From contig JAGCVX010000014.1 in the NCBI GenBank assembly GCA_017962145.1, positions 5,162-69,161 of the forward strand: a stretch of DNA of 64,000 bases, given 5' to 3'. This stretch comes from Clostridiales bacterium. Its GTDB lineage: Bacteria; Bacillota; Clostridia; Saccharofermentanales; Saccharofermentanaceae. Numbering within the stretch: position 1 is the first letter of the stretch; each line of letters starts with the position of its first letter. The notes beneath the pieces are model-generated. The model saw nothing but the letters and a program-made list of their open reading frames with translations, searched no databases and had not been told where the DNA came from. Positions 1-64,000 of this stretch are shown one piece after another. The translations under genes and the position numbers were made by a program.

Positions 1-2
1 TA

Positions 3-200
3 TATAAGTGTCTGGCACTCGGCGCCGATGCGGCGGCAGTCGGAAGATCCATGCTGCCTTCTTTGGAAGACGGCGGCGTCGACGGTGTCGGATCTTTCTT
101 CCAGGGCGTCAACGACGAGCTTCGTTTCGTGATGAGCTGCACCGGATTTTCTAAGGTAAGTGACATCGACGATTCCTGTCTGGTTATGCCGAGAGCATAA
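3..200 (+). CDS. 3' fragment of an FMN-dependent alpha-hydroxy-acid dehydrogenase family protein (5' end lies outside the window)
   Basis: Frame 3 reads YKCLALGADAAAVGRSMLPSLEDGGVDGVGSFFQGVNDELRFVMSCTGFSKVSDI...stop. The LALGADAxxxGR motif followed by GxxGV...EL...M...G is typical of the FMN_dh C-terminus. Confidence 0.45.
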   Translation, partial: YKCLALGADAAAVGRSMLPSLEDGGVDGVGSFFQGVNDELRFVMSCTGFSKVSDIDDSCLVMPRA

Positions 201-222
201 GAAAGGGAAGATATACCGATAC

Positions 223-1026
223 ATGCAGATAGAGAATTACTTTGAAACAACTGAGAAGGAATACTGGCGCAAAGAAATCGAAAAAGGAGACTGGCGTGCG
301 GCCAAGTACCTAAGTGAGATCATCGACACCGAAAAGTTCGCGCAAGCGTATGGAAAGAATGCGCAGGTTTTGCTTCTGGTGGAAGGAAAGAAACTGATCG
401 CGTTCTGCACCTATGCCGAGCATGATGAGATCCCGGATCCGGATCTGAAACCCTGGTCCGGATTCGTCTATACTTTCCCGGAGTTCCGAGGCGCGCGCCG
501 CATGGGAAAACTTCTCGAACATGTATATCTGCTCGCCAAAAAAGACGGATATCCGTTCCTTTATATCTCTACGGAGGAGGAAGGTCTTTACGAAAAGTAC
601 GGCTTTACGTACTGGATAAGTATGGAAAATGAATGGGGCGACCTATCCCGCATTTACCGCATGAAGATCGAGGAAAAAGACTATAGCGAAGTGCTCGGAA
701 GAAAGATCGAAGGTACGATCGACCGGCCTTTGGGTTCCGCCCATCCCGATCATCCGGACATGATCTATCCCGTAAACTACGGATATGTGGATGGGGTTTT
801 CGCGCAAGATGGAGAAGAACAGGACGTGTATCTTCTCGGAACAGATCAGCCGCTGGAAAAGTTTTCAGCCTCGGTCATCGGCGTAGTACACCGCCTCAAC
901 GACTGCGAAGATAAGTGGATCGCAACTCCGGACGGAAAAACGATGGACAGAGAATCGGTCCTTCACGCGATCAGTTTTCAGGAACAGTACTATATGGGCG
1001 AACTGTATCTTCAAAAAAGCACATAA
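223..1026 (+). CDS. GNAT acetyltransferase fused to an inorganic pyrophosphatase-like domain
   Basis: I moved the start to ATG 223, which has a GAAAGGGAAG RBS. The N-terminal half has a GNAT core (FVYTFPEFRGARRMGKLL...GLYEKYGF). The C-terminal half reads YPVNYGYVDGVFAQDGEEQDVYLLG...VIGVVHRLNDCEDKWIATP, a family I PPase-like signature. Confidence 0.6.
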   Translation: MQIENYFETTEKEYWRKEIEKGDWRAAKYLSEIIDTEKFAQAYGKNAQVLLLVEGKKLIAFCTYAEHDEIPDPDLKPWSGFVYTFPEFRGARRMGKLLEHVYLLAKKDGYPFLYISTEEEGLYEKYGFTYWISMENEWGDLSRIYRMKIEEKDYSEVLGRKIEGTIDRPLGSAHPDHPDMIYPVNYGYVDGVFAQDGEEQDVYLLGTDQPLEKFSASVIGVVHRLNDCEDKWIATPDGKTMDRESVLHAISFQEQYYMGELYLQKST

Positions 1027-1093
1027 AGAGCATATGTCGGACACATGAAGGACACATGGGTAACCTACCATAAGGTCATGGAGGAAAGAACAG

Positions 1094-1774
1094 ATGGCCA
1101 GAATCTTGATCGTAGAAGATGCCGCGCAGCTTCGTAAACTCGTGGCGGATTACTTCAGAAAAAACGGTGCTTTTGACGTAGATGAAGCAGCGGATGGATT
1201 TGAAGCACTCCGTCTGATCGAGAAAGAGCAGTATGACATCGCGATCCTGGACATCATGCTTCCGGGTCCTTCCGGGTTCGATATCTGTAAGATCTTACGA
1301 TGCCGAAGCAATTGCCCCATCGTGTTTTTGACGGCACTGGGCACCGAGGAGAATATCCTCAAAGGTTATGAGATCGGAGCGGACGAGTATATGGTCAAGC
1401 CGTTTTCGCTCAAGGTCCTCTATGCCAAGTGTCTGGCGCTTCTTGCAAGAGCGGCGGGAGAAAGTGCTTCGGCGGAAAAAGAGAAGATCCTGCAGTGCGG
1501 CGCGGTCCGTATCTATCCGTTGCGGATGCAGGTTTTTGCAGGAGATACGGAACGGGAACTGGCACCGAAAGAATATTTCCTCCTGAAGGTTCTCATGGAG
1601 AACCAGGGACATGTCCTCGGAAGGCAAAGGCTTCTGGATCTGGTCTGGGGTGCGGATTTTATCGGCTCGGACCGTGTGGTGGACAGCCACATTAAAAAAC
1701 TCAGAAAGAGCCTGGGCGAATACGGGGACGCCATCAAGACAGTGATCGGCGGCGGATATAAGATCGTGCCGTGA
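1094..1774 (+). CDS. OmpR-family response regulator
   Basis: Receiver domain (ILIVEDA, ILDIMLPG, KPF) plus a winged-helix Trans_reg_C domain (LAPKEYFLLKVL, VDSHIKKLRKSL). Confidence 0.9.
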   Translation: MARILIVEDAAQLRKLVADYFRKNGAFDVDEAADGFEALRLIEKEQYDIAILDIMLPGPSGFDICKILRCRSNCPIVFLTALGTEENILKGYEIGADEYMVKPFSLKVLYAKCLALLARAAGESASAEKEKILQCGAVRIYPLRMQVFAGDTERELAPKEYFLLKVLMENQGHVLGRQRLLDLVWGADFIGSDRVVDSHIKKLRKSLGEYGDAIKTVIGGGYKIVP

Positions 1775-1799
1775 AAGGTCTTGCCGAAAGGAGGATCTT

Positions 1800-3512
1800 A
1801 TGAATAAGAATAAACTGAAACCGGGAAACCGTACCCCGAAAATACAAAAGGTGAAGAAACCGAAGTTCTTGACCGAATTTCTGAAATGGAGCCTGATCTT
1901 TCTTCTGATCACGAGCTTTGTCTCCTGGCAGATCCTGTTTCGCGTAAAGAAGGACGCTGAAGATGAGATCTATAGGACTTTCGAAAGCTATACTGATAAT
2001 CTTCAGGAGAATGCCAAAGAATTCTTCGCGCTCGATGAGAGCGATCCCTCGTATAGTTATGTCTATAACCGTCTGGAGTTTTCCTTGAATATGTTTACTT
2101 TTGCGACAGGACGGTATGCCGCGGTCTACGACGGCGATGAGATGATCATGGAAAGCGTAAGCGGTATTTCCGCGGTGTTTGGGACCCAGGGCGAAGATGG
2201 GAAACTTTCTGACTTTTATATCCTGAAAGATGCCTCTTATCTAAAGCCGGTCCAGGAATATAAAAACGGGAAATACGACCTTGCCGAGAATCTCGCCAAA
2301 GCGCAGAAATATAACTACGACCCGCTGAGCATGCTCGCGCTTGTCTTCGGAGAAAAGTTCTATTCGCTGGATTTTGAAGATGTATATATCGATCAGCAGA
2401 CGCACCGCTTTGTTCCCGGAATGGGAAAGGTTGAAAAGTTTACTATGACAGAAGGTGTGGCAGAACTGGATGGTTCCTCCACTGTTCGGATCGACTGCAC
2501 GCCGTCGGATACGACCGGATATACGCATCTTGAAAGATATGATCTGCGTCTTCTGGTTTTCTCTTATACAGAAGATACGGGAAAAGACGTGAACTACTGG
2601 ATCGGTGAGGACCAAAGTACGTTTGTGGATCCGGATCCGGATGTCTATATCCCGCCGGAGGATGCATGGACCTGTTCTTGGAGCGTTCGTGTAAGCTATG
2701 TCAATCCGGAGGCATATTCGGTATGGGAGATCCTTCCTGTCACGACGAGAGTCTGCTTCTTCGGTGCGATTGGCAGCGGTCTTCTGCTCGGTCTTCTGGT
2801 CGCGGTGATCGTTTACCATAAGAAAAAGACGCTCTGGAATACATTTGAGTACAGAAGAAAGACGACGGAAGCGATGGCCCATGACCTCAAGACTCCGCTT
2901 GCGACGATCTCGGCTTATGCGGAAAGCCTGGAAGAAGGTCTGGAAGGACAGGGCGCATCCGCGGGTTCGGCAGAGCAGGCAAGGAGGATCCGGGAGAATG
3001 TTTCCGAGATGAACCGCATGCTGGAAAATATCCTCGACTTTTCCAGAACGGACGCCGGTGTGAACCGGATCACCATCTCGGATGTGGATGTTACAAAACT
3101 TCTAAATGAAAGCCTTGCCCGCTTCGAAAAGCTCTTTGCGGAAAAAGAACTGAAGCTGGAGCGAAAAGGTCGGGCGGCAGACGGAGCACCTTGCTTCCTG
3201 AAAACCGACGCGGAGCTTTTCAAGCAGAGCGTCGAGAACCTGGTATCGAACTGTGCCAAGTATTCCGACCCGGGAAGTACGATCGAGATCGATCTTTTTT
3301 ACGAGCAGCTGAGTTTCAAAAACAAGACCTCCGTTTCGGTTTCGGATGTCGAGGATTTGAAAAAGCCATTCGTGAAAGGTGATGCGTCCCGAGGTGAGAA
3401 CGGAACCGGTCTGGGTCTTTCGATCGTGGACAGTAATCTACGTGCCCTGGGATATAAACTGGAACTGAAACTTCTAGACGGATGGTTCAGCGCGATAGTG
3501 CATTTCACATAG
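1800..3512 (+). CDS. Sensor histidine kinase with a ~300-aa extracytoplasmic domain
   Basis: Two TM segments flank a large loop. H-box AMAHDLKTPLATI, N-box NLVSNCAKYS, G-box GTGLGLSIV. Confidence 0.85.
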   Translation: MNKNKLKPGNRTPKIQKVKKPKFLTEFLKWSLIFLLITSFVSWQILFRVKKDAEDEIYRTFESYTDNLQENAKEFFALDESDPSYSYVYNRLEFSLNMFTFATGRYAAVYDGDEMIMESVSGISAVFGTQGEDGKLSDFYILKDASYLKPVQEYKNGKYDLAENLAKAQKYNYDPLSMLALVFGEKFYSLDFEDVYIDQQTHRFVPGMGKVEKFTMTEGVAELDGSSTVRIDCTPSDTTGYTHLERYDLRLLVFSYTEDTGKDVNYWIGEDQSTFVDPDPDVYIPPEDAWTCSWSVRVSYVNPEAYSVWEILPVTTRVCFFGAIGSGLLLGLLVAVIVYHKKKTLWNTFEYRRKTTEAMAHDLKTPLATISAYAESLEEGLEGQGASAGSAEQARRIRENVSEMNRMLENILDFSRTDAGVNRITISDVDVTKLLNESLARFEKLFAEKELKLERKGRAADGAPCFLKTDAELFKQSVENLVSNCAKYSDPGSTIEIDLFYEQLSFKNKTSVSVSDVEDLKKPFVKGDASRGENGTGLGLSIVDSNLRALGYKLELKLLDGWFSAIVHFT

Positions 3513-3563
3513 AAAAAGACAAAATCCGTTCAAACGGGCAAAACCCGCAAAGCCAGTAATATC

Positions 3564-3597
3564 AGCGATGTAAAGTCAACTTTACATCGCTTTTTTA
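3564..3597 (+). terminator. Rho-independent terminator after the histidine kinase gene
   Basis: 12-bp perfect stem agcgatgtaaag / ctttacatcgct with a 4-nt loop, followed by a T-run. Confidence 0.7.
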
Positions 3598-3731
3598 CGT
3601 GATGTAAAGTCCTTTCGATAGACGAGGCGGGAGGGGGCGGGCATAATCCGAAGTGTAAGGCGGAGCACGAAGATGATCCGCAGGCCGTCCCCGAAAAAGG
3701 GGAGAAAAAATCGAAAATGGAGGACAGGAAA

Positions 3732-3980
3732 ATGTTAAAAGATTTAGGAATCAACGGAGGCACATTGATCATTTGTCTGGTGACGGGATATTTCGTAATC
3801 AAGTGGGCAGTCAAGGCTGCGATCGTAGAAGCATATGAATCGATCACCGGAGAAAAAACCGAGGACGAGCTCGAGGTCGAGCGCATGATGGCCGAGGACG
3901 CCGAGAGAAGAAAAGAGGCAGCCGAAGCATACCGTGCGAGAAAAGAAGCAAAAAAGAACGGCGGTTTGCCAAGAACCTGA
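3732..3980 (+). CDS. Small membrane protein with a charged C-terminal helix (hypothetical)
   Basis: GGAGGA RBS lies 7 nt before ATG 3732. One TM segment (GGTLIICLVTGYFVIKWAV) followed by an E/K/R-rich tail. Confidence 0.45.
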   Translation: MLKDLGINGGTLIICLVTGYFVIKWAVKAAIVEAYESITGEKTEDELEVERMMAEDAERRKEAAEAYRARKEAKKNGGLPRT

Positions 3981-4033
3981 TGTCGTGTTTAAATGGACTT
4001 GTCATCCGACAAGTCTAACGCATCGAGGTTTTT

Positions 4034-4609
4034 ATGGAGATCGGAAAGCGCATCAAGGAGCTTCGCACAAGCCGCGGCTGGAATCAGGAAGTCTTCGCAG
4101 AGAAGACCTATGTGTCCCGCCAGACGGTCAGCGCATGGGAAAACGACAAGAGTTACCCGGATATCAAGAGCCTCCTTCTCATGAGCGAGATCTTCGAAGT
4201 GAGCCTCGATGACCTCATCAAAGGAGACGTGGTCGAGATGAAAAAAGAGATCAGCAGTGAATCCATCCGCGAATTTAAAAAGTGGTCGAATATCTATGCC
4301 GCCGGATTTGTGATCGGCATTCTCATCCCCTATCCGCTGGTGCATTTCTTCAAGTGGTGGGGCCTTCTGATCTTTCTACTGTACTGGGTGGCCCTTCTTG
4401 TTCTGGCTTTCCGTGTGGAAGCGCTGAAGAAAGAAAACGACATCCAGACCTATAAGGAGATCGTGGCCTATCTCGAGGGAAATGAACTGGGAAAGGACGA
4501 AAAGATCGCCGAAAAAGCGAAGCGTCCATATCAGAAGATCCTCCTGGCCATCGGCGCCGGAGCGCTGGCTCTGGCCGTCTTTATACTGTTCCGCCTGATC
4601 TTCGGATGA
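4034..4609 (+). CDS. XRE-family HTH regulator with C-terminal transmembrane segments
   Basis: HTH_3 motif IKELRTSRGWNQEVFAEKTYVSRQTVSAWENDKSYP, followed by 3 hydrophobic helices. Confidence 0.8.
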   Translation: MEIGKRIKELRTSRGWNQEVFAEKTYVSRQTVSAWENDKSYPDIKSLLLMSEIFEVSLDDLIKGDVVEMKKEISSESIREFKKWSNIYAAGFVIGILIPYPLVHFFKWWGLLIFLLYWVALLVLAFRVEALKKENDIQTYKEIVAYLEGNELGKDEKIAEKAKRPYQKILLAIGAGALALAVFILFRLIFG

Positions 4610-4720
4610 AGCCTTAAAAACTGCAAATCTTCCCGAAAAGTACTATAAAATCACCCACGAAATAACTCTTTGGAAATGGTATAGTATATCTATGACTATT
4701 TTTCTTTGGAGGAATGACGT

Positions 4721-6316
4721 ATGGCGATGATGGAAAGACCGGCCGTGAAGGAAGCTGCCGGAGGAAAGTGCTGGGAGCACGAGTTTTCAGATTTTTACAT
4801 GAAGGTGTTTGTTCCGGATACGCAGATCGACGGACAGACCAATAACTATACATTCCGCGCACCGCTGCTTCTCGTTTTCGAAGAGACAAAGCAGGATATG
4901 GACAGCGCGATCCGTTTCGCCAAAGAAACAGGACTCAGCAATATCGCTTCCCGCGTGGACTCGAGCGTGCTTTTCGTTTATCCGAAGGCAGAAGGCGGAT
5001 GGGCCGGCGCAGACGCAAGCTTCTATGCATCCGTGATCGCTGAGATCAAGATGATCCCGGTCTATAAAGACGGAATCGTCGAAAACTTCAATTTCTTTAC
5101 CCAGACATTTGAGGGCTTCTTCGCCCGCGGCGCGATCTTCCGTGCCGACATCTACAGCTACGGCGCATCGGCCGACTATGTTGCCAAGAATCTTCTTACG
5201 ACACTTCAGGGCCAGTATCTCTGGGGTCCGGGCGAGATCACGCCGGCGATGTGCTCGATGGAAAAGCTTTCCGTTGTTCCAAACGTAAACAGAAAAGATA
5301 TCGCGATCCTGAGTGTCGGAAACACCGAAGAGGTGAACAGTGCATTTGCCGGATGCGAAAATCTTCTCATCAAAGAGACCGCAGAATACGAAAAAGACTT
5401 CGATGCATTTGTAAAGAAGTTCAAGATGTGGTGCGGTCATATCGAGATCGAACCGGACTTCCCGGCACTGGGCATGACAGAGGATGTCGGTTCCGTTCTG
5501 GTCAAGACTTCTCCCGACAATCAGTTCCTCCCGGTAAAAGCGCCGGAGCACAAGGTCGGTTACTTCGCTTATTACAACAACGATATTTTCGACAACGGTC
5601 CGGTGCCGCTGGTGTTCGGCTGCCACGGCGGCGGTGACTCCTCCATGTACCTGACATTTGTTGCGGGCTGGTGGGAAGTCGCGCATAAGTACGGATTCCT
5701 TTTCGTATCGATCGAGAATCACCAGTTCGTCACCGCAACAGAAGCCATCGAAGTGATCGAAGGCTTAAAGAAGCGCTACAACATCGATCCGCACCGCATC
5801 TATGCGACAGGCTTTTCGATGGGATCCGGCAAGACCTGGGATCTCTTCCAGGAATACCCGGACGTCTTTGCCGGCGTGATGCCCTGCAGCGCACTCTTCC
5901 CGGTTTATACCACATTCTTCGGAAAGCCGGTCACCGAGAAACTGAACAAGACCGTACCGGTTCCGGTATTCTATTCCGGCGGAGAAAAGTCCCATCTTCC
6001 GGAACTTCCGTTCCAGGCGGATTCTTCTCTGGAGCGTGTCCAGTACCTCTCTGAGGTCAATAAGCTGAAGAAGGATTTCAAGTCTCTGAAGTTCGATGAG
6101 AAAGATTCCTGGGAAGATCCGATCTGGGGTGTGCCGGGAGACCGCATCGAAAAGGTCCACGACGATTCCCGTGACGCGAACCTGACAGTCCACTACTTCG
6201 ACAGTGAAGACGGTGTGTGCAGAACCGCACTGGCCAGCGTCGACAATCAGATCCACGAGTGCCGTCAGCACAGTGTGGAAGAGGCCTGGAAGTTTATCTC
6301 GAAGTTCACAAGATAA
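4721..6316 (+). CDS. Alpha/beta-hydrolase esterase (PHB-depolymerase/CE1-like), two-domain
   Basis: Oxyanion-like FGCHGGG, nucleophile elbow GFSMGSG, and no signal peptide. Confidence 0.55.
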   Translation: MAMMERPAVKEAAGGKCWEHEFSDFYMKVFVPDTQIDGQTNNYTFRAPLLLVFEETKQDMDSAIRFAKETGLSNIASRVDSSVLFVYPKAEGGWAGADASFYASVIAEIKMIPVYKDGIVENFNFFTQTFEGFFARGAIFRADIYSYGASADYVAKNLLTTLQGQYLWGPGEITPAMCSMEKLSVVPNVNRKDIAILSVGNTEEVNSAFAGCENLLIKETAEYEKDFDAFVKKFKMWCGHIEIEPDFPALGMTEDVGSVLVKTSPDNQFLPVKAPEHKVGYFAYYNNDIFDNGPVPLVFGCHGGGDSSMYLTFVAGWWEVAHKYGFLFVSIENHQFVTATEAIEVIEGLKKRYNIDPHRIYATGFSMGSGKTWDLFQEYPDVFAGVMPCSALFPVYTTFFGKPVTEKLNKTVPVPVFYSGGEKSHLPELPFQADSSLERVQYLSEVNKLKKDFKSLKFDEKDSWEDPIWGVPGDRIEKVHDDSRDANLTVHYFDSEDGVCRTALASVDNQIHECRQHSVEEAWKFISKFTR

Positions 6317-6406
6317 GCCCGTCCCATCTTGCACGGGGCGACACGCGCGTGTGGCGCGGCAGGGGCAACTTGATGTAGAATACTCTTATCGATGGAGGGT
6401 GCAAAG

Positions 6407-6970
6407 ATGAAATATACTATGAAAATTGCAGGCTTGGAAAGAGACCTTCCGCTTTGTCAGATAGCGGATGACCTTTATATCGCCGCGTTCATCTGTTTCG
6501 GCGATGCGGAGATCACGACGGCATGTGCCGAAGAACTCCTCAAACTGGTTTCCCGCGATGACTATGACTATATCTTCACCGCGGAAGCAAAAGGCATCCC
6601 GCTGGCACATGAGATGGCCAGACTGAGCAAAGCCGAAAAGTATTTTGTTGCCCGAAAAGGTGCGAAGAACTATATGCCCGATCCGATCTCGGTGGAGGAT
6701 CACTCCATCACGACGAAGGGCGCGCAGAAACTCTATCTCGGACGTGACGATGCCGAGATGATCAAGGGCAAGAGGATCCTTCTTGTTGACGATGTCATCT
6801 CCACAGGCGGATCCCTCCGTGCGATGGAGGAGATGGTCAATATGTGCGGCGGCACCGTGACCGGCCGGGTATGTGTCCTGGCAGAAGGTGACGCGGCAAA
6901 AAGACAGGATATCAAGTTTATCGGGACGATCCCGCTCTTTAACGGAAAAGGAGAGCCGATCGGAACATGA
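6407..6970 (+). CDS. Phosphoribosyltransferase (adenine PRT-like)
   Basis: GGAGGG RBS precedes ATG 6407. PRPP-binding loop ILLVDDVISTGGSL. Confidence 0.7.
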   Translation: MKYTMKIAGLERDLPLCQIADDLYIAAFICFGDAEITTACAEELLKLVSRDDYDYIFTAEAKGIPLAHEMARLSKAEKYFVARKGAKNYMPDPISVEDHSITTKGAQKLYLGRDDAEMIKGKRILLVDDVISTGGSLRAMEEMVNMCGGTVTGRVCVLAEGDAAKRQDIKFIGTIPLFNGKGEPIGT

Positions 6971-7024
6971 CGTGACTTCGGGCAAGGACCGAAGCGGGGG
7001 ATTAGGGTTAAATGAGGGCCGCTT

Positions 7025-8698
7025 ATGGAAATTACCTATCTAGTGGAAGGCGTCGAGTATAAGACAGAATGTACGGATGACTATATCCGTATCGACGACC
7101 AGAAAAAATCAGGCCGGCGCAAAGTGGTCGTGACCGCGTGCTGCGACCTCGAACTTCGGGATGCACAGATCGTGCTTCCGCATTCCTACCATCTGGATGA
7201 TCTCGTGATGGCGAACGGCTATCAGTCCTGGACAAGAACCAGAGAGTTCTTCCTGGGCGAGTACAGCAACGATCTTTCCAAACTGCCCAAGATGGTGGTC
7301 GATAAGTATCACCTGCGTGCATTCGGCTCCCAGGCATTCTGGAAAGAGCCGTCCGGCGGACATCTGGGCTTCGACTTTTCCTGGATCTCGGGAAAAGAAC
7401 CGTTCTTCATCGGAAGCGATAACTATAAAAATGCATATCTGCTGATCTATTTCGAAGAGAAATTCGACCGCATCCGCCTGCAGAGCGACATCGAAGGAAA
7501 GGTCCTGAAAGAAGGCGAGAGCTTCGTGGTCTTCGACTACATGATCGAGGCTTCCCCGCATGAATATTTCTCGAGATTCCGTCCGAGAACATCAACGAAA
7601 CTTTTCGGTTATACCTCCTGGTATAACCACTATCAGAATATAAATGAGAGCATTCTGAACGAGGCGCTGGACGCAGCCGATCCGCGTTTTGATCTCTTTC
7701 AGATCGACGACGGCTACGAGTCTTTCGTCGGTGACTGGCTGGATGTCGATCCGGTAAAATTCCCGCAGGGTCTTTCTCCGATACTGGAAAAGATCCACGC
7801 GAAAAACCTCAAGGCCGGTATCTGGCTGGCTCCGTTTGTCGCGGAAGAAGAATCGAAACTCGTCAAAGAGCATCCCGACTGGATCGCAAAAGACGCAAAA
7901 GGAACCCGCATCTCGGCCGGCTATGTCTGGAGCGGAAGCTGCGTACTGGATCTGAACCATCCGGAAGTCGTCGAGTATATTCGAAATGCACTTTCGCATT
8001 ACGTGACGATGGGTTTTGATTTCTTTAAGCTCGATTTCCTTTATGCCGTCAATCTGAAACCGCTTACCGGAAAGACAAGATCCGAGACATCAGAGTTCGC
8101 GTACCGGCTTCTTCGCGATACGCTTGGCGACAAGCTGATCCTGGGCTGCGGTGCGACGCTTTCAAATGCATTTTCCAGATTTGATTATTGCCGCATCGGA
8201 CCGGATGTTTCGCTTACCTTTGACGATATCCCGCATATGCGGATCCTGCATCCGGAGCGCGTGTCGACGAAAAATACGATCCTCAATACGATCTACCGAA
8301 GTCCTCTGGACGGAAAGGTCTTCTTAAACGACCCCGATGTTTTCATGCTCAGAGACGACAACAACAAGATGAGCTTTACGAGAAGATCCGCTCTGACCCG
8401 TCTCAATGCACTGTTCGGTTCGCTGTTTCTGACTTCGGATCTGGTGGGACGTTATAACGAAAAACAGAAGAAGATCCTCGAAGAAGCACTGGTGCTTTTT
8501 AAACTGGGAAATCCGCTGGGATATGCGCTGAAAGATGAGCGCGTGGAGATCCGCTATGAGATCGAAGGCGAAGTGAAATATTTCTACTATGACTCGGAAC
8601 GCGGGTCACTCCGGGACAAGCGCTCGATCCTGCCGCCGCCCGGAAAGCCTATCCTGCCAAGGATGAAGGAGCGTGCCGAGAAAAAAGGAAAGGAGTGA
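7025..8698 (+). CDS. Alpha-galactosidase-like glycoside hydrolase (GH36/clan D)
   Basis: Motifs FQIDDGY, KAGIWLAPF and DFFKLDFLY, typical of the melibiase catalytic barrel. Confidence 0.65.
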   Translation: MEITYLVEGVEYKTECTDDYIRIDDQKKSGRRKVVVTACCDLELRDAQIVLPHSYHLDDLVMANGYQSWTRTREFFLGEYSNDLSKLPKMVVDKYHLRAFGSQAFWKEPSGGHLGFDFSWISGKEPFFIGSDNYKNAYLLIYFEEKFDRIRLQSDIEGKVLKEGESFVVFDYMIEASPHEYFSRFRPRTSTKLFGYTSWYNHYQNINESILNEALDAADPRFDLFQIDDGYESFVGDWLDVDPVKFPQGLSPILEKIHAKNLKAGIWLAPFVAEEESKLVKEHPDWIAKDAKGTRISAGYVWSGSCVLDLNHPEVVEYIRNALSHYVTMGFDFFKLDFLYAVNLKPLTGKTRSETSEFAYRLLRDTLGDKLILGCGATLSNAFSRFDYCRIGPDVSLTFDDIPHMRILHPERVSTKNTILNTIYRSPLDGKVFLNDPDVFMLRDDNNKMSFTRRSALTRLNALFGSLFLTSDLVGRYNEKQKKILEEALVLFKLGNPLGYALKDERVEIRYEIEGEVKYFYYDSERGSLRDKRSILPPPGKPILPRMKERAEKKGKE

Positions 8699-8702
8699 TC
8701 GT

Positions 8703-10127
8703 ATGCCGATTCTAGCTTCTTTTATGGTCCCGCATCCGCCACTGATCGTCCCCGATATCGGAGGAGGAAGGGAAACGCAGGTCAGCGAGACGATCCGTTC
8801 CTACGATCAGGTAGGTCAGCAGATCGCAAAACTTGCGCCCGAGACCATCATCATCACGAGTCCCCATGCGATACTCTATTCCGACTATTTCCATATTTCT
8901 CCCGGAAAGAACGCGAAGGGTTCCTTTGCGATGTTCCGCGCGCCGAACGTAAAGTTCCATCAGGACTACGACGAGGATCTGGTCGATGCCATCAGCGATA
9001 TCGCCTATAAGGAAGGCCTGCCCGCCGGAACGATGGGCGACCGCGAACCCGAGCTCGATCACGGCACGATGGTGCCCCTTTATTTCATCGAAAAATACTA
9101 CAAAGATTTCAAACTGGTCCGTATCGGCCTTTCGGGGCTCCCGCTTGTAGACCACTATAAGCTCGGCACATTCATCGCCCGTGCCGTCGAACAGACCGGA
9201 CGCCGCGTCGTCTTCGTTGCCAGCGGCGATCTTTCGCACAAACTTCAGGAGAGCGGTCCATACGGATTTACAAAAGAAGGCCCCGAATACGACGACCGCA
9301 TCATGGACGTGATGGGGCGCGCGGCATTTGGCGAACTCTTCGATTTCGACGAGGCCTTCTGCGATAAAGCGGCAGAATGCGGTCACCGCTCTTTCGTCAT
9401 CATGGCCGGTGCCTGGGACGGCAGAAATGTTCGCGCGACACGCCTGAGTCATCAGGATGTGACCGGTGTCGGATACGGTATCTGTACTTTCTATCCCGAT
9501 GCGGAAAATGCACTTCTGCCTGAAAGACGGTTTCTAAAGAAGTACCTTTCCGAAAAAGAAGAAGCGCTTCAAAAACAGAAGGACTCCTCGGATGTCTATG
9601 TCCAGCTCGCGCGTCTTTCGCTTGAGACATATGTCCGCGAAGGATACAGGATCCGTATCCCGGAGGATCTGAAAAAACTTGAATCCGGAGGATTTATCCC
9701 CGATGAGCTCCTGCTCGAACGAGCCGGTGCATTTGTATCCATACATAAACAGGGAAAACTTCGCGGCTGTATCGGAACGATCAGCCCCACTGCGCAAAAC
9801 CTTGCCAAAGAGATCGCGCAGAATGCGGTAAGTGCCGCGACCCGTGATCCTCGTTTTGACCCGATCCGTCCCGAAGAACTTCCGTGGCTCGAGATCAACG
9901 TCGATGTGCTCGGTGAACCGGAAGATATCGATTCGATCAGTGATCTGAACGTCAAGTGCTACGGCGTCATCGTCAGTACCCGGGACGGAAGAAGAGGTCT
10001 TCTGCTTCCGGATATCGACGGCGTGGACGACGAAGAACAGCAGGTCGCGATCGCGATGAGCAAGGGCGGGATCCAGCCGCATGAGGACTATTTCCTGCAG
10101 CGGTTTGAAGTGGTCCGCCACTGGTAA
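8703..10127 (+). CDS. Fusion of a LigB/Memo-like class III dioxygenase-fold domain with AMMECR1 (AmmeMemoRadiSam protein A/B-type)
   Basis: I trimmed the start to ATG 8703 (RBS AAAGGAAAGGAG). The N-terminal half has FMVPHPP...ITSPH...ELDHG...SGDLSH. The C-terminal half has GAFVSIHKQGKLRGCIGT...RDPRF...LLP, which are AMMECR1 hallmarks. Confidence 0.75.
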   Translation: MPILASFMVPHPPLIVPDIGGGRETQVSETIRSYDQVGQQIAKLAPETIIITSPHAILYSDYFHISPGKNAKGSFAMFRAPNVKFHQDYDEDLVDAISDIAYKEGLPAGTMGDREPELDHGTMVPLYFIEKYYKDFKLVRIGLSGLPLVDHYKLGTFIARAVEQTGRRVVFVASGDLSHKLQESGPYGFTKEGPEYDDRIMDVMGRAAFGELFDFDEAFCDKAAECGHRSFVIMAGAWDGRNVRATRLSHQDVTGVGYGICTFYPDAENALLPERRFLKKYLSEKEEALQKQKDSSDVYVQLARLSLETYVREGYRIRIPEDLKKLESGGFIPDELLLERAGAFVSIHKQGKLRGCIGTISPTAQNLAKEIAQNAVSAATRDPRFDPIRPEELPWLEINVDVLGEPEDIDSISDLNVKCYGVIVSTRDGRRGLLLPDIDGVDDEEQQVAIAMSKGGIQPHEDYFLQRFEVVRHW

Positions 10128-11023
10128 TGCTTATGGCAAAGTGCGAAGTCTGTTTCCGGCATTGTGAGATCAAAGAAGGCGCCCTCGGATTCTGCGGCGC
10201 CCGAACCTGCAAAAACGGCCGAGTCGTTTCTGAAAACTACGGCCGCATCACTTCCTGCGCGCTCGATCCCATCGAGAAAAAGCCTCTTGCGAGATTCTTC
10301 CCCGGATCAAAGATCCTCTCGGTCGGAAGCTATGGCTGTAATCTCCGATGCCCGTTCTGCCAGAACAGCGAGATCTCCTGGGGCGAGGAAGTCGCGATGT
10401 TTCAAAAAGATCAGAACGCAACATCGGGGCGGATGGCGATGGTACAGGAAGTTACCCCGGACGATCTGGTACGTGTGGCACTTCGGGAAAAAGACGAAGG
10501 CAACATCGGCGTGGCATTTACCTATAACGAGCCGTTTATCAGCTATGAATTCGTAAGAGATACCGCAAAACTTTCGCAAAAGTACGGCCTGAAGAATGTC
10601 CTGGTGACGAACGGGACCGTGGAACTTCCGATCCTTCGAGAGCTTCTTCCCTATATCGATGCCATGAATATCGACCTCAAAGGCTTTACGGACCGCTACT
10701 ACGAGAAAGTCCTGGGCGGAAACAGAAAAGTCGTGATGGACTGTATCGAAGAGTCGGTAAAATCCTGCCACGTGGAACTGACGACCCTGATCGTGCCGGG
10801 CGAAAACGACGATCCGGAGGAGATCCGGGAGATGACGAAGTGGATCTGCGGCCTGAAAGATAAGGACGGAAAGGTCATCGGAGAGACGATCCCGCTTCAC
10901 GTATCAAGGTTCTTTCCGAGGTTTCATATGCAGGAAAAAAGCGCCACGGCGGTCTCTACCGTCTATCGTCTGGCGGAAGTAGCACGCGAAAGCCTAAAAT
11001 ATGTTTATACAGGAAATTGCTGA
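10127..11023 (+). CDS. AmmeMemoRadiSam system radical SAM enzyme
   Basis: CNLRCPFCQN (CxxxCxxC) cluster. The start overlaps the upstream stop (TAATG). Size of ~298 aa and the neighbour gene fit TIGR04337-type proteins. Confidence 0.75.
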   Translation: MLMAKCEVCFRHCEIKEGALGFCGARTCKNGRVVSENYGRITSCALDPIEKKPLARFFPGSKILSVGSYGCNLRCPFCQNSEISWGEEVAMFQKDQNATSGRMAMVQEVTPDDLVRVALREKDEGNIGVAFTYNEPFISYEFVRDTAKLSQKYGLKNVLVTNGTVELPILRELLPYIDAMNIDLKGFTDRYYEKVLGGNRKVVMDCIEESVKSCHVELTTLIVPGENDDPEEIREMTKWICGLKDKDGKVIGETIPLHVSRFFPRFHMQEKSATAVSTVYRLAEVARESLKYVYTGNC

Positions 11024-11029
11024 AATCAC

Positions 11030-11078
11030 ATGACAGCAGGGGAAAGTGGCTATATACTATAGGGGACAATATATTGTC
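11030..11078 (+). promoter_or_regulatory. Sigma-A-like promoter plus a perfect 14-bp palindrome at the predicted transcription start
   Basis: ATGACA (11030-11035), 17-nt spacer, TATACT (11053-11058), then GACAATATATTGTC (11065-11078) just before the RBS GAGGAGG. Confidence 0.5.
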
Positions 11079-11093
11079 ATGAGGAGGATAGTT

Positions 11094-11864
11094 ATGAAAA
11101 AGTTATTTACGAAGATCGTATCTGTCGCTCTGATTGCCAGCATGATGGGTGCGCTGGCAAGCTGTGCGACAAAGAAGAGCCTTACGGTAAACAAGGGGAA
11201 ACTGGTTATGGCGACAAATGCCTACTTCCCGCCGTATGAGTACTATGAGGGAACCAAGATCGTCGGTATCGATGCCGAGATCGCGGAAGCCGTTGCCAAG
11301 AAGCTCGGTCTGGAGCTGGAGATCCAGGACGTAGAATTCGATTCCATTATTGCAGGTGTACAGAGCAATAAGTACGATATCGGTATGGCAGGCATGACAG
11401 TTACTGAAGAGCGTAAGCAGGCAGTTAACTTCTCTTCCACATATGCTACAGGTATCCAGGCGATCATCGTTGCGGAGGATTCTCCGATCACAGATATCGA
11501 TACCATGATCGGCGGCGACTATAAGGTCGGCGTACAGACAGGTACAACCGGTGATATCTACATCACCGATGAAGTCGGCGACGAGCGTGTCGTTCGTTTC
11601 TCCAAGGGTAACGATGCCGTTCTGGCTCTTTCCACAGGTAAGGTTGACGCAGTCGTTATCGATAACGAGCCGGCGAAGTCTTTCGTTGCTGCAAACGAAG
11701 GCCTGAAGATCCTGGAAACACCGTATGCAGTAGAAGATTACGCTATGTGCATCAACAAAAACAACACTGAACTTCTTAACGAGATCAACAAGGCTCTCGC
11801 AGAGCTCACAGAGGATGGCACGATCGCTGCGATCATCGAAAAGTATATCCCGAGCAACGGCTGA
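11094..11864 (+). CDS. Amino-acid ABC transporter substrate-binding lipoprotein
   Basis: Lipobox LASC after a signal peptide. SBP_bac_3-like sequence (YFPPYEY, DIGMAGMT). Confidence 0.85.
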   Translation: MKKLFTKIVSVALIASMMGALASCATKKSLTVNKGKLVMATNAYFPPYEYYEGTKIVGIDAEIAEAVAKKLGLELEIQDVEFDSIIAGVQSNKYDIGMAGMTVTEERKQAVNFSSTYATGIQAIIVAEDSPITDIDTMIGGDYKVGVQTGTTGDIYITDEVGDERVVRFSKGNDAVLALSTGKVDAVVIDNEPAKSFVAANEGLKILETPYAVEDYAMCINKNNTELLNEINKALAELTEDGTIAAIIEKYIPSNG

Positions 11865-11892
11865 TCCGTTTAAATAGACCATAAAAACAACG

Positions 11893-11935
11893 ACAAAGAC
11901 GGAAAATGACTTTATTTCCGTCTTTGTTTCTTTTA
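11893..11935 (+). terminator. Hairpin terminator/attenuator between the binding-protein and permease genes
   Basis: 13-bp stem acaaagacggaaa / tttccgtctttgt followed by a T-rich tail. Confidence 0.6.
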
Positions 11936-11980
11936 CAATAGAATCTCGAAATGAATTGGATCCATGGAGGGGGAACCATC

Positions 11981-12748
11981 ATGTATAACAGCATACTGGC
12001 GCATCGCGTCTGCCTTGCGCTGCCGGCCTGGCTTGCCAAGCTGAAAGATGAATTCTATATCAACTTCGTCGCAGAGGACCGCTATAAATATCTGGTCAAA
12101 GGTCTGTGGATGACCTTGAAGATCACGTTCTTCGCAGTCCTTCTGGGTATCGCGCTGGGCGTCATCGCGGCGATTATCAGAAGTACACACGACAAAACCA
12201 TCGAGGAGATGCGTCCCGGTTTCGGCAAGGGCCTTCTTATCGTTTTAAATGCACTGGTCAAGCTCTATCTGACTGTCATCCGCGGTACTCCGGTAGTCGT
12301 TCAGCTCATGATCACCTACTACATCATATTCGCGTCATCGACGAATACGCTGCTTGTCGCGGTGCTGGCCTTCGGTATCAACTCCGGTGCTTACGTTGCG
12401 GAGATCATCCGATCCGGTATCATGAGTATCGATAACGGTCAGTTTGAGGCCGGCCGTTCTCTTGGTTTCAACTACATCCAGACCATGATCTACATCATCA
12501 TCCCGCAGGCATTTAAGAATGTCCTGCCGGCTCTGGCGAACGAATTCATCGTCCTGATCAAGGAGACATCCGTTTCCGGTTACGTCGGTATCCAGGATCT
12601 GACCCGCGGCGGCGACGTCATCCGAAGCCGTACATTCGTGGCCTTCATGCCGCTTCTTGCCGTAGCAGGTATCTACCTGATCATCGTCGTATTCTTCAGT
12701 AAGATGGTATCTATTCTGGAAAGGAGGCTGAGAAACAGTGAGCGCTGA
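11981..12748 (+). CDS. Amino-acid ABC transporter permease (His/Glu/Gln/Arg family)
   Basis: GGAGGGGG RBS precedes ATG 11981. EAA-type loop [22 protein letters not shown]. Confidence 0.85.
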
Positions 12749-13502
12749 TAATTCTAATAACAATCATTCTGACGTGCTGATCTCGGTCCGCGACCTTTGC
12801 AAGCACTATAAAGGAGATATCCGCGCACTCGACGGGATCTCCACCGATATCAAAAAGGGAGAAGTCGTGGTCATCATCGGACCGTCCGGTTCCGGTAAAT
12901 CCACTTTCCTTCGTTCCCTGAACCTTCTCGAGCGTCCGACAAGCGGCCATATCACGTTCGAAGGAATCGATATCACTTCTCCGGAAAATGATATCAACAA
13001 ATACCGTCAGAAAATGGGTATGGTGTTCCAGCACTTTAATCTTTTCCCGCATCTGACGATCATCGATAACATGACACTGGCACCGAGAAAACTTCTGAAA
13101 ATGAACAAGGTCGATGCCGAGACAAAAGCCCGTGAACTTCTGGCAAAGGTTGCACTGGAAGATCGTGCGGACGCGTATCCGAGCCAGCTTTCCGGCGGAC
13201 AGAAACAGCGTATCGCGATCGTCCGCGCACTCTGCATGTCTCCGGATGTACTGCTTTTCGATGAGCCGACATCCGCACTCGACCCGGAGATGGTCGGTGA
13301 AGTACTCGATGTAATGAAGGACCTGGCAAAGACCGGCATGACCATGGCGGTCGTTACCCACGAGATGGGATTTGCCCGTGAGGTCGGTTCCCGCGTGATC
13401 TTCATGGATGAAGGAAAGATCATCGAAGAAGGTACACCGGAAGAGATCTTCGATCATCCGCAGAATGACCGACTGAAGACATTCCTGGCCAAGGTCCTGT
13501 GA
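12738..13502 (+). CDS. Amino-acid ABC transporter ATP-binding protein (GlnQ-like)
   Basis: Walker [10 protein letters not shown], signature LSGGQKQR, Walker [15 protein letters not shown] start with an AGGAGG RBS. Confidence 0.9.
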
Positions 13503-13624
13503 TCTTTTACACTTCGAAAATGTACATAAAGAATACACAACAATACTCTATACTGGGCACAGTGAAGCAAGGAAATGCTTGACTGACCGCAGTTTGAAAA
13601 ACAAATACACGAAGTGAGGATGAC

Positions 13625-15235
13625 ATGAAGAAGCATTACGTAAGAATGGCGATACTGGTGGGTGCCCTGATCCTGGTGGCATTCATTCTCGGCGGCTTTT
13701 TCTTTACGTATGTGCAGATCCAGAACATCAACGACGAATACATCGACAAGTGTGCGCAGAATTCGCGTGCCCAGGTCCTCTGGGACGAAAAAAACGGCTA
13801 TGACCTGGAGATTTCGATCAAGCAGACATACAGTCAGGCGTGGCGTTCGGCGGTGATCTATACAGGGACTGACATCGGATTTTCCGGAGAGTATTTCTGG
13901 GACGATGGAGAAAGAATGACGATTCCTTCGAGTGATTTCATATGGGTATACTCCAAAGACAATGATCGGGTCGATTACAATCAGTTCCGTATCATCCTGG
14001 TAGGGGACGATTTCGAAGGAGATCCGGACAGCAGAGAACTATGGGACATCGAACTGCGCGGACTAAGTGACAATGTCTTTGTTACGGAAGGTCTGATCGA
14101 TTATCGGATCAACAGCGAAGAAGAAGTAAAGACATATAAGATCAGAAGATCTTCGGTGGACCTCGGATTTGGCGAGATCGATGTAGCAGAGTGGAGTCAT
14201 GATAAGCTCTACGGCGAATACATCCGGATGGCCAAGACCAAGGGCGAGGCGGCGCTGAACAAAGAAGCGAAAGAGATCCTTTCCCGATTCAAAAAGAGTC
14301 AGGAAAATGGGGAATCCATGAAGATGTCGAAAGAAGGCTGGTTTTCTTCCTACTACATCTCCTACTTTACTTCGGATATGAACATCACGGTACCGCTGGG
14401 ACTTTACGGTGTGTATGTTTTCCATCCGTTCTCGATCGTGATGGCAGAAAATGCGCATGTTTATATTCTCTTTGCCGTGGTCCTTCTGATCCTGGAAGCG
14501 ATGGTTGCGATCGTAGCCCGAAAGATGTATCAGGAAAGAAAGAAATACGAGCTGAGAAGCCAGCAGCTGACAAGAAGCATCGCGCACGATCTGAAGACAC
14601 CGCTTGCGGTAACGAAAGCCTATGTCGAGAACTGGGAATATATCGATGAGAATGACCGTCCCGAGACCGCGGAGAATATTAATTCGGAAGTGGATCACAT
14701 GACGAAGATGGTCAATACGCTTCTCGATCTTTCGAACCTCGATGCCGGAAACCGTGAGCTGAAGATGGAAGAAGTGGAGCTATACAGCCTCTCACGAACA
14801 GTCTTTCGAAGGATGGAACCGCTTGCGCAGGAACGACATCTGGACGTGCAGTTCGAAACGGACAAAGAAGACGGAGAATACCTGGTAGAGGGTGATCTCG
14901 AACTTCTCAAGATCGCGATCGGAAACTTCCTTTCCAATGCGGTCAAGTATGGTGAAAAGAAGATCCGCATCCGGCTTTCGGAAAGCGGAAAGAATATCTT
15001 ATTCTCGGTGACCAACGATGGTACACCGATCGGTAAAAAAGAGATCAAGAAGATCTGGGATCCGTTCTATAAGACGGACAAAGCAAGGACCGGCCGTCTG
15101 GGAAGCAGCGGAGTGGGACTTGCCGTAAACAAGAGCATCCTTGAGCAGCATAAAGCGAAATACGGATGCAGAAGCGATGAAAGCGGAACCACATTCTGGT
15201 TCGAGATGAGAAAGGCGGAGGAAGATGGACAATAA
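13625..15235 (+). CDS. Sensor histidine kinase with a ~250-aa extracytoplasmic domain
   Basis: Two TM segments. H-box SIAHDLKTPLAV, N-box NFLSNAVKYG, G-box SGVGLAV. Confidence 0.85.
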   Translation: MKKHYVRMAILVGALILVAFILGGFFFTYVQIQNINDEYIDKCAQNSRAQVLWDEKNGYDLEISIKQTYSQAWRSAVIYTGTDIGFSGEYFWDDGERMTIPSSDFIWVYSKDNDRVDYNQFRIILVGDDFEGDPDSRELWDIELRGLSDNVFVTEGLIDYRINSEEEVKTYKIRRSSVDLGFGEIDVAEWSHDKLYGEYIRMAKTKGEAALNKEAKEILSRFKKSQENGESMKMSKEGWFSSYYISYFTSDMNITVPLGLYGVYVFHPFSIVMAENAHVYILFAVVLLILEAMVAIVARKMYQERKKYELRSQQLTRSIAHDLKTPLAVTKAYVENWEYIDENDRPETAENINSEVDHMTKMVNTLLDLSNLDAGNRELKMEEVELYSLSRTVFRRMEPLAQERHLDVQFETDKEDGEYLVEGDLELLKIAIGNFLSNAVKYGEKKIRIRLSESGKNILFSVTNDGTPIGKKEIKKIWDPFYKTDKARTGRLGSSGVGLAVNKSILEQHKAKYGCRSDESGTTFWFEMRKAEEDGQ

Positions 15236-15908
15236 GTTTCGAGTACTTCTTGCAGAAGATGAAAAAGCACTTCAGAATATGGTCTCTCTTTGCCTTTCGA
15301 AGAACGGCTTTGAAGTGGACGTCGTCGATAACGGAATCGATGCCTGCACCTATGTAGACAAGTTCCGCTACGACGCGATCATACTGGACATCATGATGCC
15401 AGGAAAAGACGGAAGGGAAGTATGTAAATACATCCGAAACAAATACGATGTGCCGGTGATCTTTCTGACGGCGCTCGGTGCGGAAAAAGATATCGTGGAA
15501 GGATATGAGATCGGAGCGGATGAATATGTTACCAAACCATTCTCGACAAAACTTCTTCTGATGAAGGTCAATGCACTGATCAACCGTTACAGAGGCCTTC
15601 TGGTAAAAGACGGAAAAATCGTGATCGATGAGATCGTGATCGAACCGGCAAGACGCGCGGTGTCGGTTGACGGAAAACGGATCGACCTGGCACCGAAAGA
15701 ATATGATCTGATGATGTTCTTTATCGAGAACAAGGATCGGGTACTGAGTCGAGACATCATCCTGGACAAAGTCTGGGGTGCGGATTTTGAAGGATATGAC
15801 CGTGCCGTGGATACACATGTTAAGAAGCTTCGTGCCACACTCGGTGATGCCAGTTACCATATCGAGACCGTGATCAAGTCTGGATATATCTGGAAGAACA
15901 GAAGCTGA
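15225..15908 (+). CDS. OmpR-family response regulator
   Basis: Receiver plus Trans_reg_C domains. Overlaps the kinase gene by 11 nt. Confidence 0.9.
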   Translation: MDNKFRVLLAEDEKALQNMVSLCLSKNGFEVDVVDNGIDACTYVDKFRYDAIILDIMMPGKDGREVCKYIRNKYDVPVIFLTALGAEKDIVEGYEIGADEYVTKPFSTKLLLMKVNALINRYRGLLVKDGKIVIDEIVIEPARRAVSVDGKRIDLAPKEYDLMMFFIENKDRVLSRDIILDKVWGADFEGYDRAVDTHVKKLRATLGDASYHIETVIKSGYIWKNRS

Positions 15909-15922
15909 AAGGAACCCGAAAA

Positions 15923-17080
15923 ATGAAAAAGAAAATCTTGTGCCTGCTGATGGTGCTTAGCACCATGGCTAGTCTTTGTGCGGCCTGTAACCGCGAAAAA
16001 ACATCAGAAAACACATCTTCTGATCCATCGATCAATCTTCCGGTATTTGAGCAGCCGGCGCCTCCGAAGATCGTTCTTTCCGACGATGAGCCGGAGCCGA
16101 CAAGAAGAAAAGATGCCTTGAAGGACCTCGCGCCGCAGGTCGATGAAAACGGAATGACGATCAGTCAGTGGCCGTCGATCACTTTGAGCGGCGACCCCGA
16201 TGAGATCATCGAAATCCAGGAAGACTGCTTCTACGAAGGTGAGCGATTCTTCATCTTCTTTCAAAACGGCGTGAAGATCCGCGGTGACGTAGCGGAGCAT
16301 CTGGACCGTATCATGTACGGACTGGAAGATCTGCTCCAGCTCTCCTACGAAAGAGACCCGGTGAACAGTGATATCAACTGGAGATATCTGTACTTCGATA
16401 ATGCATTTACCGATGTAAACAGAGACCTTGCGAAAGTAAATATCCTGATCATCAAGAACCCGGGCGACGGCGCGATCGAGTGGGCGGGAGAAAACGTGGC
16501 AGTACTTTTTGAAGAAGACGTATTTGATCCGGAGCACGATCTGGAAACAGCGTATCACGAACTGGCCCATGTGCTTCAGCTGCGACAGGCAAGTCCTTTC
16601 GGACGAGTCCTCGCGGAAGGTATCGCAGCTTATGCCGAATACCAGATGTGTATCCGGGAAAACCGTCCGGCCTGGGATACGGCGGGGTATCTCACAGACC
16701 GCAGAAATCCGTCTATCTACGATGAGTCTTTGATCTACACCGACCCCGTGGGAACGTTCATGCACGACACGGAAATCGACGGCGGACATAACGACTGGGA
16801 ATACCAGTACGGCATCAGATTCGTGACATTTCTCGTAGAAACTTATGGAGTCGAAGTCTTCGACAAGATGTGTCGGATCTCACTTGAGTTTACATACGAA
16901 GAAGCCAGGACCGACATGATCATCCGAGTCATCAAAGAAGCAACATCCGACGATGTATTTGAACAGTTTGCCGCGTGGCTCCCGGAAGGATGGGAAAGAT
17001 TCGGCGAAGAATACGAAGAGTATATGAAACAGTTTGACCCGATGCTGCAAATGCGGGATTCCACACAGGTTCCGGCCTGA
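15923..17080 (+). CDS. Lipoprotein with an HExxH zinc-metalloprotease-like motif
   Basis: Signal peptide ending LCAAC. YHELAHVLQ motif mid-protein. No further family recognised. Confidence 0.5.
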   Translation: MKKKILCLLMVLSTMASLCAACNREKTSENTSSDPSINLPVFEQPAPPKIVLSDDEPEPTRRKDALKDLAPQVDENGMTISQWPSITLSGDPDEIIEIQEDCFYEGERFFIFFQNGVKIRGDVAEHLDRIMYGLEDLLQLSYERDPVNSDINWRYLYFDNAFTDVNRDLAKVNILIIKNPGDGAIEWAGENVAVLFEEDVFDPEHDLETAYHELAHVLQLRQASPFGRVLAEGIAAYAEYQMCIRENRPAWDTAGYLTDRRNPSIYDESLIYTDPVGTFMHDTEIDGGHNDWEYQYGIRFVTFLVETYGVEVFDKMCRISLEFTYEEARTDMIIRVIKEATSDDVFEQFAAWLPEGWERFGEEYEEYMKQFDPMLQMRDSTQVPA

Positions 17081-17109
17081 GAAATAAAGTAACCATAGGA
17101 GGAAAGAAA

Positions 17110-18894
17110 ATGAAAAGAATGAATGCGATGTGTGCGGCACTTCTTGCCGCAGGCATGGTGTGTACCACCGTGCCCGGTTTGGGAGAATTTCTGGTCCGTG
17201 CAGATGAAAACGGCGTGACTTTGACCGACACGGAAGAGGACATCAAGATCGATGAAGATCATTTCCCGGACGAAGAATTCCGAGCGGTCATCGGACAGGA
17301 GTTCGATACGGATCAGGATGGGATCTTAAGTGAAAAAGAGATCGAAGAGGCCAAGACGCTCAACTGTCTGGGATGCAAGATCTATGACATTACCGGTATC
17401 GAATACCTCACTGAGCTCGAGGAACTGCAGTGCGGTTTCAATACACTTCGCGAGATCGATATCAGCAGCAATACAAAGCTCAAGAGCCTGGACTGCTACG
17501 ATACAAAACTGACATCACTGGATCTTTCCGGAAATCCGGAACTGGAATATCTTTGCTGCTCGGACAACAAACTGACGAAGCTGGATCTTTCATCCAACAC
17601 GAAGTTAAAGCAGGTCGAGTGCTACGAGAACCTGATCACGGATCTGGATATTTCAAAGAATACAGAACTGCTTTCGATCAATTGCTACGGCAATCGTCTG
17701 AAAGAACTGGATACCACAAACAATCCGAAACTGGAAATTCTCAGTTGCGGATATAATCCGATCGAATCCGTAGATGTAAGTAAGAATCCGAAACTTCAGG
17801 AATTCTGGTGTTATGGCGGTAGCCTTACGACTATCGATCTGAGCCACCACGCGGATCTTCACATCGTAAGTCTTGCGGAAAACCCGCTTACGGATCTGTA
17901 TCTTTTTGACTGCCCGATCATGCTTGATCTGATGAAGGTGAGCCCGCTTCAGCGCGAAGTGAATCCGTATACGGGTACAGAATATCTTTACAGTGAATTC
18001 GATTTTGAAAAAGACGGACAGCCGCTTCACTGTTTCATCTATTTCAACTCAACCGCGACGCTTGTCACAGATAAAGAACCTCCGAAGCCGGTCGCTCCGG
18101 AACCCTCCACACCACAGCCGGAGCCGGCCACTCCGGCTCCGGTTTCCGACCCGACATTCTCTGATTTTGTCGAGCGGTTGTACACGATCGCACTCGGTCG
18201 TGCTTCGGAAGCGGACGGCAAAGCATACTGGGAAGAACAGGTCATAAAGAAGGGCCTCACAGGTGCGGACTGTGTTCGTTTCTTCCTTCTGAATTCGCCT
18301 GAATTCATGAACCGTGATCTCCCGAACGATCAGTTTGTTGAAGTACTGTATCAGACCCTTTTCGGCCGTGCACCGGAAGCGGATGGAAAAACATACTGGC
18401 TGGGACGTCTTTCTTCCGGAACGACGAAGACCGATATGGTAAATGAACTGATCGAGTCTGTCGAGTGGTGCAACACCTGCGCAACCTACGGCGTCAAGTC
18501 CGGAGCGAAAAGCCATAAAGCTACCGTTGCTTCGAAAAATGCTACGAAGTTTGCGACACGTCTTTACACCTGCTGTCTCGGAAGAGACCCCGAAGCAGAA
18601 GGTCTCACATACTGGTCACTTGCTCTGACGAATCTCGATGCTACAGGTTATCAGGCGGCAAGCTTGTTCTTCACGCTGCCGGAGTTCACAGGACTGAAAA
18701 CCACGAACGAAGAATATCTGACACGTCTTTATAAGACATTCATGGGAAGAGAACCGGAGACAGATGGATTCAACTATTGGCTCGGACTCTTATCCGGCGG
18801 CAAGGACAGAAACGAAGTCATGAAAGCATTTGCAGCCTGTCCCGAATTCCAGGAGATCTGCAATTCTTACGGCATCGTGCGAGGCGAGATCTGA
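17110..18894 (+). CDS. Secreted leucine-rich-repeat protein with a Pro-rich linker and three C-terminal DUF4214 repeats
   Basis: Signal peptide, then ~10 repeats of a ~22-aa LRR (LxxLDxSxNxxLxxLxC). Linker PPKPVAPEPSTPQPEPATPAP. Then 3 copies of (F/Y)VxxLYxxxLGRxxExxGxxYW. Confidence 0.75.
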   Translation: MKRMNAMCAALLAAGMVCTTVPGLGEFLVRADENGVTLTDTEEDIKIDEDHFPDEEFRAVIGQEFDTDQDGILSEKEIEEAKTLNCLGCKIYDITGIEYLTELEELQCGFNTLREIDISSNTKLKSLDCYDTKLTSLDLSGNPELEYLCCSDNKLTKLDLSSNTKLKQVECYENLITDLDISKNTELLSINCYGNRLKELDTTNNPKLEILSCGYNPIESVDVSKNPKLQEFWCYGGSLTTIDLSHHADLHIVSLAENPLTDLYLFDCPIMLDLMKVSPLQREVNPYTGTEYLYSEFDFEKDGQPLHCFIYFNSTATLVTDKEPPKPVAPEPSTPQPEPATPAPVSDPTFSDFVERLYTIALGRASEADGKAYWEEQVIKKGLTGADCVRFFLLNSPEFMNRDLPNDQFVEVLYQTLFGRAPEADGKTYWLGRLSSGTTKTDMVNELIESVEWCNTCATYGVKSGAKSHKATVASKNATKFATRLYTCCLGRDPEAEGLTYWSLALTNLDATGYQAASLFFTLPEFTGLKTTNEEYLTRLYKTFMGREPETDGFNYWLGLLSGGKDRNEVMKAFAACPEFQEICNSYGIVRGEI

Positions 18895-18920
18895 TCCTTC
18901 GCACATAACAACTAACTACT

Positions 18921-18996
18921 AAAAAGAGGAATCATCCTGCACGGCAAGTTTGCGTAAGCAACTGTTCGCAGCCGAAAGGATGATTCCTCTTTTTTA
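18921..18996. terminator. Long hairpin element (copy A): 17-bp arms and a 40-nt loop, flanked by A- and T-runs
   Basis: Arms aaaaagaggaatcatcc and ggatgattcctcttttt. The loop is tgcacggcaagtttgcgtaagcaactgttcgcagccgaaa. Confidence 0.65.
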
Positions 18997-19053
18997 TTCT
19001 TCAAATATTCATGATATAATTTCATAGACAGATTATTGGAGAGGAGAAATGAC

Positions 19054-21381
19054 ATGAGAAAAAGTAATGTACAAATACTGAGCATGTTGCTTGCGATCAT
19101 AATGTTGATCGGCATCATGCCGGGATTTAAGACGAACGTGTTTGCGGGTAACACGACACTGGTTATTACCTTCGACGCGAATGGTGGTACACCGGGAGAG
19201 GCTTGGAGAGACCAAGTCGAGCAGGAAGCGCCTTATACGGATACGGTATATGCTCCGCCCACATCATTCTGCACGCCGCCAAGTAGATGCGTATTCGATG
19301 GTTTCGAAATCGGCGGAAAACGCTATGGGGTCGGCGAAGCGTTCACACTTACGGAGGACACGGGCGTAAAATTCCTTTGGAAGTTTACCCGGGCCATCGT
19401 GTACTGGGATGCAAATGGTGGTACACCAGGAGAGGGTTGGAAAGACCAAGTCGAGCTGGAAGCACCTTATACGGATACGGTATATGCTCCGCCCACACCA
19501 TTCTGCACGCCGCCAAGTGGATGCGTATTCGATGGTTTCGAAATCGGCGGAAAACGCTATGGGGACGGCGAAACGTTCACAGTTACGGAGGACACGGGCA
19601 TAAAACTCCTTTGGAAGGCTACCCAGGCCATCGTGTACTGGGATGCAAATGGTGGTATGAAGGGAGATGGTTGGAAAGACAAAGTCGAGCTGGAAGTACC
19701 TTTTACGGATACGGTATATGCACCGCCCACATCATTCTGGATGCCGCCGCTTGGATGCGTATTCGATGGCTACGAAGTTGACGGAAAACGCTATGGGCCC
19801 GGCGAAACGTACACAGTTACGGAGGACGTGTGCATAAAACTCCTATGGAAAGTGATGCAGTGCAACGTGCAGTGGGATGCAAATGGTGGTACGCCCGGAG
19901 AAAAGTGGGTGGCATCCGAAACCCTCGATGCAGGCACGACGATCAAACTCGACAGAATCGGTGAAGATTATGTAACTCCACCGGAAGGTAAGGAATTCAG
20001 CCATTTCGAAGTTAATGGAGAAAAGGTTGCAAAAGGAGAAGAGATCATCATTTCTGGCCCGACATCGATCGTTTACTGCTGGAAAGCCAAGCTGTTCGAG
20101 GATGTACAGGTCAGCTTCGATTTGAACGGCGGAACCAAGGGCCCGAATTTCCCGAAAGACCCGATTCTCGTGACATACGGAATGGATTACCAATTTGAGC
20201 CGGTGACAGCCGAAATCGTTGTCGCCCCGAGAGGCATGAAGTTTGATGCCTATGAGGTCGATGGCGTGAGATATGAAGTTGGCGACCATTATGTCTTTAC
20301 GAAAGATACTACAATTAAATATCTGTGGATCAAAGATGGTCCGATGAAGCTTGATATCAAGTACGATGCCAATGGCGGAACAAAGGGCAGCAAGTGGCTG
20401 GACGGATTCCAGATCGAAGAAGGAAAAACACTCATTCTTTCTGATCTCGGTGAAGATTTCGTTACGGCTCCGGAAGGAAAAGAATTCGATGCATATGAAA
20501 TCGATGGAGTGAGATATGAACTCAATTCCAAGTACACCTTTACCAAAGATGTTACGATCAAGTTCCTCTGGAAAGATAAGACCGTAACACCGGAACCGCA
20601 GCCGGTATCCCCGGAGCCACAGCCGGTTTCTCCGGAACCGTCTTTTGCGGATTTTGTAGAGAGACTCTATACCGTTGCACTCGGACGTCCTTCCGAAGAA
20701 GAAGGAAAAGCATTCTGGGTCCATCAGGTAGAAAAGAAGGGTTTCACCGGCGCAGACTGCGCGAGATTCTTCCTTCTCGATGCACCGGAATTCCTTGGCA
20801 GAAATCTTACTGATGAACAGTTTGTCGAAACACTTTATCAGACATTCTTCGGACGCGAGTCTGAACCGGATGGAAAGGCATATTGGCTTGGCCGCCTCGC
20901 TTCCGGTTCTCCGAAAGCGGATCTTGTAAATGACTTTATCGAATCCGTAGAGTGGTGCAACATCTGTGCGACATATGGTGTTAAGTCCGGAGCAGTGTAT
21001 CACAAGGCTACCGTACCTTCGAAAAATGCAGTGAAGTTTGCAACAAGACTTTACACATGCTGCCTCGGAAGAGATCCGGAAGAAGATGGACTCAACTACT
21101 GGGCACTGGCGCTGACGAATCTGGATGCGACAGGCTACCAGGCTGCAAGTCTGTTCTTCACACTTCCTGAGTTTGTCGGTCTTAAGACAACGAACGAGGA
21201 GTATCTGAAGAGACTGTATACCACTTTCATGGGAAGAGAGCCGGAGGTTGAAGGATATAACTACTGGCTCGGCATGCTCAATGGTGGAGCAGACAGAAAC
21301 GATGTCATGAAGGCATTTGCCGGATGTCCTGAATTCCAGGATATCTGCAACCAGTATGGTATCGAGCGCGGAGAGATCTGA
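19054..21381 (+). CDS. Secreted protein with six Listeria-Bacteroides (flg_new-type) repeats, a Pro-rich linker and three DUF4214 repeats
   Basis: ATG 19054 follows GGAGAGGAG. Signal peptide, then six ~78-aa units beginning (F/W)DANGGT(P/K)G. Linker PEPQPVSPEPQPVSPEP. By-eye alignment shows the C-terminal ~240 aa match the upstream LRR protein at most positions. Confidence 0.75.
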   Translation: MRKSNVQILSMLLAIIMLIGIMPGFKTNVFAGNTTLVITFDANGGTPGEAWRDQVEQEAPYTDTVYAPPTSFCTPPSRCVFDGFEIGGKRYGVGEAFTLTEDTGVKFLWKFTRAIVYWDANGGTPGEGWKDQVELEAPYTDTVYAPPTPFCTPPSGCVFDGFEIGGKRYGDGETFTVTEDTGIKLLWKATQAIVYWDANGGMKGDGWKDKVELEVPFTDTVYAPPTSFWMPPLGCVFDGYEVDGKRYGPGETYTVTEDVCIKLLWKVMQCNVQWDANGGTPGEKWVASETLDAGTTIKLDRIGEDYVTPPEGKEFSHFEVNGEKVAKGEEIIISGPTSIVYCWKAKLFEDVQVSFDLNGGTKGPNFPKDPILVTYGMDYQFEPVTAEIVVAPRGMKFDAYEVDGVRYEVGDHYVFTKDTTIKYLWIKDGPMKLDIKYDANGGTKGSKWLDGFQIEEGKTLILSDLGEDFVTAPEGKEFDAYEIDGVRYELNSKYTFTKDVTIKFLWKDKTVTPEPQPVSPEPQPVSPEPSFADFVERLYTVALGRPSEEEGKAFWVHQVEKKGFTGADCARFFLLDAPEFLGRNLTDEQFVETLYQTFFGRESEPDGKAYWLGRLASGSPKADLVNDFIESVEWCNICATYGVKSGAVYHKATVPSKNAVKFATRLYTCCLGRDPEEDGLNYWALALTNLDATGYQAASLFFTLPEFVGLKTTNEEYLKRLYTTFMGREPEVEGYNYWLGMLNGGADRNDVMKAFAGCPEFQDICNQYGIERGEI
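19174..19875 (+). repeat. Three near-identical tandem 234-bp coding repeats
   Basis: Units start at 19174, 19408 and 19642. Units 1 and 2 differ at roughly 15-20 of 234 positions by eye. A fourth, more diverged unit starts at 19876. Confidence 0.85.
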
Positions 21382-21405
21382 CGGATCAATACAACTGAAT
21401 AAGTA

Positions 21406-21475
21406 AAGAAAGAGATTCCTCTTCGGCTGCGAACAGTTGCTTACGCGACCTTGCCGTGCGAGGAATCTCTTTTTG
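21406..21475. terminator. Long hairpin element (copy B), the reverse complement of copy A
   Basis: Arms aaagaaagagattcctc and gaggaatctcttttt. The loop ttcggctgcgaacagttgcttacgcgaccttgccgtgc equals the reverse complement of loop A apart from 2 mismatches. Confidence 0.65.
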
Positions 21476-21603
21476 ATCTTTTTGCGAGAGATTCAGATGA
21501 AATAGTGAGAGATTCTGAGGGCGTCCTTTGATATAATGATTATAATTGGATACTATGCGCGATGGGGCGCATGTGAATATTTAGATTCGGGAGGACTTGC
21601 ACC

Positions 21604-23730
21604 ATGAAAAGACAGTTGGCTGTTGAGAAAGCAAAAGAACTTCTTGAGAAGATGACCACGGAAGAAAAGGTTGCGCAGATGATCCAGGTTACCTATACGG
21701 ATGGTGGCCGAGAGGAAGCACTGAAGTGGGCAAAAATGGGTGCAGGTTCATTTCTCCATGTATTAGGTGACGACGCCAGAGAACTGCAGAGAGAAGCCAT
21801 GAAGACACGCCTGGGAATCCCGGTGATCTTCGGTATCGACTGTATCCATGGCCATGGTCTGAATACAAGTGCGACGATCTTTCCTTCGCAGTTGACCTGT
21901 GCCTGCAGCTGGAATCCGGAAGTGGCCCGCGTTATGGGTGAGGTTTCCGCCAGAGAAGTTGCTACGGATGGCCTGCACTGGACATTCTCGCCGGTACTCT
22001 GTCTGGCAAGAGATACTCGATGGGGCCGTGTAAATGAGACCTTCGGTGAGGATCCGTATCTGGCAGGTGAACTGGGTGCCGCGATCATCAAAGGCTATCA
22101 GGGTGATGACCTTTCTGACGATGAACATATCCTGGCATGCGCGAAGCACTATCTCGCATACGGTGAAGCTACCGGCGGACGTGACGCATACGATACGGAA
22201 GTGACCGAAAGAAAGGTCCGTGAAGTGTTCCTGCCGCCGTTCCAGAAAGCGGTAGAAGCAGGATGCGCCACCATCATGACGGCTTATGGTTTTACCGATG
22301 GTACGCCTCTTACGGCAGACCGTCACATCATGCATGACATTCTTCGTGACGAACTGAATTTCGATGGATTTGTTATCACGGACTGGGATAATACACAGAG
22401 CCTGGTATGGCTGCAGCATATCGCCGCGGACATCTCCGAAGCATCCGTTATGGCCGCCTCTGCCGGTAATGACATGATCATGACCACGAAGGGTTTCTAC
22501 GAAGGAATGCTCAATGCGCTGAAAGAAGGAAAGGTCGATATCTCTGTTGTCGATGAGGCAGTCCTTCATATCCTGACGATCAAATATGAGATGGAGCTTT
22601 TCGATAAGCCGGAGAAGAAGGGTGAGCCCGGTTGCTTTGGTAAAGAAGAGCATCTTGACGCAGCAAGAGATGCCGCAAGAAAGAGTGTCACATTGCTCCG
22701 TAATAACGGTATGCTGCCTCTTGGAAATGGCATAAAGAAGATCGCCGTGATCGGTGAGAATGCGGATAATGTCCGTGCACAATATGGCGACTGGACATAC
22801 TTCACGCATCCGGTACCGGATCCGACGAATTCCCGCCCGGCGCATCGTCCGTATGTGACACTTTGGGAAGGTGTGAAAGAGATCTGTGACCAGGAGGGTA
22901 TCGAAGCTTCCTATGCAAAAGGCTGCGCAGTCATCCCGAAGGGCGAAGACGATCTTGAGGAAGCAGTCCGCATCGCAAAAGATGCCGATGCGATCATCTA
23001 TGCAGTCGGTGACGTGATCCCGCAGTTCGGTGAATTCTCCGACCGTGCAGATCTGAATCTTTCCGGCAAGCAGTATGAACTGTTCGAACTTCTGAAAGCC
23101 ACCGGCAAGCCGATCTGTACTGTGCTGATCTCCTCGAAGCCGCTTTGCATGGGCATTACCGCAGAGCAGGCAGACGCAGTTGTCTGCGGATTTAACGGCG
23201 GTATGTTCGCAGGTCAGGCTCTGGCGGAAGCGATCTTCGGTAAGATCAATCCGAGCGGAAGACTTCCGATCTCCTTCCCGCATCACTCGGGACAGATCCC
23301 GGTCTACTACAACCAGATGCCCGGCTGGCATGGCGGAAAATATAACGACATGCCGAAGACTCCGTTGTTCGCTTTCGGAGAAGGTATGGGCTACAGTGCA
23401 TTTGAATACGAAAACTTAACGTGCGGAAGTGACCTTCAGGTTTCCGTTACCGTTAAGAACGTAGGTAAAGTGGAAGGCACAGAGACCGTGCAGATCTACC
23501 AGAATGACTGCGTTTCGAGCGTGCTGACACCGGTGCGCCGACTGATCGCATTTACTCAGGTAACACTTGGCGCGGGCGAATCCAAAGAGGTGCAGATCCA
23601 GCTGAAGAAAGACGACTTCGCGCTGATCAATAAGAAGTGCGAGAAAGTGGTCGAACCGGGTGAATTCATCCTCTATGCCGGTCACAGCAGTAAGGAAGAA
23701 GACTTGATCTCGATTACGATCAAGATGTAA
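21604..23730 (+). CDS. GH3 beta-glucosidase/beta-xylosidase family protein
   Basis: GH3 N-terminal motifs (GIDCIHG, KHYLAYG, GFVITDW) plus a C-terminal and a fibronectin-like domain. No signal peptide. Confidence 0.85.
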   Translation: MKRQLAVEKAKELLEKMTTEEKVAQMIQVTYTDGGREEALKWAKMGAGSFLHVLGDDARELQREAMKTRLGIPVIFGIDCIHGHGLNTSATIFPSQLTCACSWNPEVARVMGEVSAREVATDGLHWTFSPVLCLARDTRWGRVNETFGEDPYLAGELGAAIIKGYQGDDLSDDEHILACAKHYLAYGEATGGRDAYDTEVTERKVREVFLPPFQKAVEAGCATIMTAYGFTDGTPLTADRHIMHDILRDELNFDGFVITDWDNTQSLVWLQHIAADISEASVMAASAGNDMIMTTKGFYEGMLNALKEGKVDISVVDEAVLHILTIKYEMELFDKPEKKGEPGCFGKEEHLDAARDAARKSVTLLRNNGMLPLGNGIKKIAVIGENADNVRAQYGDWTYFTHPVPDPTNSRPAHRPYVTLWEGVKEICDQEGIEASYAKGCAVIPKGEDDLEEAVRIAKDADAIIYAVGDVIPQFGEFSDRADLNLSGKQYELFELLKATGKPICTVLISSKPLCMGITAEQADAVVCGFNGGMFAGQALAEAIFGKINPSGRLPISFPHHSGQIPVYYNQMPGWHGGKYNDMPKTPLFAFGEGMGYSAFEYENLTCGSDLQVSVTVKNVGKVEGTETVQIYQNDCVSSVLTPVRRLIAFTQVTLGAGESKEVQIQLKKDDFALINKKCEKVVEPGEFILYAGHSSKEEDLISITIKM

Positions 23731-23736
23731 GGACGC

Positions 23737-24582
23737 ATGAACAGGACAAAAATACAATATCAGAATTTTGACGAAGAAAGAGCGCTATACCATGTGCAGC
23801 ACGCGGACGTGGACTCCTGCACATTTGCAGGACCCGCAGACGGGGAGTCGGCGCTGAAAGAAGCACGTGACATCAAGGTAAGTAACTGTACGTTTGCCCT
23901 GCGCTATCCGCTTTGGCATGTCATCGACTATTCGGTGGACAGCATCACGATGGAAGAAACGTGCCGCGCGCCGATATGGTATGCAAGGCACGGCGTGCTC
24001 GAAAACTGCGACATCCGCGGTGTGAAAGCCGTGCGCGAATGCGAGGATATCAAGATCAAAAACAGCACGATCGATTCGGTCGAATTCGGCTGGAAATGCA
24101 TCGGTCTTTCGCTGGAAAATGTCACGATCACATCGGAGTATATCTTCTTTGACAGTAAAAATGTTTCCCTTTCGCATGTCGACATGAAGGGCAAGTATTC
24201 GTTCCAGTATGTGGACGGACTTACGATCGAGTCGTGTGAACTCGATACGAAGGATGCATTCTGGCACAGTAAAAATGTGGTGGTAAAAGACAGTGTGGTC
24301 AAGGGCGAATACCTCGGATGGTTTTCGGAAAACGTCACGCTGATCAACTGCAGGATCATCGGTACGCAGCCTTTCTGCTACTGCAAGAATCTAAAGCTTG
24401 TAAACTGCACGATGGAGGGCTGCGACCTTTCTTTCGAGTATTCGGAAGTGGAGGCGGATGTTCGTGGACGGATCGAATCGGTGAAAAATCCGAAGAGTGG
24501 TATAATCACTTGTGATGAAGTCGGGGAGATCATATCGGGCGATACCGTGATGGAGTGTACCGGCAAAGTTCAGATTCGCTGA
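23737..24582 (+). CDS. DUF3737-like right-handed beta-helix protein
   Basis: Size of ~281 aa with repetitive (N/D)(V/C)x(I/L)xx(S/C) turns. The WHSKNVVVKDSVVKGEYLGWFSENVTLINC pattern resembles DUF3737 as I recall it. Confidence 0.5.
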   Translation: MNRTKIQYQNFDEERALYHVQHADVDSCTFAGPADGESALKEARDIKVSNCTFALRYPLWHVIDYSVDSITMEETCRAPIWYARHGVLENCDIRGVKAVRECEDIKIKNSTIDSVEFGWKCIGLSLENVTITSEYIFFDSKNVSLSHVDMKGKYSFQYVDGLTIESCELDTKDAFWHSKNVVVKDSVVKGEYLGWFSENVTLINCRIIGTQPFCYCKNLKLVNCTMEGCDLSFEYSEVEADVRGRIESVKNPKSGIITCDEVGEIISGDTVMECTGKVQIR

Positions 24583-24603
24583 CAGAAAGAAGAGATCGAC
24601 AAC

Positions 24604-25341
24604 ATGGATGACTATACACCGCAGCTGACGAAACAGGAAGGATTCAAACTCAACCGAAATCAACTGAAATATCTGCTGATCATCGCGATGCTGATCGACC
24701 ACCTCGCTTGGCGGTATGTTCCGACGGTGAGCGTACTCGGGCAGATCATGCATTTCATCGGAAGACTGACCGGACCGGGTATGGCTGTGCTTCTTGCGGA
24801 AGGTTATCAGTATACGAGAAGTAAGAAAAAATATGCCATCCGTCTTCTTATTTTCGCATTGCTGTCCTGGGCGCCGTGTTCGCTTTTTAACTACAACCGT
24901 TTTCCCTATATCGGCATGGATATGTTCGGTGTGATCTGGACATTGTTCCTGGCTTTTGTGACGGTATGGATGTGGGATTCCATAAAAGGGAAGAAGCCGT
25001 TAAAGATCTTCCTCGTAGTGATTTTCTGTATACTCTCCCTTTTAGGTGACTGGTGTATCTTTGCCGTTTTGTGGGCGCTGTTCTGCTACATCTACCGTGA
25101 TAACGAAAAGAAGAAATGGATCTCTTTTGCTATTGTGGCAGTCATCGAAGTGGTGCTGGCCTGCCTGATGTCCGGATTAAGTCAGTTGTTCCAGCTGGGT
25201 GTCGTTCTGGTGCCGATCGTATTTATCTATTTCTACAACAGAGAACCCGGAAGCAAGAAACCGTTTCACAAGTGGTTCTTCTATGTGTTCTATCCGCTGC
25301 ACATTTTGATTTTGTATTTTATGAGATGTCTGGGATGCTGA
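24604..25341 (+). CDS. TraX-family membrane protein
   Basis: LKYLLIIAMLIDHLAW motif and ~7 TM helices. Confidence 0.65.
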   Translation: MDDYTPQLTKQEGFKLNRNQLKYLLIIAMLIDHLAWRYVPTVSVLGQIMHFIGRLTGPGMAVLLAEGYQYTRSKKKYAIRLLIFALLSWAPCSLFNYNRFPYIGMDMFGVIWTLFLAFVTVWMWDSIKGKKPLKIFLVVIFCILSLLGDWCIFAVLWALFCYIYRDNEKKKWISFAIVAVIEVVLACLMSGLSQLFQLGVVLVPIVFIYFYNREPGSKKPFHKWFFYVFYPLHILILYFMRCLGC

Positions 25342-25363
25342 TTCGCCTGCTGGTATACATCTC

Positions 25364-25392
25364 TTGCAAAGGGAAAATGCGCGTGGTAGTAT
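25364..25392 (+). promoter_or_regulatory. Sigma-A-like promoter for the ABC-F gene, giving a ~270-nt leader
   Basis: TTGCAA (25364-25369), 17-nt spacer, TAGTAT (25387-25392). Confidence 0.45.
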
Positions 25393-25666
25393 CAAAACAG
25401 ATGGCGGGCGAAAGTGCATTTACTGAAGCGGCTATATTCTAAAGAAAGAGCGCGGCAACGCGATTTGGGTGGACCAATGAGAAAGTGATGATACAGGAAG
25501 GAAACACATATTATGGAAAAGACCTGGGAAAGGGTCTTCTTGTGTGCGCTTTCATGGAATCATCGCGAAGTTTTACCGGCTTTCTTAGTAGATAAGGTGG
25601 ATCGTATGAGTCTGTTTTTGCGTGTGCAGGAACGGGCTTTTTCTTTCAGGCAGAAAGAGGCAGACA

Positions 25667-27196
25667 ATGGCACAAATTAAAGTAAACGATCTCACTTTCT
25701 CCTACGAAAGCAGCTTCGATCCGATCTTTGAACACGTTTCATTTACGGTGGATACATCGTGGAAACTGGGATTTATCGGAAGAAACGGAAAAGGAAAAAC
25801 GACATTTTTAAATCTCCTTCTCGGGAAATATGAATACAGCGGAAGTATCAGCGCGGACGTAAAGTGCGACTATTTTCCGTATAAGATCGCAAAGGAAGAC
25901 GAAGAGAAAACGGCGGATGAACTGATGGAATCCTGGAAGCCGGGCGTCGAAAACTGGCGCGTGATGTGTGAGCTTTCCGAGCTCCAAGTAGATCCGGAAC
26001 TTCTCTATCGACCGATCCGCACACTGAGTTTCGGCGAAAGAACGAAGGTCATGCTGGCCGTGCTTTTTGCAGGGGAAAATGACTTTCTTCTGATCGACGA
26101 GCCGACGAATCATCTCGATAAAGATGCGCGCGACATCGTCAAAAAATATCTGGCCGGAAAGAAACGTTTTATTCTCGTTTCGCACGATCGAGATCTTCTT
26201 GATGCATGCGTGGATCACGTACTGGTACTGCAGCGCTCGAGTATCGACGTGCAAAGCGGAAACTTCAGTTCCTGGTGGGATAACAAAGAACGCGCCGATG
26301 CATTTGCCAAGGCGGAAAACGAGAAGCACATCAAGGAGATCGGGCGCCTCAAAGGAGCGATGGATCAGAGCCAGCGCTGGGCGACGAAAGGCGAGAATAC
26401 GAAGATCGGGTATGACCCGCTGAAAGAACATGACCGCACGAAGAACGCACGAACCTATATCAGTTCGAAGACGAAAAAGATGGAGTCCCGTGTGAAAGTT
26501 TTCGAGCAGCGCATGGAAAAGCAGATCGCGGAGAAGGAAGGTCTCCTTAACGATATCGAACAGGTCAGAGATCTTCGGCTTTCTCCGATGGAACATTTCA
26601 GAGAAAGAGTGGTGGAAACAAGAGATCTTTCGCTTCGGTATAAGGATTCAGAGATGCCGGTATTCTCGGGTTTGACGTTTGAGATCCGAAACGGAGAAAG
26701 AGTATTCCTTCAGGGCAAAAACGGCTGCGGGAAGACCAGCCTCATAAAGGCGATCCTGGCTTCGGCCGACGAGAATGGTAAGGGCGACAGTGCATTTACC
26801 ACGGAAGGAACACTTCTGACGGCGCCGCACTTGAAGATCTCCTACATCAACCAGGACACCTCGCACCTTCATGGCGATCTTCGGATGCATGCTTTTGAAA
26901 ACGGAGTGGACTACAGTCAGTTCCTGGCGGTGCTCCGACACCTCGCGCTCGAGCAGGCGCAGTTCGACAAAAAGATCGAGGAGTTTTCCGAGGGACAGAA
27001 GAAGAAAGTCCTCATCGCGACGAGCCTTCTTACGCCGGCGCATCTTTATATCTGGGATGAGCCTTTGAATTACGTGGATGTGTTCTCGAGAATGCAGCTC
27101 GAAAAGCTTATCTCGACTTATGAACCGACCATGCTGATCGTGGAGCATGATGTGCGTTTTCGGGAAAAAATGGCCACGAAAACCGTGGAGATGTGA
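25667..27196 (+). CDS. Lsa-family ABC-F ribosomal protection protein
   Basis: Two NBDs with no TM domain (GRNGKGKTT, LSFGERTK, LLIDEPTNHLD; GKNGCGKTS, FSEGQKKK, YIWDEPLNYVD). A charged interdomain linker. Collinear with Lsa(A) as I recall that sequence. Confidence 0.8.
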   Translation: MAQIKVNDLTFSYESSFDPIFEHVSFTVDTSWKLGFIGRNGKGKTTFLNLLLGKYEYSGSISADVKCDYFPYKIAKEDEEKTADELMESWKPGVENWRVMCELSELQVDPELLYRPIRTLSFGERTKVMLAVLFAGENDFLLIDEPTNHLDKDARDIVKKYLAGKKRFILVSHDRDLLDACVDHVLVLQRSSIDVQSGNFSSWWDNKERADAFAKAENEKHIKEIGRLKGAMDQSQRWATKGENTKIGYDPLKEHDRTKNARTYISSKTKKMESRVKVFEQRMEKQIAEKEGLLNDIEQVRDLRLSPMEHFRERVVETRDLSLRYKDSEMPVFSGLTFEIRNGERVFLQGKNGCGKTSLIKAILASADENGKGDSAFTTEGTLLTAPHLKISYINQDTSHLHGDLRMHAFENGVDYSQFLAVLRHLALEQAQFDKKIEEFSEGQKKKVLIATSLLTPAHLYIWDEPLNYVDVFSRMQLEKLISTYEPTMLIVEHDVRFREKMATKTVEM

Positions 27197-27262
27197 AGGG
27201 AATAAATCTACGTCTTTTTGTGTGTTATAATGTACCCACGAAAGAGGGAAAGGGTTTCCGAT

Positions 27263-28156
27263 ATGAAGATCATCGATATTCTGAATAAAAAGAGCATGTC
27301 GCTTTCTTTCGAGGTATTCCCGCCGAAGAAAGAAGCCAGCTTTGAATCTGTAAAAGAGACCACGGAGAAGATCGCGGAGAGCAATCCTGCGTTCATGAGC
27401 GTTACGTATGGTGCCGGTGGCGGAACGAGCCGCTATACACTCGATATCGCCAAAGCGATCGAAGAAAAGCACGGTGTGCCGACGATGGCGCACCTGACCT
27501 GCGTATCCAGCTCCAGAGCGACGATCCACGACAAGATCGAAGAGATCCATAACTTAGGTATTCAGAATATCATGGCGCTTCGCGGCGACCTGACTCCTGA
27601 ACTCGAGCAGACCGACCGTTCGACATGGGACTACCGTCATGCGGTAGATCTCATCCGCGAGATCAAAGAGAGCGGTTATGACTTCTGCATAGGCGGTGCA
27701 TGCTATCCGGAGATCCACCCGGAAAGCCCAAACCAGCACGAAGATATCAAGCATCTGAAAGAGAAAGTCGAGGCCGGCGCAGATTTCCTGGTCAGCCAGA
27801 TGGTCTTCGACAACAATCTTTTCTATAACTTCCTCTACAAGATCAGAGAGGCAGGTATCACGGTTCCGGTCGTTCCGGGCATCATGCCGATCACGAACGC
27901 GATCCAGGTAGAAAAGGCCATCAAACTCAGCGGTTCTTTCATGCCCCAGCGTTTTAAGGCGATCGTGGATTATTTCGGACAGGATCCGGAGTCTATGAAG
28001 CAGGCCGGTATCGCTTATGCAACCGATCAAATCATCGACCTTTATGCCAACGGCGTTACGAATGTTCATGTGTATTCCATGAACAAGCCGGATGTGGCCG
28101 AGGCGATCATGAACAACCTCTCCAACATTCTCTGGAAGGATTACGGTATAAAGTAA
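27263..28156 (+). CDS. metF: Methylenetetrahydrofolate reductase
   Basis: SFEVFPPK, VTYGAGG, MAHLTC, ALRGD and GGACYPE motifs. An extended -10 TGTTATAAT lies at ~27223. Confidence 0.9.
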   Translation: MKIIDILNKKSMSLSFEVFPPKKEASFESVKETTEKIAESNPAFMSVTYGAGGGTSRYTLDIAKAIEEKHGVPTMAHLTCVSSSRATIHDKIEEIHNLGIQNIMALRGDLTPELEQTDRSTWDYRHAVDLIREIKESGYDFCIGGACYPEIHPESPNQHEDIKHLKEKVEAGADFLVSQMVFDNNLFYNFLYKIREAGITVPVVPGIMPITNAIQVEKAIKLSGSFMPQRFKAIVDYFGQDPESMKQAGIAYATDQIIDLYANGVTNVHVYSMNKPDVAEAIMNNLSNILWKDYGIK

Positions 28157-28166
28157 AAAACGAACC

Positions 28167-28829
28167 ATGGAACATGTTGACCAGATCATCGATGCACTGA
28201 CTGCGCGAAAGCAGACCATACCTCAGTATTTTACCTACGAGGACGTTCCGCTGAACGAATCGGAGTGGCTGCGGTATGCCTGCATTCCGACACGTGACCA
28301 TGCCATCGTAAAAGAAGATCCGAAGTTTACCGCCTCGATGGCAAAGGCACTTTCGCTGATCTCAAAGGAGTGTGTGTTCCGTGTCGGTTTTCTTGCGACG
28401 CCGCTGGTCTGGGATCAAGAAGGATTTCCGATCCTTCCCTTTGCACAGAAATCCGAAAAACTCCGAAAGACGATCGAAGGCTGCCGGTACGCCGTGCTTT
28501 TTGCGGCGACGATCGGATCCGGTGTGGACCGTCTGATCCGAAGATACGAGAAAGCTGATCCGCAGCTGGGTCTTCTTATGCAGGGTCTTGGCGCGGAGCG
28601 TGTGGAATCCTTATGCGATCTTTTTAATGCGGAAGTAGACGCAGCTTCTGACTCGATCGGAACTGCGACACGTCGCCGCTATTCACCGGGGTACGGAGAT
28701 CTTCCGATCGAAGCCCAAAGAGAATTTCTGCCGCTTCTCGACGCGGAAAGACGTCTCGGCATCACACTTTCGCAATCCTGCCTGATGGCGCCCAGCAAAA
28801 GCGTTACGGCAATTATCGGCATCGAGTGA
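28167..28829 (+). CDS. Stand-alone methionine synthase activation (reactivation) domain protein
   Basis: C-terminal RRYSPGYGDLPIEAQREFLPLLDAERRLGITLSQSCLMAPSKSVTAIIGI matches the Met_synt_B12 pattern. Confidence 0.75.
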   Translation: MEHVDQIIDALTARKQTIPQYFTYEDVPLNESEWLRYACIPTRDHAIVKEDPKFTASMAKALSLISKECVFRVGFLATPLVWDQEGFPILPFAQKSEKLRKTIEGCRYAVLFAATIGSGVDRLIRRYEKADPQLGLLMQGLGAERVESLCDLFNAEVDAASDSIGTATRRRYSPGYGDLPIEAQREFLPLLDAERRLGITLSQSCLMAPSKSVTAIIGIE

Positions 28830-28930
28830 GAAACGCCCTTTCAAAACCCCTTATCAATGGATTTTAAGAGCCTTCTGTGCTAGTATAGTAAAGGTATATT
28901 TACATATGAGGGTGGGTAGGAATTTCGGAT

Positions 28931-30847
28931 ATGCGTGAAGCAGACAGTATCAAGAAAGAGAATGCATCTTTCGACAAGTGCAAAGACATCGTAGGTAAAC
29001 TAGGTCAAAATCCGCTGTTCATGGCTTTTTCCCTGAATCTGCTGGCATTTCTCATCAGGATCATTTTCTTCAACATCAAGTATGAAGTTTCGGATGACTA
29101 CATGACGGACGCACTTTTGTCCGGTGCTTTTGGAAGCGGCTACGATCCGATCCTTCTTTTCGGGAATCCGATCCTGGGCCACATGCTCGTATTCCTCTAT
29201 AAACTGATCCCGAACATCAGTTTCTATTTTGTACTTTTAGTCGTTCTCGGATTTGTCTCCGCAACGACGGTCCTATATCTGATTTTTAAGAAAAAGACGA
29301 ACGCGGTGACGATCGGCATGGCGATGCTGTTCCTGTTTTTCTTCGCGGATGACCTTTATATTCTGGTGCAGTTTACAAAAGTTTCTGCGGCAGCAGGTAT
29401 TGCCGGAGGTCTTTTAGTCCTTCGTGGATTATGGGAAAAAGAAGAACCGCACAAGATCCGTCTGATCGTTCTGGGTACGATCCTCGCCGTATTTGGTGCG
29501 ATGGTGCGTTTTACGACGATCTACCTGTTCGCATTCTTCCTCGTGATTGCTTTCCTTCGAAATGCACTGCCGCTTCTGCTTAATAAGCAGTCTTCAGATA
29601 GCGCTTCGAAAGAGGCTAAGATCTCGAAAGATGAACTGAAGGGCATAGGAAAAAGATTTCTCGCCTGCGTGCTTCTGATCGGTTTTCTTTTCGGACTGCA
29701 GTATCTCGGTAAATGGATCGCCAATCGTGACGAAGGACATCGGGAATTTAACAAGTTCCACGATATCCGAAGCAGCATCACGGATGTCATCACTCCGGAT
29801 TACGAGGAGATCGCCGATGAATATGCGGCACTCGGACTCGATAAGATCGATTACTACATGCTGGCAACATGGAACTTCGTGGATCGGGAAGTGTATTCAG
29901 ACGAGCTTCTGGAGGAAGTCGCGAAGATCCATAAGCAGGCCAGCGTGGATCAGACGCATTCCGTAAACTATGTGATCGATCTTCTGATCCAGAGAAACAC
30001 GCTGCTATACTGGTCGGCTCTCGGACTTTATGTGCTGATCCTGATTTGCCTGCTTCTCAGTAAAGACCGTATCTATCCGCTGGTGCTTCTTCTGGCGGCA
30101 GTCGGGATGCTCATGGCGTTTATCTACACAGGCCGCACGATGTACCGAGTCGAGTGGGGCGTATATTTCTGTGCGGTCGCATGTCTTTTGAGCAGTTTTG
30201 AATATAACGAGGAATCGGCTCCGGCAAAGATCCGCAAACACTATATGGGCAAGGAACGCCCTGTGATCGGTGTGTATGTGATGGTCCTGGTTCTCGGCAT
30301 CATGTGTACAAGAATCTCGAGACTTCTTCCGGATACTACCTATAAGAATATGTCTCATGAAGAATATCTCGAAAGCTTCAACAACACGATGCTTGCTTCC
30401 GGTGAATATCTTCCGGAGAAATATCTTTTCCCGTCTGTTGACAAGAAACCATTTCTGGCACTGACCGACCGTATGGAGAACGATTCGGAACATTTTTACT
30501 ACATCGATTTCTTTACCGGTATCCAGTCTCTGTATTTCGATTACGATCCGTGGATCCGTCCGCAGCAGGGACTTTTCTCTAAGAGCTATGCCTATTTCGG
30601 AAGTGTAGCCATGCATCAGCCTGGAGAACGCGATGCGCTCAAAGCCAACGGCTGCGATCCGGATAATCCGTATAAAAACCTGACCCTGGATAATATCTAT
30701 TTGGTTGATTCACTTTATTCCCCTGTCAAACTTGCCTACGTACAGAAATACTACTGTCCGGAAGCACAGCTGGAACAGGTCGGAGAAGTGGATGGATTTA
30801 TGATCTGGAAAATCTATGTCCCTGAGAGGAGTGAGAATAATGATTAA
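28931..30847 (+). CDS. Polytopic (~12 TM) membrane protein with a C-terminal soluble domain; candidate GT-C-type transferase
   Basis: Hydrophobic helices throughout. Acidic EVSDDYMTD motif directly after TM1. A ~190-aa hydrophilic tail. No recognised family. Confidence 0.35.
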   Translation: MREADSIKKENASFDKCKDIVGKLGQNPLFMAFSLNLLAFLIRIIFFNIKYEVSDDYMTDALLSGAFGSGYDPILLFGNPILGHMLVFLYKLIPNISFYFVLLVVLGFVSATTVLYLIFKKKTNAVTIGMAMLFLFFFADDLYILVQFTKVSAAAGIAGGLLVLRGLWEKEEPHKIRLIVLGTILAVFGAMVRFTTIYLFAFFLVIAFLRNALPLLLNKQSSDSASKEAKISKDELKGIGKRFLACVLLIGFLFGLQYLGKWIANRDEGHREFNKFHDIRSSITDVITPDYEEIADEYAALGLDKIDYYMLATWNFVDREVYSDELLEEVAKIHKQASVDQTHSVNYVIDLLIQRNTLLYWSALGLYVLILICLLLSKDRIYPLVLLLAAVGMLMAFIYTGRTMYRVEWGVYFCAVACLLSSFEYNEESAPAKIRKHYMGKERPVIGVYVMVLVLGIMCTRISRLLPDTTYKNMSHEEYLESFNNTMLASGEYLPEKYLFPSVDKKPFLALTDRMENDSEHFYYIDFFTGIQSLYFDYDPWIRPQQGLFSKSYAYFGSVAMHQPGERDALKANGCDPDNPYKNLTLDNIYLVDSLYSPVKLAYVQKYYCPEAQLEQVGEVDGFMIWKIYVPERSENND

Positions 30848-31982
30848 CTTTAATGAACCCCCGATGCTGGGTACGGAACTGAATTATATCACGGATGCAG
30901 TCATGACCTGCAAAAAACTCAGCGGTGACGGTAAGTATACCAAGCTCTGCAACGCCTGGATGGAGGAACATACGAGTGCGTCAAAGGCACTGTTGACGAC
31001 TTCCTGTACGCACGCGCTGGAGATGGCTGCGCTTTTATGTGAGATACGTGAAGGTGATGAGGTCATCATGCCTTCGTATACTTTCTGTTCAACGGCCGAT
31101 GCGTTTGTACTTCGTGGGGCGAAGATCGTATTCGTGGATATCCGCCCGGATACGATGAATATCGATGAGAAGCTGATCGAAGAGGCGATCACGGAAAAGA
31201 CGAAAGCCATCGTTCCCGTACACTATGCCGGTGTGGCCTGTGAGATGGACACGATCCTCGATATCGCCAAGCGTCATAACCTGTTTGTAGTAGAAGATGC
31301 GGCGCAGGGGGTGAAAGCTTTCTATAAAGGCCGTGCACTGGGTGCGATCGGAGATTTCGGATGTTTCAGTTTCCATGAGACGAAGAATTACTGCATGGGT
31401 GAAGGTGGTGCGATGCTTCTTCGTGAACCGGAATATATCGAGCGTGCGGAAATCATCCGTGAGAAAGGTACGAACCGAGCCAAGTTTTTCCGTGGTCAGA
31501 TCGATAAATATACCTGGGTCGACGCAGGAAGTTCCTATCTTCCAAGTGAACTGAATGCTGCCTACCTGTGGGCACAGTTGGATCAGGCTGATGAGATCCT
31601 CAATAAGCGCATGCATGTCTGGGATCTTTATAAGGAAGGTCTTTCAGATCTGGAAAAAGAAGGACATATCCAGCTTCCGTTTATCCCGGAAGAATGTGAG
31701 CACAATGCGCATATGTTTTATATCAAGTGCCGCGATCTCGAGGAACGTTCCGAATTGATCGCCTATCTCAGAAAGAAAGATATCAATGCGGTATTCCATT
31801 ATGTACCGCTGCATTCTTCGCCGGCAGGAAGAAAGTTCGGCCGGTTTTTCCAGGAAGACCGTTATACGACAAAAGAGAGTGACCGTCTGGTCCGTCTTCC
31901 GCTTCACTATAATCTGTCGGATGAGAACGTGACATATATCTGCGAAACACTCGCCGGCTTCTATAAAGGAGGCGAGAGATAA
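30840..31982 (+). CDS. DegT/DnrJ/EryC1-class sugar aminotransferase, close to WecE (dTDP-4-amino-4,6-dideoxygalactose transaminase)
   Basis: Long collinear identity with E. coli WecE as I recall it (EVIMPSYTF, VLRGAKIVFVD(I/V)RPDTMNIDE, VPVHYAGVACEMD, FHETKNY, NAHMFYIK, ESxRLxRLPL). Overlaps the upstream gene by 8 nt. Confidence 0.8.
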   Translation: MINFNEPPMLGTELNYITDAVMTCKKLSGDGKYTKLCNAWMEEHTSASKALLTTSCTHALEMAALLCEIREGDEVIMPSYTFCSTADAFVLRGAKIVFVDIRPDTMNIDEKLIEEAITEKTKAIVPVHYAGVACEMDTILDIAKRHNLFVVEDAAQGVKAFYKGRALGAIGDFGCFSFHETKNYCMGEGGAMLLREPEYIERAEIIREKGTNRAKFFRGQIDKYTWVDAGSSYLPSELNAAYLWAQLDQADEILNKRMHVWDLYKEGLSDLEKEGHIQLPFIPEECEHNAHMFYIKCRDLEERSELIAYLRKKDINAVFHYVPLHSSPAGRKFGRFFQEDRYTTKESDRLVRLPLHYNLSDENVTYICETLAGFYKGGER

Positions 31983-31984
31983 GG

Positions 31985-32998
31985 ATGGTCATCGTTTTTG
32001 GTGGAACTGGATTTATCGGACTTTATACGATCGAGGCGCTTGTCAAAGCCGGCTATGAAGTGATCGGAACGGGAAGAAATGCCCGCCTCGGAACGCTTGT
32101 CGAGCAGCTTGGCGCCAAATATCTGGAGCTGGACCTGACAAAGGAAGAGGATTTCAAAAAGCTTCCGACAGAAGGTGTCGAAGCCGTTATCCTGCTGGCC
32201 GGACTTCTACCGGCGCATGTCACGGCGGATCTTGTCGAAAATGAAAATGCCGCCGACTATTTTGAAGTAAATGTCATCGGCGCGATCCACGTGCTGGAAT
32301 ACTGCAGAAAGAACGGCATCCGTAAAGTCGTCGGCAGCTGCAGTTACAGTGATGTGTCCGGTGCATGGGGAACGGGTCGTGTGATCACGGAAGATGAACC
32401 GAGAAACTTCAAGTTTACGGGTGATCACGCGGTCTATGTGATCAGTAAGAACGCATGCAACGATGTCATGCAGTACTATAACGAGCAGCATGGTCTGCAG
32501 TGTTCCTGGTTCCGATTCCCACCGGTGTACGGCGTCGGCCCGCACGGCACGATCAAGGTGGACGGCAAGTCCTATAAATCCGGCATCGCGACGTTTATCG
32601 ACAATGCCGAATCCGGAAAAGATATCGAGCTTTGGGGTGATCCGCATATTTCTCGTGATATTATCTATGTAAAGGATGTGGCAGACGCGTATGTGAAAGC
32701 GATCCGAAGTGACAAGGCTCTGGGTCTTTACAACATGACAAGCGGTGTGGGACTGGATCTTGAAACGCAGGCACAGACCGTGATCGATGTATTCGGCAAG
32801 GACAAAGGAAGCCGGATCGTCTATCGTCCGGAAAAGAAGAACAACACACCATCCTATCTGTATTCGATGGAGAAAGCCGAAAGAGATTTCGGATTTGTTC
32901 CGCAGTATAAGGATTTTCGAAAGATGATGGAAGACTATAAGGAAGAACTGGAGAGCGGAAGATGGCAAATGCTGGTAGAAAGAAAAGAGACATACTGA
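31985..32998 (+). CDS. NAD-dependent epimerase/dehydratase (extended SDR)
   Basis: GGTGFIG Rossmann motif and YVISK (YxxxK). Confidence 0.75.
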   Translation: MVIVFGGTGFIGLYTIEALVKAGYEVIGTGRNARLGTLVEQLGAKYLELDLTKEEDFKKLPTEGVEAVILLAGLLPAHVTADLVENENAADYFEVNVIGAIHVLEYCRKNGIRKVVGSCSYSDVSGAWGTGRVITEDEPRNFKFTGDHAVYVISKNACNDVMQYYNEQHGLQCSWFRFPPVYGVGPHGTIKVDGKSYKSGIATFIDNAESGKDIELWGDPHISRDIIYVKDVADAYVKAIRSDKALGLYNMTSGVGLDLETQAQTVIDVFGKDKGSRIVYRPEKKNNTPSYLYSMEKAERDFGFVPQYKDFRKMMEDYKEELESGRWQMLVERKETY

Positions 32999-33960
32999 TC
33001 TCTGTAGTGATCCCGGTCTACGGGTGTAAAAAGGCGATCCCGGAACTGCATCGCCGCTTGAGCGAGTCACTTTCGAGTATCTCGGACAAATACGAGATCA
33101 TATATTCGAACGATGCCTGCCCGCAGGACTCCTGGAGCGAGATCAGCCGGATCTGCGATGAGGATAAACATGCGGTCGGCATCGAGATGGCCAGAAACTT
33201 CGGTCAGATGAAAGCGATCCTGGCAGGTCTGGATCATTCGTCAGGAAAGTATATCGTCGTCATGGACTGCGATCTGCAGGACCGCCCGGAAGAGATCCCG
33301 AAGCTGTACGCGAAGATCCGCGAAGGAAACGATATCGTATTTGCAAGACGTGCAAATCGAAAAGACAGCGCGATGAAAGTCTTCGTTTCGAATATGTTCT
33401 ATAAGCTCTACGAGTATGCCTCAGATACCGATTACGATGGCACGATCAGCAATTTCAGTATGGTGAGACGCCGCGTGATCGACTACTACTGCTCGATGCG
33501 AGAGCAGAGCCGAAGCTATGTCATCTATCTGAAATGGCTCGGTTTCCGTCAGGCTTATGTAGATGTTGAGCATAACGAACGTTTCGAAGGAAAGTCATCT
33601 TATAACTTCAAAAAGCGTATGAATATGGCGATCGACATCCTGACGTCACAGTCGGATAAGATCCTCCGTCTTACGGTGAAACTGGGGTTTGCGATCACGC
33701 TTCTTTCTTTGCTGGCGGTAATCTTTTTGGTCGTGCAGTATTTCACGATCCAGGTCGCTCCGGGATGGACCAGTACGATTGCCGTATCCTGCCTGATCTG
33801 CGGTCTTCTTTTGATGAGTAACGGTATCGTCGGAACCTATGTCGGCAATATCTTCATGCAGACGAAGGGACGTCCGCTTTACGTGATCCGTCAGATCAAA
33901 AACGGTCCGGAAAGCGAAGACGAAGAATCTTCCGACGAGGATGAAGGTGAAGAAGAATGA
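32962..33960 (+). CDS. GT2 polyprenyl-phosphate glycosyltransferase (ArnC/GtrB/CsbB type)
   Basis: VVIPVYG, ARNFGQMKAILAGLDHSSGKYIVVMDCDLQDRPEEI, two C-terminal TM helices and an acidic tail. Confidence 0.8.
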   Translation: MANAGRKKRDILISVVIPVYGCKKAIPELHRRLSESLSSISDKYEIIYSNDACPQDSWSEISRICDEDKHAVGIEMARNFGQMKAILAGLDHSSGKYIVVMDCDLQDRPEEIPKLYAKIREGNDIVFARRANRKDSAMKVFVSNMFYKLYEYASDTDYDGTISNFSMVRRRVIDYYCSMREQSRSYVIYLKWLGFRQAYVDVEHNERFEGKSSYNFKKRMNMAIDILTSQSDKILRLTVKLGFAITLLSLLAVIFLVVQYFTIQVAPGWTSTIAVSCLICGLLLMSNGIVGTYVGNIFMQTKGRPLYVIRQIKNGPESEDEESSDEDEGEEE

Positions 33961-35102
33961 AAAAACTTGCGATCATCGGTGCATCATACCTGCAGCTTCC
34001 TCTGATCCTTCGCGCGAAGGAGATGGGGATCGAGACCCACGTATTTGCATGGAAAGCAAACGATGTCGGTGAAACGGAAGCAGACTATTTCTATCCGATC
34101 AGCATCGTTGAAAAAGATCAGATCCTGGATCAGTGCCAAAAGATCGGCGTGGACGGCATCACGAGCATCGCCTCGGATCTGGCGGCCGTCACGGTCAACT
34201 ATGTTGCAGAGAAAATGGACCTGACCGGAAACGGTATCCAGAGTTCATTTTACGCATCCAATAAACATGCCATGCGCACGCGCTTTGCCGAAAACGGCGA
34301 TCCGTCGCCGAAAAGCATGGAATATGATCCTAAGCTGGATCTTTCTTCTTTTCAGCTTCCGCTGATCGTTAAACCGGCCGACCGTTCCGGAAGCCGTGGC
34401 ATCACGAAAATCGAAGATCTGAAGGAGATCCCGCAAGCCGTTTCTTACGCAAAAGAAGAAAGCTTTACCGGCGAAGTTCTGGTCGAGGAATTTGCCGAGG
34501 GCGAAGAGTTTAGTGTCGAGTGCATCTCGTGGGAAGGAAAGCATACGCTTTTGGCAATCACGAGAAAGTTCACCACAGGCAGCCCGTCTTTTGTAGAGAT
34601 GGGACATATGGAACCCGCATTTTTGAAAGACGATCCAATCTGTGAGAAGATCCGAAGCATCACGTACCATGCGCTCGACAGTCTTCAGATCCGCTATGGT
34701 GCTTCCCACACGGAAGTAAAGATCGATGAAAAAGGAAATATCAAGATCATCGAGATCGGTGGCCGTATGGGCGGAGACCTGATCGGAAGTTCACTGGTCC
34801 GCTTGTCGACAGGTGTGGATTTCGTCCGGGCTGTAATCGAAGTCGCACTGGGACAGGAACCGCAACTCGAAGGTGGTCTCAGCCGCGCCAGCGCAATCCG
34901 GTATTTCTTCAGCAAAGAAGATATCGAGCTTTATAACGAGATCAAAAGCGAGCATCCGGAATATATCGTGGAAGAATATAAAGTACATCTTCCGGAAGGT
35001 CATATTACTGACAGCTCCGTCCGTGAAGGATATTTTGTCATGTGCGCCGATTCTTTTGACGCGATCGATACTTATATGAGAAGAGGCGCAAAAAGTGAGT
35101 AA
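33957..35102 (+). CDS. ATP-grasp carboxylate-amine ligase
   Basis: KHAMRTRF, LIVKPADRSGSRGI, VLVEEFAEGEEFSVE, HTEVKIDEKGNIKIIEIGGRMGG. The start overlaps the GT2 stop. Confidence 0.75.
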   Translation: MKKLAIIGASYLQLPLILRAKEMGIETHVFAWKANDVGETEADYFYPISIVEKDQILDQCQKIGVDGITSIASDLAAVTVNYVAEKMDLTGNGIQSSFYASNKHAMRTRFAENGDPSPKSMEYDPKLDLSSFQLPLIVKPADRSGSRGITKIEDLKEIPQAVSYAKEESFTGEVLVEEFAEGEEFSVECISWEGKHTLLAITRKFTTGSPSFVEMGHMEPAFLKDDPICEKIRSITYHALDSLQIRYGASHTEVKIDEKGNIKIIEIGGRMGGDLIGSSLVRLSTGVDFVRAVIEVALGQEPQLEGGLSRASAIRYFFSKEDIELYNEIKSEHPEYIVEEYKVHLPEGHITDSSVREGYFVMCADSFDAIDTYMRRGAKSE

Positions 35103-35520
35103 GACGAAGCATACATGGAAGATCCTTTTGCTGTTACATCTTCTGCTGGGCGTTTATTCGTTAAGCGGCGTGTTCAGTAAGAAGGCGGCCGGGGAGGCTT
35201 TCCTGAGCCTGCGGTTCTGCCTTTTCTATGGCGGAATCATATTTCTTCTGGGTATATACGCGATTTTCTGGCAGCAGATCATCAAGAGGATGCCGTTGAC
35301 GACGGCGTACGCAAACAAAGCGGTCACGGTAGTATGGGGCCTGCTTTGGGGCATCGTGATCTTCCACGAAGGCATCACGATCAAAAAGACGATCGGAGCT
35401 CTGATCGTCATGGCCGGTATCGTCATATATTCCATCGAGTCAGCCAAAGAGGAAGAAAAAAAGGCGGCGGCTTCTATAGATGAGAAGGCTTCCGAGAAGG
35501 AGGCGACGGAAGATGAGTAG
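35095..35520 (+). CDS. Four-TM half-EamA/SMR-like protein (ArnE/ArnF-like flippase subunit)
   Basis: 141 aa, four hydrophobic helices and a charged tail. GTG start overlaps the ATP-grasp gene. Confidence 0.55.
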   Translation: MSKTKHTWKILLLLHLLLGVYSLSGVFSKKAAGEAFLSLRFCLFYGGIIFLLGIYAIFWQQIIKRMPLTTAYANKAVTVVWGLLWGIVIFHEGITIKKTIGALIVMAGIVIYSIESAKEEEKKAAASIDEKASEKEATEDE

Positions 35521-35854
35521 TCTCGGATATGCTGCCGTTTTGGTGTTTGGTGTGTTTATCAGTTCGATCTCGCAGGTGATACTAAAGAAAGCCGCGGATA
35601 AAAAGTATACGTCGGTGATCCGTGAGTACCTCAATGCCCGTGTCATCATCGCGTACAGTATTTTTGTCCTGGCAACGTTCATGTCGATCTATGCCTATAA
35701 GGGTCTGCCGCTTTCCTTCGGTCCGATCCTGGAAGCGACCGGATACATTTTTATCACGATCTGGGGACTTTTGTTTTTCAATGAGAAGCTGAATGCGAAA
35801 AAGGCACTGGCCCTGCTTCTGATCATCGGCGGTATCGTTATCTTCTCGATCTGA
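35513..35854 (+). CDS. Four-TM half-EamA/SMR-like protein (ArnE/ArnF-like flippase subunit)
   Basis: ATG 35513 follows GAAGGAGG and overlaps the upstream stop. SISQVILKKAA and LLLIIGGIVIFS resemble ArnE SVAGQLCQKQA and AFIIGGIVIL. Confidence 0.55.
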   Translation: MSSLGYAAVLVFGVFISSISQVILKKAADKKYTSVIREYLNARVIIAYSIFVLATFMSIYAYKGLPLSFGPILEATGYIFITIWGLLFFNEKLNAKKALALLLIIGGIVIFSI

Positions 35855-35944
35855 TACAAACTTCCCGCCATTTATGGTAAAATCACCGCATACATATCTA
35901 TTATCATCGCCTCTGAAATGAAGGAGGCGCAAGCGGGGTTTTGA

Positions 35945-38386
35945 ATGAATATTCTCGAATATATGAAGGACCATTTCCTGTTCCTCGACGGCGGCATGGG
36001 GACGCTTCTTCAGGAAGCAGGGCTTCAGCCCGGAGAACTTCCGGAAAGATGGAATGTTTCTCGTCCGGAGGAGATCATCCGTATCCAGAAATCGTATTAC
36101 GACGCCGGTTCCAATGTAGTTCTGAGTAACACATTCGGCGCGAACGGATTAAAGTTCGACGATGAAGAACTGGAAACACTGGTAACCGCGGCAGTAAAGA
36201 ATTCGCGTGAGGCAGCGCGCCAGAGCAGCGGCACGCAGGAGAAATTCGTCGCACTCGATATCGGTCCTTTGGGAAAACTCCTCAAGCCTTACGGCGATTA
36301 TGAATTCGAAGACGCGGTCGCGATGTACAGTAAGACCATCCGGTACGGTGTTGCCGCAGGTGTAGATCTGATCTTCATCGAGACCATGAACGACAGCTAC
36401 GATACAAAGGCCGCACTTTTGGCGGCAAAAGAAAACTCTGACCTTCCGGTATTTGTTTCCAACGCATATGGCGCGGATGGAAAACTGATGACCGGGGCCT
36501 CGCCGGCCGCCATGGTGGCGATGCTCGAAGGCATGCATGCCGACGCGATCGGCGCGAACTGTTCACTCGGTCCGGATCAGCTTATCGGAGTGATGGAAGA
36601 ATACCTCGAGTACGCATCGGTTCCGGTTCTGCTGAAGCCGAACGCAGGTCTTCCGAGAAGTGAAAACGGAAAGACTGTCTACGACGTATTCCCGCCGGAG
36701 TTTGCCGAGTCGGTCGGAAAACTTCTGGAAAAAGGTATCCGCATCGCAGGTGGATGCTGTGGTACGACACCGGACTATATCCGCGCCGTCGTCGAAAAAT
36801 CGAAGTCCATCACACCGGTTCCGGTAACAGAAAAGAACCGCTCTCTGGTTTCGTCTTATACGAATGCCGTAGAGTTCGGCGGAAGTCCGATCCTCATCGG
36901 TGAACGTATCAACCCGACAGGTAAGAAGCGTTTCCAGCAGGCACTTCGCGAAAACGATATCGACTATATCTTAAATGAAGCACTGAAACAGCAGGATGCA
37001 GGCGTACAGCTTCTGGACGTCAACGTCGGTCTTCCGGAGATCGACGAACCGGCTTTCCTGCTTCGCGCGGTACGAGAACTGCAGGCTGTAACCGACCTTC
37101 CGCTTCAGCTCGATACGACCGATCCGGTCGCGATGGAAGCAGGTCTTCGCGCCTATAACGGGAAGGCGATGGTCAACTCCGTCAACGGTAAAGAAGAAGT
37201 CATGAAAGAGATCTTCCCGCTGGTTGCCAAGTACGGCGGATTCGTTGTCGCACTGACGATCGACGAAGGCGGTATCCCGGATACGGCGGAAGAACGTGTG
37301 GCGATTGCAGAAAAGATCATCAAGCGCGCAGCCGAGTACGGTATCGCGAAAAAAGACCTGATCTTCGACCCGCTGGCGATGACGATCTCGGCGGATACGA
37401 CCGCGGCGCTGGCAACGATGCAGGCCGTGCACAGGATCCGTCATGATCTGAAGGTCAACACTTCACTGGGTATTTCAAACGTTTCTTTCGGTCTTCCGAA
37501 CAGAAATATCATCACCTCGACATTCTTCGCGATCTGTCTGCAGGACGGTTTGTCTGCGGCGATCATGAACCCGTATTCACAGGAGATGATGAATGTCTAC
37601 TTTGCATTCCGCGCACTCCATAACATGGATGAAAACTGCATGGATTACATCAGCTATGCGCAGAATCTTCCGGCTCCGACGATGGCTGCACCGGCAGCAG
37701 GTTCCGCACCATCCGGCGCTCCCGCAGCAGACGCATCTTCGTCGGGCGGACCGACATCGGAACTGCAAAAAGCGATCGTCCGCGGACTGAAGGAGAAGAC
37801 CGGTGCGCTGACAAAAGACCTTCTGAAAGAAAAGCAGCCTCTGCAGATCATCCAGGAGGAAGTTATCCCGGCGCTGAATATCGTAGGCGAAGATTTCGAG
37901 AAGAAAAAGGTTTATCTGCCGCAGCTTCTGATGGCTGCCGAAGCGTCGAAGGCGGCATTTGAAGAAGTAAAAAAACTTATGGCGGAGTCCGGTGGTGCCG
38001 GTCCGACAAGATGCTCGTTCGTTCTTGCGACCGTGCACGGCGACATCCACGATATCGGAAAGAATATCGTGAAACTGATCCTGGAGAACTACGGATTTGC
38101 CGTTTCGGATCTGGGAAAAGATGTGCCGGAGCAGGACGTCGTGGATGAAGTCATCCGTCTGCACGCACCGATCGTAGGCCTGTCGGCTCTTATGACGACG
38201 ACGGTTCCGGCGATGGAAGAGACGATCAAGCTTCTTCGTGAGCAGGCGCCTTGGGCAAAGGTTTGTGTCGGCGGCGCGGTACTGACGCAGGAATACGCCG
38301 ATCAGATCGGCGCGGACCGTTATTGCCGAGATGCGATGGAAACTGTCCGTTACGCAGAAGAGATCGATCAGGCACTGAACGCCTGA
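35945..38386 (+). CDS. metH: Cobalamin-dependent methionine synthase core (Hcy-binding, pterin-binding, B12 cap and B12-binding domains; no activation domain)
   Basis: LDGGMGT, GGCCGTTP, SNVSFGLP and HGDIHDIGKNIV (DxHxxG). 813 aa, ending right after the B12-binding domain. Confidence 0.9.
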   Translation: MNILEYMKDHFLFLDGGMGTLLQEAGLQPGELPERWNVSRPEEIIRIQKSYYDAGSNVVLSNTFGANGLKFDDEELETLVTAAVKNSREAARQSSGTQEKFVALDIGPLGKLLKPYGDYEFEDAVAMYSKTIRYGVAAGVDLIFIETMNDSYDTKAALLAAKENSDLPVFVSNAYGADGKLMTGASPAAMVAMLEGMHADAIGANCSLGPDQLIGVMEEYLEYASVPVLLKPNAGLPRSENGKTVYDVFPPEFAESVGKLLEKGIRIAGGCCGTTPDYIRAVVEKSKSITPVPVTEKNRSLVSSYTNAVEFGGSPILIGERINPTGKKRFQQALRENDIDYILNEALKQQDAGVQLLDVNVGLPEIDEPAFLLRAVRELQAVTDLPLQLDTTDPVAMEAGLRAYNGKAMVNSVNGKEEVMKEIFPLVAKYGGFVVALTIDEGGIPDTAEERVAIAEKIIKRAAEYGIAKKDLIFDPLAMTISADTTAALATMQAVHRIRHDLKVNTSLGISNVSFGLPNRNIITSTFFAICLQDGLSAAIMNPYSQEMMNVYFAFRALHNMDENCMDYISYAQNLPAPTMAAPAAGSAPSGAPAADASSSGGPTSELQKAIVRGLKEKTGALTKDLLKEKQPLQIIQEEVIPALNIVGEDFEKKKVYLPQLLMAAEASKAAFEEVKKLMAESGGAGPTRCSFVLATVHGDIHDIGKNIVKLILENYGFAVSDLGKDVPEQDVVDEVIRLHAPIVGLSALMTTTVPAMEETIKLLREQAPWAKVCVGGAVLTQEYADQIGADRYCRDAMETVRYAEEIDQALNA

Positions 38387-38409
38387 TCCGGATTTGGGGG
38401 ATTTTTGAA

Positions 38410-39111
38410 ATGCACTACAGCGTTCTGATCGTGGATGACGAACAGGAACTTTCTGAGTATACCTGCCGGTATTTTAATATGTCGGGAGTTTCGGCCGCGT
38501 TTGCGCTCGACCAGAAAGCGGCGCTGGATTTCTTTTCTGAAAATACCTGTTCGCTGATCCTTCTGGATATTAACTTAGGTAAGGATTCCGGGTTTGAACT
38601 TTGCCAGATGATCAGAGAGAAGATCAACGTACCGATCTTTTTCATCAGTGCAAGGCAGGCAGAGGACGACATGCTCCTGGCGCTTTCCATCGGTGGTGAC
38701 GACTATATCTGTAAGCCCTATTCGCTGGGTGTGCTTCTGGCGAAAGTAAAGGTTGCCCTGAAGCGCTACGAGGAATCCGGCAAAAGCGAAAGCGAAGCCG
38801 AAACGAAGAATCTCGTGAAACTTGGAAATACGGCGATCGATCTTTCCAAAGCCGTAGTCATGAAAGGGGAGGAGAAGATCCTGTTGAAAGCGATGGAATT
38901 CCGCCTCCTCGTGTATATGCTCAACAACCGAAACCGAATCATCAAGAAAGAAGAATTCTTCGAAAAGATCTGGAATACGGAGTTCGTCGGCGATGTTACG
39001 CTCAACGTGCACATCCGTCATCTGCGTGAGAAGATCGAAGAGGACGCCAGCAATCCGAAATACATCAAGACCGTCTGGGGTTCCGGATTTATTCTGGAGG
39101 ATAAGCCGTGA
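38410..39111 (+). CDS. OmpR-family response regulator
   Basis: I trimmed the start to ATG 38410, because the track ORF extends back into metH. Receiver plus Trans_reg_C (NVHIRHLREKIE). Confidence 0.85.
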   Translation: MHYSVLIVDDEQELSEYTCRYFNMSGVSAAFALDQKAALDFFSENTCSLILLDINLGKDSGFELCQMIREKINVPIFFISARQAEDDMLLALSIGGDDYICKPYSLGVLLAKVKVALKRYEESGKSESEAETKNLVKLGNTAIDLSKAVVMKGEEKILLKAMEFRLLVYMLNNRNRIIKKEEFFEKIWNTEFVGDVTLNVHIRHLREKIEEDASNPKYIKTVWGSGFILEDKP

Positions 39112-40400
39112 AACTGAGGACGTATCTCATCTATGCCGTGATCTTTCTGGCCGTGATCGTCGCGGTCGCATTTCACATCGCAAACTTTGAAGTTCGTGAG
39201 GTGACGGCCTATCCGACCGAGATCAACCGCCTGAGCATCGCGATCGGAAAGAACTGGGAAGAGACGAAGCAGCTGAGCAGCGCCAAGATCGAAAACGACC
39301 AGCCTTTCGAATATTCGGTCATCGATAACGAAGGAAATCTTCTCATCTATACAAACGACAGGATCTCTACCTCAGTTTCTTCCGCGACCACCAACTACGA
39401 CGTCATCCGTGACATCACGAACGAGAACGGAGACGTGGTCGGAAAACTTCTGGTGCATAACGACTATAAAGAGAAGCAGACCGCAAGAAACCACAAGACC
39501 GCGACTATCGTGGCTGAGATCTTGTTTGCGATGCTGGTGGTGAGTTCTCTTTATTTTCTCTATCTCAAAAAACGCGTCGTGGATCCTTTTAACAAGATGC
39601 AGGATTTTGCAGCCGAGGTCGCAGCCGGTAATCTTGATGCTCCGCTGAAGATGGACAGAGGAAACGTCTTCGGTGCATTTACCGGAGCCTTTGACATCAT
39701 GCGAGATGAACTGCGTGCCAGTAAGCTTCGCGAGGCCGAGGCTGTGAATGCGCGAAAGGAACTGGTGGCGCAGCTTTCCCACGATATTAAAACTCCGGTT
39801 ACTTCCATCAAGGCGATGGCGGACGTGATGGAACTTTCCGCAAAGAACGAAGAAGAGAAAAACACGATCCGAAACATCAACGCCAAGGCCGACCAGATCG
39901 ACAGCCTGGTATCGAATCTTTTCCACGCCACGCTGGAAGAGCTTGAGCATCTGGAAGTTAAACTCGGTGAAGTCACATCCATCGATATCGCGCACTTTAT
40001 TTCGGAAGCGGACTATAAAAAGAAGTGCGGTGCATTTACCATCGAGGATGCGGTCGTGCAGGCCGATCCGCTTCGCTTAAACCAGGTCATCAACAATATC
40101 TTTTCCAATTCCTATAAATATGCCGATACGAAGATGACGGTTCGAAGCAGTGTCGAAAAGGGAATCGATAACGCGCGTTTTCTTCTGATCGAAATCGCTG
40201 ACCAGGGCGGCGGTGTCCCGGAAGAAGAACTCGAGATGATCTTCGGAAAGTTTAAAAGAGGAAGCAATGCTTCGGGAAAAGACGGCACGGGCTTAGGCCT
40301 TTATATCTCTCGTTACCTGATGGAAAAGATGGGAGGAGAGATCACCTGCAGCAATAAAGACGGCGGACTTTGCGTTGCGCTGCGCCTGCGACTTCTCTGA
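39108..40400 (+). CDS. Sensor histidine kinase (2 TM, ~120-aa outer loop, HAMP)
   Basis: H-box QLSHDIKTPVTSI, N-box NIFSNSYKYA, G-box GTGLGLYISR. Confidence 0.85.
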   Translation: MKLRTYLIYAVIFLAVIVAVAFHIANFEVREVTAYPTEINRLSIAIGKNWEETKQLSSAKIENDQPFEYSVIDNEGNLLIYTNDRISTSVSSATTNYDVIRDITNENGDVVGKLLVHNDYKEKQTARNHKTATIVAEILFAMLVVSSLYFLYLKKRVVDPFNKMQDFAAEVAAGNLDAPLKMDRGNVFGAFTGAFDIMRDELRASKLREAEAVNARKELVAQLSHDIKTPVTSIKAMADVMELSAKNEEEKNTIRNINAKADQIDSLVSNLFHATLEELEHLEVKLGEVTSIDIAHFISEADYKKKCGAFTIEDAVVQADPLRLNQVINNIFSNSYKYADTKMTVRSSVEKGIDNARFLLIEIADQGGGVPEEELEMIFGKFKRGSNASGKDGTGLGLYISRYLMEKMGGEITCSNKDGGLCVALRLRLL

Positions 40401-40550
40401 TCGTTGGAAGGTATTAAAACAATTTTCCCGATTTAAAGAACAGTTAAAATTCAGGCAAAGATTTTAAGGATACACTTGAAATATACTTAAGACCGTACAG
40501 AGATGATCTGTGCGGTCATTTTCGTAGGAGAAGGCGAAAGGAGACATCAA

Positions 40551-41312
40551 GTGGATAAGAAAGTAATCATCAAGACAGACAAGTTAAGCAAGAGCTTCTC
40601 GGTTTCCGGGAAACAGTATCATATCATCAAAAATCTCGACCTTGAGATCTACGAAGGCGACTTTACCGTTATCATGGGCTCGTCCGGTGCCGGAAAATCT
40701 ACCCTCCTTTATGCGCTTTCCGGCATGGACAAGCCGTCCCTCGGACATATCAGTTACGCGGGAGAAGAGATCACGGACATGAACGATGATCAGCTTGCGG
40801 TCTTCCGCAGAAAGCACTGCGGATTTGTGTTCCAGCAGGTCCATCTCGTAGACAGTATGAGTATCATGGACAACGCGATCAGTACAGGCATGCTGATCGG
40901 ACAGAAGCAGAAAGATCTGAAGAAAAAAGCGACGGATCTTTTTGAACGAGTAGGCATCAGTGAAGAGATGACCGAGAAATTCCCGGCACAGGTCAGTGGT
41001 GGTGAAGCCCAGCGCGCCGCGATGGTTAGAGCAGTCATCAACGACCCGGATGTGGTCTTTGCCGATGAGCCGACAGGAGCGCTGAACTCTGCGGGCGTCG
41101 AGTCCGTTTTAAATGTTCTGACCGACATCAATAACGAAGGTCAGTCTGTAGTCATGGTCACTCACGATATCAAGTCCGCAAGACGTGCCAATCGTATCCT
41201 CTATCTCGAGGACGGCGGCATCAAGGGCGAGTGCAACCCGGGAAAGTACGTAAGCGGTGACAAGAAGAGACATCAGATGATCAAGGGTTTTCTGGAGGAG
41301 ATGGGATGGTAA
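40551..41312 (+). CDS. ABC transporter ATP-binding protein (MacB/FtsE/BceA-like)
   Basis: GTG 40551 follows GAAAGGAG. GSSGAGKST, VSGGEAQR, VFADEPTGALN. Confidence 0.85.
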   Translation: MDKKVIIKTDKLSKSFSVSGKQYHIIKNLDLEIYEGDFTVIMGSSGAGKSTLLYALSGMDKPSLGHISYAGEEITDMNDDQLAVFRRKHCGFVFQQVHLVDSMSIMDNAISTGMLIGQKQKDLKKKATDLFERVGISEEMTEKFPAQVSGGEAQRAAMVRAVINDPDVVFADEPTGALNSAGVESVLNVLTDINNEGQSVVMVTHDIKSARRANRILYLEDGGIKGECNPGKYVSGDKKRHQMIKGFLEEMGW

Positions 41313-43663
41313 AGCTAATCAAAGCCAATTTGCGAAAAGACAGAAATGTACTGCTGGCTTTTCTGGCAGTACTGATCCTGACTTCACTTCTTTTACATAC
41401 CGGTCTTTTTATCGGCCAGTACAGCTCCATCTATGATGAGAAGGTGAAATTGAAAAAAGAAGCCGATGTAATGTGCTATGTAGTGGGCTCCGAGGAGGAG
41501 ATCACCCAGGCTCTCTCCGGTGTCAAAGAAATCTCCGATTTTTCTGTTCAGGACATGATCTTTCCCGGTACGGTTGAGTTGTATGTCAATGGCGCCACGG
41601 AGAAAACTGACCTGGATGACGGTACGTTTACGAGACTTGGGGAATATGGTGTGGCCGAAGAATACGACTTCATTGAGCGGGATGATTCCATCGCCGGGCC
41701 GAAGATCTATCTCAACTCCTATTATGCTCAGCTTAAGGGACTCAAAGTAGGGGATAAGGTCCATATGCATTCCATCCCTACAGGGGATCTGGATCTTTCG
41801 GTAGGCGGCATCTTTGAAACCATGATCGGCGGTAATTCCTACGGCTGGATGGCGATCCTTTTTGATGCGGAGACCTTCGATGAGATGCTGAAAACTTCCG
41901 ATGCCTCATTTGCCATGACAGGAATCGCAACGAGCCGGAAGATGGTGAAGATCCACTGCGCAGAAGGCTTTAGCATGAACGACACCCTTCAGGCAGTAAA
42001 TGACAGGTACTCAAAAGCAGGTTTGGATTCTTTTGCCTATGCCCGTTCCCTGGTAAAAGCAGGATACGTTGCAGTGGCCAACATCATCTCCGGTCTGGTA
42101 ACGGCATTTTCCGTCGTGGTACTGGTGGTCTGCCTGATCATGATCGTCTTTACGATCAACAACAATATCGACAGAGATATTAAGAATATCGGTGCGCTTC
42201 GTGCAGTAGGTCATACCATCGGCCAGCTTCGTGCAGCCATGATAGTGGAATACCTGATCATCGGTCTGTGGGGCGGAATCATCGGCTGCGGTCTCTCTTA
42301 TATCGTCATGCCGATCCTGGACGACAAGGTCTTTCAGACCATTACCGGTGTGCTCTGGATACGCCGTTTCTGCCCCATGATCACCACCGTAATCTTAGGC
42401 GGTATCGCGCTCTCCATGATCGCGGTAGTATTTCTTTCGACCATCAAGCTCAAAAAACTTCACCCTGCAACCGCGCTGCGTTTCGGTCTGAAGTCGAACA
42501 GCTTCAAAAAGAACCACCTTCCGCTTGCAAAGACAAATGGCGGACTGAACGGACTTCTGGCCGTAAAAAGCATGCTCCAGAGCCAGGGACAGAACATCAT
42601 CCTTCTCGGTGTCATGAGCGTGGTCGCTTTCATGATCATTTTCTCGGGGATCCTGTTTTATAACAGCAAAGTCGACCCGAGCGAGTTTATGCATCTTATT
42701 CACGGCGATAATCCGGACGGCTATATCCATGTCAATACGGAAGAGGAAGAGACCCATCAGATCATGGAAGAACTCAGCCACTTTGATGGCGTAAAAGAAG
42801 TATATGGCTATAATTTTGCCAATGTCAGCATCGACGGAAGTGAGACCTTTGCCATGTTCACGGATAAGCCGGAATACATGGAGTGTGGCGTATATAAGGG
42901 CGTCATGTGCCAGGAAGAGAACGAATGCGTAATGGGTAAAGTCATTGCCGAAAGAATGGGTGTGCATATCGGTGATGAGATCGAAGTGAAGTGCGGCACA
43001 AAAAAGGCACGGTATATCATTACCGGTTTTCAGCAGTCGGTATACTCTCTGGGTGAACGCATCTTCGTCAGTGAAGAAGGCGCCAAACGTTTAGGAGTAG
43101 ATACGAACTATGAGATCATCCGTTTCCGTATGGACGATCCGAGTGTCGAAAAAGTTGATCGGGTTCTTTCTGAGATGAAAGATTACCTCGGCGACCGTTG
43201 CACGATCACCGAGAACTGGTACGAGGAAGTGCATTTAGGAAACGGTGTGGAGATCTCTGCCGTATCGCTTCTGGTCATGATCCTGATCGCACTGAATATC
43301 GCGATCATCCTTCTGGTCATCAAGATCCTTCTGAAGACGATCTTCATCAAGAAGGAAAAAGAATTCGGTATCAAAAAGGCAGTGGGCTTTACCAGCAAGC
43401 AGCTGAAACTGCAGCTTTCTCTGTCGCTTCTGCCGGTCACGATCCTGGCGTCAGTCATCGGTTCACTCGTCGGATACTTCCTGGTCAATCCACTGATTAC
43501 CGCGATCCTGAGCAGCTTTGGTGCAGAAAAAGTCAGCTTCCTGGTATTCCCGGTCCTGATCCTTCTGACCATCGTCGTGATCGGTGTGCTGGTATTCTCC
43601 ATGACCTACATCATGTCCGGTTCGATCAAGCGTGTCTCCGCTTACGAATTGATCTCGGAATAA
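41306..43663 (+). CDS. FtsX-family ABC permease with duplicated (extracytoplasmic domain + FtsX) halves
   Basis: 785 aa. The layout is TM1, a ~220-aa loop, 3 TM, further TM segments, a ~170-aa loop, then 3 TM (FGIKKAVGFTSKQL FtsX motif). Confidence 0.75.
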   Translation: MVKLIKANLRKDRNVLLAFLAVLILTSLLLHTGLFIGQYSSIYDEKVKLKKEADVMCYVVGSEEEITQALSGVKEISDFSVQDMIFPGTVELYVNGATEKTDLDDGTFTRLGEYGVAEEYDFIERDDSIAGPKIYLNSYYAQLKGLKVGDKVHMHSIPTGDLDLSVGGIFETMIGGNSYGWMAILFDAETFDEMLKTSDASFAMTGIATSRKMVKIHCAEGFSMNDTLQAVNDRYSKAGLDSFAYARSLVKAGYVAVANIISGLVTAFSVVVLVVCLIMIVFTINNNIDRDIKNIGALRAVGHTIGQLRAAMIVEYLIIGLWGGIIGCGLSYIVMPILDDKVFQTITGVLWIRRFCPMITTVILGGIALSMIAVVFLSTIKLKKLHPATALRFGLKSNSFKKNHLPLAKTNGGLNGLLAVKSMLQSQGQNIILLGVMSVVAFMIIFSGILFYNSKVDPSEFMHLIHGDNPDGYIHVNTEEEETHQIMEELSHFDGVKEVYGYNFANVSIDGSETFAMFTDKPEYMECGVYKGVMCQEENECVMGKVIAERMGVHIGDEIEVKCGTKKARYIITGFQQSVYSLGERIFVSEEGAKRLGVDTNYEIIRFRMDDPSVEKVDRVLSEMKDYLGDRCTITENWYEEVHLGNGVEISAVSLLVMILIALNIAIILLVIKILLKTIFIKKEKEFGIKKAVGFTSKQLKLQLSLSLLPVTILASVIGSLVGYFLVNPLITAILSSFGAEKVSFLVFPVLILLTIVVIGVLVFSMTYIMSGSIKRVSAYELISE

Positions 43664-43749
43664 GTAAAAAAGAGCACGATAACGATATTCTGACACCCTT
43701 TCGTCTGCTATAATGGGCATGTTATATGTTTGACGAGGAGTGCGTGCTC

Positions 43750-44778
43750 ATGAAGACTTGGCAGGGGTATCAGAAGGGTGTGAATCTGGGCGGATGGCTG
43801 TCCCAGTGCGATGACACCGAAGAAACATACAGTACATTTGTAAAAGAAGAAGACATCAAGATCATCAAGGGATGGTGCATGGATCATGTCCGCCTTCCCT
43901 TTGACTATGAGCTGATCGAGGATAAGGATGGCAATCCGGTGGAAAGTGGTTACGCCCACATCCAGGATGCGATCGACTGGTGCGGAAAGTACGGACTCAA
44001 CATGATTCTGGATCTGCATAAGACCATGGGCTATTCTTTTGATCCGGCCTTTGGCGAGGAAGGCTTTTTCGAAAGTGAAAAGCTGCAGGAGCGTTTTTAT
44101 CAGCTGTGGGAAAAAGTCGCCGAGCGTTTCAGTAAGTATGAGGACCGTCTGGCTTTCGAGCTTCTGAACGAAGTCACCGACAAGTCCTACTGCGAACTCT
44201 GGAACAAGATCTCCGAGAACTGCATCCGCCGTATCCGTAAGATCGCTCCGACGATCAAGATCCTCGTGGGCGGTTACTGGAACAACAGTGTTGATTCGGT
44301 AAAAGACCTGGCGATGCCGTATGACGAGAATATCATCTACAATTTCCACTGCTACGAGCCCTTGATCTTTACCCATCAGGGTGCGCCGTGGATCCCCTCC
44401 ATGGACACATCTTTCCGTATCGCGATCGATGCGCCCTATAAAGAGATGGGCGAGTACAGCGAGAAGTATCTGCAGCAGGTGACGACCGGTTTTGCAGGCT
44501 TCCCCGAGACCGACACACTGAGCTCGGCATATTTTGAAAAGATCTTCGCCGAGGCGATCTCCGTGGCAGAAGAAAGAAACGTCGCTCTGTACTGCGGTGA
44601 GTACGGTGTCATCGACCGTGTCGCGCCAAAGGACGCACTTGCCTGGTACAAAAAGATCAACGAGGTCTTCGTCCGTTACGGTATCGGCCGCTCGGCATGG
44701 AACTATAAGGTCATGGATTTCGGTATCTCGGATGCGCGCATGGATGAGGTGAGAGAAGAGCTGCTGAAGTATCTGTGA
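43750..44778 (+). CDS. GH5 glycoside hydrolase (cellulase family), cytoplasmic
   Basis: GVNLGGW, acid/base FELLNEV, nucleophile YCGEYGV. No signal peptide. GAGGAG RBS precedes ATG 43750. Confidence 0.8.
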   Translation: MKTWQGYQKGVNLGGWLSQCDDTEETYSTFVKEEDIKIIKGWCMDHVRLPFDYELIEDKDGNPVESGYAHIQDAIDWCGKYGLNMILDLHKTMGYSFDPAFGEEGFFESEKLQERFYQLWEKVAERFSKYEDRLAFELLNEVTDKSYCELWNKISENCIRRIRKIAPTIKILVGGYWNNSVDSVKDLAMPYDENIIYNFHCYEPLIFTHQGAPWIPSMDTSFRIAIDAPYKEMGEYSEKYLQQVTTGFAGFPETDTLSSAYFEKIFAEAISVAEERNVALYCGEYGVIDRVAPKDALAWYKKINEVFVRYGIGRSAWNYKVMDFGISDARMDEVREELLKYL

Positions 44779-44813
44779 TGCTTTGGCAAATGCACTTTCG
44801 CCTGTTTGTGTCA

Positions 44814-44841
44814 TTGACAAACTGCGCCTTCGTGTTACACT
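44814..44841 (+). promoter_or_regulatory. Near-consensus sigma-A promoter for a small ORF
   Basis: TTGACA (44814-44819), 16-nt spacer, TACACT (44836-44841). Confidence 0.5.
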
Positions 44842-44879
44842 AACACTAGTTTACATTTCGAAGATCAGGAGGATCGATC

Positions 44880-45002
44880 ATGAGAGCAAGTCAGAAGAAA
44901 TCCCGTTATAGCATGCCGGTACGAGTACTGGCACTGGTACTTTCTTTTATGATGCTTTCTTCGATTCTGGTCTTGATCGCCATTATTCTCCAGATGCGCT
45001 GA
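44880..45002 (+). CDS. 40-aa basic/hydrophobic single-TM peptide (hypothetical)
   Basis: AGGAGG lies 7 nt before the ATG. Sequence is MRASQKKSRYSMPVRVLALVLSFMMLSSILVLIAIILQMR. It has its own promoter and a terminator downstream. It falls below the ORF-track length cutoff. Confidence 0.4.
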   Translation: MRASQKKSRYSMPVRVLALVLSFMMLSSILVLIAIILQMR

Positions 45003-45039
45003 GATTGCGGATACGCCCGGAAGCGCCAAGAGACAGAAA

Positions 45040-45080
45040 AAGAAAAAAGAAAAGAACGGCTTTGGGCCGTTCTTTTTGTT
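45040..45080. terminator. Bidirectional hairpin terminator between convergent genes
   Basis: gaacggc / gccgttc stem flanked by an A-run upstream and a T-run downstream. Confidence 0.65.
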
Positions 45081-45105
45081 TTCGTTCATTTTGCGCGGAA
45101 GCGGA

Positions 45106-47049
45106 TCAGGACGGTACGTCCTCGATATACTTCAGTCCTTCTTCGTGGAAGGTGTAGGCGTAGTCTCCGATGTGCTCACTGACAAATGCCTGGTAGTTAT
45201 CCATGCGGATAAAGCTGTTGACACGGTCATACCACTCCGGATTCGGAGAAGCCTCTACGTAGAAGAGGATCAGGATCTGCGAATCGCCTTCGTCGAAGAG
45301 GATCTTGTCGCCGCTCTTTCGCGCCGGATCAAAGATCCAGTCATCGATATTCTGCGGGTTGTTTCCGGGATAAAGCGCGGTCTGCTGGACGGCACGCATC
45401 GAGCCTTCGAGCAGTTCGTCGGCGTAGGTAGTCTCGAGTGTGATCATGCTGGCTTCATCCGTGATGCTGTCAAAGATCGACTGCGAAAGCGGGATGATAT
45501 CGGCGCTCGGAACACCGGGGATACCGAGTTCCGGATCTTCCTGATAAATATAGAAGAAACGGACGTTACGAAGCGGTTCTTCCTGTCGGACGCGCTCGAC
45601 AAAACAGAAGATGATCGGGAATCCGTACTCATCGTGGAAGATCGTGCAGTCGCCGGATGTGCGGAGCGGATCAAAGAGCCAGTTTCTCCACGGAGCCTCA
45701 TCGATCTCCGAGTAGCGGATACGCTTATGGAGCGTGGAATCCGGAACCAGAAGACGCTGCTGCGCTTCACCGGAGAAATACTGCGCCGCGACGGATTCGA
45801 ACTTCGATTCGTCGTGACCGATCGCCGCGATGATCTCTTCTGCATGGATATTTGCAGTGGTTACGTAGTTTTCTTCACGCGCTTCGAAAGTCATGCGCAA
45901 TACGCGGAAAGAAACCAGATCGTAGGAGTTTCTGGAATCCTGGTAAGCCTGCTCGGCCTGTTCCGGTGTCGCTTTTAACTCGTCGAGCTTCATGTTGGCC
46001 GCATAGTCCTCGGCGAAATACACTTTCGGAAGAACATCGAGGATGAGATCCTTGGTGACGTACGCGCCAAATGCGCCTTTGATATAGGTGTTCAGATCGA
46101 TGTGCAGGGCATCGGCTTTGCCTTTGAGCCAGTCGATGTAGGCCTGGGCACGTTCGTGATGCTCAGGGGAGATGGAGTAGCCGTGCGCGATGGCATCGTC
46201 ATAAAGCATGTAGGTGCTCTGGATCTCCTTAGCGGTGATATCCAGGAAGTATTCGCGGTAAGTGGCAAATCCGTTTTCGCCCGGCCCGGAAAGCATCTGC
46301 TCGGTGTTCGGCTTAAAGATATCAACACCGTTTTCAAGCAGTACATAATGATACATGAAACTGAACTCGGCGTTCGAAACTTCCTGCGATCCGACAGTCA
46401 GCGGGGAGGCAAGACGTTCGTTCAGTCTTCCCATCGAGATCACGAAAAGCACGACGATCACGAGACAGATCGCAGCAAGGATGATGATAAAAGACTTCGG
46501 CTTCCAGTTCATCTTCTTGCCCTTGCCGGAAGGAACCGCGTCCGCACGGCGTGTCGATGTTTCCTGGAATGCCGGTGCATCCGGGTCATCCGGGTTGGCC
46601 AGAGAATTGATCTCGTGTGCACCCAGCTCCATCGGCTGCGGCTCGATCATCTCCCAGGATTCTTCGGGTTCTTCAGTAGGTACGATCGACTCGTCCGCAT
46701 TCTCGTCTGCGGGAAATGCCATGTCGTCGATTCTTTCGAGTACTTCGACGTTATCGACCATGTCACGGAACTGCGCTTCGGATACGATATCCTCTGCCGG
46801 TGCGACAGATTCTGCGGATTCGACCGCTTCGACCGCTTCTGCTGCCTCGGTAATTTCTTCCGCGGCAGGCTCCACAGCCTGTTCGATCGCAGACTCTAAA
46901 GACGCAACTTCGGGCGCTTCCGACGGTGCATTTTCCGCGGAATCGATCAGATCCGGATCTGTATTTGCCGCAGCATCAGAAGCGGGCACGTTTTCGATCG
47001 GTGCCTGATTCTCTTCGTTCTGCGGTTTTTCGTTCTTGTTTTTCTTCAT
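45106..47049 (-). CDS. Membrane-anchored protein with an acidic disordered N-terminus and a PpiD/SurA-N-like extracytoplasmic domain (tentative)
   Basis: ~190 aa of E/A/P/D-rich low-complexity sequence, one TM segment, then a domain with two (N/D)W(L/I)FDPxR(T/K)SGD motifs. I saw no parvulin signature. Confidence 0.4.
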   Translation of the reverse strand: MKKNKNEKPQNEENQAPIENVPASDAAANTDPDLIDSAENAPSEAPEVASLESAIEQAVEPAAEEITEAAEAVEAVESAESVAPAEDIVSEAQFRDMVDNVEVLERIDDMAFPADENADESIVPTEEPEESWEMIEPQPMELGAHEINSLANPDDPDAPAFQETSTRRADAVPSGKGKKMNWKPKSFIIILAAICLVIVVLFVISMGRLNERLASPLTVGSQEVSNAEFSFMYHYVLLENGVDIFKPNTEQMLSGPGENGFATYREYFLDITAKEIQSTYMLYDDAIAHGYSISPEHHERAQAYIDWLKGKADALHIDLNTYIKGAFGAYVTKDLILDVLPKVYFAEDYAANMKLDELKATPEQAEQAYQDSRNSYDLVSFRVLRMTFEAREENYVTTANIHAEEIIAAIGHDESKFESVAAQYFSGEAQQRLLVPDSTLHKRIRYSEIDEAPWRNWLFDPLRTSGDCTIFHDEYGFPIIFCFVERVRQEEPLRNVRFFYIYQEDPELGIPGVPSADIIPLSQSIFDSITDEASMITLETTYADELLEGSMRAVQQTALYPGNNPQNIDDWIFDPARKSGDKILFDEGDSQILILFYVEASPNPEWYDRVNSFIRMDNYQAFVSEHIGDYAYTFHEEGLKYIEDVPS

Positions 47050-47083
47050 AATCCATACAACCTTTCGTACGAATCAGGACGTG

Positions 47084-48007
47084 TCAGTCTTCGTCTTCGT
47101 CCTTCGGTACGACCAGTGTCAATGCCTGAGGCAGGCACTTGATCGTGATCGGGAGCAGAGGACCTTCTTCGCCGTCGAGGTCGAGGCGAACCTCCTGATC
47201 TCCCACCGGTGCGATATCCAGACGGTCGGTCTGGAAATAGAGAACACTGTCATCCGACATGTGATCTCCTACGATGTATTTTCCGATCAAAGGCAGGATC
47301 TGCGTGACATCGAGTTTGCTCAAAACAAGCACGTCGAGAAGTCCGTCGGAGAGCTCCGCCTTCGGGAACAGCTTTCTGATACCGGCAACGCTGCGGCTGT
47401 TGGCCACGAGGAAGACCAGTACGTCTTTTCTGTATTCGTCGCTGGGGGTCGAGAAGTAAAGCGGGATGCTCTTAAAGAGATTGCCCGGAGCTTCCTTGGC
47501 GCCTTCGATCACGTAGGCAAGTGAGCCCAGAGAGGTCTTGGCAGCGGAAGGCACCTTGTAGGCGACATCCGTCATCAGACCACCGGCGAGTACATTCAGA
47601 AAATAAGAATCACCGGCCTGACCGACATCCACGTCCATTCTCTTTCCGTCCAGAAGCATTCTGGCGAAAGCAGACGGGTTGGTAGGCAGGTTCAAAGCAG
47701 TAGCAAAGTCATTGACGGTTCCGCCCGAAAGAACGGCCAGAGGCGTCTTCGATCCGCCGATCATCAGTCCGCTTACGACTTCGTTGATGGTTCCGTCGCC
47801 GCCAACGGCCATAACGACGTCATACTCGCCCGGCTTGAGTGCGGCTGCAAAATTCTTGGCATCATCTTTAGCTCCTGTGTAGGAGATATCCGCGCGCGCG
47901 ATGGAGTCCGACTCTGCAAGATAATGCAGGATGTCGCCCACGACCAGAGCGTTTGCCTGGCGGCCGGATGACGGATTAAAGATGATTTTCAGTTTGATTC
48001 TGTCCAA
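47084..48007 (-). CDS. Diacylglycerol/lipid kinase (DagK/YegS family)
   Basis: NPSSG and GGDGTINEV motifs, ~307 aa. Confidence 0.8.
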   Translation of the reverse strand: MDRIKLKIIFNPSSGRQANALVVGDILHYLAESDSIARADISYTGAKDDAKNFAAALKPGEYDVVMAVGGDGTINEVVSGLMIGGSKTPLAVLSGGTVNDFATALNLPTNPSAFARMLLDGKRMDVDVGQAGDSYFLNVLAGGLMTDVAYKVPSAAKTSLGSLAYVIEGAKEAPGNLFKSIPLYFSTPSDEYRKDVLVFLVANSRSVAGIRKLFPKAELSDGLLDVLVLSKLDVTQILPLIGKYIVGDHMSDDSVLYFQTDRLDIAPVGDQEVRLDLDGEEGPLLPITIKCLPQALTLVVPKDEDED

Positions 48008-48239
48008 ATCATTATCCTCTCGAAATATTACAAATATTCACACTATACTCTAACACAAACGAACCGTGATTTCCATTTCTGTAAGGTTACAGTGCTCGGA
48101 ACAGGCGGAAGATCGGGCGATCCTTCCGGGCTTTTTCGTGCCCGTGCGTAACTTGTGTCCATGTGGTACAATGGTGCTTGCAGATTTGTATTCCTATTAA
48201 TACAGATTGCGAGAAAAGAATCGAAACCGAGGAACTGAC

Positions 48240-50996
48240 ATGCGACCGTCTAACAAACGCTTTTTGAGCAAGGTGTTTGAACAACAATACCATATCTATG
48301 CTTTTTTCATTCCCGTGATGATCATGATGATCACATTTACGATCCTGCAGGTCCATCCGTTTGCCACGGGTGAGGACATGATCCTTACGGTAGACTGCTA
48401 CCACCAGTATGCGCCGTTTCTTGTCGAACTGCGTAACAAGCTCCTGTCCGGAGAGAGTCTCTTTTTCTCCTGGAACGTCGGCATGGGCACCAATTTCTGG
48501 GCGGTCTTTGCCAACTACTCTGCAAGCCCTCTGAACCTCCTGGCGATCTTTTTCCCGCCGAAATATATCGGCGACTGCATCGCTTTTCTGGCGATCCTGC
48601 GCTGCGGCCTGACCGGTCTTTTCATGTCCTTCCTTCTTAAAGAACTGGACAAGGGCCGTAAGGATCTCTGCCTTTCTGCATTTTCTTCCATCTACGCACT
48701 TTGCGGATGGGTCATCTCTTATTTCTGGAACATCATGTGGCATGACGCCGTGATGCTCCTGCCGCTGATCGTACTGGGTCTGATCTACATGATGCGCGAC
48801 AAAAAGCCGCTTCTTTACTGCATCTCCCTTGCGGTCTGCCTGATCTCGAACTTCTATGCAGGCTACTTTGTCTGTCTCTTTTTGATCTTCTACGCGCCGA
48901 TCTGCTACGTCAGTATCACCGAGAAGATCACACTGAAAAACTTCTGGGCAGCCGTATGGCGCTTTGCCGTCTACTCGGGAATCGGCGGCGGACTTTCCGC
49001 GTTCCTGACACTGTCTACGTATTTCACGCTTCAGAAGTCTTCCGCAACCGGCGGAACTTTCCCGAAAGAATTCACGGTCATGAACGACTTCTTTGATTTC
49101 ATCAGCCGTTTCCTGATCGCGCCGAATCCGAATATCCGTGATGGTATGGCAAATGTCTACTGCGGACTTTTCGTCGTGATCCTCGTTCCGTTGTTCTTCC
49201 TCTGTAAGAAGATCCGTCTTCGCGACAAGATTGCGTATGGCGTGGGACTGGCGATCATGTACATCAGCCTCAGCAGCCGCATGATGACCTACATCTGGCA
49301 CGGATTCCATTTCCCGAACCAGATCCCGTACCGCCAGGCATTCCTGATCTCCTTCCTGATGGTGATCATGGGCTATAAGGTCCTTCGTAACCTCAAGAGT
49401 TTTTCAAAGACGGAACTGATGGTGCCGTGCCTTTCCATGATCGCGTTCCTGATCCTTTACGAAAAGATCGGTGAAGGTGAGGAGGGCTATCTTGCGATCG
49501 GTATCTCCTTTGTATTCCTGATCGTCTACACCGCGGTACTCCGCGTGATCGCTAACCAGAAAAAGAGTGCGATGTTCCAGCAGATCCTGCTGTTCTGCGT
49601 ACTCGTAGCGGAGATCTTTACCAGTACGGTCTCGACGGTCAGCTTGGTTGCCATGAACGAAGGTTTTACCGGCTGGGATTTCTACGCATCCCACTACGAC
49701 GAAGTACAGGACAAGATGGCGGCGGCAGAGGCGCAGAACCCCTACGGATTCGAACGCTCGGAGATCTACCCGGCGTATATCTGCAACCAGCCTGCTCTTT
49801 ATAACATGAAGGGTATCTCGATCTTTACTTCGACGGCCAGAGAGAGTTTTGTCACGTTCGTCAAGAATCTCGGTTTCCACAATAACGGCATCAACAGTAT
49901 GCGTAACTACGGTTTGACGGAAGTTACCGGTACGCTGTTCGGTGTAAGGTACATGTACGATCTGTACGATCACTCGCCGATCCCGTGCTGCTTCGACGAA
50001 ACCGAACACGATCATGACCATGAACACGGTGAAGTGCATCAGTTTATTAACCCGGATGCTCTCGCGCTGGGCTATATGGTCGATCCGGCCGTTCTCGAGT
50101 ACCACATGGATCAGACTTCCGTACCGTTTATCTCTACCAGTGCATTTGTAAAGAGCCTGGGCGTATCGGAAGATATCTACCGCGAAGTTGACCTGGAGTT
50201 CCTCGAAGAAGAGGGTGTCACAGGAAGCGGCGGAAGTCCGCGTACCGGCTACAAATACTCTTTCTCGAACAACAAGAAAGCGAAGATCGTCCTGAAGACG
50301 AAGGGTGCGGACGAAGGTGCGCATCTGTATCTGTATCTTGTTTCGAACAAGGCGCCGCGTGTTACGGTCGATGAGAAGGACTTAAATGAAGGCACGACCA
50401 TCGAGACCAGTATGACCGCCAGAACCTACCAGATCATCGATATCAGCTATTACTATTCCGACATCGATACGACGATCACACTGGACTTTTCGGACAGCAA
50501 CCTGACCGGCAATTTCTGGATCCAGTGCGCAGAGGTCGTGGATTCGGCCTATAACGAGATGGTCGAAAAACTCAGCGATGAGCAGATGAAGGTCCTGCGC
50601 TACGACTCCACCCACGTGGAAGCAACGGTCACAGCCAACGAAGACGGCGTGCTTTTCCTGACGATCCCGTACGACGAGAGCTGGACAGCATATGTGGACG
50701 GAAAGAAGCAGGAGATCAAGGCCGTAGACGATGCATTTATGGCACTTGAGCTTACCGCCGGCCGACACAGCATCTCTTTGGAGTATTACCCCGCGAAGTT
50801 CAAACTTTGCGCACTGATTTCAGTTGCGTCTCTTGCATTTCTCATTTTCCTGACTCTCGTGCGAAAGGCACTGGAGCATAAGCGTCTGGTGAAGGCTTTG
50901 CAGCCTTCTGCGGAACAGATGCAGATGGATCTTCCGGAAGACCCGCAGGACGAGGATGCAGCGGAACAGATCACGGTGAAAGAAGAGGACACATGA
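48240..50996 (+). CDS. YfhO-family GT-C membrane glycosyltransferase
   Basis: N-terminus reads HPFATGEDMILTVDCYHQYAPFLVELRNKLLSGESLFFSWNVGMGTNFWAVFANYSASPLNLL, matching the YfhO pattern. More than 12 TM segments plus a C-terminal outer domain and a final TM. Contains a His-rich insert EHDHDHEHGEVH. Confidence 0.75.
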   Translation: MRPSNKRFLSKVFEQQYHIYAFFIPVMIMMITFTILQVHPFATGEDMILTVDCYHQYAPFLVELRNKLLSGESLFFSWNVGMGTNFWAVFANYSASPLNLLAIFFPPKYIGDCIAFLAILRCGLTGLFMSFLLKELDKGRKDLCLSAFSSIYALCGWVISYFWNIMWHDAVMLLPLIVLGLIYMMRDKKPLLYCISLAVCLISNFYAGYFVCLFLIFYAPICYVSITEKITLKNFWAAVWRFAVYSGIGGGLSAFLTLSTYFTLQKSSATGGTFPKEFTVMNDFFDFISRFLIAPNPNIRDGMANVYCGLFVVILVPLFFLCKKIRLRDKIAYGVGLAIMYISLSSRMMTYIWHGFHFPNQIPYRQAFLISFLMVIMGYKVLRNLKSFSKTELMVPCLSMIAFLILYEKIGEGEEGYLAIGISFVFLIVYTAVLRVIANQKKSAMFQQILLFCVLVAEIFTSTVSTVSLVAMNEGFTGWDFYASHYDEVQDKMAAAEAQNPYGFERSEIYPAYICNQPALYNMKGISIFTSTARESFVTFVKNLGFHNNGINSMRNYGLTEVTGTLFGVRYMYDLYDHSPIPCCFDETEHDHDHEHGEVHQFINPDALALGYMVDPAVLEYHMDQTSVPFISTSAFVKSLGVSEDIYREVDLEFLEEEGVTGSGGSPRTGYKYSFSNNKKAKIVLKTKGADEGAHLYLYLVSNKAPRVTVDEKDLNEGTTIETSMTARTYQIIDISYYYSDIDTTITLDFSDSNLTGNFWIQCAEVVDSAYNEMVEKLSDEQMKVLRYDSTHVEATVTANEDGVLFLTIPYDESWTAYVDGKKQEIKAVDDAFMALELTAGRHSISLEYYPAKFKLCALISVASLAFLIFLTLVRKALEHKRLVKALQPSAEQMQMDLPEDPQDEDAAEQITVKEEDT

Positions 50997-53749
50997 GGCC
51001 TTTAGATAAGCAAAACCGAGTCCAGTTTTCGGATATCAAGACAAAACTGTGCCTGATCGTTGCGATCGTGCTTCCGGCACTGCTTCTTCTTGCCGTGGCA
51101 TATAAGTTCAAACTCGCTCCGTTTGGATCGGACTTCTTTGTTACGCGTGCCCAGCAGGATACCTATCTTCCGGTCATTGCGGAATTCCATAGAAAAGTCC
51201 GCACAGGTGAGTCGTTGTTTTATACCTGGAACTGCGGTGGCGGCATGAATTTCTGGGCACTTCTCGGCTGTTACGGCATGAGTCCGCTGAATCTTTTATA
51301 TCTATGCTTTCCCGCATCGTCGATCCCGGCGGTGACAGAACTGATCTTCCTGCTCAAGGCATGTCTTGCGTCCCTTGCGCTCTTTTTGATGTTCTGGAAA
51401 AAAGAAGATCTCGTATCGCCCCTGACTGTGGCGCTTTCTACTGCGTACGGTCTTTCCGGTTATATGCTTTCTTACTCGCAGGAGCCCTGGATGCTCGATG
51501 CCGTGATCCTGCTTCCGATTCTGATCCTTACGCTTTCGCGACTGGTTCGGGGCAGAAGTGCCTGGCAGTTTTCCATCTGTCTGGCTCTGATCCTGGCCAC
51601 GTCATATCAGGCAGGATTCTATGCACTGCTCTTTGCTTTGGTCATGTTCCCGCTTCTTTTTATGGAGATGCGTTCCGAGGGCGGATCGGTCAAGTTTAAA
51701 ACCGCGCTGAAGGATCTGCTGTTCTATCTGTTCTTCGGAATCGGCGGTTCCTCGATTTGCTGGCTTCCGGTGATCCGGGCGCTGATGCGTGCCGAGGTAT
51801 CCTATCAGTCCCTGATGTTCCCGCGTGATCTGACGATGGACCTGAAGGTATGGGACATCCTGGAGCGCTTTTCTTTTGACGCCGCGATTTCTTTCCCTTC
51901 CGACGCCATCTCCTACCCAAGCCTGTACTGCGGTATCCTGGTCGTCTTCCTGGTGATCCTCTATGGTTTTTCCACGAAAGTGCGATTTGCCCAGAAAATC
52001 TACTGCTACTGCACGATGGTATTTATCTATGTAACGATGTCGAGCACCGTGTTCAATTTCCTTGTGCATGGGCTGCATTTCCCGATCACCGGCGCGTATC
52101 CGCAGGCGATCCTTCTGACTTTTATGGCGATGTATATGAGCGGCAGACTTCTGAGCACAGGTGTGCTCTTTGAAAAGAAGACCCATATCCAGGGTGCGGT
52201 TGCCATGATCGTCGTGTTTATGGTGATCAACTCGGCCATCAATACCGAGCTTTCCTATGCGGACTACGCAGTCTTTGTTGCGCTGATCCTCCTTCTGCTT
52301 TATACCGCGATGGCAAACAAGATCAACGAGATCGGAACGAAGAGATTTTCTTTCTGGGCTATGATGATCTGTATCCTGATGGTGGCGGAGACCGGTCTTT
52401 CTTTCTACCGCCCGATCAAGGAGAAATACTATGTCCGCGCCATGAAAAATCCCGTGCTCGATTCAAAACTCAATCAGCGCATCAGCGGAACGGCTCGAAA
52501 AGAAATGCTGGGAAAAGAAGAGAAGATGGTCTACGAACTGAGTTCGGAAGTGCTTTATCAGAAGCCGGATCCGGCTGAAGATGCGCTCATGAGCGATGTT
52601 TCGGAAAGACGTACCATATCCGGAAGATTCTCGGATTACGAACCGGAAAAAGAAAACTTCGGTCTGATCTACGGTGTTCCGACGCTGAATTCGAACTACT
52701 ATATCACGCCGTATCTTTTCTCCGAGGCCCTTCACGATCTGGGCATGACCGAGACGAAGGAAGGAACGATCCTTCTTTCCGGCGGCACGGTTTTCACCGA
52801 TTATCTCTTTAATCACGAACTTACCCGAGCAGAAGGATTCATGTCTCCGATAGCCAAGGGAGCCGAGTGCGCCCACGCGCTGGGATTCTTCACGAGCACG
52901 GATGAGATCTACTCTGATTTCAGAAAGTCCGATTCTCCTTTTGCCAATCAAAATGCACTGGCGCTGCAGTTTTCCGGCGTCGAGCCGTACGAGCTTTTGG
53001 AAACGAGTGTGGTGGAAAAAGATAATATCTCCGACAAGGGCGACGGTGCATTTGCCGTAGTCGACGCGGAAGTCAGTTCTTCGATCACATATTCTTTCGA
53101 AGCTTCTTATAATAATACTATATATATATACTGTGACAGTGAGCAGCCGGTCATCGCCGAGATCATGCACTGCACCGATGCCGGTCTGGAGTCCAGCCGC
53201 GAGCGTGTGACCTCCGTGCAGTCCAAGATGCTTCGTATCGATCCGTCTCCGAATTCCGGAAATACCATCCGTGTCCGTCTGATCATGTCCCAGCCGGAAA
53301 ATGAAACGGTGCATTTTTCTGCGGCGGTCCTCGATGAGGAGAAACTGTCCCTTTGCATCGAGCGCATGACCGCATCTCCGTTTATCGTTGAGAAGGAATC
53401 CGCGGGAGAGCTTCAGGGACACATCCAGGCACCATCTTCCGGAGATCTCTGGCTCTCTATCCCGTATGATGCCGGCTGGACCGTTGAAGTGGACGGAGAA
53501 AAGACTTCTGTATTTGCCGCAAACAAATCCTTCCTCGGTATCCACTTGACCGAAGGAGAACACGTTATTACTATGAAATATATGCCGCAGGGATTTACGA
53601 CAGGCCAGTGGCTGTCCCCGGTATCGATTCTGATGATGATCTGCGTGTATTCTGCATCTTTCGCTGCGAAGAAGCAGGCAGAAGCGAAGAAAAGAAAAGG
53701 GGAGGACGCTGCCGTGGCATCCGAATCTCAGGAAGAGGAGCAGGGATGA
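50993..53749 (+). CDS. YfhO-family GT-C membrane glycosyltransferase (paralogue)
   Basis: APFGSDFFVTRAQQDTYLPVIAEFHRKVRTGESLFYTWNCGGGMNFWALLGCYGMSPLNLL. Same architecture as the upstream copy, with a 4-nt overlap. Confidence 0.75.
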   Translation: MRPLDKQNRVQFSDIKTKLCLIVAIVLPALLLLAVAYKFKLAPFGSDFFVTRAQQDTYLPVIAEFHRKVRTGESLFYTWNCGGGMNFWALLGCYGMSPLNLLYLCFPASSIPAVTELIFLLKACLASLALFLMFWKKEDLVSPLTVALSTAYGLSGYMLSYSQEPWMLDAVILLPILILTLSRLVRGRSAWQFSICLALILATSYQAGFYALLFALVMFPLLFMEMRSEGGSVKFKTALKDLLFYLFFGIGGSSICWLPVIRALMRAEVSYQSLMFPRDLTMDLKVWDILERFSFDAAISFPSDAISYPSLYCGILVVFLVILYGFSTKVRFAQKIYCYCTMVFIYVTMSSTVFNFLVHGLHFPITGAYPQAILLTFMAMYMSGRLLSTGVLFEKKTHIQGAVAMIVVFMVINSAINTELSYADYAVFVALILLLLYTAMANKINEIGTKRFSFWAMMICILMVAETGLSFYRPIKEKYYVRAMKNPVLDSKLNQRISGTARKEMLGKEEKMVYELSSEVLYQKPDPAEDALMSDVSERRTISGRFSDYEPEKENFGLIYGVPTLNSNYYITPYLFSEALHDLGMTETKEGTILLSGGTVFTDYLFNHELTRAEGFMSPIAKGAECAHALGFFTSTDEIYSDFRKSDSPFANQNALALQFSGVEPYELLETSVVEKDNISDKGDGAFAVVDAEVSSSITYSFEASYNNTIYIYCDSEQPVIAEIMHCTDAGLESSRERVTSVQSKMLRIDPSPNSGNTIRVRLIMSQPENETVHFSAAVLDEEKLSLCIERMTASPFIVEKESAGELQGHIQAPSSGDLWLSIPYDAGWTVEVDGEKTSVFAANKSFLGIHLTEGEHVITMKYMPQGFTTGQWLSPVSILMMICVYSASFAAKKQAEAKKRKGEDAAVASESQEEEQG

Positions 53750-54765
53750 AGAAAGAAGGACTACATAGCCCGACAACATTTGTTGTTTTCGATATGGAAT
53801 GGAATCAGCCGATTCCTTATATTCCGTCACCCATTGATCCGAAGCTTCTCCCGGGTGAGATCATCGAGATCGGTGCGGTCAAACTCGTGATGTATTCCGA
53901 GTCCGAATATACTTTTTCCCAGCCGATCTCCATCACGGTCCGTCCACAGTATTACCGGATCATGAACAAACAGGTCTCCCGCGTCATCAACAAAAGTACC
54001 GACGACCTCAAGTGCGGCATGTCGTTTATCGAAGCGTATGACGATTTCCTCAGATGGTGCGGCGAAGATTTTATTTTGTGCGCATGGGGCGACTCGGATA
54101 TCTCGATTTTAAAATCGAATCTGAAGATCCACGGTCTTTCAGCGGAGATCAACGACCGCTTCCTCGATATCCAGCCGTTCTTCGGACGTGTTGCCGAAAA
54201 TACGACGCAGCAGAGAAGTGTAGCTTACGCGGTAGATTTTTATAAGATCAACCAGACAGATGATTTCCATAGTGCCGATAAAGACGCGTACTATGAAGCC
54301 CGCATCCTGAAAGAAGCCCTGGTGGATTATTTCGTGCTGAGAAATAGAGAACCGGCCTCGGACAATAAAAACCCGTTTCCGACTCTGAAGCAGTATATTT
54401 CGAATCCGAATCTGAATACACAGAAAAAATGGAAGAGTGCGGTTTGCAAGACGGAAAAAGAGGCGCTTGCCCTGGCTGTTGCAGAAAAGATGTGCTGTCC
54501 GATCTGCGACACGGATCTTCAGGAAGTGATCGGATGGTTTTCAAGCGGACACACATGGATGTCTTTGTGGCAATGTGAACAGCACAGTACCCTGTCGGCA
54601 AAGGTCCGTGCGAAGCAGACACCCCAGCAGGGATATTATGGTGCCGGCCAGCTTCGTTTTGTAAATGGCAACGCCGCGAGATACGTTCGAGAGAAATGGG
54701 AAGAAAAACAGAAATTGAAAGAAAAAGTTAAAATTGACACAAACCCACCCGATAATGAGGAGTAA
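53746..54765 (+). CDS. DEDDh 3'-5' exonuclease (KapD/ERI-1-like) with a Cys/His-containing C-terminal extension
   Basis: ATG 53746 overlaps the YfhO stop (ATGA). FDMEWN, WGDSD and HSADKDA motifs. The C-terminal part has CCPICD...CEQH. Confidence 0.6.
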   Translation: MKKEGLHSPTTFVVFDMEWNQPIPYIPSPIDPKLLPGEIIEIGAVKLVMYSESEYTFSQPISITVRPQYYRIMNKQVSRVINKSTDDLKCGMSFIEAYDDFLRWCGEDFILCAWGDSDISILKSNLKIHGLSAEINDRFLDIQPFFGRVAENTTQQRSVAYAVDFYKINQTDDFHSADKDAYYEARILKEALVDYFVLRNREPASDNKNPFPTLKQYISNPNLNTQKKWKSAVCKTEKEALALAVAEKMCCPICDTDLQEVIGWFSSGHTWMSLWQCEQHSTLSAKVRAKQTPQQGYYGAGQLRFVNGNAARYVREKWEEKQKLKEKVKIDTNPPDNEE

Positions 54766-54868
54766 TTGTGAACAATTGTGAACTTTCCAAGTTTTAGGGT
54801 TTATTTTTGCAACTATCTAAATATAATGATAATTAAGTATAACCAAAAATAACCAATCTTAACCAAAT
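54764..54868 (+). promoter_or_regulatory. AT-rich upstream region with 10-bp phased direct repeats
   Basis: AATTGTGAAC occurs twice in tandem (54764-54783). ATAACCAAAA / ATAACCAATC / TTAACCAAAT lie in tandem at 54839-54868, 34-63 nt before the ATG. Confidence 0.35.
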
Positions 54869-54901
54869 TGAAACATTGACAGAAATTGGAGGCTAATCAA
54901 G

Positions 54902-56818
54902 ATGAAGTTTTTACAGACAAGTAAGCGACATCTGAACAGCAACAAACGAGGCGGCATGCTGGTTCTCGTTTTGATCATCTTTGCTGTAGCGCTTATTCTC
55001 ATTTCATCTGCAATTTCGATTACGGTATCTACCCGTAACCGTTATTACGTTGATGCCGAGACGAGCCAGGAAAGACTGACACTGTCGTGCGCAGCTGAGG
55101 CCGTGATCGATGCTATCGAAGCGCAGGAGATCACAGACGCAGAGCTCGAGCATGCGGCTGCCGGTTCCGGTACAACTTGGCACGTTCAAGGTGCAACGAA
55201 TTCGAATATGGACCAGTCTGGTGTTGCTAGTGACGGTCTGAATATCGCTCCTGGTCTTGCTGGTCAGTCATACAGCTACACGGATTGCCATGTACATGCA
55301 GTAGGTGGCACTTCTAAAGACATCTATCTGGACTTCAGCACAAAGATCAAAGCGACAGGCGGAACAGCAACAAGTGAGAATCTCCGTGTTCGCCTTGAGT
55401 ACACACCGCCGTCTGGTGATCCGCCGATCTGCACAAACCTTACAACAACAGGTGAAGATGGTGTTACAAACAACTCCCCGAAGATGTTTGTACAGGATCC
55501 GAGATCTTTCACAGTATTCCACGGTGAAGCTTATATCGCTGCAACATCCGGTTCTTTCATCCACAATACTGCAGTATTTACAGGTGAACTGATTGGCAAC
55601 GCTGGTACGATCTTCTATAACGACGTAATTTTCTATGGTCCGAATGCAGGACTTGACGTTGCTCGTTCCGGTGGTAATGGTCTTACCATCGAAGCGGTAG
55701 GCGATTGGCAGGGTTCTGCTTACTTCCTGGGCGTTACATATGAAGAGGCTACCGGACAGCAGTATGCTTTCCATAACCAAGGATCAGAAGTAAGTCTTTC
55801 TGACAAGAACCTGAATGTTTATGCTTGTTATTTCTATAATGCAAGAGGCCAGATCACAAGTTGGCCGTATGATGGCGCTGACAAGATGATTATCTCTGAT
55901 AACGGAAGTAACGTTCAAATCAACAGAGGTTGGACAGGATCCACAAATATCGTAACAGTAGGTACAGGTACTGGTAGTGGAGACAATACCGTTGCTAGTT
56001 CTGCGCTTACAGATGCGGCTCTTGTTGAGAAGTTTGCAAGTGTTTATGCTACAGGTACAGGATATGTTGCAAGTGGTGCCGAGGTTGTTACCGCTGCAGG
56101 TCGTCAGGTTCCCACATCCGCTGATATGGCTGCTTACAACACTCACCCGGGTACATCGTCTGTTCCGCATGGAACAACATCCATTTCCCGTGGTGCGTAC
56201 AACATGACCGGTGCTTATTCCGCTGGCGTGCTGACATGTGACCTTTCTTCCGGAGATATTTATATCAATGTAAGTGGTACATGTACTTTCACAGATTATT
56301 ACATCTATGCACCGAACACTTCTGACTACAAACTGTATGTGATTCTTCAGAGTGGTGCTTCCCTGATATTTAATAATTGCGACAATACGTGCAAAGATAC
56401 GCTTAGAACTTGTGGTATCGTTGCTTGCTCAAATCCTGAGCGTACAAACTGGCACGATGCTGAGTTCGTACAGCAGTACGATTCTACAGGACATTTTGTA
56501 TCATCTTCACCGTTGCGTGCGACACCTGGTCAGAAGCCGGCTTGCTACATCCTTGGTATGGGCAATAACTACCTTGAGGGTGGTCGTGCCTGCACAATTG
56601 AAGGCTATATCTGCCTCGGTGGTCGTGGTACACAGGCAAGTAAACTTTGTATCAAGGATAACTGCAACTTCTATGGACGTTACGAATCCGTTTTCATGGA
56701 TCAGGGTAACTCCGATAACCTGGAGATCTACTATTGCCCGTCACCGCAAGAGGGCGATGACAGCGACAAGCCGTTGACTTCCAGCTATACACCGGTAGAC
56801 TATCAGTACTACTACTAA
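54902..56818 (+). CDS. Large PilX/GspK-like pilus-associated protein (638 aa)
   Basis: N-terminus NKRGGMLVLVLIIFAVALILISSAI resembles PilX_N (prepilin-like, with no Glu at position 5). The rest is G/T/S/N-rich and beta-strand-like, with a Cys-rich C-terminal third. GGAGG RBS. Confidence 0.5.
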   Translation: MKFLQTSKRHLNSNKRGGMLVLVLIIFAVALILISSAISITVSTRNRYYVDAETSQERLTLSCAAEAVIDAIEAQEITDAELEHAAAGSGTTWHVQGATNSNMDQSGVASDGLNIAPGLAGQSYSYTDCHVHAVGGTSKDIYLDFSTKIKATGGTATSENLRVRLEYTPPSGDPPICTNLTTTGEDGVTNNSPKMFVQDPRSFTVFHGEAYIAATSGSFIHNTAVFTGELIGNAGTIFYNDVIFYGPNAGLDVARSGGNGLTIEAVGDWQGSAYFLGVTYEEATGQQYAFHNQGSEVSLSDKNLNVYACYFYNARGQITSWPYDGADKMIISDNGSNVQINRGWTGSTNIVTVGTGTGSGDNTVASSALTDAALVEKFASVYATGTGYVASGAEVVTAAGRQVPTSADMAAYNTHPGTSSVPHGTTSISRGAYNMTGAYSAGVLTCDLSSGDIYINVSGTCTFTDYYIYAPNTSDYKLYVILQSGASLIFNNCDNTCKDTLRTCGIVACSNPERTNWHDAEFVQQYDSTGHFVSSSPLRATPGQKPACYILGMGNNYLEGGRACTIEGYICLGGRGTQASKLCIKDNCNFYGRYESVFMDQGNSDNLEIYYCPSPQEGDDSDKPLTSSYTPVDYQYYY

Positions 56819-56871
56819 TAACAACTGATCTATTTCTAAGATGGCAAACTAATACGGAGAAAGTTGTTCCA

Positions 56872-56900
56872 GGGGGGCTCGAAAGAGCCCCCCTTATTAT
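56872..56900 (+). terminator. Rho-independent terminator after the PilX-like gene
   Basis: ggggggctc gaaa gagcccccc followed by ttattattt. Confidence 0.7.
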
Positions 56901-56920
56901 TTGCGGCAATGAATGAGAAT

Positions 56921-56967
56921 AAAAAGATCCGGCTTCATCTGATAATGTACAAGCCGGATCTTTTTTG
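56921..56967. terminator. Second hairpin, bidirectional in form
   Basis: aaaaagatccggctt / aagccggatctttttt arms with a 15-nt loop. Confidence 0.55.
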
Positions 56968-57380
56968 TGTAATGAATGCATATAACAAATAGATAAATAT
57001 GTAAAGGAAAGATCTCGGAGAAAATAAAAGAGAGCAAGCAAAAACGACTCGCCAGAACGCGGTATAAATGCGCTCGCGCAACAAAAATGAGATGAGTATC
57101 ATTTGCGGCATAAAACTCCGAAATGGTGCCAAAGAACGCGAAATTTGGCATAGCGAATAAAATGAGCATTTTAGATGAGTGTTTCATGCTGCCGTCGGAT
57201 ATGTTTTATTCAGCTTGAATACGGATCAGGAGCTTGAAAAAGTGTTTGGCAATGAACTTATACATATTAATGCAGCTCGAATAAATACGAGGCCTCTGGC
57301 GGGAATAATAGATATGCCATCTGCGGGTGAGTATATAATAACTACAGAAGTAGAGAAGAAGCGGCGTAAACGGAGTTTGA

Positions 57381-57421
57381 AAATAAAAAAAGTCCTGCCC
57401 CGAAAACCGGGACAGGACTTA
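57381..57421 (-). terminator. Terminator of the pilin operon
   Basis: The - strand reads aagtcctgtcccgg tttt cggggcaggact followed by tttttttatttt. Confidence 0.7.
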
Positions 57422-57443
57422 AAAACTACGAATGAATGAAGGA

Positions 57444-57971
57444 TTAAGTATGATCCTTGCTATAAGTGATAGAAGCAGAATCAGTCATCGCTGCCATATC
57501 TTTACAAGACGGACAATAAACTGTGATCTCATCATGATAAGCAACACCGGAAGACGGGTTGTCCATATCAACAAGATTCAGCGAGACTTTGACGCTCTTG
57601 GAACCGGGTATTGTTGTAAACTTAAGCTGAACACCCCACTTTTCAGTGCCGGCACCAGTATGATACTGCTGATAACTTGAAATAATATCATTAGTATTCA
57701 GCGTTACTCTTGTACCGTTTGAAGAAATTGTTTCAGTTCCGTCGCTACCAATCGTTGTAGCATTACAGAGATTGTTTGAAATTGCCATCAGATTGAGAGA
57801 TGCAAAATCGTGCATATCATTTACTGTTGCAACACGGAGATGACTCATCTGTACAGTAACGAATGTTCCGTAGATATAGCCCATCGTCATGCAGAGGATG
57901 GCAAGTACCAAAACCATTTCAAGAAGGGTAAAACCAACTCTTTTTTTCTTATTTTTTGTAACTCGTAACAT
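57444..57971 (-). CDS. Minor type IV (pre)pilin
   Basis: Class III signal KKRVG/FTLLEMVLVLAIL with Glu5. ATG 57971 follows GAGGTG. Confidence 0.75.
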   Translation of the reverse strand: MLRVTKNKKKRVGFTLLEMVLVLAILCMTMGYIYGTFVTVQMSHLRVATVNDMHDFASLNLMAISNNLCNATTIGSDGTETISSNGTRVTLNTNDIISSYQQYHTGAGTEKWGVQLKFTTIPGSKSVKVSLNLVDMDNPSSGVAYHDEITVYCPSCKDMAAMTDSASITYSKDHT

Positions 57972-57986
57972 AGCAATCACCTCGAA

Positions 57987-58544
57987 TCAAGTTGATGAAG
58001 CAGCAGTGAATGAGGGATAGTTTCTTACGAATACAGAGTAATCGCAGGAAGCGTTAGGACATTTACCAATAATGACCTTATCGCCATCCTCATTTGTTTC
58101 TACGAAATACTGCAAACCAAGATCAGGATGAGCGGAACAGCCACCTCTTGCAAGATATGTAAAACCATGTCTTGTAGCAGTCTGCTTAAAGTTGGCATCC
58201 TGCATCAGAGAAGTAGAAGAGAAGCCGGAAGATCCGCTTGACTCGTTAATTACATTTACCTGGATAATACTCTTAAAACCAGTGCCATAAACGCAGAGCG
58301 CAGTGGTAGAAGATCCACCGGGGTGATCCTGAGCACCACAGTTTGATGTAGCACCCATTGATTGATAAATCTTACCGGCATTTACATTACTGAAACGCTC
58401 AGCAAGCGCAGTATCAGCTGCATAACTCAGAGTAGACATGAAACCTTCGAGGGTGATAAGAGATACGATCATCAGTAACGCTACGGACAACATCGTTTCG
58501 AGCAATGTAAAACCGCGGCGCGATATCTTTTTGCGGCAAAGCAT
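57987..58544 (-). CDS. Minor type IV (pre)pilin
   Basis: Class III signal SRRG/FTLLETMLSVALLMIV with Glu5. GGAGGA RBS. Confidence 0.75.
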   Translation of the reverse strand: MLCRKKISRRGFTLLETMLSVALLMIVSLITLEGFMSTLSYAADTALAERFSNVNAGKIYQSMGATSNCGAQDHPGGSSTTALCVYGTGFKSIIQVNVINESSGSSGFSSTSLMQDANFKQTATRHGFTYLARGGCSAHPDLGLQYFVETNEDGDKVIIGKCPNASCDYSVFVRNYPSFTAASST

Positions 58545-58556
58545 CTGAATTCCTCC

Positions 58557-58772
58557 TTAATAACCCAAATTAACAAAACTTTGATTAATCTGCGCGTTAT
58601 TGGCTTTAAATTCGGATACTTGAGAACCGACCCTGTCAGAATTAGAACGGGCCATAGTAATGTACTGGCTTACCGAAAGGCCAACAACAGCAGCTAATAA
58701 AACAATTATCGCAATGACTAACACCATTTCAACCAAGGTGAAGCCTCGCTTGTTCTTATTAAACTTTTTCAT
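58557..58772 (-). CDS. Very short type IV prepilin (71 aa; predicted mature 61 aa)
   Basis: MKKFNKNKRG/FTLVEMVLVIAIIVLLAAVV... with no globular domain. GGAGGC RBS precedes ATG 58772. Confidence 0.8.
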   Translation of the reverse strand: MKKFNKNKRGFTLVEMVLVIAIIVLLAAVVGLSVSQYITMARSNSDRVGSQVSEFKANNAQINQSFVNLGY

Positions 58773-58798
58773 AATTGCCTCCAAGTATAACCATCTAT

Positions 58799-58826
58799 AT
58801 TATAACACCAAAAAACCAAGATACAA
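58799..58826 (-). promoter_or_regulatory. Sigma-A promoter with an extended -10 for the 71-aa pilin
   Basis: On the - strand: TTGTAT, 16-nt spacer including TGT, then TATAAT. Confidence 0.5.
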
Positions 58827-58904
58827 GACGTGAATTTGTAAACAAAATATAAATGAAAAAGCGGATCATTTGTGTGTTTCTCCAGGATCCATCTTCCATC
58901 CCGG

Positions 58905-58942
58905 AAAAGAAAAAATAGGGGGGACCCGTGATCCCCCCTATT
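58905..58942 (-). terminator. Rho-independent terminator directly after the 66-aa pilin gene
   Basis: The - strand reads atagggggg atcacgggt cccccctat followed by tttttctttt. Confidence 0.7.
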
Positions 58943-58979
58943 CAATTTACTTAGTACACTCAGTCAGTGAATCTCTGTA

Positions 58980-59180
58980 TTAGAGAGCAGCAGAGATAGC
59001 CTGGTTAACCTGAGAAATAGCACTGTTGTGAGACTGGATCTTCTGTGTAGCTGTCTTAGCTGCGTTGATGTAGCTAGCTACGGAGAAGAATACTACTGCT
59101 GCCAGGATAACGATGATAGCAATAACGAGTACCATTTCAACGAGTGTAAAACCTTTTCTGTTCTTCTGAATCTTCTTCAT
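58980..59180 (-). CDS. Very short type IV prepilin (66 aa; predicted mature 56 aa), likely the major subunit
   Basis: MKKIQKNRKG/FTLVEMVLVIAIIVILAAVVFFSVASYINAAK... AGGAGG RBS. It has a strong promoter of its own and its own terminator. Confidence 0.8.
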   Translation of the reverse strand: MKKIQKNRKGFTLVEMVLVIAIIVILAAVVFFSVASYINAAKTATQKIQSHNSAISQVNQAISAAL

Positions 59181-59220
59181 AATAAGTTCCTCCTAAATGT
59201 TTTATTGAGTTTGTAATTTC

Positions 59221-59248
59221 ATTATAGCAGGGAATTTGAAAAATGCAA
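59221..59248 (-). promoter_or_regulatory. Near-consensus sigma-A promoter for the 66-aa pilin
   Basis: On the - strand: TTGCAT (59248-59243), 16-nt spacer, TATAAT (59226-59221). Confidence 0.6.
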
Positions 59249-59264
59249 TACCAATTTTGAATTT

Positions 59265-59284
59265 TTTTCACATTTTTGTGAAAA
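59265..59284. promoter_or_regulatory. Perfect 8-4-8 palindrome upstream of the pilin promoter
   Basis: TTTTCACA TTTT TGTGAAAA. It begins 17 bp upstream of the -35 hexamer. Confidence 0.45.
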
Positions 59285-59483
59285 ATAATTTTTTGCTGTC
59301 AAAATGCGCCCACAATATCCATGTTTTCAGGCCCTGAAAAAAACCGGAATCCTGATCACAAATCAGCCAGAGAAGGCTTTAAATGGCGATTTCGGCTCCT
59401 GCTGGGGAACGGGATCCATGTCGCACTTCGTTAACAATTATATCAGAAGAAGGGAAGATTCAATTGTGACAAAATGTGAACAC

Positions 59484-59518
59484 AAAAAAAGGACCGGTTA
59501 AAAACCGATCCTTTTTTC
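59484..59518. terminator. Hairpin terminator after the pilO-like gene
   Basis: ggaccggtt aaaa aaccgatcc flanked by an A-run and a T-run. Confidence 0.6.
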
Positions 59519-59540
59519 TCTAATACTTATTATATACAGA

Positions 59541-60665
59541 TTAGATTGTAGGCTGCTGATTCATGTCAGCGTGACGCTGGTTGTAATCATCAACGAGTGC
59601 TGCATACTCTTCAGGAGTGATCATACCGAGCTGATAGAGCATATTGATCTCGAGCATCTCAGGATCCATATTCGCAGCATCCTGGAGCAGAGTATCGAGC
59701 AGAGTCCACTCAAATGCCCAGTGAGTCCATGCTGCGAACGGACGATTGACCTGGAAGTCATAGTCTACGAAAGAGATGAACTTGCCGTACAGCGGAGAAG
59801 ACGGGGATACAGTGTAGTTTGCACCACCGAACTTAACCATGAAGTAACTCGGAAGACCAACCAGACCACCAGTAGTAATATTCTCAGCGCCAACCCACTT
59901 CATGTAGTTCATGTCATAGTTCGGCTTAGAAATACGATCTACGAGATCATAAGCATATACATTTACTGTTGCGCTGTATGTGCAGAAGCCCTGAAGTGTA
60001 TCTTCGATCTTAATATCTGTAATCTTTACATAATCCGGAGCATCTGCCTGGATCTTCTTAAGAGCTTCGATGAACTCTTCGTAGCCGATGTACTCAGAAG
60101 AAATAGCGTAGGGATTTACGCCTGTTGCATCAGCCGCCGGGTTAACTACTTCCGGATTGTTTCCGATCAGAAGCTGATTTGTGTAAACAGAATACGGGAT
60201 ATCATCGCCTTCATCGTGTGTAAGAAGGAAACCGTCTGTACCGGAAACGGCTACAGTATAACGGGAATAAAATACCTGGTTACGGCTTGTAGAACCATCC
60301 GGCATCTGAGCCAACTCATACTCAAGAGGAGTATTGCTGATTTCTACATAATACGGTGTACCCGCATCTTCAAAGTGCTTATAAAGCTTTCTCTGGATAG
60401 CATCTGTGTACAGTTCAGGCAGGAACTTCTTTTCCAGTTCCGTGAGCTGGTTCTTCAGATCTTCGCACTGCTGATCCAGTTCCTGAGCCTGTTGGATAAT
60501 AGCGTCCTTTTCTGCCTTCTCCTGTCTTACCTGCTCAAGTTCAACGTTGGTTGCCTTGAGTTTATTCATATTCTTCTGAATGACGAGCAACCAGCAAACT
60601 GCACCCAGAGCAATCAGGAGAACAATGAACAATAAGAATGTGTCTCTACCACCTGTTGTTTTCAT
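59541..60665 (-). CDS. PilO-like T4P alignment protein (TM + coiled coil + large outer domain)
   Basis: N-terminal TM (FLLFIVLLIALGAVCWLLVI) followed by the coiled coil KLKATNVELEQVRQEKAEKDAIIQQAQELDQQCEDLKNQLTELEKK. Positioned after pilM/pilN. Confidence 0.45.
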   Translation of the reverse strand: MKTTGGRDTFLLFIVLLIALGAVCWLLVIQKNMNKLKATNVELEQVRQEKAEKDAIIQQAQELDQQCEDLKNQLTELEKKFLPELYTDAIQRKLYKHFEDAGTPYYVEISNTPLEYELAQMPDGSTSRNQVFYSRYTVAVSGTDGFLLTHDEGDDIPYSVYTNQLLIGNNPEVVNPAADATGVNPYAISSEYIGYEEFIEALKKIQADAPDYVKITDIKIEDTLQGFCTYSATVNVYAYDLVDRISKPNYDMNYMKWVGAENITTGGLVGLPSYFMVKFGGANYTVSPSSPLYGKFISFVDYDFQVNRPFAAWTHWAFEWTLLDTLLQDAANMDPEMLEINMLYQLGMITPEEYAALVDDYNQRHADMNQQPTI

Positions 60666-60686
60666 CAGGATTCACCTCCGAAATTA

Positions 60687-61598
60687 TTAGCCCTGAGCTG
60701 CTTCAGCTGCTGCAGGAGTATAAATGAACTCAATGTTCATATTAGTCGATACCTTACCAGTGAGCTGGTTGTTGCGAACAGCTTCATCCAACTCAGTCTG
60801 AGAAACGGCAACACCGTTGATTCTGATATTGGTGAGGTTGTATGTTACACCATTATCTTCGATTACTGCGATATCCGGAATCGAGAAATCAGAACCTGCG
60901 TTATAAGTCATTGTACGAAGCTGAGAAAGAGCAGCCGGTGAAGTACCATCAACAAAGGATGCCCAGGATACTGTGTAATGGCCCTTAATTGTGCATTTGA
61001 ATTCGAACTGATACTTCATCATAGAATACATCATACTCATGTTGTCCAGACCAAGTTCATTCGGATCAGCTGCCTTAATGGAATCAGTTACGAAGCTGAA
61101 AAGATCCTTGGAACGGAGCAGGTTAGCAAAATTAACCGGGCTGGTACGATCAAGGGAGAAGCCCTGGATGGTTACAGTGCCATCCTTATCTTCGTACTTT
61201 GTAATAACTGTATCATTCGGCAAGCTGTCAATAACGCCAACCAGTGTTTCAACAGAAGATGTTGTTGTTCCGGTTACAGCTGCATCGAGAGTAGAGATAG
61301 CGTAGTAGTACTCACGCAGTTTTTCAACGGCTGCCTGAGACTCATCTTTCGCTGCCAGTCTTGCCTGATAATCAGCAGATGCCATAGTTTCTCTGAGACT
61401 GTTGATCTCTTTTGTTTTGTTCATGATCTGGATACCGCAGATTACCCATACCAGCAATGTAATGATGATAATGGCAAGAGCGGTCAGAAGGAAGAACGGG
61501 AATGCTGACGAAAACTGTTGAGAAGCAGCAGAAGAGAACTCAGAAAAGAAGTTCATATCTCTTTTTGAAAACTCATTTTTTGACTTTGCAAAACTCAT
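60687..61598 (-). CDS. pilN: PilN-like T4P alignment protein
   Basis: ATG 61598 follows AGGAGG. A short cytoplasmic N-terminus, one TM segment, a coiled coil and a periplasmic-type domain. Immediately downstream of pilM. Confidence 0.5.
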   Translation of the reverse strand: MSFAKSKNEFSKRDMNFFSEFSSAASQQFSSAFPFFLLTALAIIIITLLVWVICGIQIMNKTKEINSLRETMASADYQARLAAKDESQAAVEKLREYYYAISTLDAAVTGTTTSSVETLVGVIDSLPNDTVITKYEDKDGTVTIQGFSLDRTSPVNFANLLRSKDLFSFVTDSIKAADPNELGLDNMSMMYSMMKYQFEFKCTIKGHYTVSWASFVDGTSPAALSQLRTMTYNAGSDFSIPDIAVIEDNGVTYNLTNIRINGVAVSQTELDEAVRNNQLTGKVSTNMNIEFIYTPAAAEAAQG

Positions 61599-61612
61599 GA
61601 TTTCGCCTCCTT

Positions 61613-62731
61613 TCAATTGTCACGAATGAGTGCACCGCACGCATTCACATAATCAGATAAGATGAAATCTTTCGGACCCTGAACAGAGTTGAGGGAACCA
61701 AGGATTTCAACCTGTGTACCAAGCTGACGGGAAAGTTCCTTATCCATCTTGCGGTACTTCGCACCACTACCATAGAGGAAGCATGTGCTGATCGCGTCGA
61801 GGTGGAATTTGGAAATCGAGAACTGAGCAGTTCTGGAAATAGCATCCGTCAAGCTCTTGAAGTAAGCGGATACGGCGCTGTTCAGCGACGGCTCGTCTTT
61901 TACTGTCTCGTGCCATACATCGATGTCGGAAACATCAACTGTGGCAATGCCTTCGCCCTTAACAACCTGCAAACGTCTTGTCAGGATAGAAGACTTGTTT
62001 GCAGAGCTGCCCTGAACTTTCTTCACGGTCTCGGCTACCTGACGGATGTTGGAGTGACCAAACTGCAGGCGGCGTGTCAGAACCGGGAAGCCCTTGTCCA
62101 GAACGGTGATATTGGTTGTCTTAGAAGACAATTCAATAAGAAGAAGGGTATTGGATGCGATGTTTGTTGTACCGTTGATCGTACCGCTTCTGAAAAGCTT
62201 ACGGATCGCATTCGGGTTAACATCAAGAGCAACAGGCTGCAGAGCACTTGTCTTCATCAGTTCACGGAAGTCGCCTGCGACGTCTTTCGGAATAGCTGTA
62301 GCACGTACTTTGTACTTCTGCTGCTTTGTTTCTTCATCAAGAACCTTATCGTAAATGATGTATTCTACGATCATGTCACGATTGTTGGTTCCCTGACCGA
62401 GGATCTCGTAGCGAACCATATCGCGGAGCTGATCAGCTTTAACTGCCGGCAGTTCCAAATCTCTTGTGTGCAGGTAACTGCCCTCTACTGTAAGGACGGC
62501 ACGCTTGTCCTGAATGTTGCTCTTTGCCAGAGCGTTCTTCAGAGCCATTACTACACCAAACTGGTCAGCAATAACACCGTCTGAAATTGTGTCGGACTCG
62601 AGCGGGATGATACCGAACTTCTCGACCTGGACTGTGCCGGTCTTACGGTTGTATCCGCCAAGAACCATTTTCATGTTTGAGCTGGAGACGTCAATTGAAA
62701 TCTCTCTGCTGCTTCCACTTCCTAAAGCCAT
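61613..62731 (-). CDS. pilM: PilM, actin-like ATPase-fold T4P assembly protein
   Basis: Size of ~372 aa and a typical PilM N-terminus (IDVSSSNMKMV...VIADQ...ALKNAL...AVLTVEGSYLHTRDLELP...QLRDMVRYE). Confidence 0.75.
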   Translation of the reverse strand: MALGSGSSREISIDVSSSNMKMVLGGYNRKTGTVQVEKFGIIPLESDTISDGVIADQFGVVMALKNALAKSNIQDKRAVLTVEGSYLHTRDLELPAVKADQLRDMVRYEILGQGTNNRDMIVEYIIYDKVLDEETKQQKYKVRATAIPKDVAGDFRELMKTSALQPVALDVNPNAIRKLFRSGTINGTTNIASNTLLLIELSSKTTNITVLDKGFPVLTRRLQFGHSNIRQVAETVKKVQGSSANKSSILTRRLQVVKGEGIATVDVSDIDVWHETVKDEPSLNSAVSAYFKSLTDAISRTAQFSISKFHLDAISTCFLYGSGAKYRKMDKELSRQLGTQVEILGSLNSVQGPKDFILSDYVNACGALIRDN

Positions 62732-62754
62732 ATTTTATCTCCTTTCGAAATACA

Positions 62755-63963
62755 TCACAGAATGTTCTTTGTCATTGTAAGTACCGGCAGACCGCAAGCA
62801 CCAACTACGAGCAATACGATGAATGCCATGATGATGATCATGATCGGCTCCATAGCAGCCGTCATCTTTGCTGTAGCAGAGTCTGCTTCGTCTTCGAAGA
62901 AGTCAGCGGCCTTATCAAGGATGTTATCCAGAGTACCGGATTCTTCACCGATAGCTGTCATAGCGTAGATCATCGGAGGGAATTCCTTGATACCGCGGAT
63001 AGATCTTGAAACAGAAGCACCTTTACGGATTTCGTTTCTGGAATCGTAGAGCTGAGCTTCCAGGTACTTGTTACCCAGTGTATGGCTTGTGATCTCCATA
63101 GAGTCCAGAACACTGATACCACTTCGGAGCAGTGTAGCCATAGTACGTGTGAAACGAGCAGCGGCAGTAGCCTTCTGTGCTTTACCGAAGATCGGTACCT
63201 TCAGGATAAACTTAGCCCAAGCCATGGATCCTCTCTCGGAATGCTTAAAGAGACGGAATCCAACGATGATACCGAGGATAACGGCAAGGTAGATATACCA
63301 GAAATGAATAAGGCTGTTAGAGAAAGCCATAACTGCCTTAGTCAGTTTCGGAAGATCACCACCCAGTTCTTTAAGGGTCTTAGCAAATCTCGGAACAACG
63401 AGGGTCATCAAACCGACTGTGATACCGAGGGTAACAACAGCGAGGATGATAGGATATACCAATGCGGCACCTACCTTGTTCTTCAATTTCTGTTCTTTTT
63501 CGAAGTGCTGGGCGAGACGGTCCATAACTTCATCCAGACGACCAGATTCTTCACCGGCGGAGATCATGGTGATCATGATCGTCGGGAGAGCCTTGGACTG
63601 CTCACGGAAAGCCTCAGACAAAGTTTTACCTGCCTGAATCGATTCATAAACAGAACCGATAACTGCTTTCGCCTTCTTACTTTCAAGCTGCTGATAGAGC
63701 ATATCCAGAGAACGGATAACTGTGATACCTGCACTCAAAAGTGAAGACAGCTGTCTGGTGATAAGCATAAGATCTTTTGTCTTGAGCTTCGGACTTCCGA
63801 TATTCATGGAAAGAATACTGGAACCGGTATCCTGCTCAAGAGAAGCAATGTAACGGCCATCGGCACGAAGCATCTTAGAAGCATCTGCTAATGTTGCGGC
63901 TTCAATAATGCCCTTGCTTGAACGACCAGCTGCATCGACTACTTCATATTTGAAATTTGGCAT
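62755..63963 (-). CDS. pilC: PilC/GspF-family T4P platform protein
   Basis: MPNFKYEVVDAAGRSSKGIIEAA start. Duplicated T2SSF domains (LSSLLSAGITVIRSL and LATLLRSGISVLDSM). Confidence 0.85.
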   Translation of the reverse strand: MPNFKYEVVDAAGRSSKGIIEAATLADASKMLRADGRYIASLEQDTGSSILSMNIGSPKLKTKDLMLITRQLSSLLSAGITVIRSLDMLYQQLESKKAKAVIGSVYESIQAGKTLSEAFREQSKALPTIMITMISAGEESGRLDEVMDRLAQHFEKEQKLKNKVGAALVYPIILAVVTLGITVGLMTLVVPRFAKTLKELGGDLPKLTKAVMAFSNSLIHFWYIYLAVILGIIVGFRLFKHSERGSMAWAKFILKVPIFGKAQKATAAARFTRTMATLLRSGISVLDSMEITSHTLGNKYLEAQLYDSRNEIRKGASVSRSIRGIKEFPPMIYAMTAIGEESGTLDNILDKAADFFEDEADSATAKMTAAMEPIMIIIMAFIVLLVVGACGLPVLTMTKNIL

Positions 63964-64000
63964 GAAGCAAACCTCCTTCTTTTATTTTCTACTTGTAGTA

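Follow-up and report, generated by a model that had tools for sequence, protein, structure and literature searches.

Multi-component (three-component) transmembrane glycosylation of Gram-positive bacteria is known from systems such as CsbB/GtcA/YfhO, GtlA/GtlB, GacI-J-K-L, Gts and Csd, in which a membrane GT-A enzyme (GT2) makes a C55-P-sugar, a small flippase is the second component, and a GT-C enzyme, whose DxD motif is modified, acts outside the cell to decorate LTA, WTA or cell-wall polysaccharide (PMC8035078). The sugar added by the systems characterised so far is Glc, Gal or GlcNAc, drawn from the shared pool of UDP-sugars (PMC8035078). In Gram-negative bacteria, the Arn pathway (ArnB-ArnC-ArnA-ArnD-ArnT-ArnE/F) puts Ara4N on lipid A, and ECA contains a dTDP-Fuc4NAc branch (RffH/RffG/WecE/WecD). 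Both of them require N-acylation following transamination. In S. mutans, the Pgf system (PgfS, PgfM1, PgfE, PgfM2) contains a GtrB-like GT2 together with polytopic membrane proteins and a GalE-like epimerase.

The locus described here lies in a 64-kb stretch of DNA from a rumen/gut Clostridiales bacterium, which was analysed as a whole and is called the window below. We propose with moderate confidence that its seven genes (Table 1) constitute a self-contained operon for multi-component transmembrane glycosylation, which would make a lipid-linked, acylated 4-amino-6-deoxy sugar and transfer it extracellularly by a GT-C enzyme. An earlier note on this DNA had proposed that a lipid-linked 4-amino sugar is made, flipped and transferred to an envelope polymer; this functional reading is supported with several refinements, while we infer the chemistry throughout, as well as the acyl group and the acceptor. 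The general logic of lipid-linked extracytoplasmic sugar transfer is known and the gene set is undescribed: a literature search found neither a pathway with this gene combination nor a characterised O-antigen, CPS or ECA-type locus with these genes.

Table 1. The seven genes of the operon, with positions in the window.
Feature	Position	Strand	Basis
GT-C-fold membrane protein, 638 aa	28931..30847	+	Foldseek on AF2 model; no Pfam/NCBIfam match above cutoff
WecE-type PLP aminotransferase	30840..31982; longest ORF from 30816	+	NCBIfam, E. coli WecE alignment
Extended SDR, GalE/PelX-like	31985..32998	+	Pfam Epimerase 3.1e-39
Membrane-anchored GT2, GtrB/ArnC/PgfS type	32962..33960	+	Glycos_transf_2 1.1e-23
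ATP-grasp carboxylate-amine ligase, LAL type	33957..35102	+	ATP-grasp_4 8.6e-21
4-TM half-EamA/SMR-like protein, candidate flippase subunit 1	35095..35520	+	EamA 24 bits
4-TM half-EamA/SMR-like protein, candidate flippase subunit 2	35513..35854; longest ORF from 35480	+	EamA 26 bits

All the ORFs that had been claimed as co-directional and tightly packed at 28931-35854 were found there, and the spacing between neighbours in gene order is -32 (-8 from the 30840 start), +2, -37, -4, -8 and -41 (or -8) nt. The starts at 30840 and 35513 are preferred over those of the longest ORFs, because the gene calls on four contigs use the same starts; the alignment with E. coli WecE, which begins at M9 of the longest aminotransferase ORF, also favours 30840. 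The identical seven-gene arrangement occurs in these four independently assembled contigs with independent gene calls, so the operon is not an assembly artefact. Pfam and NCBIfam profile searches agreed with the proposed gene families, with matches to DegT_DnrJ_EryC1 (4.6e-89), Epimerase, Glycos_transf_2 and ATP-grasp_4.

The operon is conserved among many gut Firmicutes and some Bacteroides, and the synteny of the partner genes is kept over dozens of species, far above chance. For the 27 species-level loci with full flanks (at least 5 kb), it turned out that the GT-C gene is accompanied by WecE in 19, by the membrane GT2 in 18, by the ATP-grasp gene in 19 and by the EamA pair in 12. Of the partners WecE, GT2 and ATP-grasp, one or more are linked to it in 24 of 27 loci and all three in 13 of 27, with a median distance of 118 bp between WecE and the GT-C gene. 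The gene order is also conserved around a GT-C of only ~22% identity, and in Luxibacter and Bacteroides uniformis.

The aminotransferase, which had been placed in a joint WecE/ArnB class, is a WecE equivalog by its scores (PRK11706, 646 bits, cutoff 375; TIGR02379, 636 bits, cutoff 435) and shares 65% identity with E. coli WecE along its full length. The ArnB half of that class was rejected (185 bits against a cutoff of 631; 29% identity to ArnB). Its predicted activity is the conversion of dTDP-4-keto-6-deoxy-D-glucose to dTDP-4-amino-4,6-dideoxy-D-galactose (dTDP-Fuc4N). Since the enzyme is WecE and not ArnB, the sugar would be a dTDP-derived 4-amino-4,6-dideoxyhexose and not Ara4N, and the label “Arn-like” in the earlier note is kept for the pathway logic, by analogy, and dropped for the sugar. 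RmlA/RmlB were not found within the window, so the substrate is assumed to be supplied by RmlA/RmlB from another part of the genome. RmlA and a true RmlB are immediate neighbours of the module in at least 8 related loci, which supports a dTDP-6-deoxyhexose origin.

The extended SDR, correctly named as such before, differs from the true RmlB of those loci. Its catalytic S...YxxxK set is intact and its best PDB matches are 4-epimerases, with no NCBIfam equivalog (GalE, 81 against a cutoff of 262; RmlB, 61 against 365). A role as 4,6-dehydratase was rejected, as the RffG triad T-D-E aligns to S-C-S. The enzyme may tune the donor as an epimerase or a ketoreductase acting on the nucleotide sugar.

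The ATP-grasp protein (381 aa) can be refined to the L-amino-acid-ligase (LAL) type. The closest solved relatives are the L-amino acid ligase BL00235 (3e-28) and BacD (5e-12), the motifs PLIVKP, EEFxEGxEF, HTE and IEIGGRMGG are retained, and homologs in related loci carry a LAL_C2 domain; the protein reaches no NCBIfam equivalog cutoff. This type strengthens the aminoacylation idea of the earlier note. Moreover, Pfam and NCBIfam revealed no acetyl- or formyltransferase in the cassette, which leaves the ATP-grasp protein as the sole candidate N-acylating enzyme there. It would activate a small carboxylate, most likely an amino acid via its alpha-carboxyl, as acyl phosphate and join it to the 4-amino group of the sugar, as the counterpart of WecD in ECA and of the ArnA formyltransferase in Arn, and the N-acylation would pull the unfavourable transamination forward.

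It is possible, though rather unlikely, that the lipid-linked machinery is the same and the ATP-grasp enzyme does not acylate the sugar 4-amine. It would then make a dipeptide or small amide, or amidate a carboxylate of the acceptor polymer or of another sugar (e.g. uronic acid), and the transferred sugar would be free or otherwise modified Fuc4N. The closest solved relatives indeed join two free amino acids, and the known sugar-acting ATP-grasp amidoligases reportedly target glucuronate carboxylates, according to Campylobacter capsule work. Four close species (L013, L016-L018) have the GT2, ATP-grasp, EamA pair and GT-C genes with no aminotransferase within 10 kb, while three loci (L008, L010, L014) have GT-C, WecE and the EamA pair without ATP-grasp or an adjacent GT2 (the L014 contig ends with nothing more than a truncated GT2 fragment), indicating that ATP-grasp and the amine are not always co-encoded. 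Several related loci also contain a PglD-like hexapeptide acyltransferase, which could acylate the amine instead. Against these points stand the 4-nt overlap with the GT2 gene, the joint occurrence with WecE and GT2 in the 13 loci given above, the WecE product, a 6-deoxy sugar without a carboxylate, and the absence of any other N-acylating enzyme from the window cassette, a step that both ECA and Arn require. We continue with acylation of the 4-amine as the preferred reading.

For the GT2, the proposed ArnC/GtrB type with C-terminal TM helices is borne out by two TM segments (241-259 and 268-292) and by full-length matches to the solved structures of GtrB sll0501 (5e-50) and ArnC (1e-44). Its identity to E. 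coli ArnC is 32% end to end, and its NCBIfam matches, PgfS (best, 219 bits; cutoff 500) and ArnC (172 bits), are under the equivalog cutoffs. As a GtrB/ArnC relative it is a candidate polyprenyl-phosphate sugar synthase, which would load the N-acyl sugar onto undecaprenyl phosphate. To our knowledge, the characterised GtrB/ArnC-type enzymes all use UDP-sugars, and a dTDP donor would be an exception among them.

The two small membrane proteins may form an ArnE/F-like heterodimeric flippase. They had been described as half-EamA proteins resembling ArnE/ArnF; EamA stays below the cutoff (28.2 for subunit 1) in both, and the ArnE likeness is weak. Subunit 1, with four hydrophobic segments, has ArnE as best NCBIfam match (30 bits; cutoff 92) and shares 25% identity with ArnE of E. 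coli in a 55-aa alignment (E 7e-7). Subunit 2 matches TPT (24 bits) and, below the NCBIfam cutoffs, EbrA (25 bits) and ArnE (20 bits); a comparison with ArnF of E. coli gave no significant similarity. The scores of the two proteins against SMR drug exporters are no lower than those against ArnE/F. Their linkage to GT2 genes was found: in 16 of 44 species loci subunit 1 adjoins GT2/ATP-grasp and the pair occurs with a GtrB/ArnC-type GT2 and GT-C, and the pair is linked to them also in a locus whose GT-C is only ~22% identical. In the loci compared, subunit 2 is always paired with subunit 1. A GT2 and small-flippase pair repeatedly beside GT-C fits only a lipid-monophosphate-sugar route.

The 638-aa protein, whose family comprises 5,844 representatives at 50% identity, was modelled by AF2 (pLDDT 89.1, pTM 0.90). 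The model has 11 TM helices instead of the ~12 expected, with the N-terminus in, the C-terminus out and an extracytoplasmic C-terminal domain of 173 aa instead of ~190, for which the fold search gave no match. The SDDY motif was correctly located directly after TM1, in EL1, as part of YEVSDDY (residues 51-57). Foldseek ranked ArnT first (E 4.8e-4, probability 1.0), then ALG12, EmbA/B, ALG9, PglB and Pmt. The predicted acidic loop is conserved: D55/D56 are retained in at least 90% of 65 sequences, down to ~20% identity, and together with R193, R280, D285, D318, R402 and R406 they are near-invariant and on the predicted outer face. The protein is most likely a glycosyltransferase with a GT-C fold, from a family without a name, an assignment made by fold only. 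Membership in named families (YfhO, PMT_2, DUF2142-type etc.) was rejected by profile searches and comparisons, in which PMT_2 was marginal (29%).

That this protein is not dependent on a polyprenyl-phosphate sugar, but is another polytopic envelope enzyme (polymerase/ligase or lipid-modifying), with the soluble enzymes supplying an NDP-sugar to conventional cytoplasmic repeat-unit assembly, appears very unlikely. It would be consistent with the moderate fold similarity (TM-score 0.45-0.52), with profile comparisons that link the family to neither ArnT nor YfhO, and with about half of the closest (~50% identical) GT-C loci at species level, which are without the cassette and adjoin an AP_endonuc_2/AMP-binding fusion and FakA/DegV/acyltransferase/ACP lipid genes. 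However, the top seven fold matches are all GT-C, with no meaningful match outside GT-C, a first outer loop with a DD motif is a GT-C hallmark (PMC8035078), and the gene is tightly and repeatedly linked to those for a GtrB/ArnC-type GT2 and a pair of small flippase proteins. The preferred reading is that the GT-C enzyme would attach the lipid-linked sugar outside the cell.

As for the acceptor, the module in Lachnospiraceae is often terminal in Wzx/Wzy loci, where it comes right after Wzx and closes Bac_transf/GT4/Wzy loci; this position suggests that a polysaccharide is decorated. The window contains no polysaccharide locus. Large surface proteins are encoded at 17110-21381, and DUF4214/LRR surface proteins are present. 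It is unlikely that the operon instead serves O- or N-glycosylation of proteins of the surface or S-layer, in the manner of Pmt or streptococcal Pgf, with the DUF4214/LRR proteins among the candidate targets. Such a role would fit this gene content, PgfS as the best NCBIfam match of the GT2, the GalE-like epimerase common to Pgf and the cassette, and Pmt1/2 and Pmt4 among the fold matches. But the latter are weak (E 0.17-0.2), the best fold match, ArnT, modifies lipids and glycans, and the PgfS score is far under its cutoff.

Compared with Pgf, the cassette adds an aminotransferase and an ATP-grasp gene. Compared with L-amino acid ligases (BL00235, BacD/YwfE, DdaF, PylC), which are the best solved-structure and NCBIfam relatives of the ATP-grasp protein and share the ATP-grasp and LAL motifs, this ligase is shorter than typical and lies among sugar/lipid-carrier genes instead of peptide-antibiotic genes; its predicted amine substrate, an amino sugar, has no precedent that we found in the literature.

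The ECA branch shares WecE and, in related loci, RmlA/RmlB. Unlike it, the cassette lacks WecD, WecF, WzxE and WzyE, would use ATP-grasp in place of acetyl-CoA-dependent N-acylation, and the sugar appears to go to Und-P as a monosaccharide, not within a cytoplasmic repeat unit. With Arn, the cassette shares the logic of an aminotransferase, N-acylation, a GT2 acting on undecaprenyl phosphate, a heterodimeric 4-TM flippase and finally GT-C transfer outside the membrane, as reflected in the similarities to ArnC, ArnT and ArnE. It differs in having WecE instead of ArnB, an ATP-grasp ligase instead of ArnA (UDP-GlcA decarboxylase/formyltransferase) and the ArnD deformylase, a predicted dTDP-derived 6-deoxyhexosamine instead of a UDP-pentosamine, and a GT-C without sequence-profile relationship to ArnT; the Clostridiales host, judged from taxonomy, presumably lacks lipid A, unlike Arn hosts. 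From the three-component systems it differs in encoding its own donor-tailoring enzymes (WecE, ATP-grasp and SDR), in a candidate flippase that is an ArnE/F-like EamA pair and not GtrA/GtcA or Wzx, and in a GT-C outside the named families. The GT2, the small flippase and the GT-C are shared with them, and in Lachnospiraceae the module is joined to Wzx/Wzy loci.

The best-supported reading of the seven-gene cassette is a multi-component transmembrane glycosylation operon, for which the family identities, the GT-C fold, the residue conservation, the topology and the synteny were observed. The seven co-directional ORFs described in an earlier note, made from the sequence alone, were reproduced with the same coordinates; neighbouring genes either overlap by 4-41 nt or are separated by 2 nt. 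For the aminotransferase and the second EamA gene, the starts used in that note (30840 and 35513) are preferred to the longest-ORF starts (30816 and 35480), because the alignment with E. coli WecE begins at M9 of the longer ORF and the gene calls on four contigs agree exactly. Four separately assembled contigs (three from ENA, one from Logan) have the identical arrangement, flanks included, which excludes an assembly artefact. The GC content of the cassette (0.48-0.50) is similar to that of the surrounding DNA, and the near relatives of its 638-aa membrane protein come from rumen and gut MAGs labelled Saccharofermentans, Ruminococcaceae and Clostridiales.

Location of the cassette and of other features in the window
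Feature	Coordinates	Strand	Remark
LigB/Memo-like-AMMECR1 fusion, then radical SAM enzyme	8673-11023	+	AmmeMemoRadiSam-type look
Two large DUF4214-repeat proteins (one with leucine-rich repeats too), then GH3 glycosidase and DUF3737 protein	17110-21381	+	
metF and stand-alone MetH-activation-domain gene (220 aa)	27218-28829	+	5' of cassette
Seven-gene cassette	28931-35854	+	GT-C, aminotransferase, SDR, GT2, ATP-grasp, EamA1, EamA2
GT-C protein (638 aa)	28931-30847	+	in cassette
EamA1	35095-35520	+	in cassette
EamA2	35513-35854	+	in cassette
metH core gene	35945-38386	+	3' of cassette
OmpR-type response regulator, histidine kinase, ABC ATPase, 785-aa FtsX/MacB permease	38251(38410)-43663	+	directly after metH
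YfhO-family GT-C gene, first of tandem	48207-50996	+	
YfhO-family GT-C gene, second of tandem	50993-53749	+	
ORF, also 638 aa	54902-56818	+	
Type IV pilus / T2SS-like cluster: two prepilin-type N_methyl proteins, PilN, PilM, T2SSF	57444-63963	-	

The cassette separates metF and the activation-domain gene from metH, a split which was seen in the four independent contigs and in no related locus. The genes after metH resemble a BceRS-BceAB-like antimicrobial-peptide sensing module. A functional coupling of the cassette to the met genes or to this Bce-like module was considered and is not supported, since neither adjoins the cassette genes in any related locus; as the met genes and the FtsX module are absent beside the cassette in relatives, these neighbours give no functional clue. 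No Rfam element was found in the window and a SAM or B12 riboswitch was not detected, the 101-bp gap 5' of the cassette contains no consensus promoter, and the terminator scan gave none ahead of metH. Within the 64-kb window, neither RmlA/RmlB nor polysaccharide-assembly genes (Wzx/Wzy/Bac_transf) were found. Elsewhere in the window, the DUF4214 proteins are probable cell-surface proteins, and the pilus/T2SS-like stretch has a GC content of 0.42-0.47, against about 0.50 elsewhere. The tandem YfhO genes (Pfam YfhO 541 and 281 bits) have no GT2 or flippase gene alongside, and their polyprenyl-phosphate-sugar donors may be made elsewhere, possibly by the GT2 of the cassette too.

To the 638-aa protein no Pfam family could be assigned at cutoff, and the same holds for 37 relatives and 10 distant members; no NCBIfam model scored above threshold, and a PDB-sequence profile search gave no match. 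We built an AlphaFold2 model from 37 homologs, which is confident (mean pLDDT 89.1, pTM 0.90), and its best Foldseek matches in PDB are exclusively GT-C enzymes, namely ArnT, ALG12, EmbA/EmbB, ALG9, PglB and Pmt1/2/4, the rest being noise. For example, ArnT (5F15) is matched with E 4.8e-4, probability 1.0 and TM 0.45/0.52. The model contains 11 TM helices, against about 12 in the earlier note, while the acidic loop it had pointed out and a GT-C fold were both found. According to the positive-inside rule, the N-terminus is predicted to be cytoplasmic, whereas the loop that follows TM7 (96 residues) and the C-terminal domain (173 residues) are placed outside. Across 65 members reaching down to about 20% identity, the residues D55, D56, G65, G83, Y99, T149, G159, R193, R280, D285, W314, D318, R402, R406 and P564 are near-invariant, and all the polar ones among them lie on the predicted outer face, a placement which follows from the topology. 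The acidic pair D55/D56 of the YEVSDDY motif, conserved to at least 90% in the 65 divergent members, sits right behind TM1 in the predicted outer loop 1; in GT-C enzymes, a DxD-like motif is located in the first outer loop (PMC8035078). Judged from the model, the protein appears to be a polytopic transferase of GT-C fold that carries a DxD-like motif.

No firm tie of this family to known structures or families emerged at the level of sequence; only the fold comparison succeeded. When the family profile was compared by hhalign, the probability was 0.5% for E. coli ArnT, 1% for the window's own YfhO and 29% for PMT_2-type GT-C, the last being collinear over TM2-TM6 and marginal. The likeness to ArnT is one of fold only. 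The family is large: an exhaustive HMM search gave 5,844 representatives at 50% identity with E <= 1e-3, of which 1,183 have E <= 1e-30. We looked for a curated name by re-searching with a divergent alignment and by cluster look-ups, and only “hypothetical protein”, “glycosyltransferase family protein” or generic labels turned up. The isolated C-terminal domain (pLDDT 80) was also searched by fold for a clue to the acceptor, with no significant match. Besides, the ORF at 54902-56818 is not a paralog of the GT-C protein, because BLASTP between the two is not significant and the same length is coincidental; it has no Pfam family.

For the aminotransferase, which the earlier note had assigned to the WecE/ArnB class, only the WecE side holds. 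It passes both WecE models (PRK11706, 646 bits with cutoff 375; TIGR02379, 636 bits with cutoff 435) and shares 65% identity and 78% positives over 377 aa with E. coli WecE, but it fails the ArnB model (185 bits with cutoff 631) and is only 29% identical to E. coli ArnB. WecE converts dTDP-4-keto-6-deoxy-D-glucose to dTDP-4-amino-4,6-dideoxy-D-galactose, and with both cutoffs passed and 65% identity, the latter is the expected product here. The next gene encodes an extended SDR with GxxGxxG and S...YxxxK motifs, which stays below every NCBIfam equivalog (GalE 81 vs 262; RmlB 60.6 vs 365; UDP-4-keto-pentose synthase 27.7 vs 294) and whose nearest solved relatives are UDP-hexose / UDP-HexNAc 4-epimerases. 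We rejected it as a stand-in for RmlB, since the catalytic D/E pair is missing and non-RmlB SDRs occur alongside RmlA/RmlB in Bacteroides loci. In the alignment with E. coli RffG, the positions of the T-D-E triad are S-C-S, which indicates that the SDR is no 4,6-dehydratase, and the true RmlB found in related loci is a separate protein.

The GT2 has full-length matches to the solved structures of GtrB sll0501 (5e-50) and ArnC (1e-44), as well as two C-terminal TM segments, which bears out the ArnC/GtrB type with C-terminal TM helices proposed before. Its identity to E. coli ArnC is 32% across the full length, and its best NCBIfam scores, PgfS with 219 bits and ArnC with 172 (cutoff 529), are both under cutoff, so by these scores it is an ArnC homolog, not an equivalog. 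The ATP-grasp assignment was confirmed as well (Pfam ATP-grasp_4, 74.6 bits with cutoff 27), and by its relatives the protein is of the L-amino acid ligase (LAL) type: the nearest solved proteins are the L-amino acid ligase BL00235 (3e-28, residues 3-300) and BacD, with the canonical motifs kept, and its homologs in related loci bear a LAL_C2 domain. It passes no equivalog model, the best being PRK02186 (134 vs 625). No formyltransferase or polysaccharide-deacetylase domain was found in any of the seven proteins. EamA1 and EamA2, two 4-TM proteins and candidate flippase subunits, match Pfam EamA under cutoff. The best NCBIfam model is ArnE for EamA1 (30 bits with cutoff 92) and EbrA for EamA2 (25 bits, followed by ArnE with 20), and the ArnF model gives 24.5 bits (cutoff 99), with SMR exporter models scoring similarly. 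EamA1 is matched to E. coli ArnE with E 7e-7 over 55 aa, while the match of EamA2 to ArnF is not significant. Two such 4-TM EamA/SMR-like proteins, of a family other than GtrA or Wzx, are syntenic with the module in 16 of 44 loci.

These loci were collected by scanning one genome per GTDB species, and the neighbouring ORFs of 45 loci (the 44 and Luxibacter L001; L numbers are labels of homologous loci in other genomes) were clustered in an unbiased way. It turned out that the most abundant neighbour families in the 45 loci are GT2 (33), WecE-type aminotransferase (28) and ATP-grasp (28), and the others include SDRs (18), EamA proteins (14 and 11), GT4 (14), Wzx (13), Bac_transf (9), Wzy_C (9), RmlA (8) and a PMT_2-type second GT-C (8). 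For a stricter count, an aminotransferase had to score 350 bits or more, a GT2 to be 290-360 aa long and to carry a C-terminal TM segment, and a locus to have 5 kb or more of flank on each side. The 27 loci with such flanks contain WecE in 19, GT2 in 18, ATP-grasp in 19 and the EamA pair in 12; WecE, GT2 and ATP-grasp are all three present in 13 of these full-flank loci, and at least one of them in 24. In 18 of the 27, a membrane GT2 is no more than 10 kb away from the GT-C gene, and among the 26 GT2-containing loci of all 44, it is co-stranded in 23. WecE is mostly directly beside the GT-C gene (median gap 118 bp; co-stranded in 23 of 26). The order GT-C, DegT, GT2, LAL-type ATP-grasp, EamA, EamA is kept around a member of only about 22% identity, and the same gene order is found in Luxibacter massiliensis.

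The related loci also carry information about donor and acceptor. In at least 8 loci, RmlA and a bona fide RmlB (STDEVYG...YSSSK) are next to the module, and this supports a sugar of dTDP-6-deoxyhexose origin. In L043 and L044 (Bacteroidaceae/Bacteroides uniformis), ATP-grasp, SDR, PMT_2 GT-C, WecE, GT2, EamA pair, RmlA, RmlB and the new GT-C are all present, and the full module in a Gram-negative Bacteroides suggests a transfer across phyla in the gut. In Lachnospiraceae (Dorea, Blautia, Mediterraneibacter, Coprococcus), the module comes right after Wzx and closes Bac_transf-GT4-GT2-Wzy loci, which argues for the decoration of a polysaccharide made by Wzx/Wzy. A lipid acceptor is also conceivable, given an 841-aa AP_endonuc_2/AMP-binding fusion (a xylose-isomerase-like TIM barrel joined to an adenylation domain), which is located upstream of the GT-C homolog in L003, L005, L008, L009, L012 and L013, often without the cassette, and is accompanied in Pfam-annotated loci by AMP-binding/PP-binding, acyltransferase, ACP, DegV and FakA genes; this uncharacterised, lipid- or acyl-related neighbourhood is a hint of a lipid acceptor or of an acyl donor.

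The module is variable in composition. Four loci (L013, L016-L018) contain GT-C, GT2, ATP-grasp and the EamA pair with no aminotransferase within 10 kb, while ATP-grasp and an adjacent GT2 are missing in three others (L008, L010, L014), which contain GT-C, WecE and the EamA pair, so the pathway would be split between loci there, or variants of it would be run; the window cassette and L011 unite both halves. A PglD-like hexapeptide acyltransferase is added in five or six loci. The PMT_2 (ArnT-like) second GT-C occurs in 8 species (L029, L034, L037, L043-L046, L050), often by a non-RmlB SDR of roughly 300 aa, and many loci, such as L001, L026, L032, L036 and L054, have two paralogs of the new GT-C family. 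CapK_C genes (adenylate-forming, phenylacetate-CoA-ligase-like) are found 3' of the module in L001 and L054, the latter with DUF362 and hexapeptide-transferase genes too, suggesting additional acyl tailoring of the sugar that varies between loci.

For the pathway itself, the substrates, the sequence of reactions, the acyl group, flipping by the EamA pair and the acceptor are inferred as follows. WecE would produce dTDP-Fuc4N, which the LAL-type ATP-grasp would N-acylate, probably with an amino acid; the GtrB/ArnC-type GT2 would then put the N-acyl sugar on undecaprenyl phosphate, the EamA pair would serve as flippase for the lipid-linked sugar, and the new GT-C would hand the sugar to an envelope polymer. 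Both known WecE/ArnB-type routes N-acylate after transamination, through WecD in ECA and through the ArnA formyltransferase in Arn. Since the known routes need N-acylation, and since the cassette lacks any acyl- or formyltransferase while its carboxylate-amine ligase is coupled in translation to the GT2, this step is best given to the ATP-grasp. With an amino acid as acyl group, a free amine would be retained, and the sugar would be cationic without ArnD-like deprotection. The pathway suggested in the earlier note, in which a lipid-linked 4-amino sugar is made, flipped and transferred to an envelope polymer, is supported computationally by these results, with WecE, the LAL type and the 11 TM helices as refinements.

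More speculatively, the cassette could be a widespread functional counterpart of Ara4N modification, mainly in Firmicutes, in which the LAL-type ATP-grasp aminoacylates a dTDP- or undecaprenyl-phosphate-linked 4-amino-6-deoxyhexose and the new GT-C family mounts the cationic aminoacyl-amino sugar on cell-wall polysaccharides or teichoic acids in Clostridia of the gut and rumen, and, after transfer, in some Bacteroides; we regard this as possible but rather doubtful. If it were true, the sugar would tune the charge of the surface, the resistance to antimicrobial peptides and immune recognition by the host, differing ATP-grasp enzymes and accessory acyltransferases would give strain-specific acyl groups, and the aminoacylating ATP-grasp would be enzymology without described precedent.

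If the glycosylation pathway is true, a large GT-C family (the 5,844 representatives) without Pfam or NCBIfam model would be defined. Undecaprenyl-phosphate-N-acyl-Fuc4N would be new as a lipid-linked donor, and L-amino-acid-ligase chemistry would gain a new application, to an amino sugar. The module would be a common surface decoration in abundant human-gut and rumen genera, such as Dorea, Blautia, Mediterraneibacter, Coprococcus, Eubacterium and Saccharofermentans, and also in Bacteroides uniformis; such organisms have poorly known surface glycans, which are relevant to immunity and phage interaction. Besides, a concrete annotation rule would become available for thousands of “hypothetical protein” calls, and as several carriers are cultivable, the hypothesis is directly testable.

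In full-text literature searches, we found no paper tying an ATP-grasp to WecE, Fuc4N, Qui4N or a GT-C module, and an Actinoplanes EPS paper, considered as a precedent for the gene combination, is not analogous. In conclusion, the logic of the cassette is already familiar, and the proposal, computational throughout, would owe its novelty to the unnamed GT-C family, the WecE-derived donor, the LAL-type acylation and the wide distribution in gut Firmicutes. The working logic is similar to that of Arn and to that of CsbB/GtcA/YfhO-type systems. Membership in the Arn pathway is rejected, as the tests for ArnB, ArnA, ArnD, ArnT and an ArnC equivalog all fail; for instance, ArnT belongs to PMT_2, whereas the GT-C of the cassette has no PMT_2 Pfam match. 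With multi-component transmembrane glycosylation, the cassette shares the GT-A enzyme (GT2), the GT-C and the conserved GT2/GT-C linkage. The listed multi-component systems transfer Glc, Gal or GlcNAc, taken from common UDP-sugars, and use GtrA- or Wzx-type flippases (PMC8035078), and from all of them the cassette differs in its proposed donor and candidate flippase.

Follow-up and report, generated by a model that had tools for sequence, protein, structure and literature searches.

Helix-only pilins have until now been known just from Tad pili and, as split pilins, from Geobacter. In the case of the Caulobacter Tad pilus, a 45-aa pilin forms filaments alone (PMC10710030, PMC11067988), and the recent review and structural literature regards the lack of a head as a peculiarity of Tad pilins. 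Geobacter PilA-N, the single short type IVa (T4a) pilin on record, is seen as one half of a split subunit; its partner PilA-C is a separate polypeptide that consists of the globular domain only and is encoded directly after pilA-N (PMC10710030). The residue Pro22 has been tied to melting of the α1 helix, and the Tad and TCP pili, which lack it, have continuous helices (PMC10710030).

Here, we describe two helix-only prepilins encoded at a putative T4a pilus locus of a monoderm, Clostridium-like rumen bacterium, whose relatives belong to the Saccharofermentans/Mageeibacillus group. Our search of the literature on Saccharofermentans pili and on short, headless, or truncated pilins in Firmicutes and Clostridia returned no description of this family, and the papers retrieved on Saccharofermentans and pili described no pilus. 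The window, by which we mean the whole stretch of DNA that was analyzed, covers 64 kb of the source genome, and related loci were inspected with 10 kb on either side. The features of the locus are listed below in the order of transcription of the pilus genes.

62755..63963, minus strand: pilC, platform protein of 402 aa (Pfam T2SSF, E = 1.5e-61, in two stretches)
61613..62731, minus strand: pilM, 372 aa (Pfam PilM_2, E = 1.8e-18)
60687..61616, minus strand: pilN, 303-309 aa (Pfam PilN, E = 3.6e-6, above the gathering score)
59541..60665, minus strand: pilO-like protein of 374 aa with an N-terminal membrane helix, a coiled coil, and a long C-terminal domain
59266..59283, minus strand: inverted repeat TTTCACAAAAATGTGAAA, candidate regulator binding site, ~20 nt upstream of the -35 element and near-invariant in six of eight aligned genomes
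59221..59248, minus strand: promoter of the 66-aa gene (TTGCAT at 59248-59243, 16 nt, TG at 59229-59228, TATAAT at 59226-59221)
59189..59194, minus strand: Shine-Dalgarno sequence AGGAGG, 8 nt ahead of the ATG and conserved in the aligned genomes
58980..59180, minus strand: helix-only 66-aa prepilin, proposed major pilin, a single-gene unit between promoter and terminator
58913..58943, minus strand: intrinsic terminator of the 66-aa gene (14-pair stem, then a T-run)
58799..58807, minus strand: second promoter, extended -10 element TGtTATAAT upstream of the 71-aa gene, with TGnTATAAT conserved in the aligned genomes
58557..58772, minus strand: helix-only 71-aa prepilin with a C-terminal Gly-Tyr and low codon bias, proposed minor or adaptor pilin
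57987..58544, minus strand: 185-aa prepilin with a Cys/His-rich head, proposed minor pilin (Pfam N_methyl, E = 2.1e-5)
57444..57980 (ATG at 57971), minus strand: 175/178-aa prepilin, proposed minor pilin (Pfam N_methyl, E = 9e-5; class III motif VG/FTLLEM)
57390..57420, minus strand: intrinsic terminator ending the minor-pilin operon (14-pair stem, then a T-run)
54902..56818, plus strand: clade-specific 638-aa protein, convergent to the pilin operon

Two short prepilins and the expression signals of the 66-aa gene

The minus strand at 58980-59180 encoded a 66-aa prepilin (MKKIQKNRKG/FTLVEM..., 56 aa mature), and the minus strand at 58557-58772 encoded a 71-aa prepilin (MKKFNKNKRG/FTLVEM..., 61 aa mature). 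Both carried a class III signal (KG/FTLVEM, then ~20 hydrophobic residues), both had Gly-1, Phe1, Glu5, and Tyr27, and their mature residues 1-20 differed at a single position (Ile versus Leu at position 15). The leader of the 66-aa prepilin was of the short T4a type, with 10 residues followed by Phe1. Pfam N_methyl (PF07963) scored 36.0 bits for the 66-aa prepilin and 33.8 bits for the 71-aa prepilin (E = 4.4e-9 and 2.1e-8; gathering score 21.2), and TIGR02532 scored 30.5 and 29.0 bits, respectively (cut-off 16.3). Neither prepilin had any sequence past α1, and thus a C-terminal globular α/β head was absent from both. Also absent from the 56-aa pilin were the canonical T4a helix-breakers Pro22 and Gly14; this pilin had Phe at position 22, Val at position 14, and Met at position 6. 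The reading frames and profile scores agreed with a preliminary description of the locus, which had reported these two prepilins, their class III signals, Glu5 and Tyr27, the near-identity of their first 20 mature residues, and the lack of anything beyond α1.

That description had also counted four aromatic residues in 56 and five in 61, which was correct (7.1% and 8.2%), and it had been right to make no claim of conductivity. Published criteria for e-pilins call for at least 9.8% aromatics and aromatic-free gaps of no more than 22 aa (bioRxiv 10.1101/668343). Both short pilins fell outside these limits, and in the 56-aa pilin the last aromatic was Tyr27, which is followed by a 29-residue aromatic-free tail. 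A conductive e-pilin was therefore rejected.

Genes this short are often miscalled, and the two frames might be remnants of longer pilins that had been truncated by a frameshift, a nonsense mutation, or misassembly, a concern that the preliminary description had itself raised. A terminator lay directly 3' of the stop codon of the 66-aa gene, the 207 nt downstream of that stop held no pilin-like frame in the window sequence, and the stop codon of the 71-aa gene was only 12 nt ahead of the next gene. Homologues of the short pilins numbered 743, and the best 120 of these were all 62-75 aa long. These observations exclude truncation by error as the source of the short frames. The recurrence of the gene cassette described below likewise contradicts a frameshift, length and sequence were kept over hundreds of independent assemblies, and the pattern of conservation was that of a helix under selection. 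We therefore give an artefact or gene decay practically no chance.

The 66-aa gene had a promoter with a -35 element that matched the consensus at three of six positions (TTGCAT) and a perfect extended -10 element (TGcTATAAT). A consensus promoter scan gave no match to this promoter because of its weak -35 element, and it was an alignment of eight genomes that revealed it. Specifically, TATTGCAT and TGnTATAAT were invariant over the eight diverged genomes, as was the whole block of promoter and Shine-Dalgarno sequence, although the pilins encoded there were only 62-80% identical. A G-rich hairpin followed by a T-run was found at the same place 3' of the 66-aa gene in eight genomes. Some clostridial pilin genes are under the control of c-di-GMP riboswitches; an Rfam search of positions 56500-59700 returned nothing at the gathering score.

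Codon usage also set the 66-aa gene apart. Among the 43 window genes compared, it had the top fractions of C-ending and G-ending codons, counts that were small (18 and 12 informative codons), and its GC3 was below that of all 34 background genes. The 66-aa gene had NNC codons in 14 of 18 cases, compared with 5 of 18 for the 71-aa gene (Fisher p = 0.007). In addition, the 66-aa gene lay directly after pilMNO, which is the canonical major-pilin position. Three features indicated that the 66-aa gene is likely to encode the major pilin: its expression elements (promoter, Shine-Dalgarno sequence, and terminator) are invariant, its codon bias is the strongest among the window genes compared, and it has the orphan paralogues described below. 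The proposal in the preliminary description that this gene is laid out as that of a highly expressed major pilin was thus supported. Its broader proposal, that both short pilins are major subunits, was supported for the 66-aa product but not for the 71-aa product, whose gene starts a separate, low-codon-bias operon with two larger prepilins. For that reason, the 71-aa product resembles a minor or adaptor pilin.

The surrounding pilus genes and the short-pilin family

The pilus machinery genes in the window ran from pilC to the pilO-like gene. PilC was 60-90% identical in all cassette loci, and PilM was 92-95% identical in the closest genomes. The pilO-like protein had no match to Pfam PilO and a weak match to GspM (E = 0.0077); it was assigned by its position after pilN, which was conserved in all cassette loci. 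The preliminary description had proposed looking for the prepilin peptidase and for pilB and pilT beyond position 64000, and a 100%-identical contig (L002) had pilB, pilT, and an A24-family gene just upstream. In L002, PilB contained MshEN and T2SSE (E = 1e-132), and PilT was a T2SSE protein of 373 aa; the two were 70-97% identical in every cassette locus that extended far enough upstream. The A24-family gene adjoined pilB. The N-terminal domain of its product matched Pfam (E = 4e-32), Peptidase_A24 gave no match to the C-terminal half, which was too divergent to score, and the putative second catalytic Asp was not conserved in L022. Prepilin processing may thus need another enzyme or be unusual. 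Judged by its genes, the PilB/PilT/PilC/PilMNO set has the composition of a type IVa pilus machinery, with PilO assigned by position only. YfhO glycosyltransferase genes and an exonuclease gene were also present near the locus; their synteny was confined to close relatives and L037, and it may be incidental.

Downstream of the 66-aa gene, the minor-pilin operon comprised the 71-aa gene and two genes for longer prepilins. The preliminary description had placed prepilins of 185 and 175 aa here, and both are real, with the second measuring 175/178 aa. Each had its own class III signal, Glu5, and α1 helix. The 61-aa mature length of the 71-aa product was exact in 17 of 21 cassette loci, and its end was nearly always G[YF]. 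In the case of the 185-aa prepilin, all 23 homologues came from the Saccharofermentans/Mageeibacillus clade; C136, C162, and C167 were invariant in this family, and a His three residues past C136 was frequent. An AlphaFold2 model of this protein (18 homologues) showed an N-terminal helix and β strands at low confidence (pLDDT 51), which was too poor for a usable fold search of the head. The 175/178-aa prepilin was conserved as gene four of the cassette.

The convergent 638-aa protein adjoined the cassette in L004-L007 and L037. It had no match in Pfam, NCBIfam, or the PDB, and all 46 of its homologues were unannotated. Its N-terminus (KRGG/MLVLVLIIFAVALILISSA...AAEAVID) was hydrophobic, lacked Glu5, and was highly conserved in the 46 homologues. 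This N-terminal sequence, which is the sole basis for a likeness to tip pilins, makes it possible that the protein is a PilX/GspK-like tip subunit or an adhesin.

The pilin genes recurred as a four-gene cassette consisting of a 56-aa pilin, a 61-aa pilin, and two longer prepilins (~160-220 and ~165-235 aa mature). We found this cassette in ~25 genomes of the Saccharofermentans/Mageeibacillus group, where it sits behind pilB-pilT-pilC-pilM-pilN-pilO. The preliminary description had suggested a survey of pilin lengths across clostridial loci, and the same short lengths did recur, both in the cassette genomes and in ~40 species-representative genomes. Mature length was no more than 70 aa in 120 of the 136 cleavable representatives (50% identity) and exactly 61 aa in 44 of them; Pro22 occurred in 2 of the 136, and Gly14 in 1. 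The family profile matched 441 representative proteins (50% identity) at E ≤ 1e-10, and among the best 150 of these most were no more than 70 aa mature. At least one cultured strain, Ruminococcaceae bacterium KHP2 (L022), carries the genes, which makes experiments possible.

Other pilin genes in the same genomes followed the same pattern. Extra pilin copies in cassette genomes were likewise short, orphan paralogues of the short pilins stood alone between unrelated genes, and a scan of the genome collection with the family N-terminal patterns returned only short pilins from the cassette genomes. No prepilins other than the four encoded by the cassette were found within the 64-kb window. The long relatives (P0311, P0314, P0320, and P0335) consisted of the same helix, a Thr/Pro/Gly-rich linker, and a C-terminal module, which suggests that the helix alone is the assembly unit.

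A proposed helix-only filament and its alternatives

AlphaFold2 predicted the monomer of the 66-aa prepilin as one continuous helix (residues 13-65, mean pLDDT 89). A Foldseek search of this model against the PDB gave no matches; a lone helix has no usable fold signal. Column entropy over mature residues 23-54 showed a 100-degree periodicity (power 202 versus ≤68 at the other angles tested), and the 61-aa family had the same periodicity of conservation. This periodicity indicates that one face of the helix is probably buried.

From the genes, we infer how the subunits would be cleaved, assembled, and packed, which roles the minor pilins would have, and what the pilus may do (adhesion, twitching, or DNA uptake). 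The prepilin would be cleaved after Gly-1 in KNRKG/FTLVEM, and the subunit, the mature 56-residue product of the 66-aa gene, would be a single continuous amphipathic helix. Residues 1-22 would form the hydrophobic filament core with the usual contacts between Glu5 and the N-terminus, residues 24-52 would pack by the conserved face (V24, Y27, L28, A31, A34, I38, H41, N42, I45, V48, and I52), and the opposite, variable polar face would form the filament surface. Because Gly14, Pro22, and a head domain are absent, packing is expected to resemble that of Tad and archaeal pili (continuous helices, a small axial rise, and a thin fiber) rather than that of classical T4a pili. The putative machine would consist of the extension ATPase PilB, the retraction ATPase PilT, PilC, PilM, PilN, the PilO-like protein, and the A24-family prepilin peptidase. 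The 61-aa helix-only pilin with its C-terminal Gly-Tyr/Phe would be made from its own weaker operon together with the two head-bearing prepilins; these three and the 638-aa protein, which lacks Glu5, would probably make up a priming or tip complex, and any adhesive function would reside in it.

The closest solved structures by sequence were Geobacter PilA-N entries (9egp, E = 5e-11; 7tgg; 2m7g/6vk9), and the Geobacter pilin of similar length needs PilA-C (PMC10710030) and forms no filament alone. The clostridial pilins might thus also be split, with a separate non-pilin head analogous to PilA-C on each copy and a normal-looking T4a pilus as the result. However, the similarity to the PDB entries was limited to the N-terminal ~45-50 residues that are common to all pilins, and Pro22, which PilA-N retains, is missing here. 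The locus also offered no candidate head gene: the 66-aa gene was followed by a terminator and 207 noncoding nt, the layout was conserved in ~25 genomes, and the orphan copies had only unrelated neighbors. The preliminary description had suggested that the short pilins pair with the 185- and 175-aa proteins in the manner of PilA-N and PilA-C. This pairing was not supported: each of the two proteins comes with a class III signal, Glu5, and an α1 helix of its own and would therefore join the filament as a distinct subunit, in the role of a minor pilin. We consider a split pilin very unlikely, although a head-only partner could be encoded elsewhere in the genome.

A different objection comes from pilin length, as mature pilins typically measure 141 ± 25 aa (PMC11046646) and in a Gram-positive training set the median length of the pilin sequences is 144 aa (PMC3244431). 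Several pilin genes are frequent in Clostridia, and the window covers part of the genome, so the true major pilin could be a head-bearing protein encoded elsewhere, with the short pilins as accessory proteins (a low-abundance stalk, a primer, or regulatory). The position of the 66-aa gene directly after pilMNO argues against such a role, and so do its strong, conserved signals for expression, a codon bias that exceeds that of the other window genes compared, the pattern scan that yielded short pilins only, and the short extra copies in the same genomes; we regard this role as unlikely. The short pilins might instead form an endopilus (pseudopilus) within the cell wall that works like a piston in protein secretion or DNA uptake. 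A thin helix-only fiber would cross thick peptidoglycan with ease, an exonuclease gene is nearby, and a paper on the Geobacter pilus structure (cited in PMC11046646) refers in its title to secretory rather than nanowire behavior of its short-pilin filament. Yet surface T4a pili, unlike Com or type II secretion (T2SS) systems, typically have a dedicated PilT and PilMNO. The variable polar face and the multiple divergent paralogues suggest that the helix surface is exposed and under pressure to diversify, and the locus is linked to a large tip-like protein. An endopilus is also an improbable reading.

The preliminary description had proposed a filament of headless subunits, and this remains the best-supported reading. 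On balance, we think it somewhat probable that this monoderm, Clostridium-like rumen bacterium uses a T4a-style machine to build a thin, Tad-like fiber from a helix-only 56-residue major subunit. More tentatively, and as a possibility that we would not yet call probable, the filament may represent a third, independent class of helix-only filament, in which a retractile PilB/PilT T4a machine assembles a 56-residue helix without Pro22 in Tad- or archaeal-like packing, a fixed-length 61-residue adaptor joins the stalk to a head-bearing tip, and the bare helix doubles as a general carrier, in the manner of the passenger-fused relatives.

The short-pilin family is large and conserved, occurs in abundant rumen and gut Clostridia, and is served by a full PilB/PilT machine. 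If the helix-only reading is true, a retractile T4a-type pilus can do without the globular head, and the family would offer a natural way to test whether Pro22, helix melting, and axial rise are linked as proposed. A single 56-residue helix would then also be a minimal scaffold for engineered protein fibers. In the rumen, the pilus could serve the Saccharofermentans group as an adhesion or motility organelle.

Comparison with known pili

Com operons lack pilT and pilMNO. Because pilT and pilMNO are present here and the ComGC model NF040999 scored only 18.5 and 17.9 bits (cut-off 75), a competence pilus was rejected. ComGC resembles the clostridial short pilins in being short, all-helical, and from monoderm bacteria (PMC7212644), but it keeps a helical globular head (α2 and α3) that the short pilins lack.

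The T4a pili of other monoderm bacteria (Streptococcus sanguinis PilE1/E2, Clostridioides difficile PilA1, and Clostridium perfringens PilA2) share the gene order pilB, pilT, pilC, pilM, pilN, pilO, pilins, and in them, too, two related pilins are adjacent and minor pilins follow downstream. The C. difficile pilins are distant relatives of the short pilins (L044). In contrast to the clostridial short pilins, from which the head is wholly absent, the major pilins of these systems are ~105-170 aa long and have a β-sheet head.

Geobacter sulfurreducens PilA-N (2M7G and 6VK9; 'geopilin domain 1'), the source of the best PDB matches, is similar in its mature length of ~60 aa, its restriction to essentially α1, its short leader, Phe1, Glu5, and Tyr27, and its T4a machine (PilB, PilT, PilC, and PilMNO). 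However, PilA-N retains Pro22 and pairs with PilA-C, whereas the clostridial pilins lack Pro22 and Gly14 and are followed by no head-only gene; every downstream cassette frame has its own class III signal. The host is also a monoderm, Clostridium-like bacterium rather than a member of the Desulfuromonadales, and the aromatic density is under the e-pilin thresholds. The nearest head-bearing relatives recovered were mostly other Clostridia/Bacillota pilins (Clostridioides difficile, Ruminococcus, and Acetobacterium), and thus the truncation was probably independent of that in Geobacter.

Flp/Tad (type IVc) pilins, such as the 45-aa PilA of Caulobacter crescentus, are likewise helix-only (40-60 aa) and lack both a C-terminal domain and Pro22. 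Such subunits alone form a filament of roughly 5 nm, as seen by cryo-EM (PMC10710030, PMC11067988), and a continuous helix is also expected for the clostridial pilin. Flp/Tad pilins have the Flp motif with Glu5-Tyr6, whereas the clostridial short pilins have Met6, Phe1, and a T4a-type leader; Pfam Flp_Fap did not match them, and Flp1_like stayed below threshold (14.3 and 19.0 bits versus a cut-off of 33.5). The Flp/Tad machine consists of CpaF/TadA, TadB/C, and TadV, whereas the machine encoded with the clostridial short pilins is of the PilB/PilT/PilC/PilMNO type and includes a separate retraction ATPase.

The pilus locus and its surroundings

The pilus operon occupied the end of the window, on the minus strand.

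62755-63963 (-): pilC (T2SSF, E=1.5e-61)
61613-62731 (-): pilM (PilM_2, E=1.8e-18)
60687-61616 (-): pilN (PilN, E=3.6e-6)
59541-60665 (-): PilO-like protein, membrane plus coiled-coil
58980-59180 (-): 66-aa prepilin (56 aa mature)
58557-58772 (-): 71-aa prepilin (61 aa mature)
57987-58544 (-): larger prepilin, 185 aa
57444-57980 (-): larger prepilin, 175/178 aa

Ruminant-gut assemblies contained the exact locus, and contig L002 was 100% identical to the window from pilC through the fourth pilin. The preliminary description had proposed looking past position 64000 for pilB, pilT, and a prepilin peptidase gene. As read from L002, pilT (373 aa) and pilB (558 aa, MshEN plus T2SSE) were both present there, and an A24-family gene adjoined pilB and was transcribed divergently from pilT and pilB. 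The A24-family protein (L002 1115-1990 (-); homologue expected past position 64000 of the window) matched only Pfam A24_N_bact (E=4e-32), and no Peptidase_A24 match was found in its C-terminal ~190 membrane residues. This membrane-embedded half was highly divergent, with only the N-terminal ~140 residues aligning well in relatives. One candidate Asp (MKD) was conserved, but the cultured strain KHP2 (L022) lacked the other putative catalytic Asp (TSD).

Two adjacent genes encoding proteins of ~920 aa each, at 48207-50996 (+) and 50993-53749 (+), lay two genes from the pilin cassette and were syntenic with it in loci L004-L007 and L037. The second gene and its neighbor on contig L001 were recorded as YfhO-family membrane glycosyltransferases (PF09586); the pilins are Ser/Thr-rich. 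Between the YfhO genes and a gene for a 638-aa protein was a 385-aa DnaQ/RNase T-like exonuclease (53608-54765 (+); PF00929, E=2.8e-8), which was syntenic with both in close relatives. The 625-nt gap at 56819-57443, between the convergent 638-aa gene and the pilin genes, held terminators for both; its small open reading frames were unconvincing, and all Rfam matches in it fell under gathering scores.

The short pilins and their expression units

Both short prepilins carried the sequence M-K-K-x-x-K-N-[RK]-[KR]-G/F-T-L-V-E-M-V-L-V-I-A-I-I-V-[IL]-L-A-A-V-V, with Glu5 and Tyr27, and exceeded the Pfam gathering threshold for N_methyl and the TIGR02532 cut-off. The preliminary description of them thus held in each detail checked. 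A motif scan of all six frames found only the four listed prepilins in the window. A sequencing artefact or a truncated longer pilin was excluded: a 14-pair terminator hairpin (58943-58913) began 36 nt past the end of the 66-aa gene, no pilin-like frame was found in the 207 nt after that gene, and short length was kept across homologues. Among 743 homologues from 5.8 billion proteins, the best 120 were all 62-75 aa long. When a family profile was run against 1.84 billion representatives at 50% identity, 441 matched at E <= 1e-10; a cleavage site was recognizable in 136 of the best 150, and the mature length was at most 70 residues in 120 of those 136. The representatives formed two mature size classes, one of 53-60 aa and one of exactly 61 aa (n=44), and 36 of the 44 in the latter ended in Gly-Phe or Gly-Tyr. 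Although the C-terminal half of the 56-residue pilin is variable elsewhere, mature residues His41 and Asn42 were near-invariant (119/120 and 118/120 sequences).

The 66-aa gene formed its own unit, with TTGCAT, a 16-nt spacer, TGcTATAAT, and AGGAGG upstream and the terminator downstream. Alignment of eight genomes, with pilin identities of only 62-80%, showed no variation in these elements or in part of the 5' leader, in contrast to the flanks; the position of the terminator was also conserved. An inverted repeat, TTTCACAAAAATGTGAAA, at 59266-59283 (-), ~20 nt 5' of the -35 element, was conserved in most of the eight genomes and may be the operator of a regulator. The 71-aa gene had its own conserved TGnTATAAT and was followed, with the next start codon 12 nt after its end, by the two larger prepilin genes without gaps and then by a terminator (57420-57390).

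Codon usage separated the same two units. Of the 43 window genes in the comparison, the 66-aa gene ranked highest for both C-ending NNY codons (14/18) and G-ending Lys/Gln/Glu codons (10/12), although every one of the 34 background genes had a higher GC3. The 71-, 185-, and 175-aa genes ranked lowest for C-ending NNY codons (0.26-0.36), and Fisher's test of the 66-aa against the 71-aa gene gave p=0.007. Unit layout and codon usage together are the pattern expected of one abundant major pilin and a low-abundance minor-pilin operon. Of the two major subunits suggested earlier, the 66-aa pilin remains the proposed one, and the 71-aa gene, at the head of the other operon, probably encodes a minor pilin.

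The minor-pilin operon (57444-58772 (-)) had a GC3 of 0.35-0.40, versus 0.52-0.69 in the 34 background genes, and its genes were ~50% identical between genomes with 94% identical PilM, which points to fast evolution or exchange of a tip module. All 18 aligned homologues of the 185-aa prepilin kept Cys136, Cys162, and Cys167, often with a His three positions beyond Cys136 (C-P-x-H ... K-C-x5-C-x-Y, residues 136-167); these residues may form a zinc knuckle or disulphides in the minor-pilin head of a strict anaerobe. The 638-aa protein (54902-56818, convergent to the operon) had no match in the databases searched. Its N-terminus, KRGG/MLVLVLIIFAVALILISSA...AAEAVID, was strongly conserved in 46 clade-specific homologues and lacked Glu5, as GspK/PilX-type tip subunits do. 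In locus L037 and in the nearest genomes, the gene adjoined the cassette, and its product may also be part of a tip or priming complex.

Helix architecture and distribution of the family

AlphaFold2, run with 25 family members, predicted one unbroken helix at residues 13-65 (mean pLDDT 89). Independently of this model, column entropy over mature residues 23-54 of 120 sequences peaked sharply at one period only, 100 degrees per residue. The conserved positions 24, 27, 28, 31, 34, 38, 41, 42, 45, 48, and 52 were V, Y, L, A, A, I, H, N, I, V, and I, and those between them were variable and polar. One helix face was therefore constrained as if buried against neighbors, and the other behaved like exposed surface. 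The 61-aa family had the same periodicity.

The taxonomic scan, with one genome per species, yielded ~40 loci from Saccharofermentans and Mageeibacillus (both Oscillospiraceae per NCBI), "Ruminococcaceae bacterium" (including KHP2), and unclassified Clostridia. In ~25 of them, the four-gene cassette followed pilB-pilT-pilC-pilM-pilN-pilO, with mature lengths, in order, of 52-64, 61 (17/21 loci), ~117-243, and ~160-383 aa. The remaining loci were orphan single short pilins, often in a genome that also had a cassette. Such orphans, away from pilus genes, included L009, L013, L014, L017, L019, L021, and L024-L030; cassette and orphan occurred in one MAG as L007 and L009 and in another as L023 and L030. 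The orphans may be alternative major pilins.

Remoter matches, in other Clostridia, Patescibacteria, and Proteobacteria, were ordinary pilins of at least 100 aa. Beyond the same alpha-1 helix without Pro22, four long relatives (P0311, P0314, P0320, and P0335; 213-345 aa) carried a low-complexity linker rich in Thr, Pro, and Gly and then a beta-rich module at the C-terminus. They extend the helix-only unit into modular pilins, which fits the helix alone as the unit that enters the filament.

A proposed headless filament and comparison with known pilins

We infer, as the best-supported explanation and one somewhat likelier true than false, that the 56-residue peptide forms a headless filament. 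A T4a-type PilB/PilT machine would assemble a thin filament of helices alone, with the peptide as its major subunit, and would also retract it. Hydrophobic alpha-1N would make up the filament core, with Glu5-to-N-terminus contacts, and the amphipathic C-terminal half would form the outer layer. The 61-aa pilin, with its fixed length and C-terminal Gly-aromatic pair, and the two head-bearing prepilins would probably act as a priming/tip complex.

The preliminary description had offered a Geobacter-style split pilin as an alternative, with the short pilins pairing with a downstream prepilin as PilA-N does with PilA-C. The best PDB match by sequence was indeed Geobacter PilA-N, but the similarity was limited to the ~45-50 N-terminal residues that pilins share. 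No gene for a head alone was found, and the proteins encoded downstream each have Glu5 and an alpha-1 helix of their own, being pilins too; the pairing was not supported. That a conventional major pilin is encoded elsewhere is compatible with a genome view of 64 kb, but the position, expression signals, and paralogue pattern of the 66-aa gene speak against one. The machine may instead build a short endopilus that serves secretion or DNA uptake, although PilT, PilMNO, and the variable exposed face agree less well with that reading.

The headless filament has a structural parallel. Classical T4a pilins have two helix-breaking residues, Gly14 and Pro22, and the short-pilin family lacks both: position 14 was Val and position 22 was Phe, Leu, or Ile, with Gly14 in 1/136 representatives and Pro22 in 2/136. 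Every published structure of a bacterial T4a pilus has Pro22, the residue behind the melted alpha-1 segment, whereas Tad and TCP pilins lack it and have continuous helices; the 45-residue Caulobacter Tad pilin alone forms a ~50-Å filament with a rise of 4.9 Å (PMC10710030).

T4a pilins average 141 +/- 25 aa when mature (n=1,955; PMC11046646), and pilin sequences in a Gram-positive training set had a median of 144 aa (PMC3244431). Discussion of short pilins has been confined to Flp/Tad and to Geobacter with its relatives (PMC4471445, PMC7212644, PMC10710030), and our literature search found no paper on Saccharofermentans pili or on short pilins in Clostridia. In source databases the short pilins go by no names other than "type II secretion system protein" and "PilA", and no NCBIfam equivalog covered them. 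The preliminary description had allowed that such pilins might already be both common and characterized; the family is common in its clade yet uncharacterized. Its members are type IV pilins by definition and belong to a T4a-type system, but they lack the Pro22 and head of canonical T4a pilins, the partner gene and aromatic density of Geobacter split pilins, and the motif and machinery of Flp/Tad pilins.
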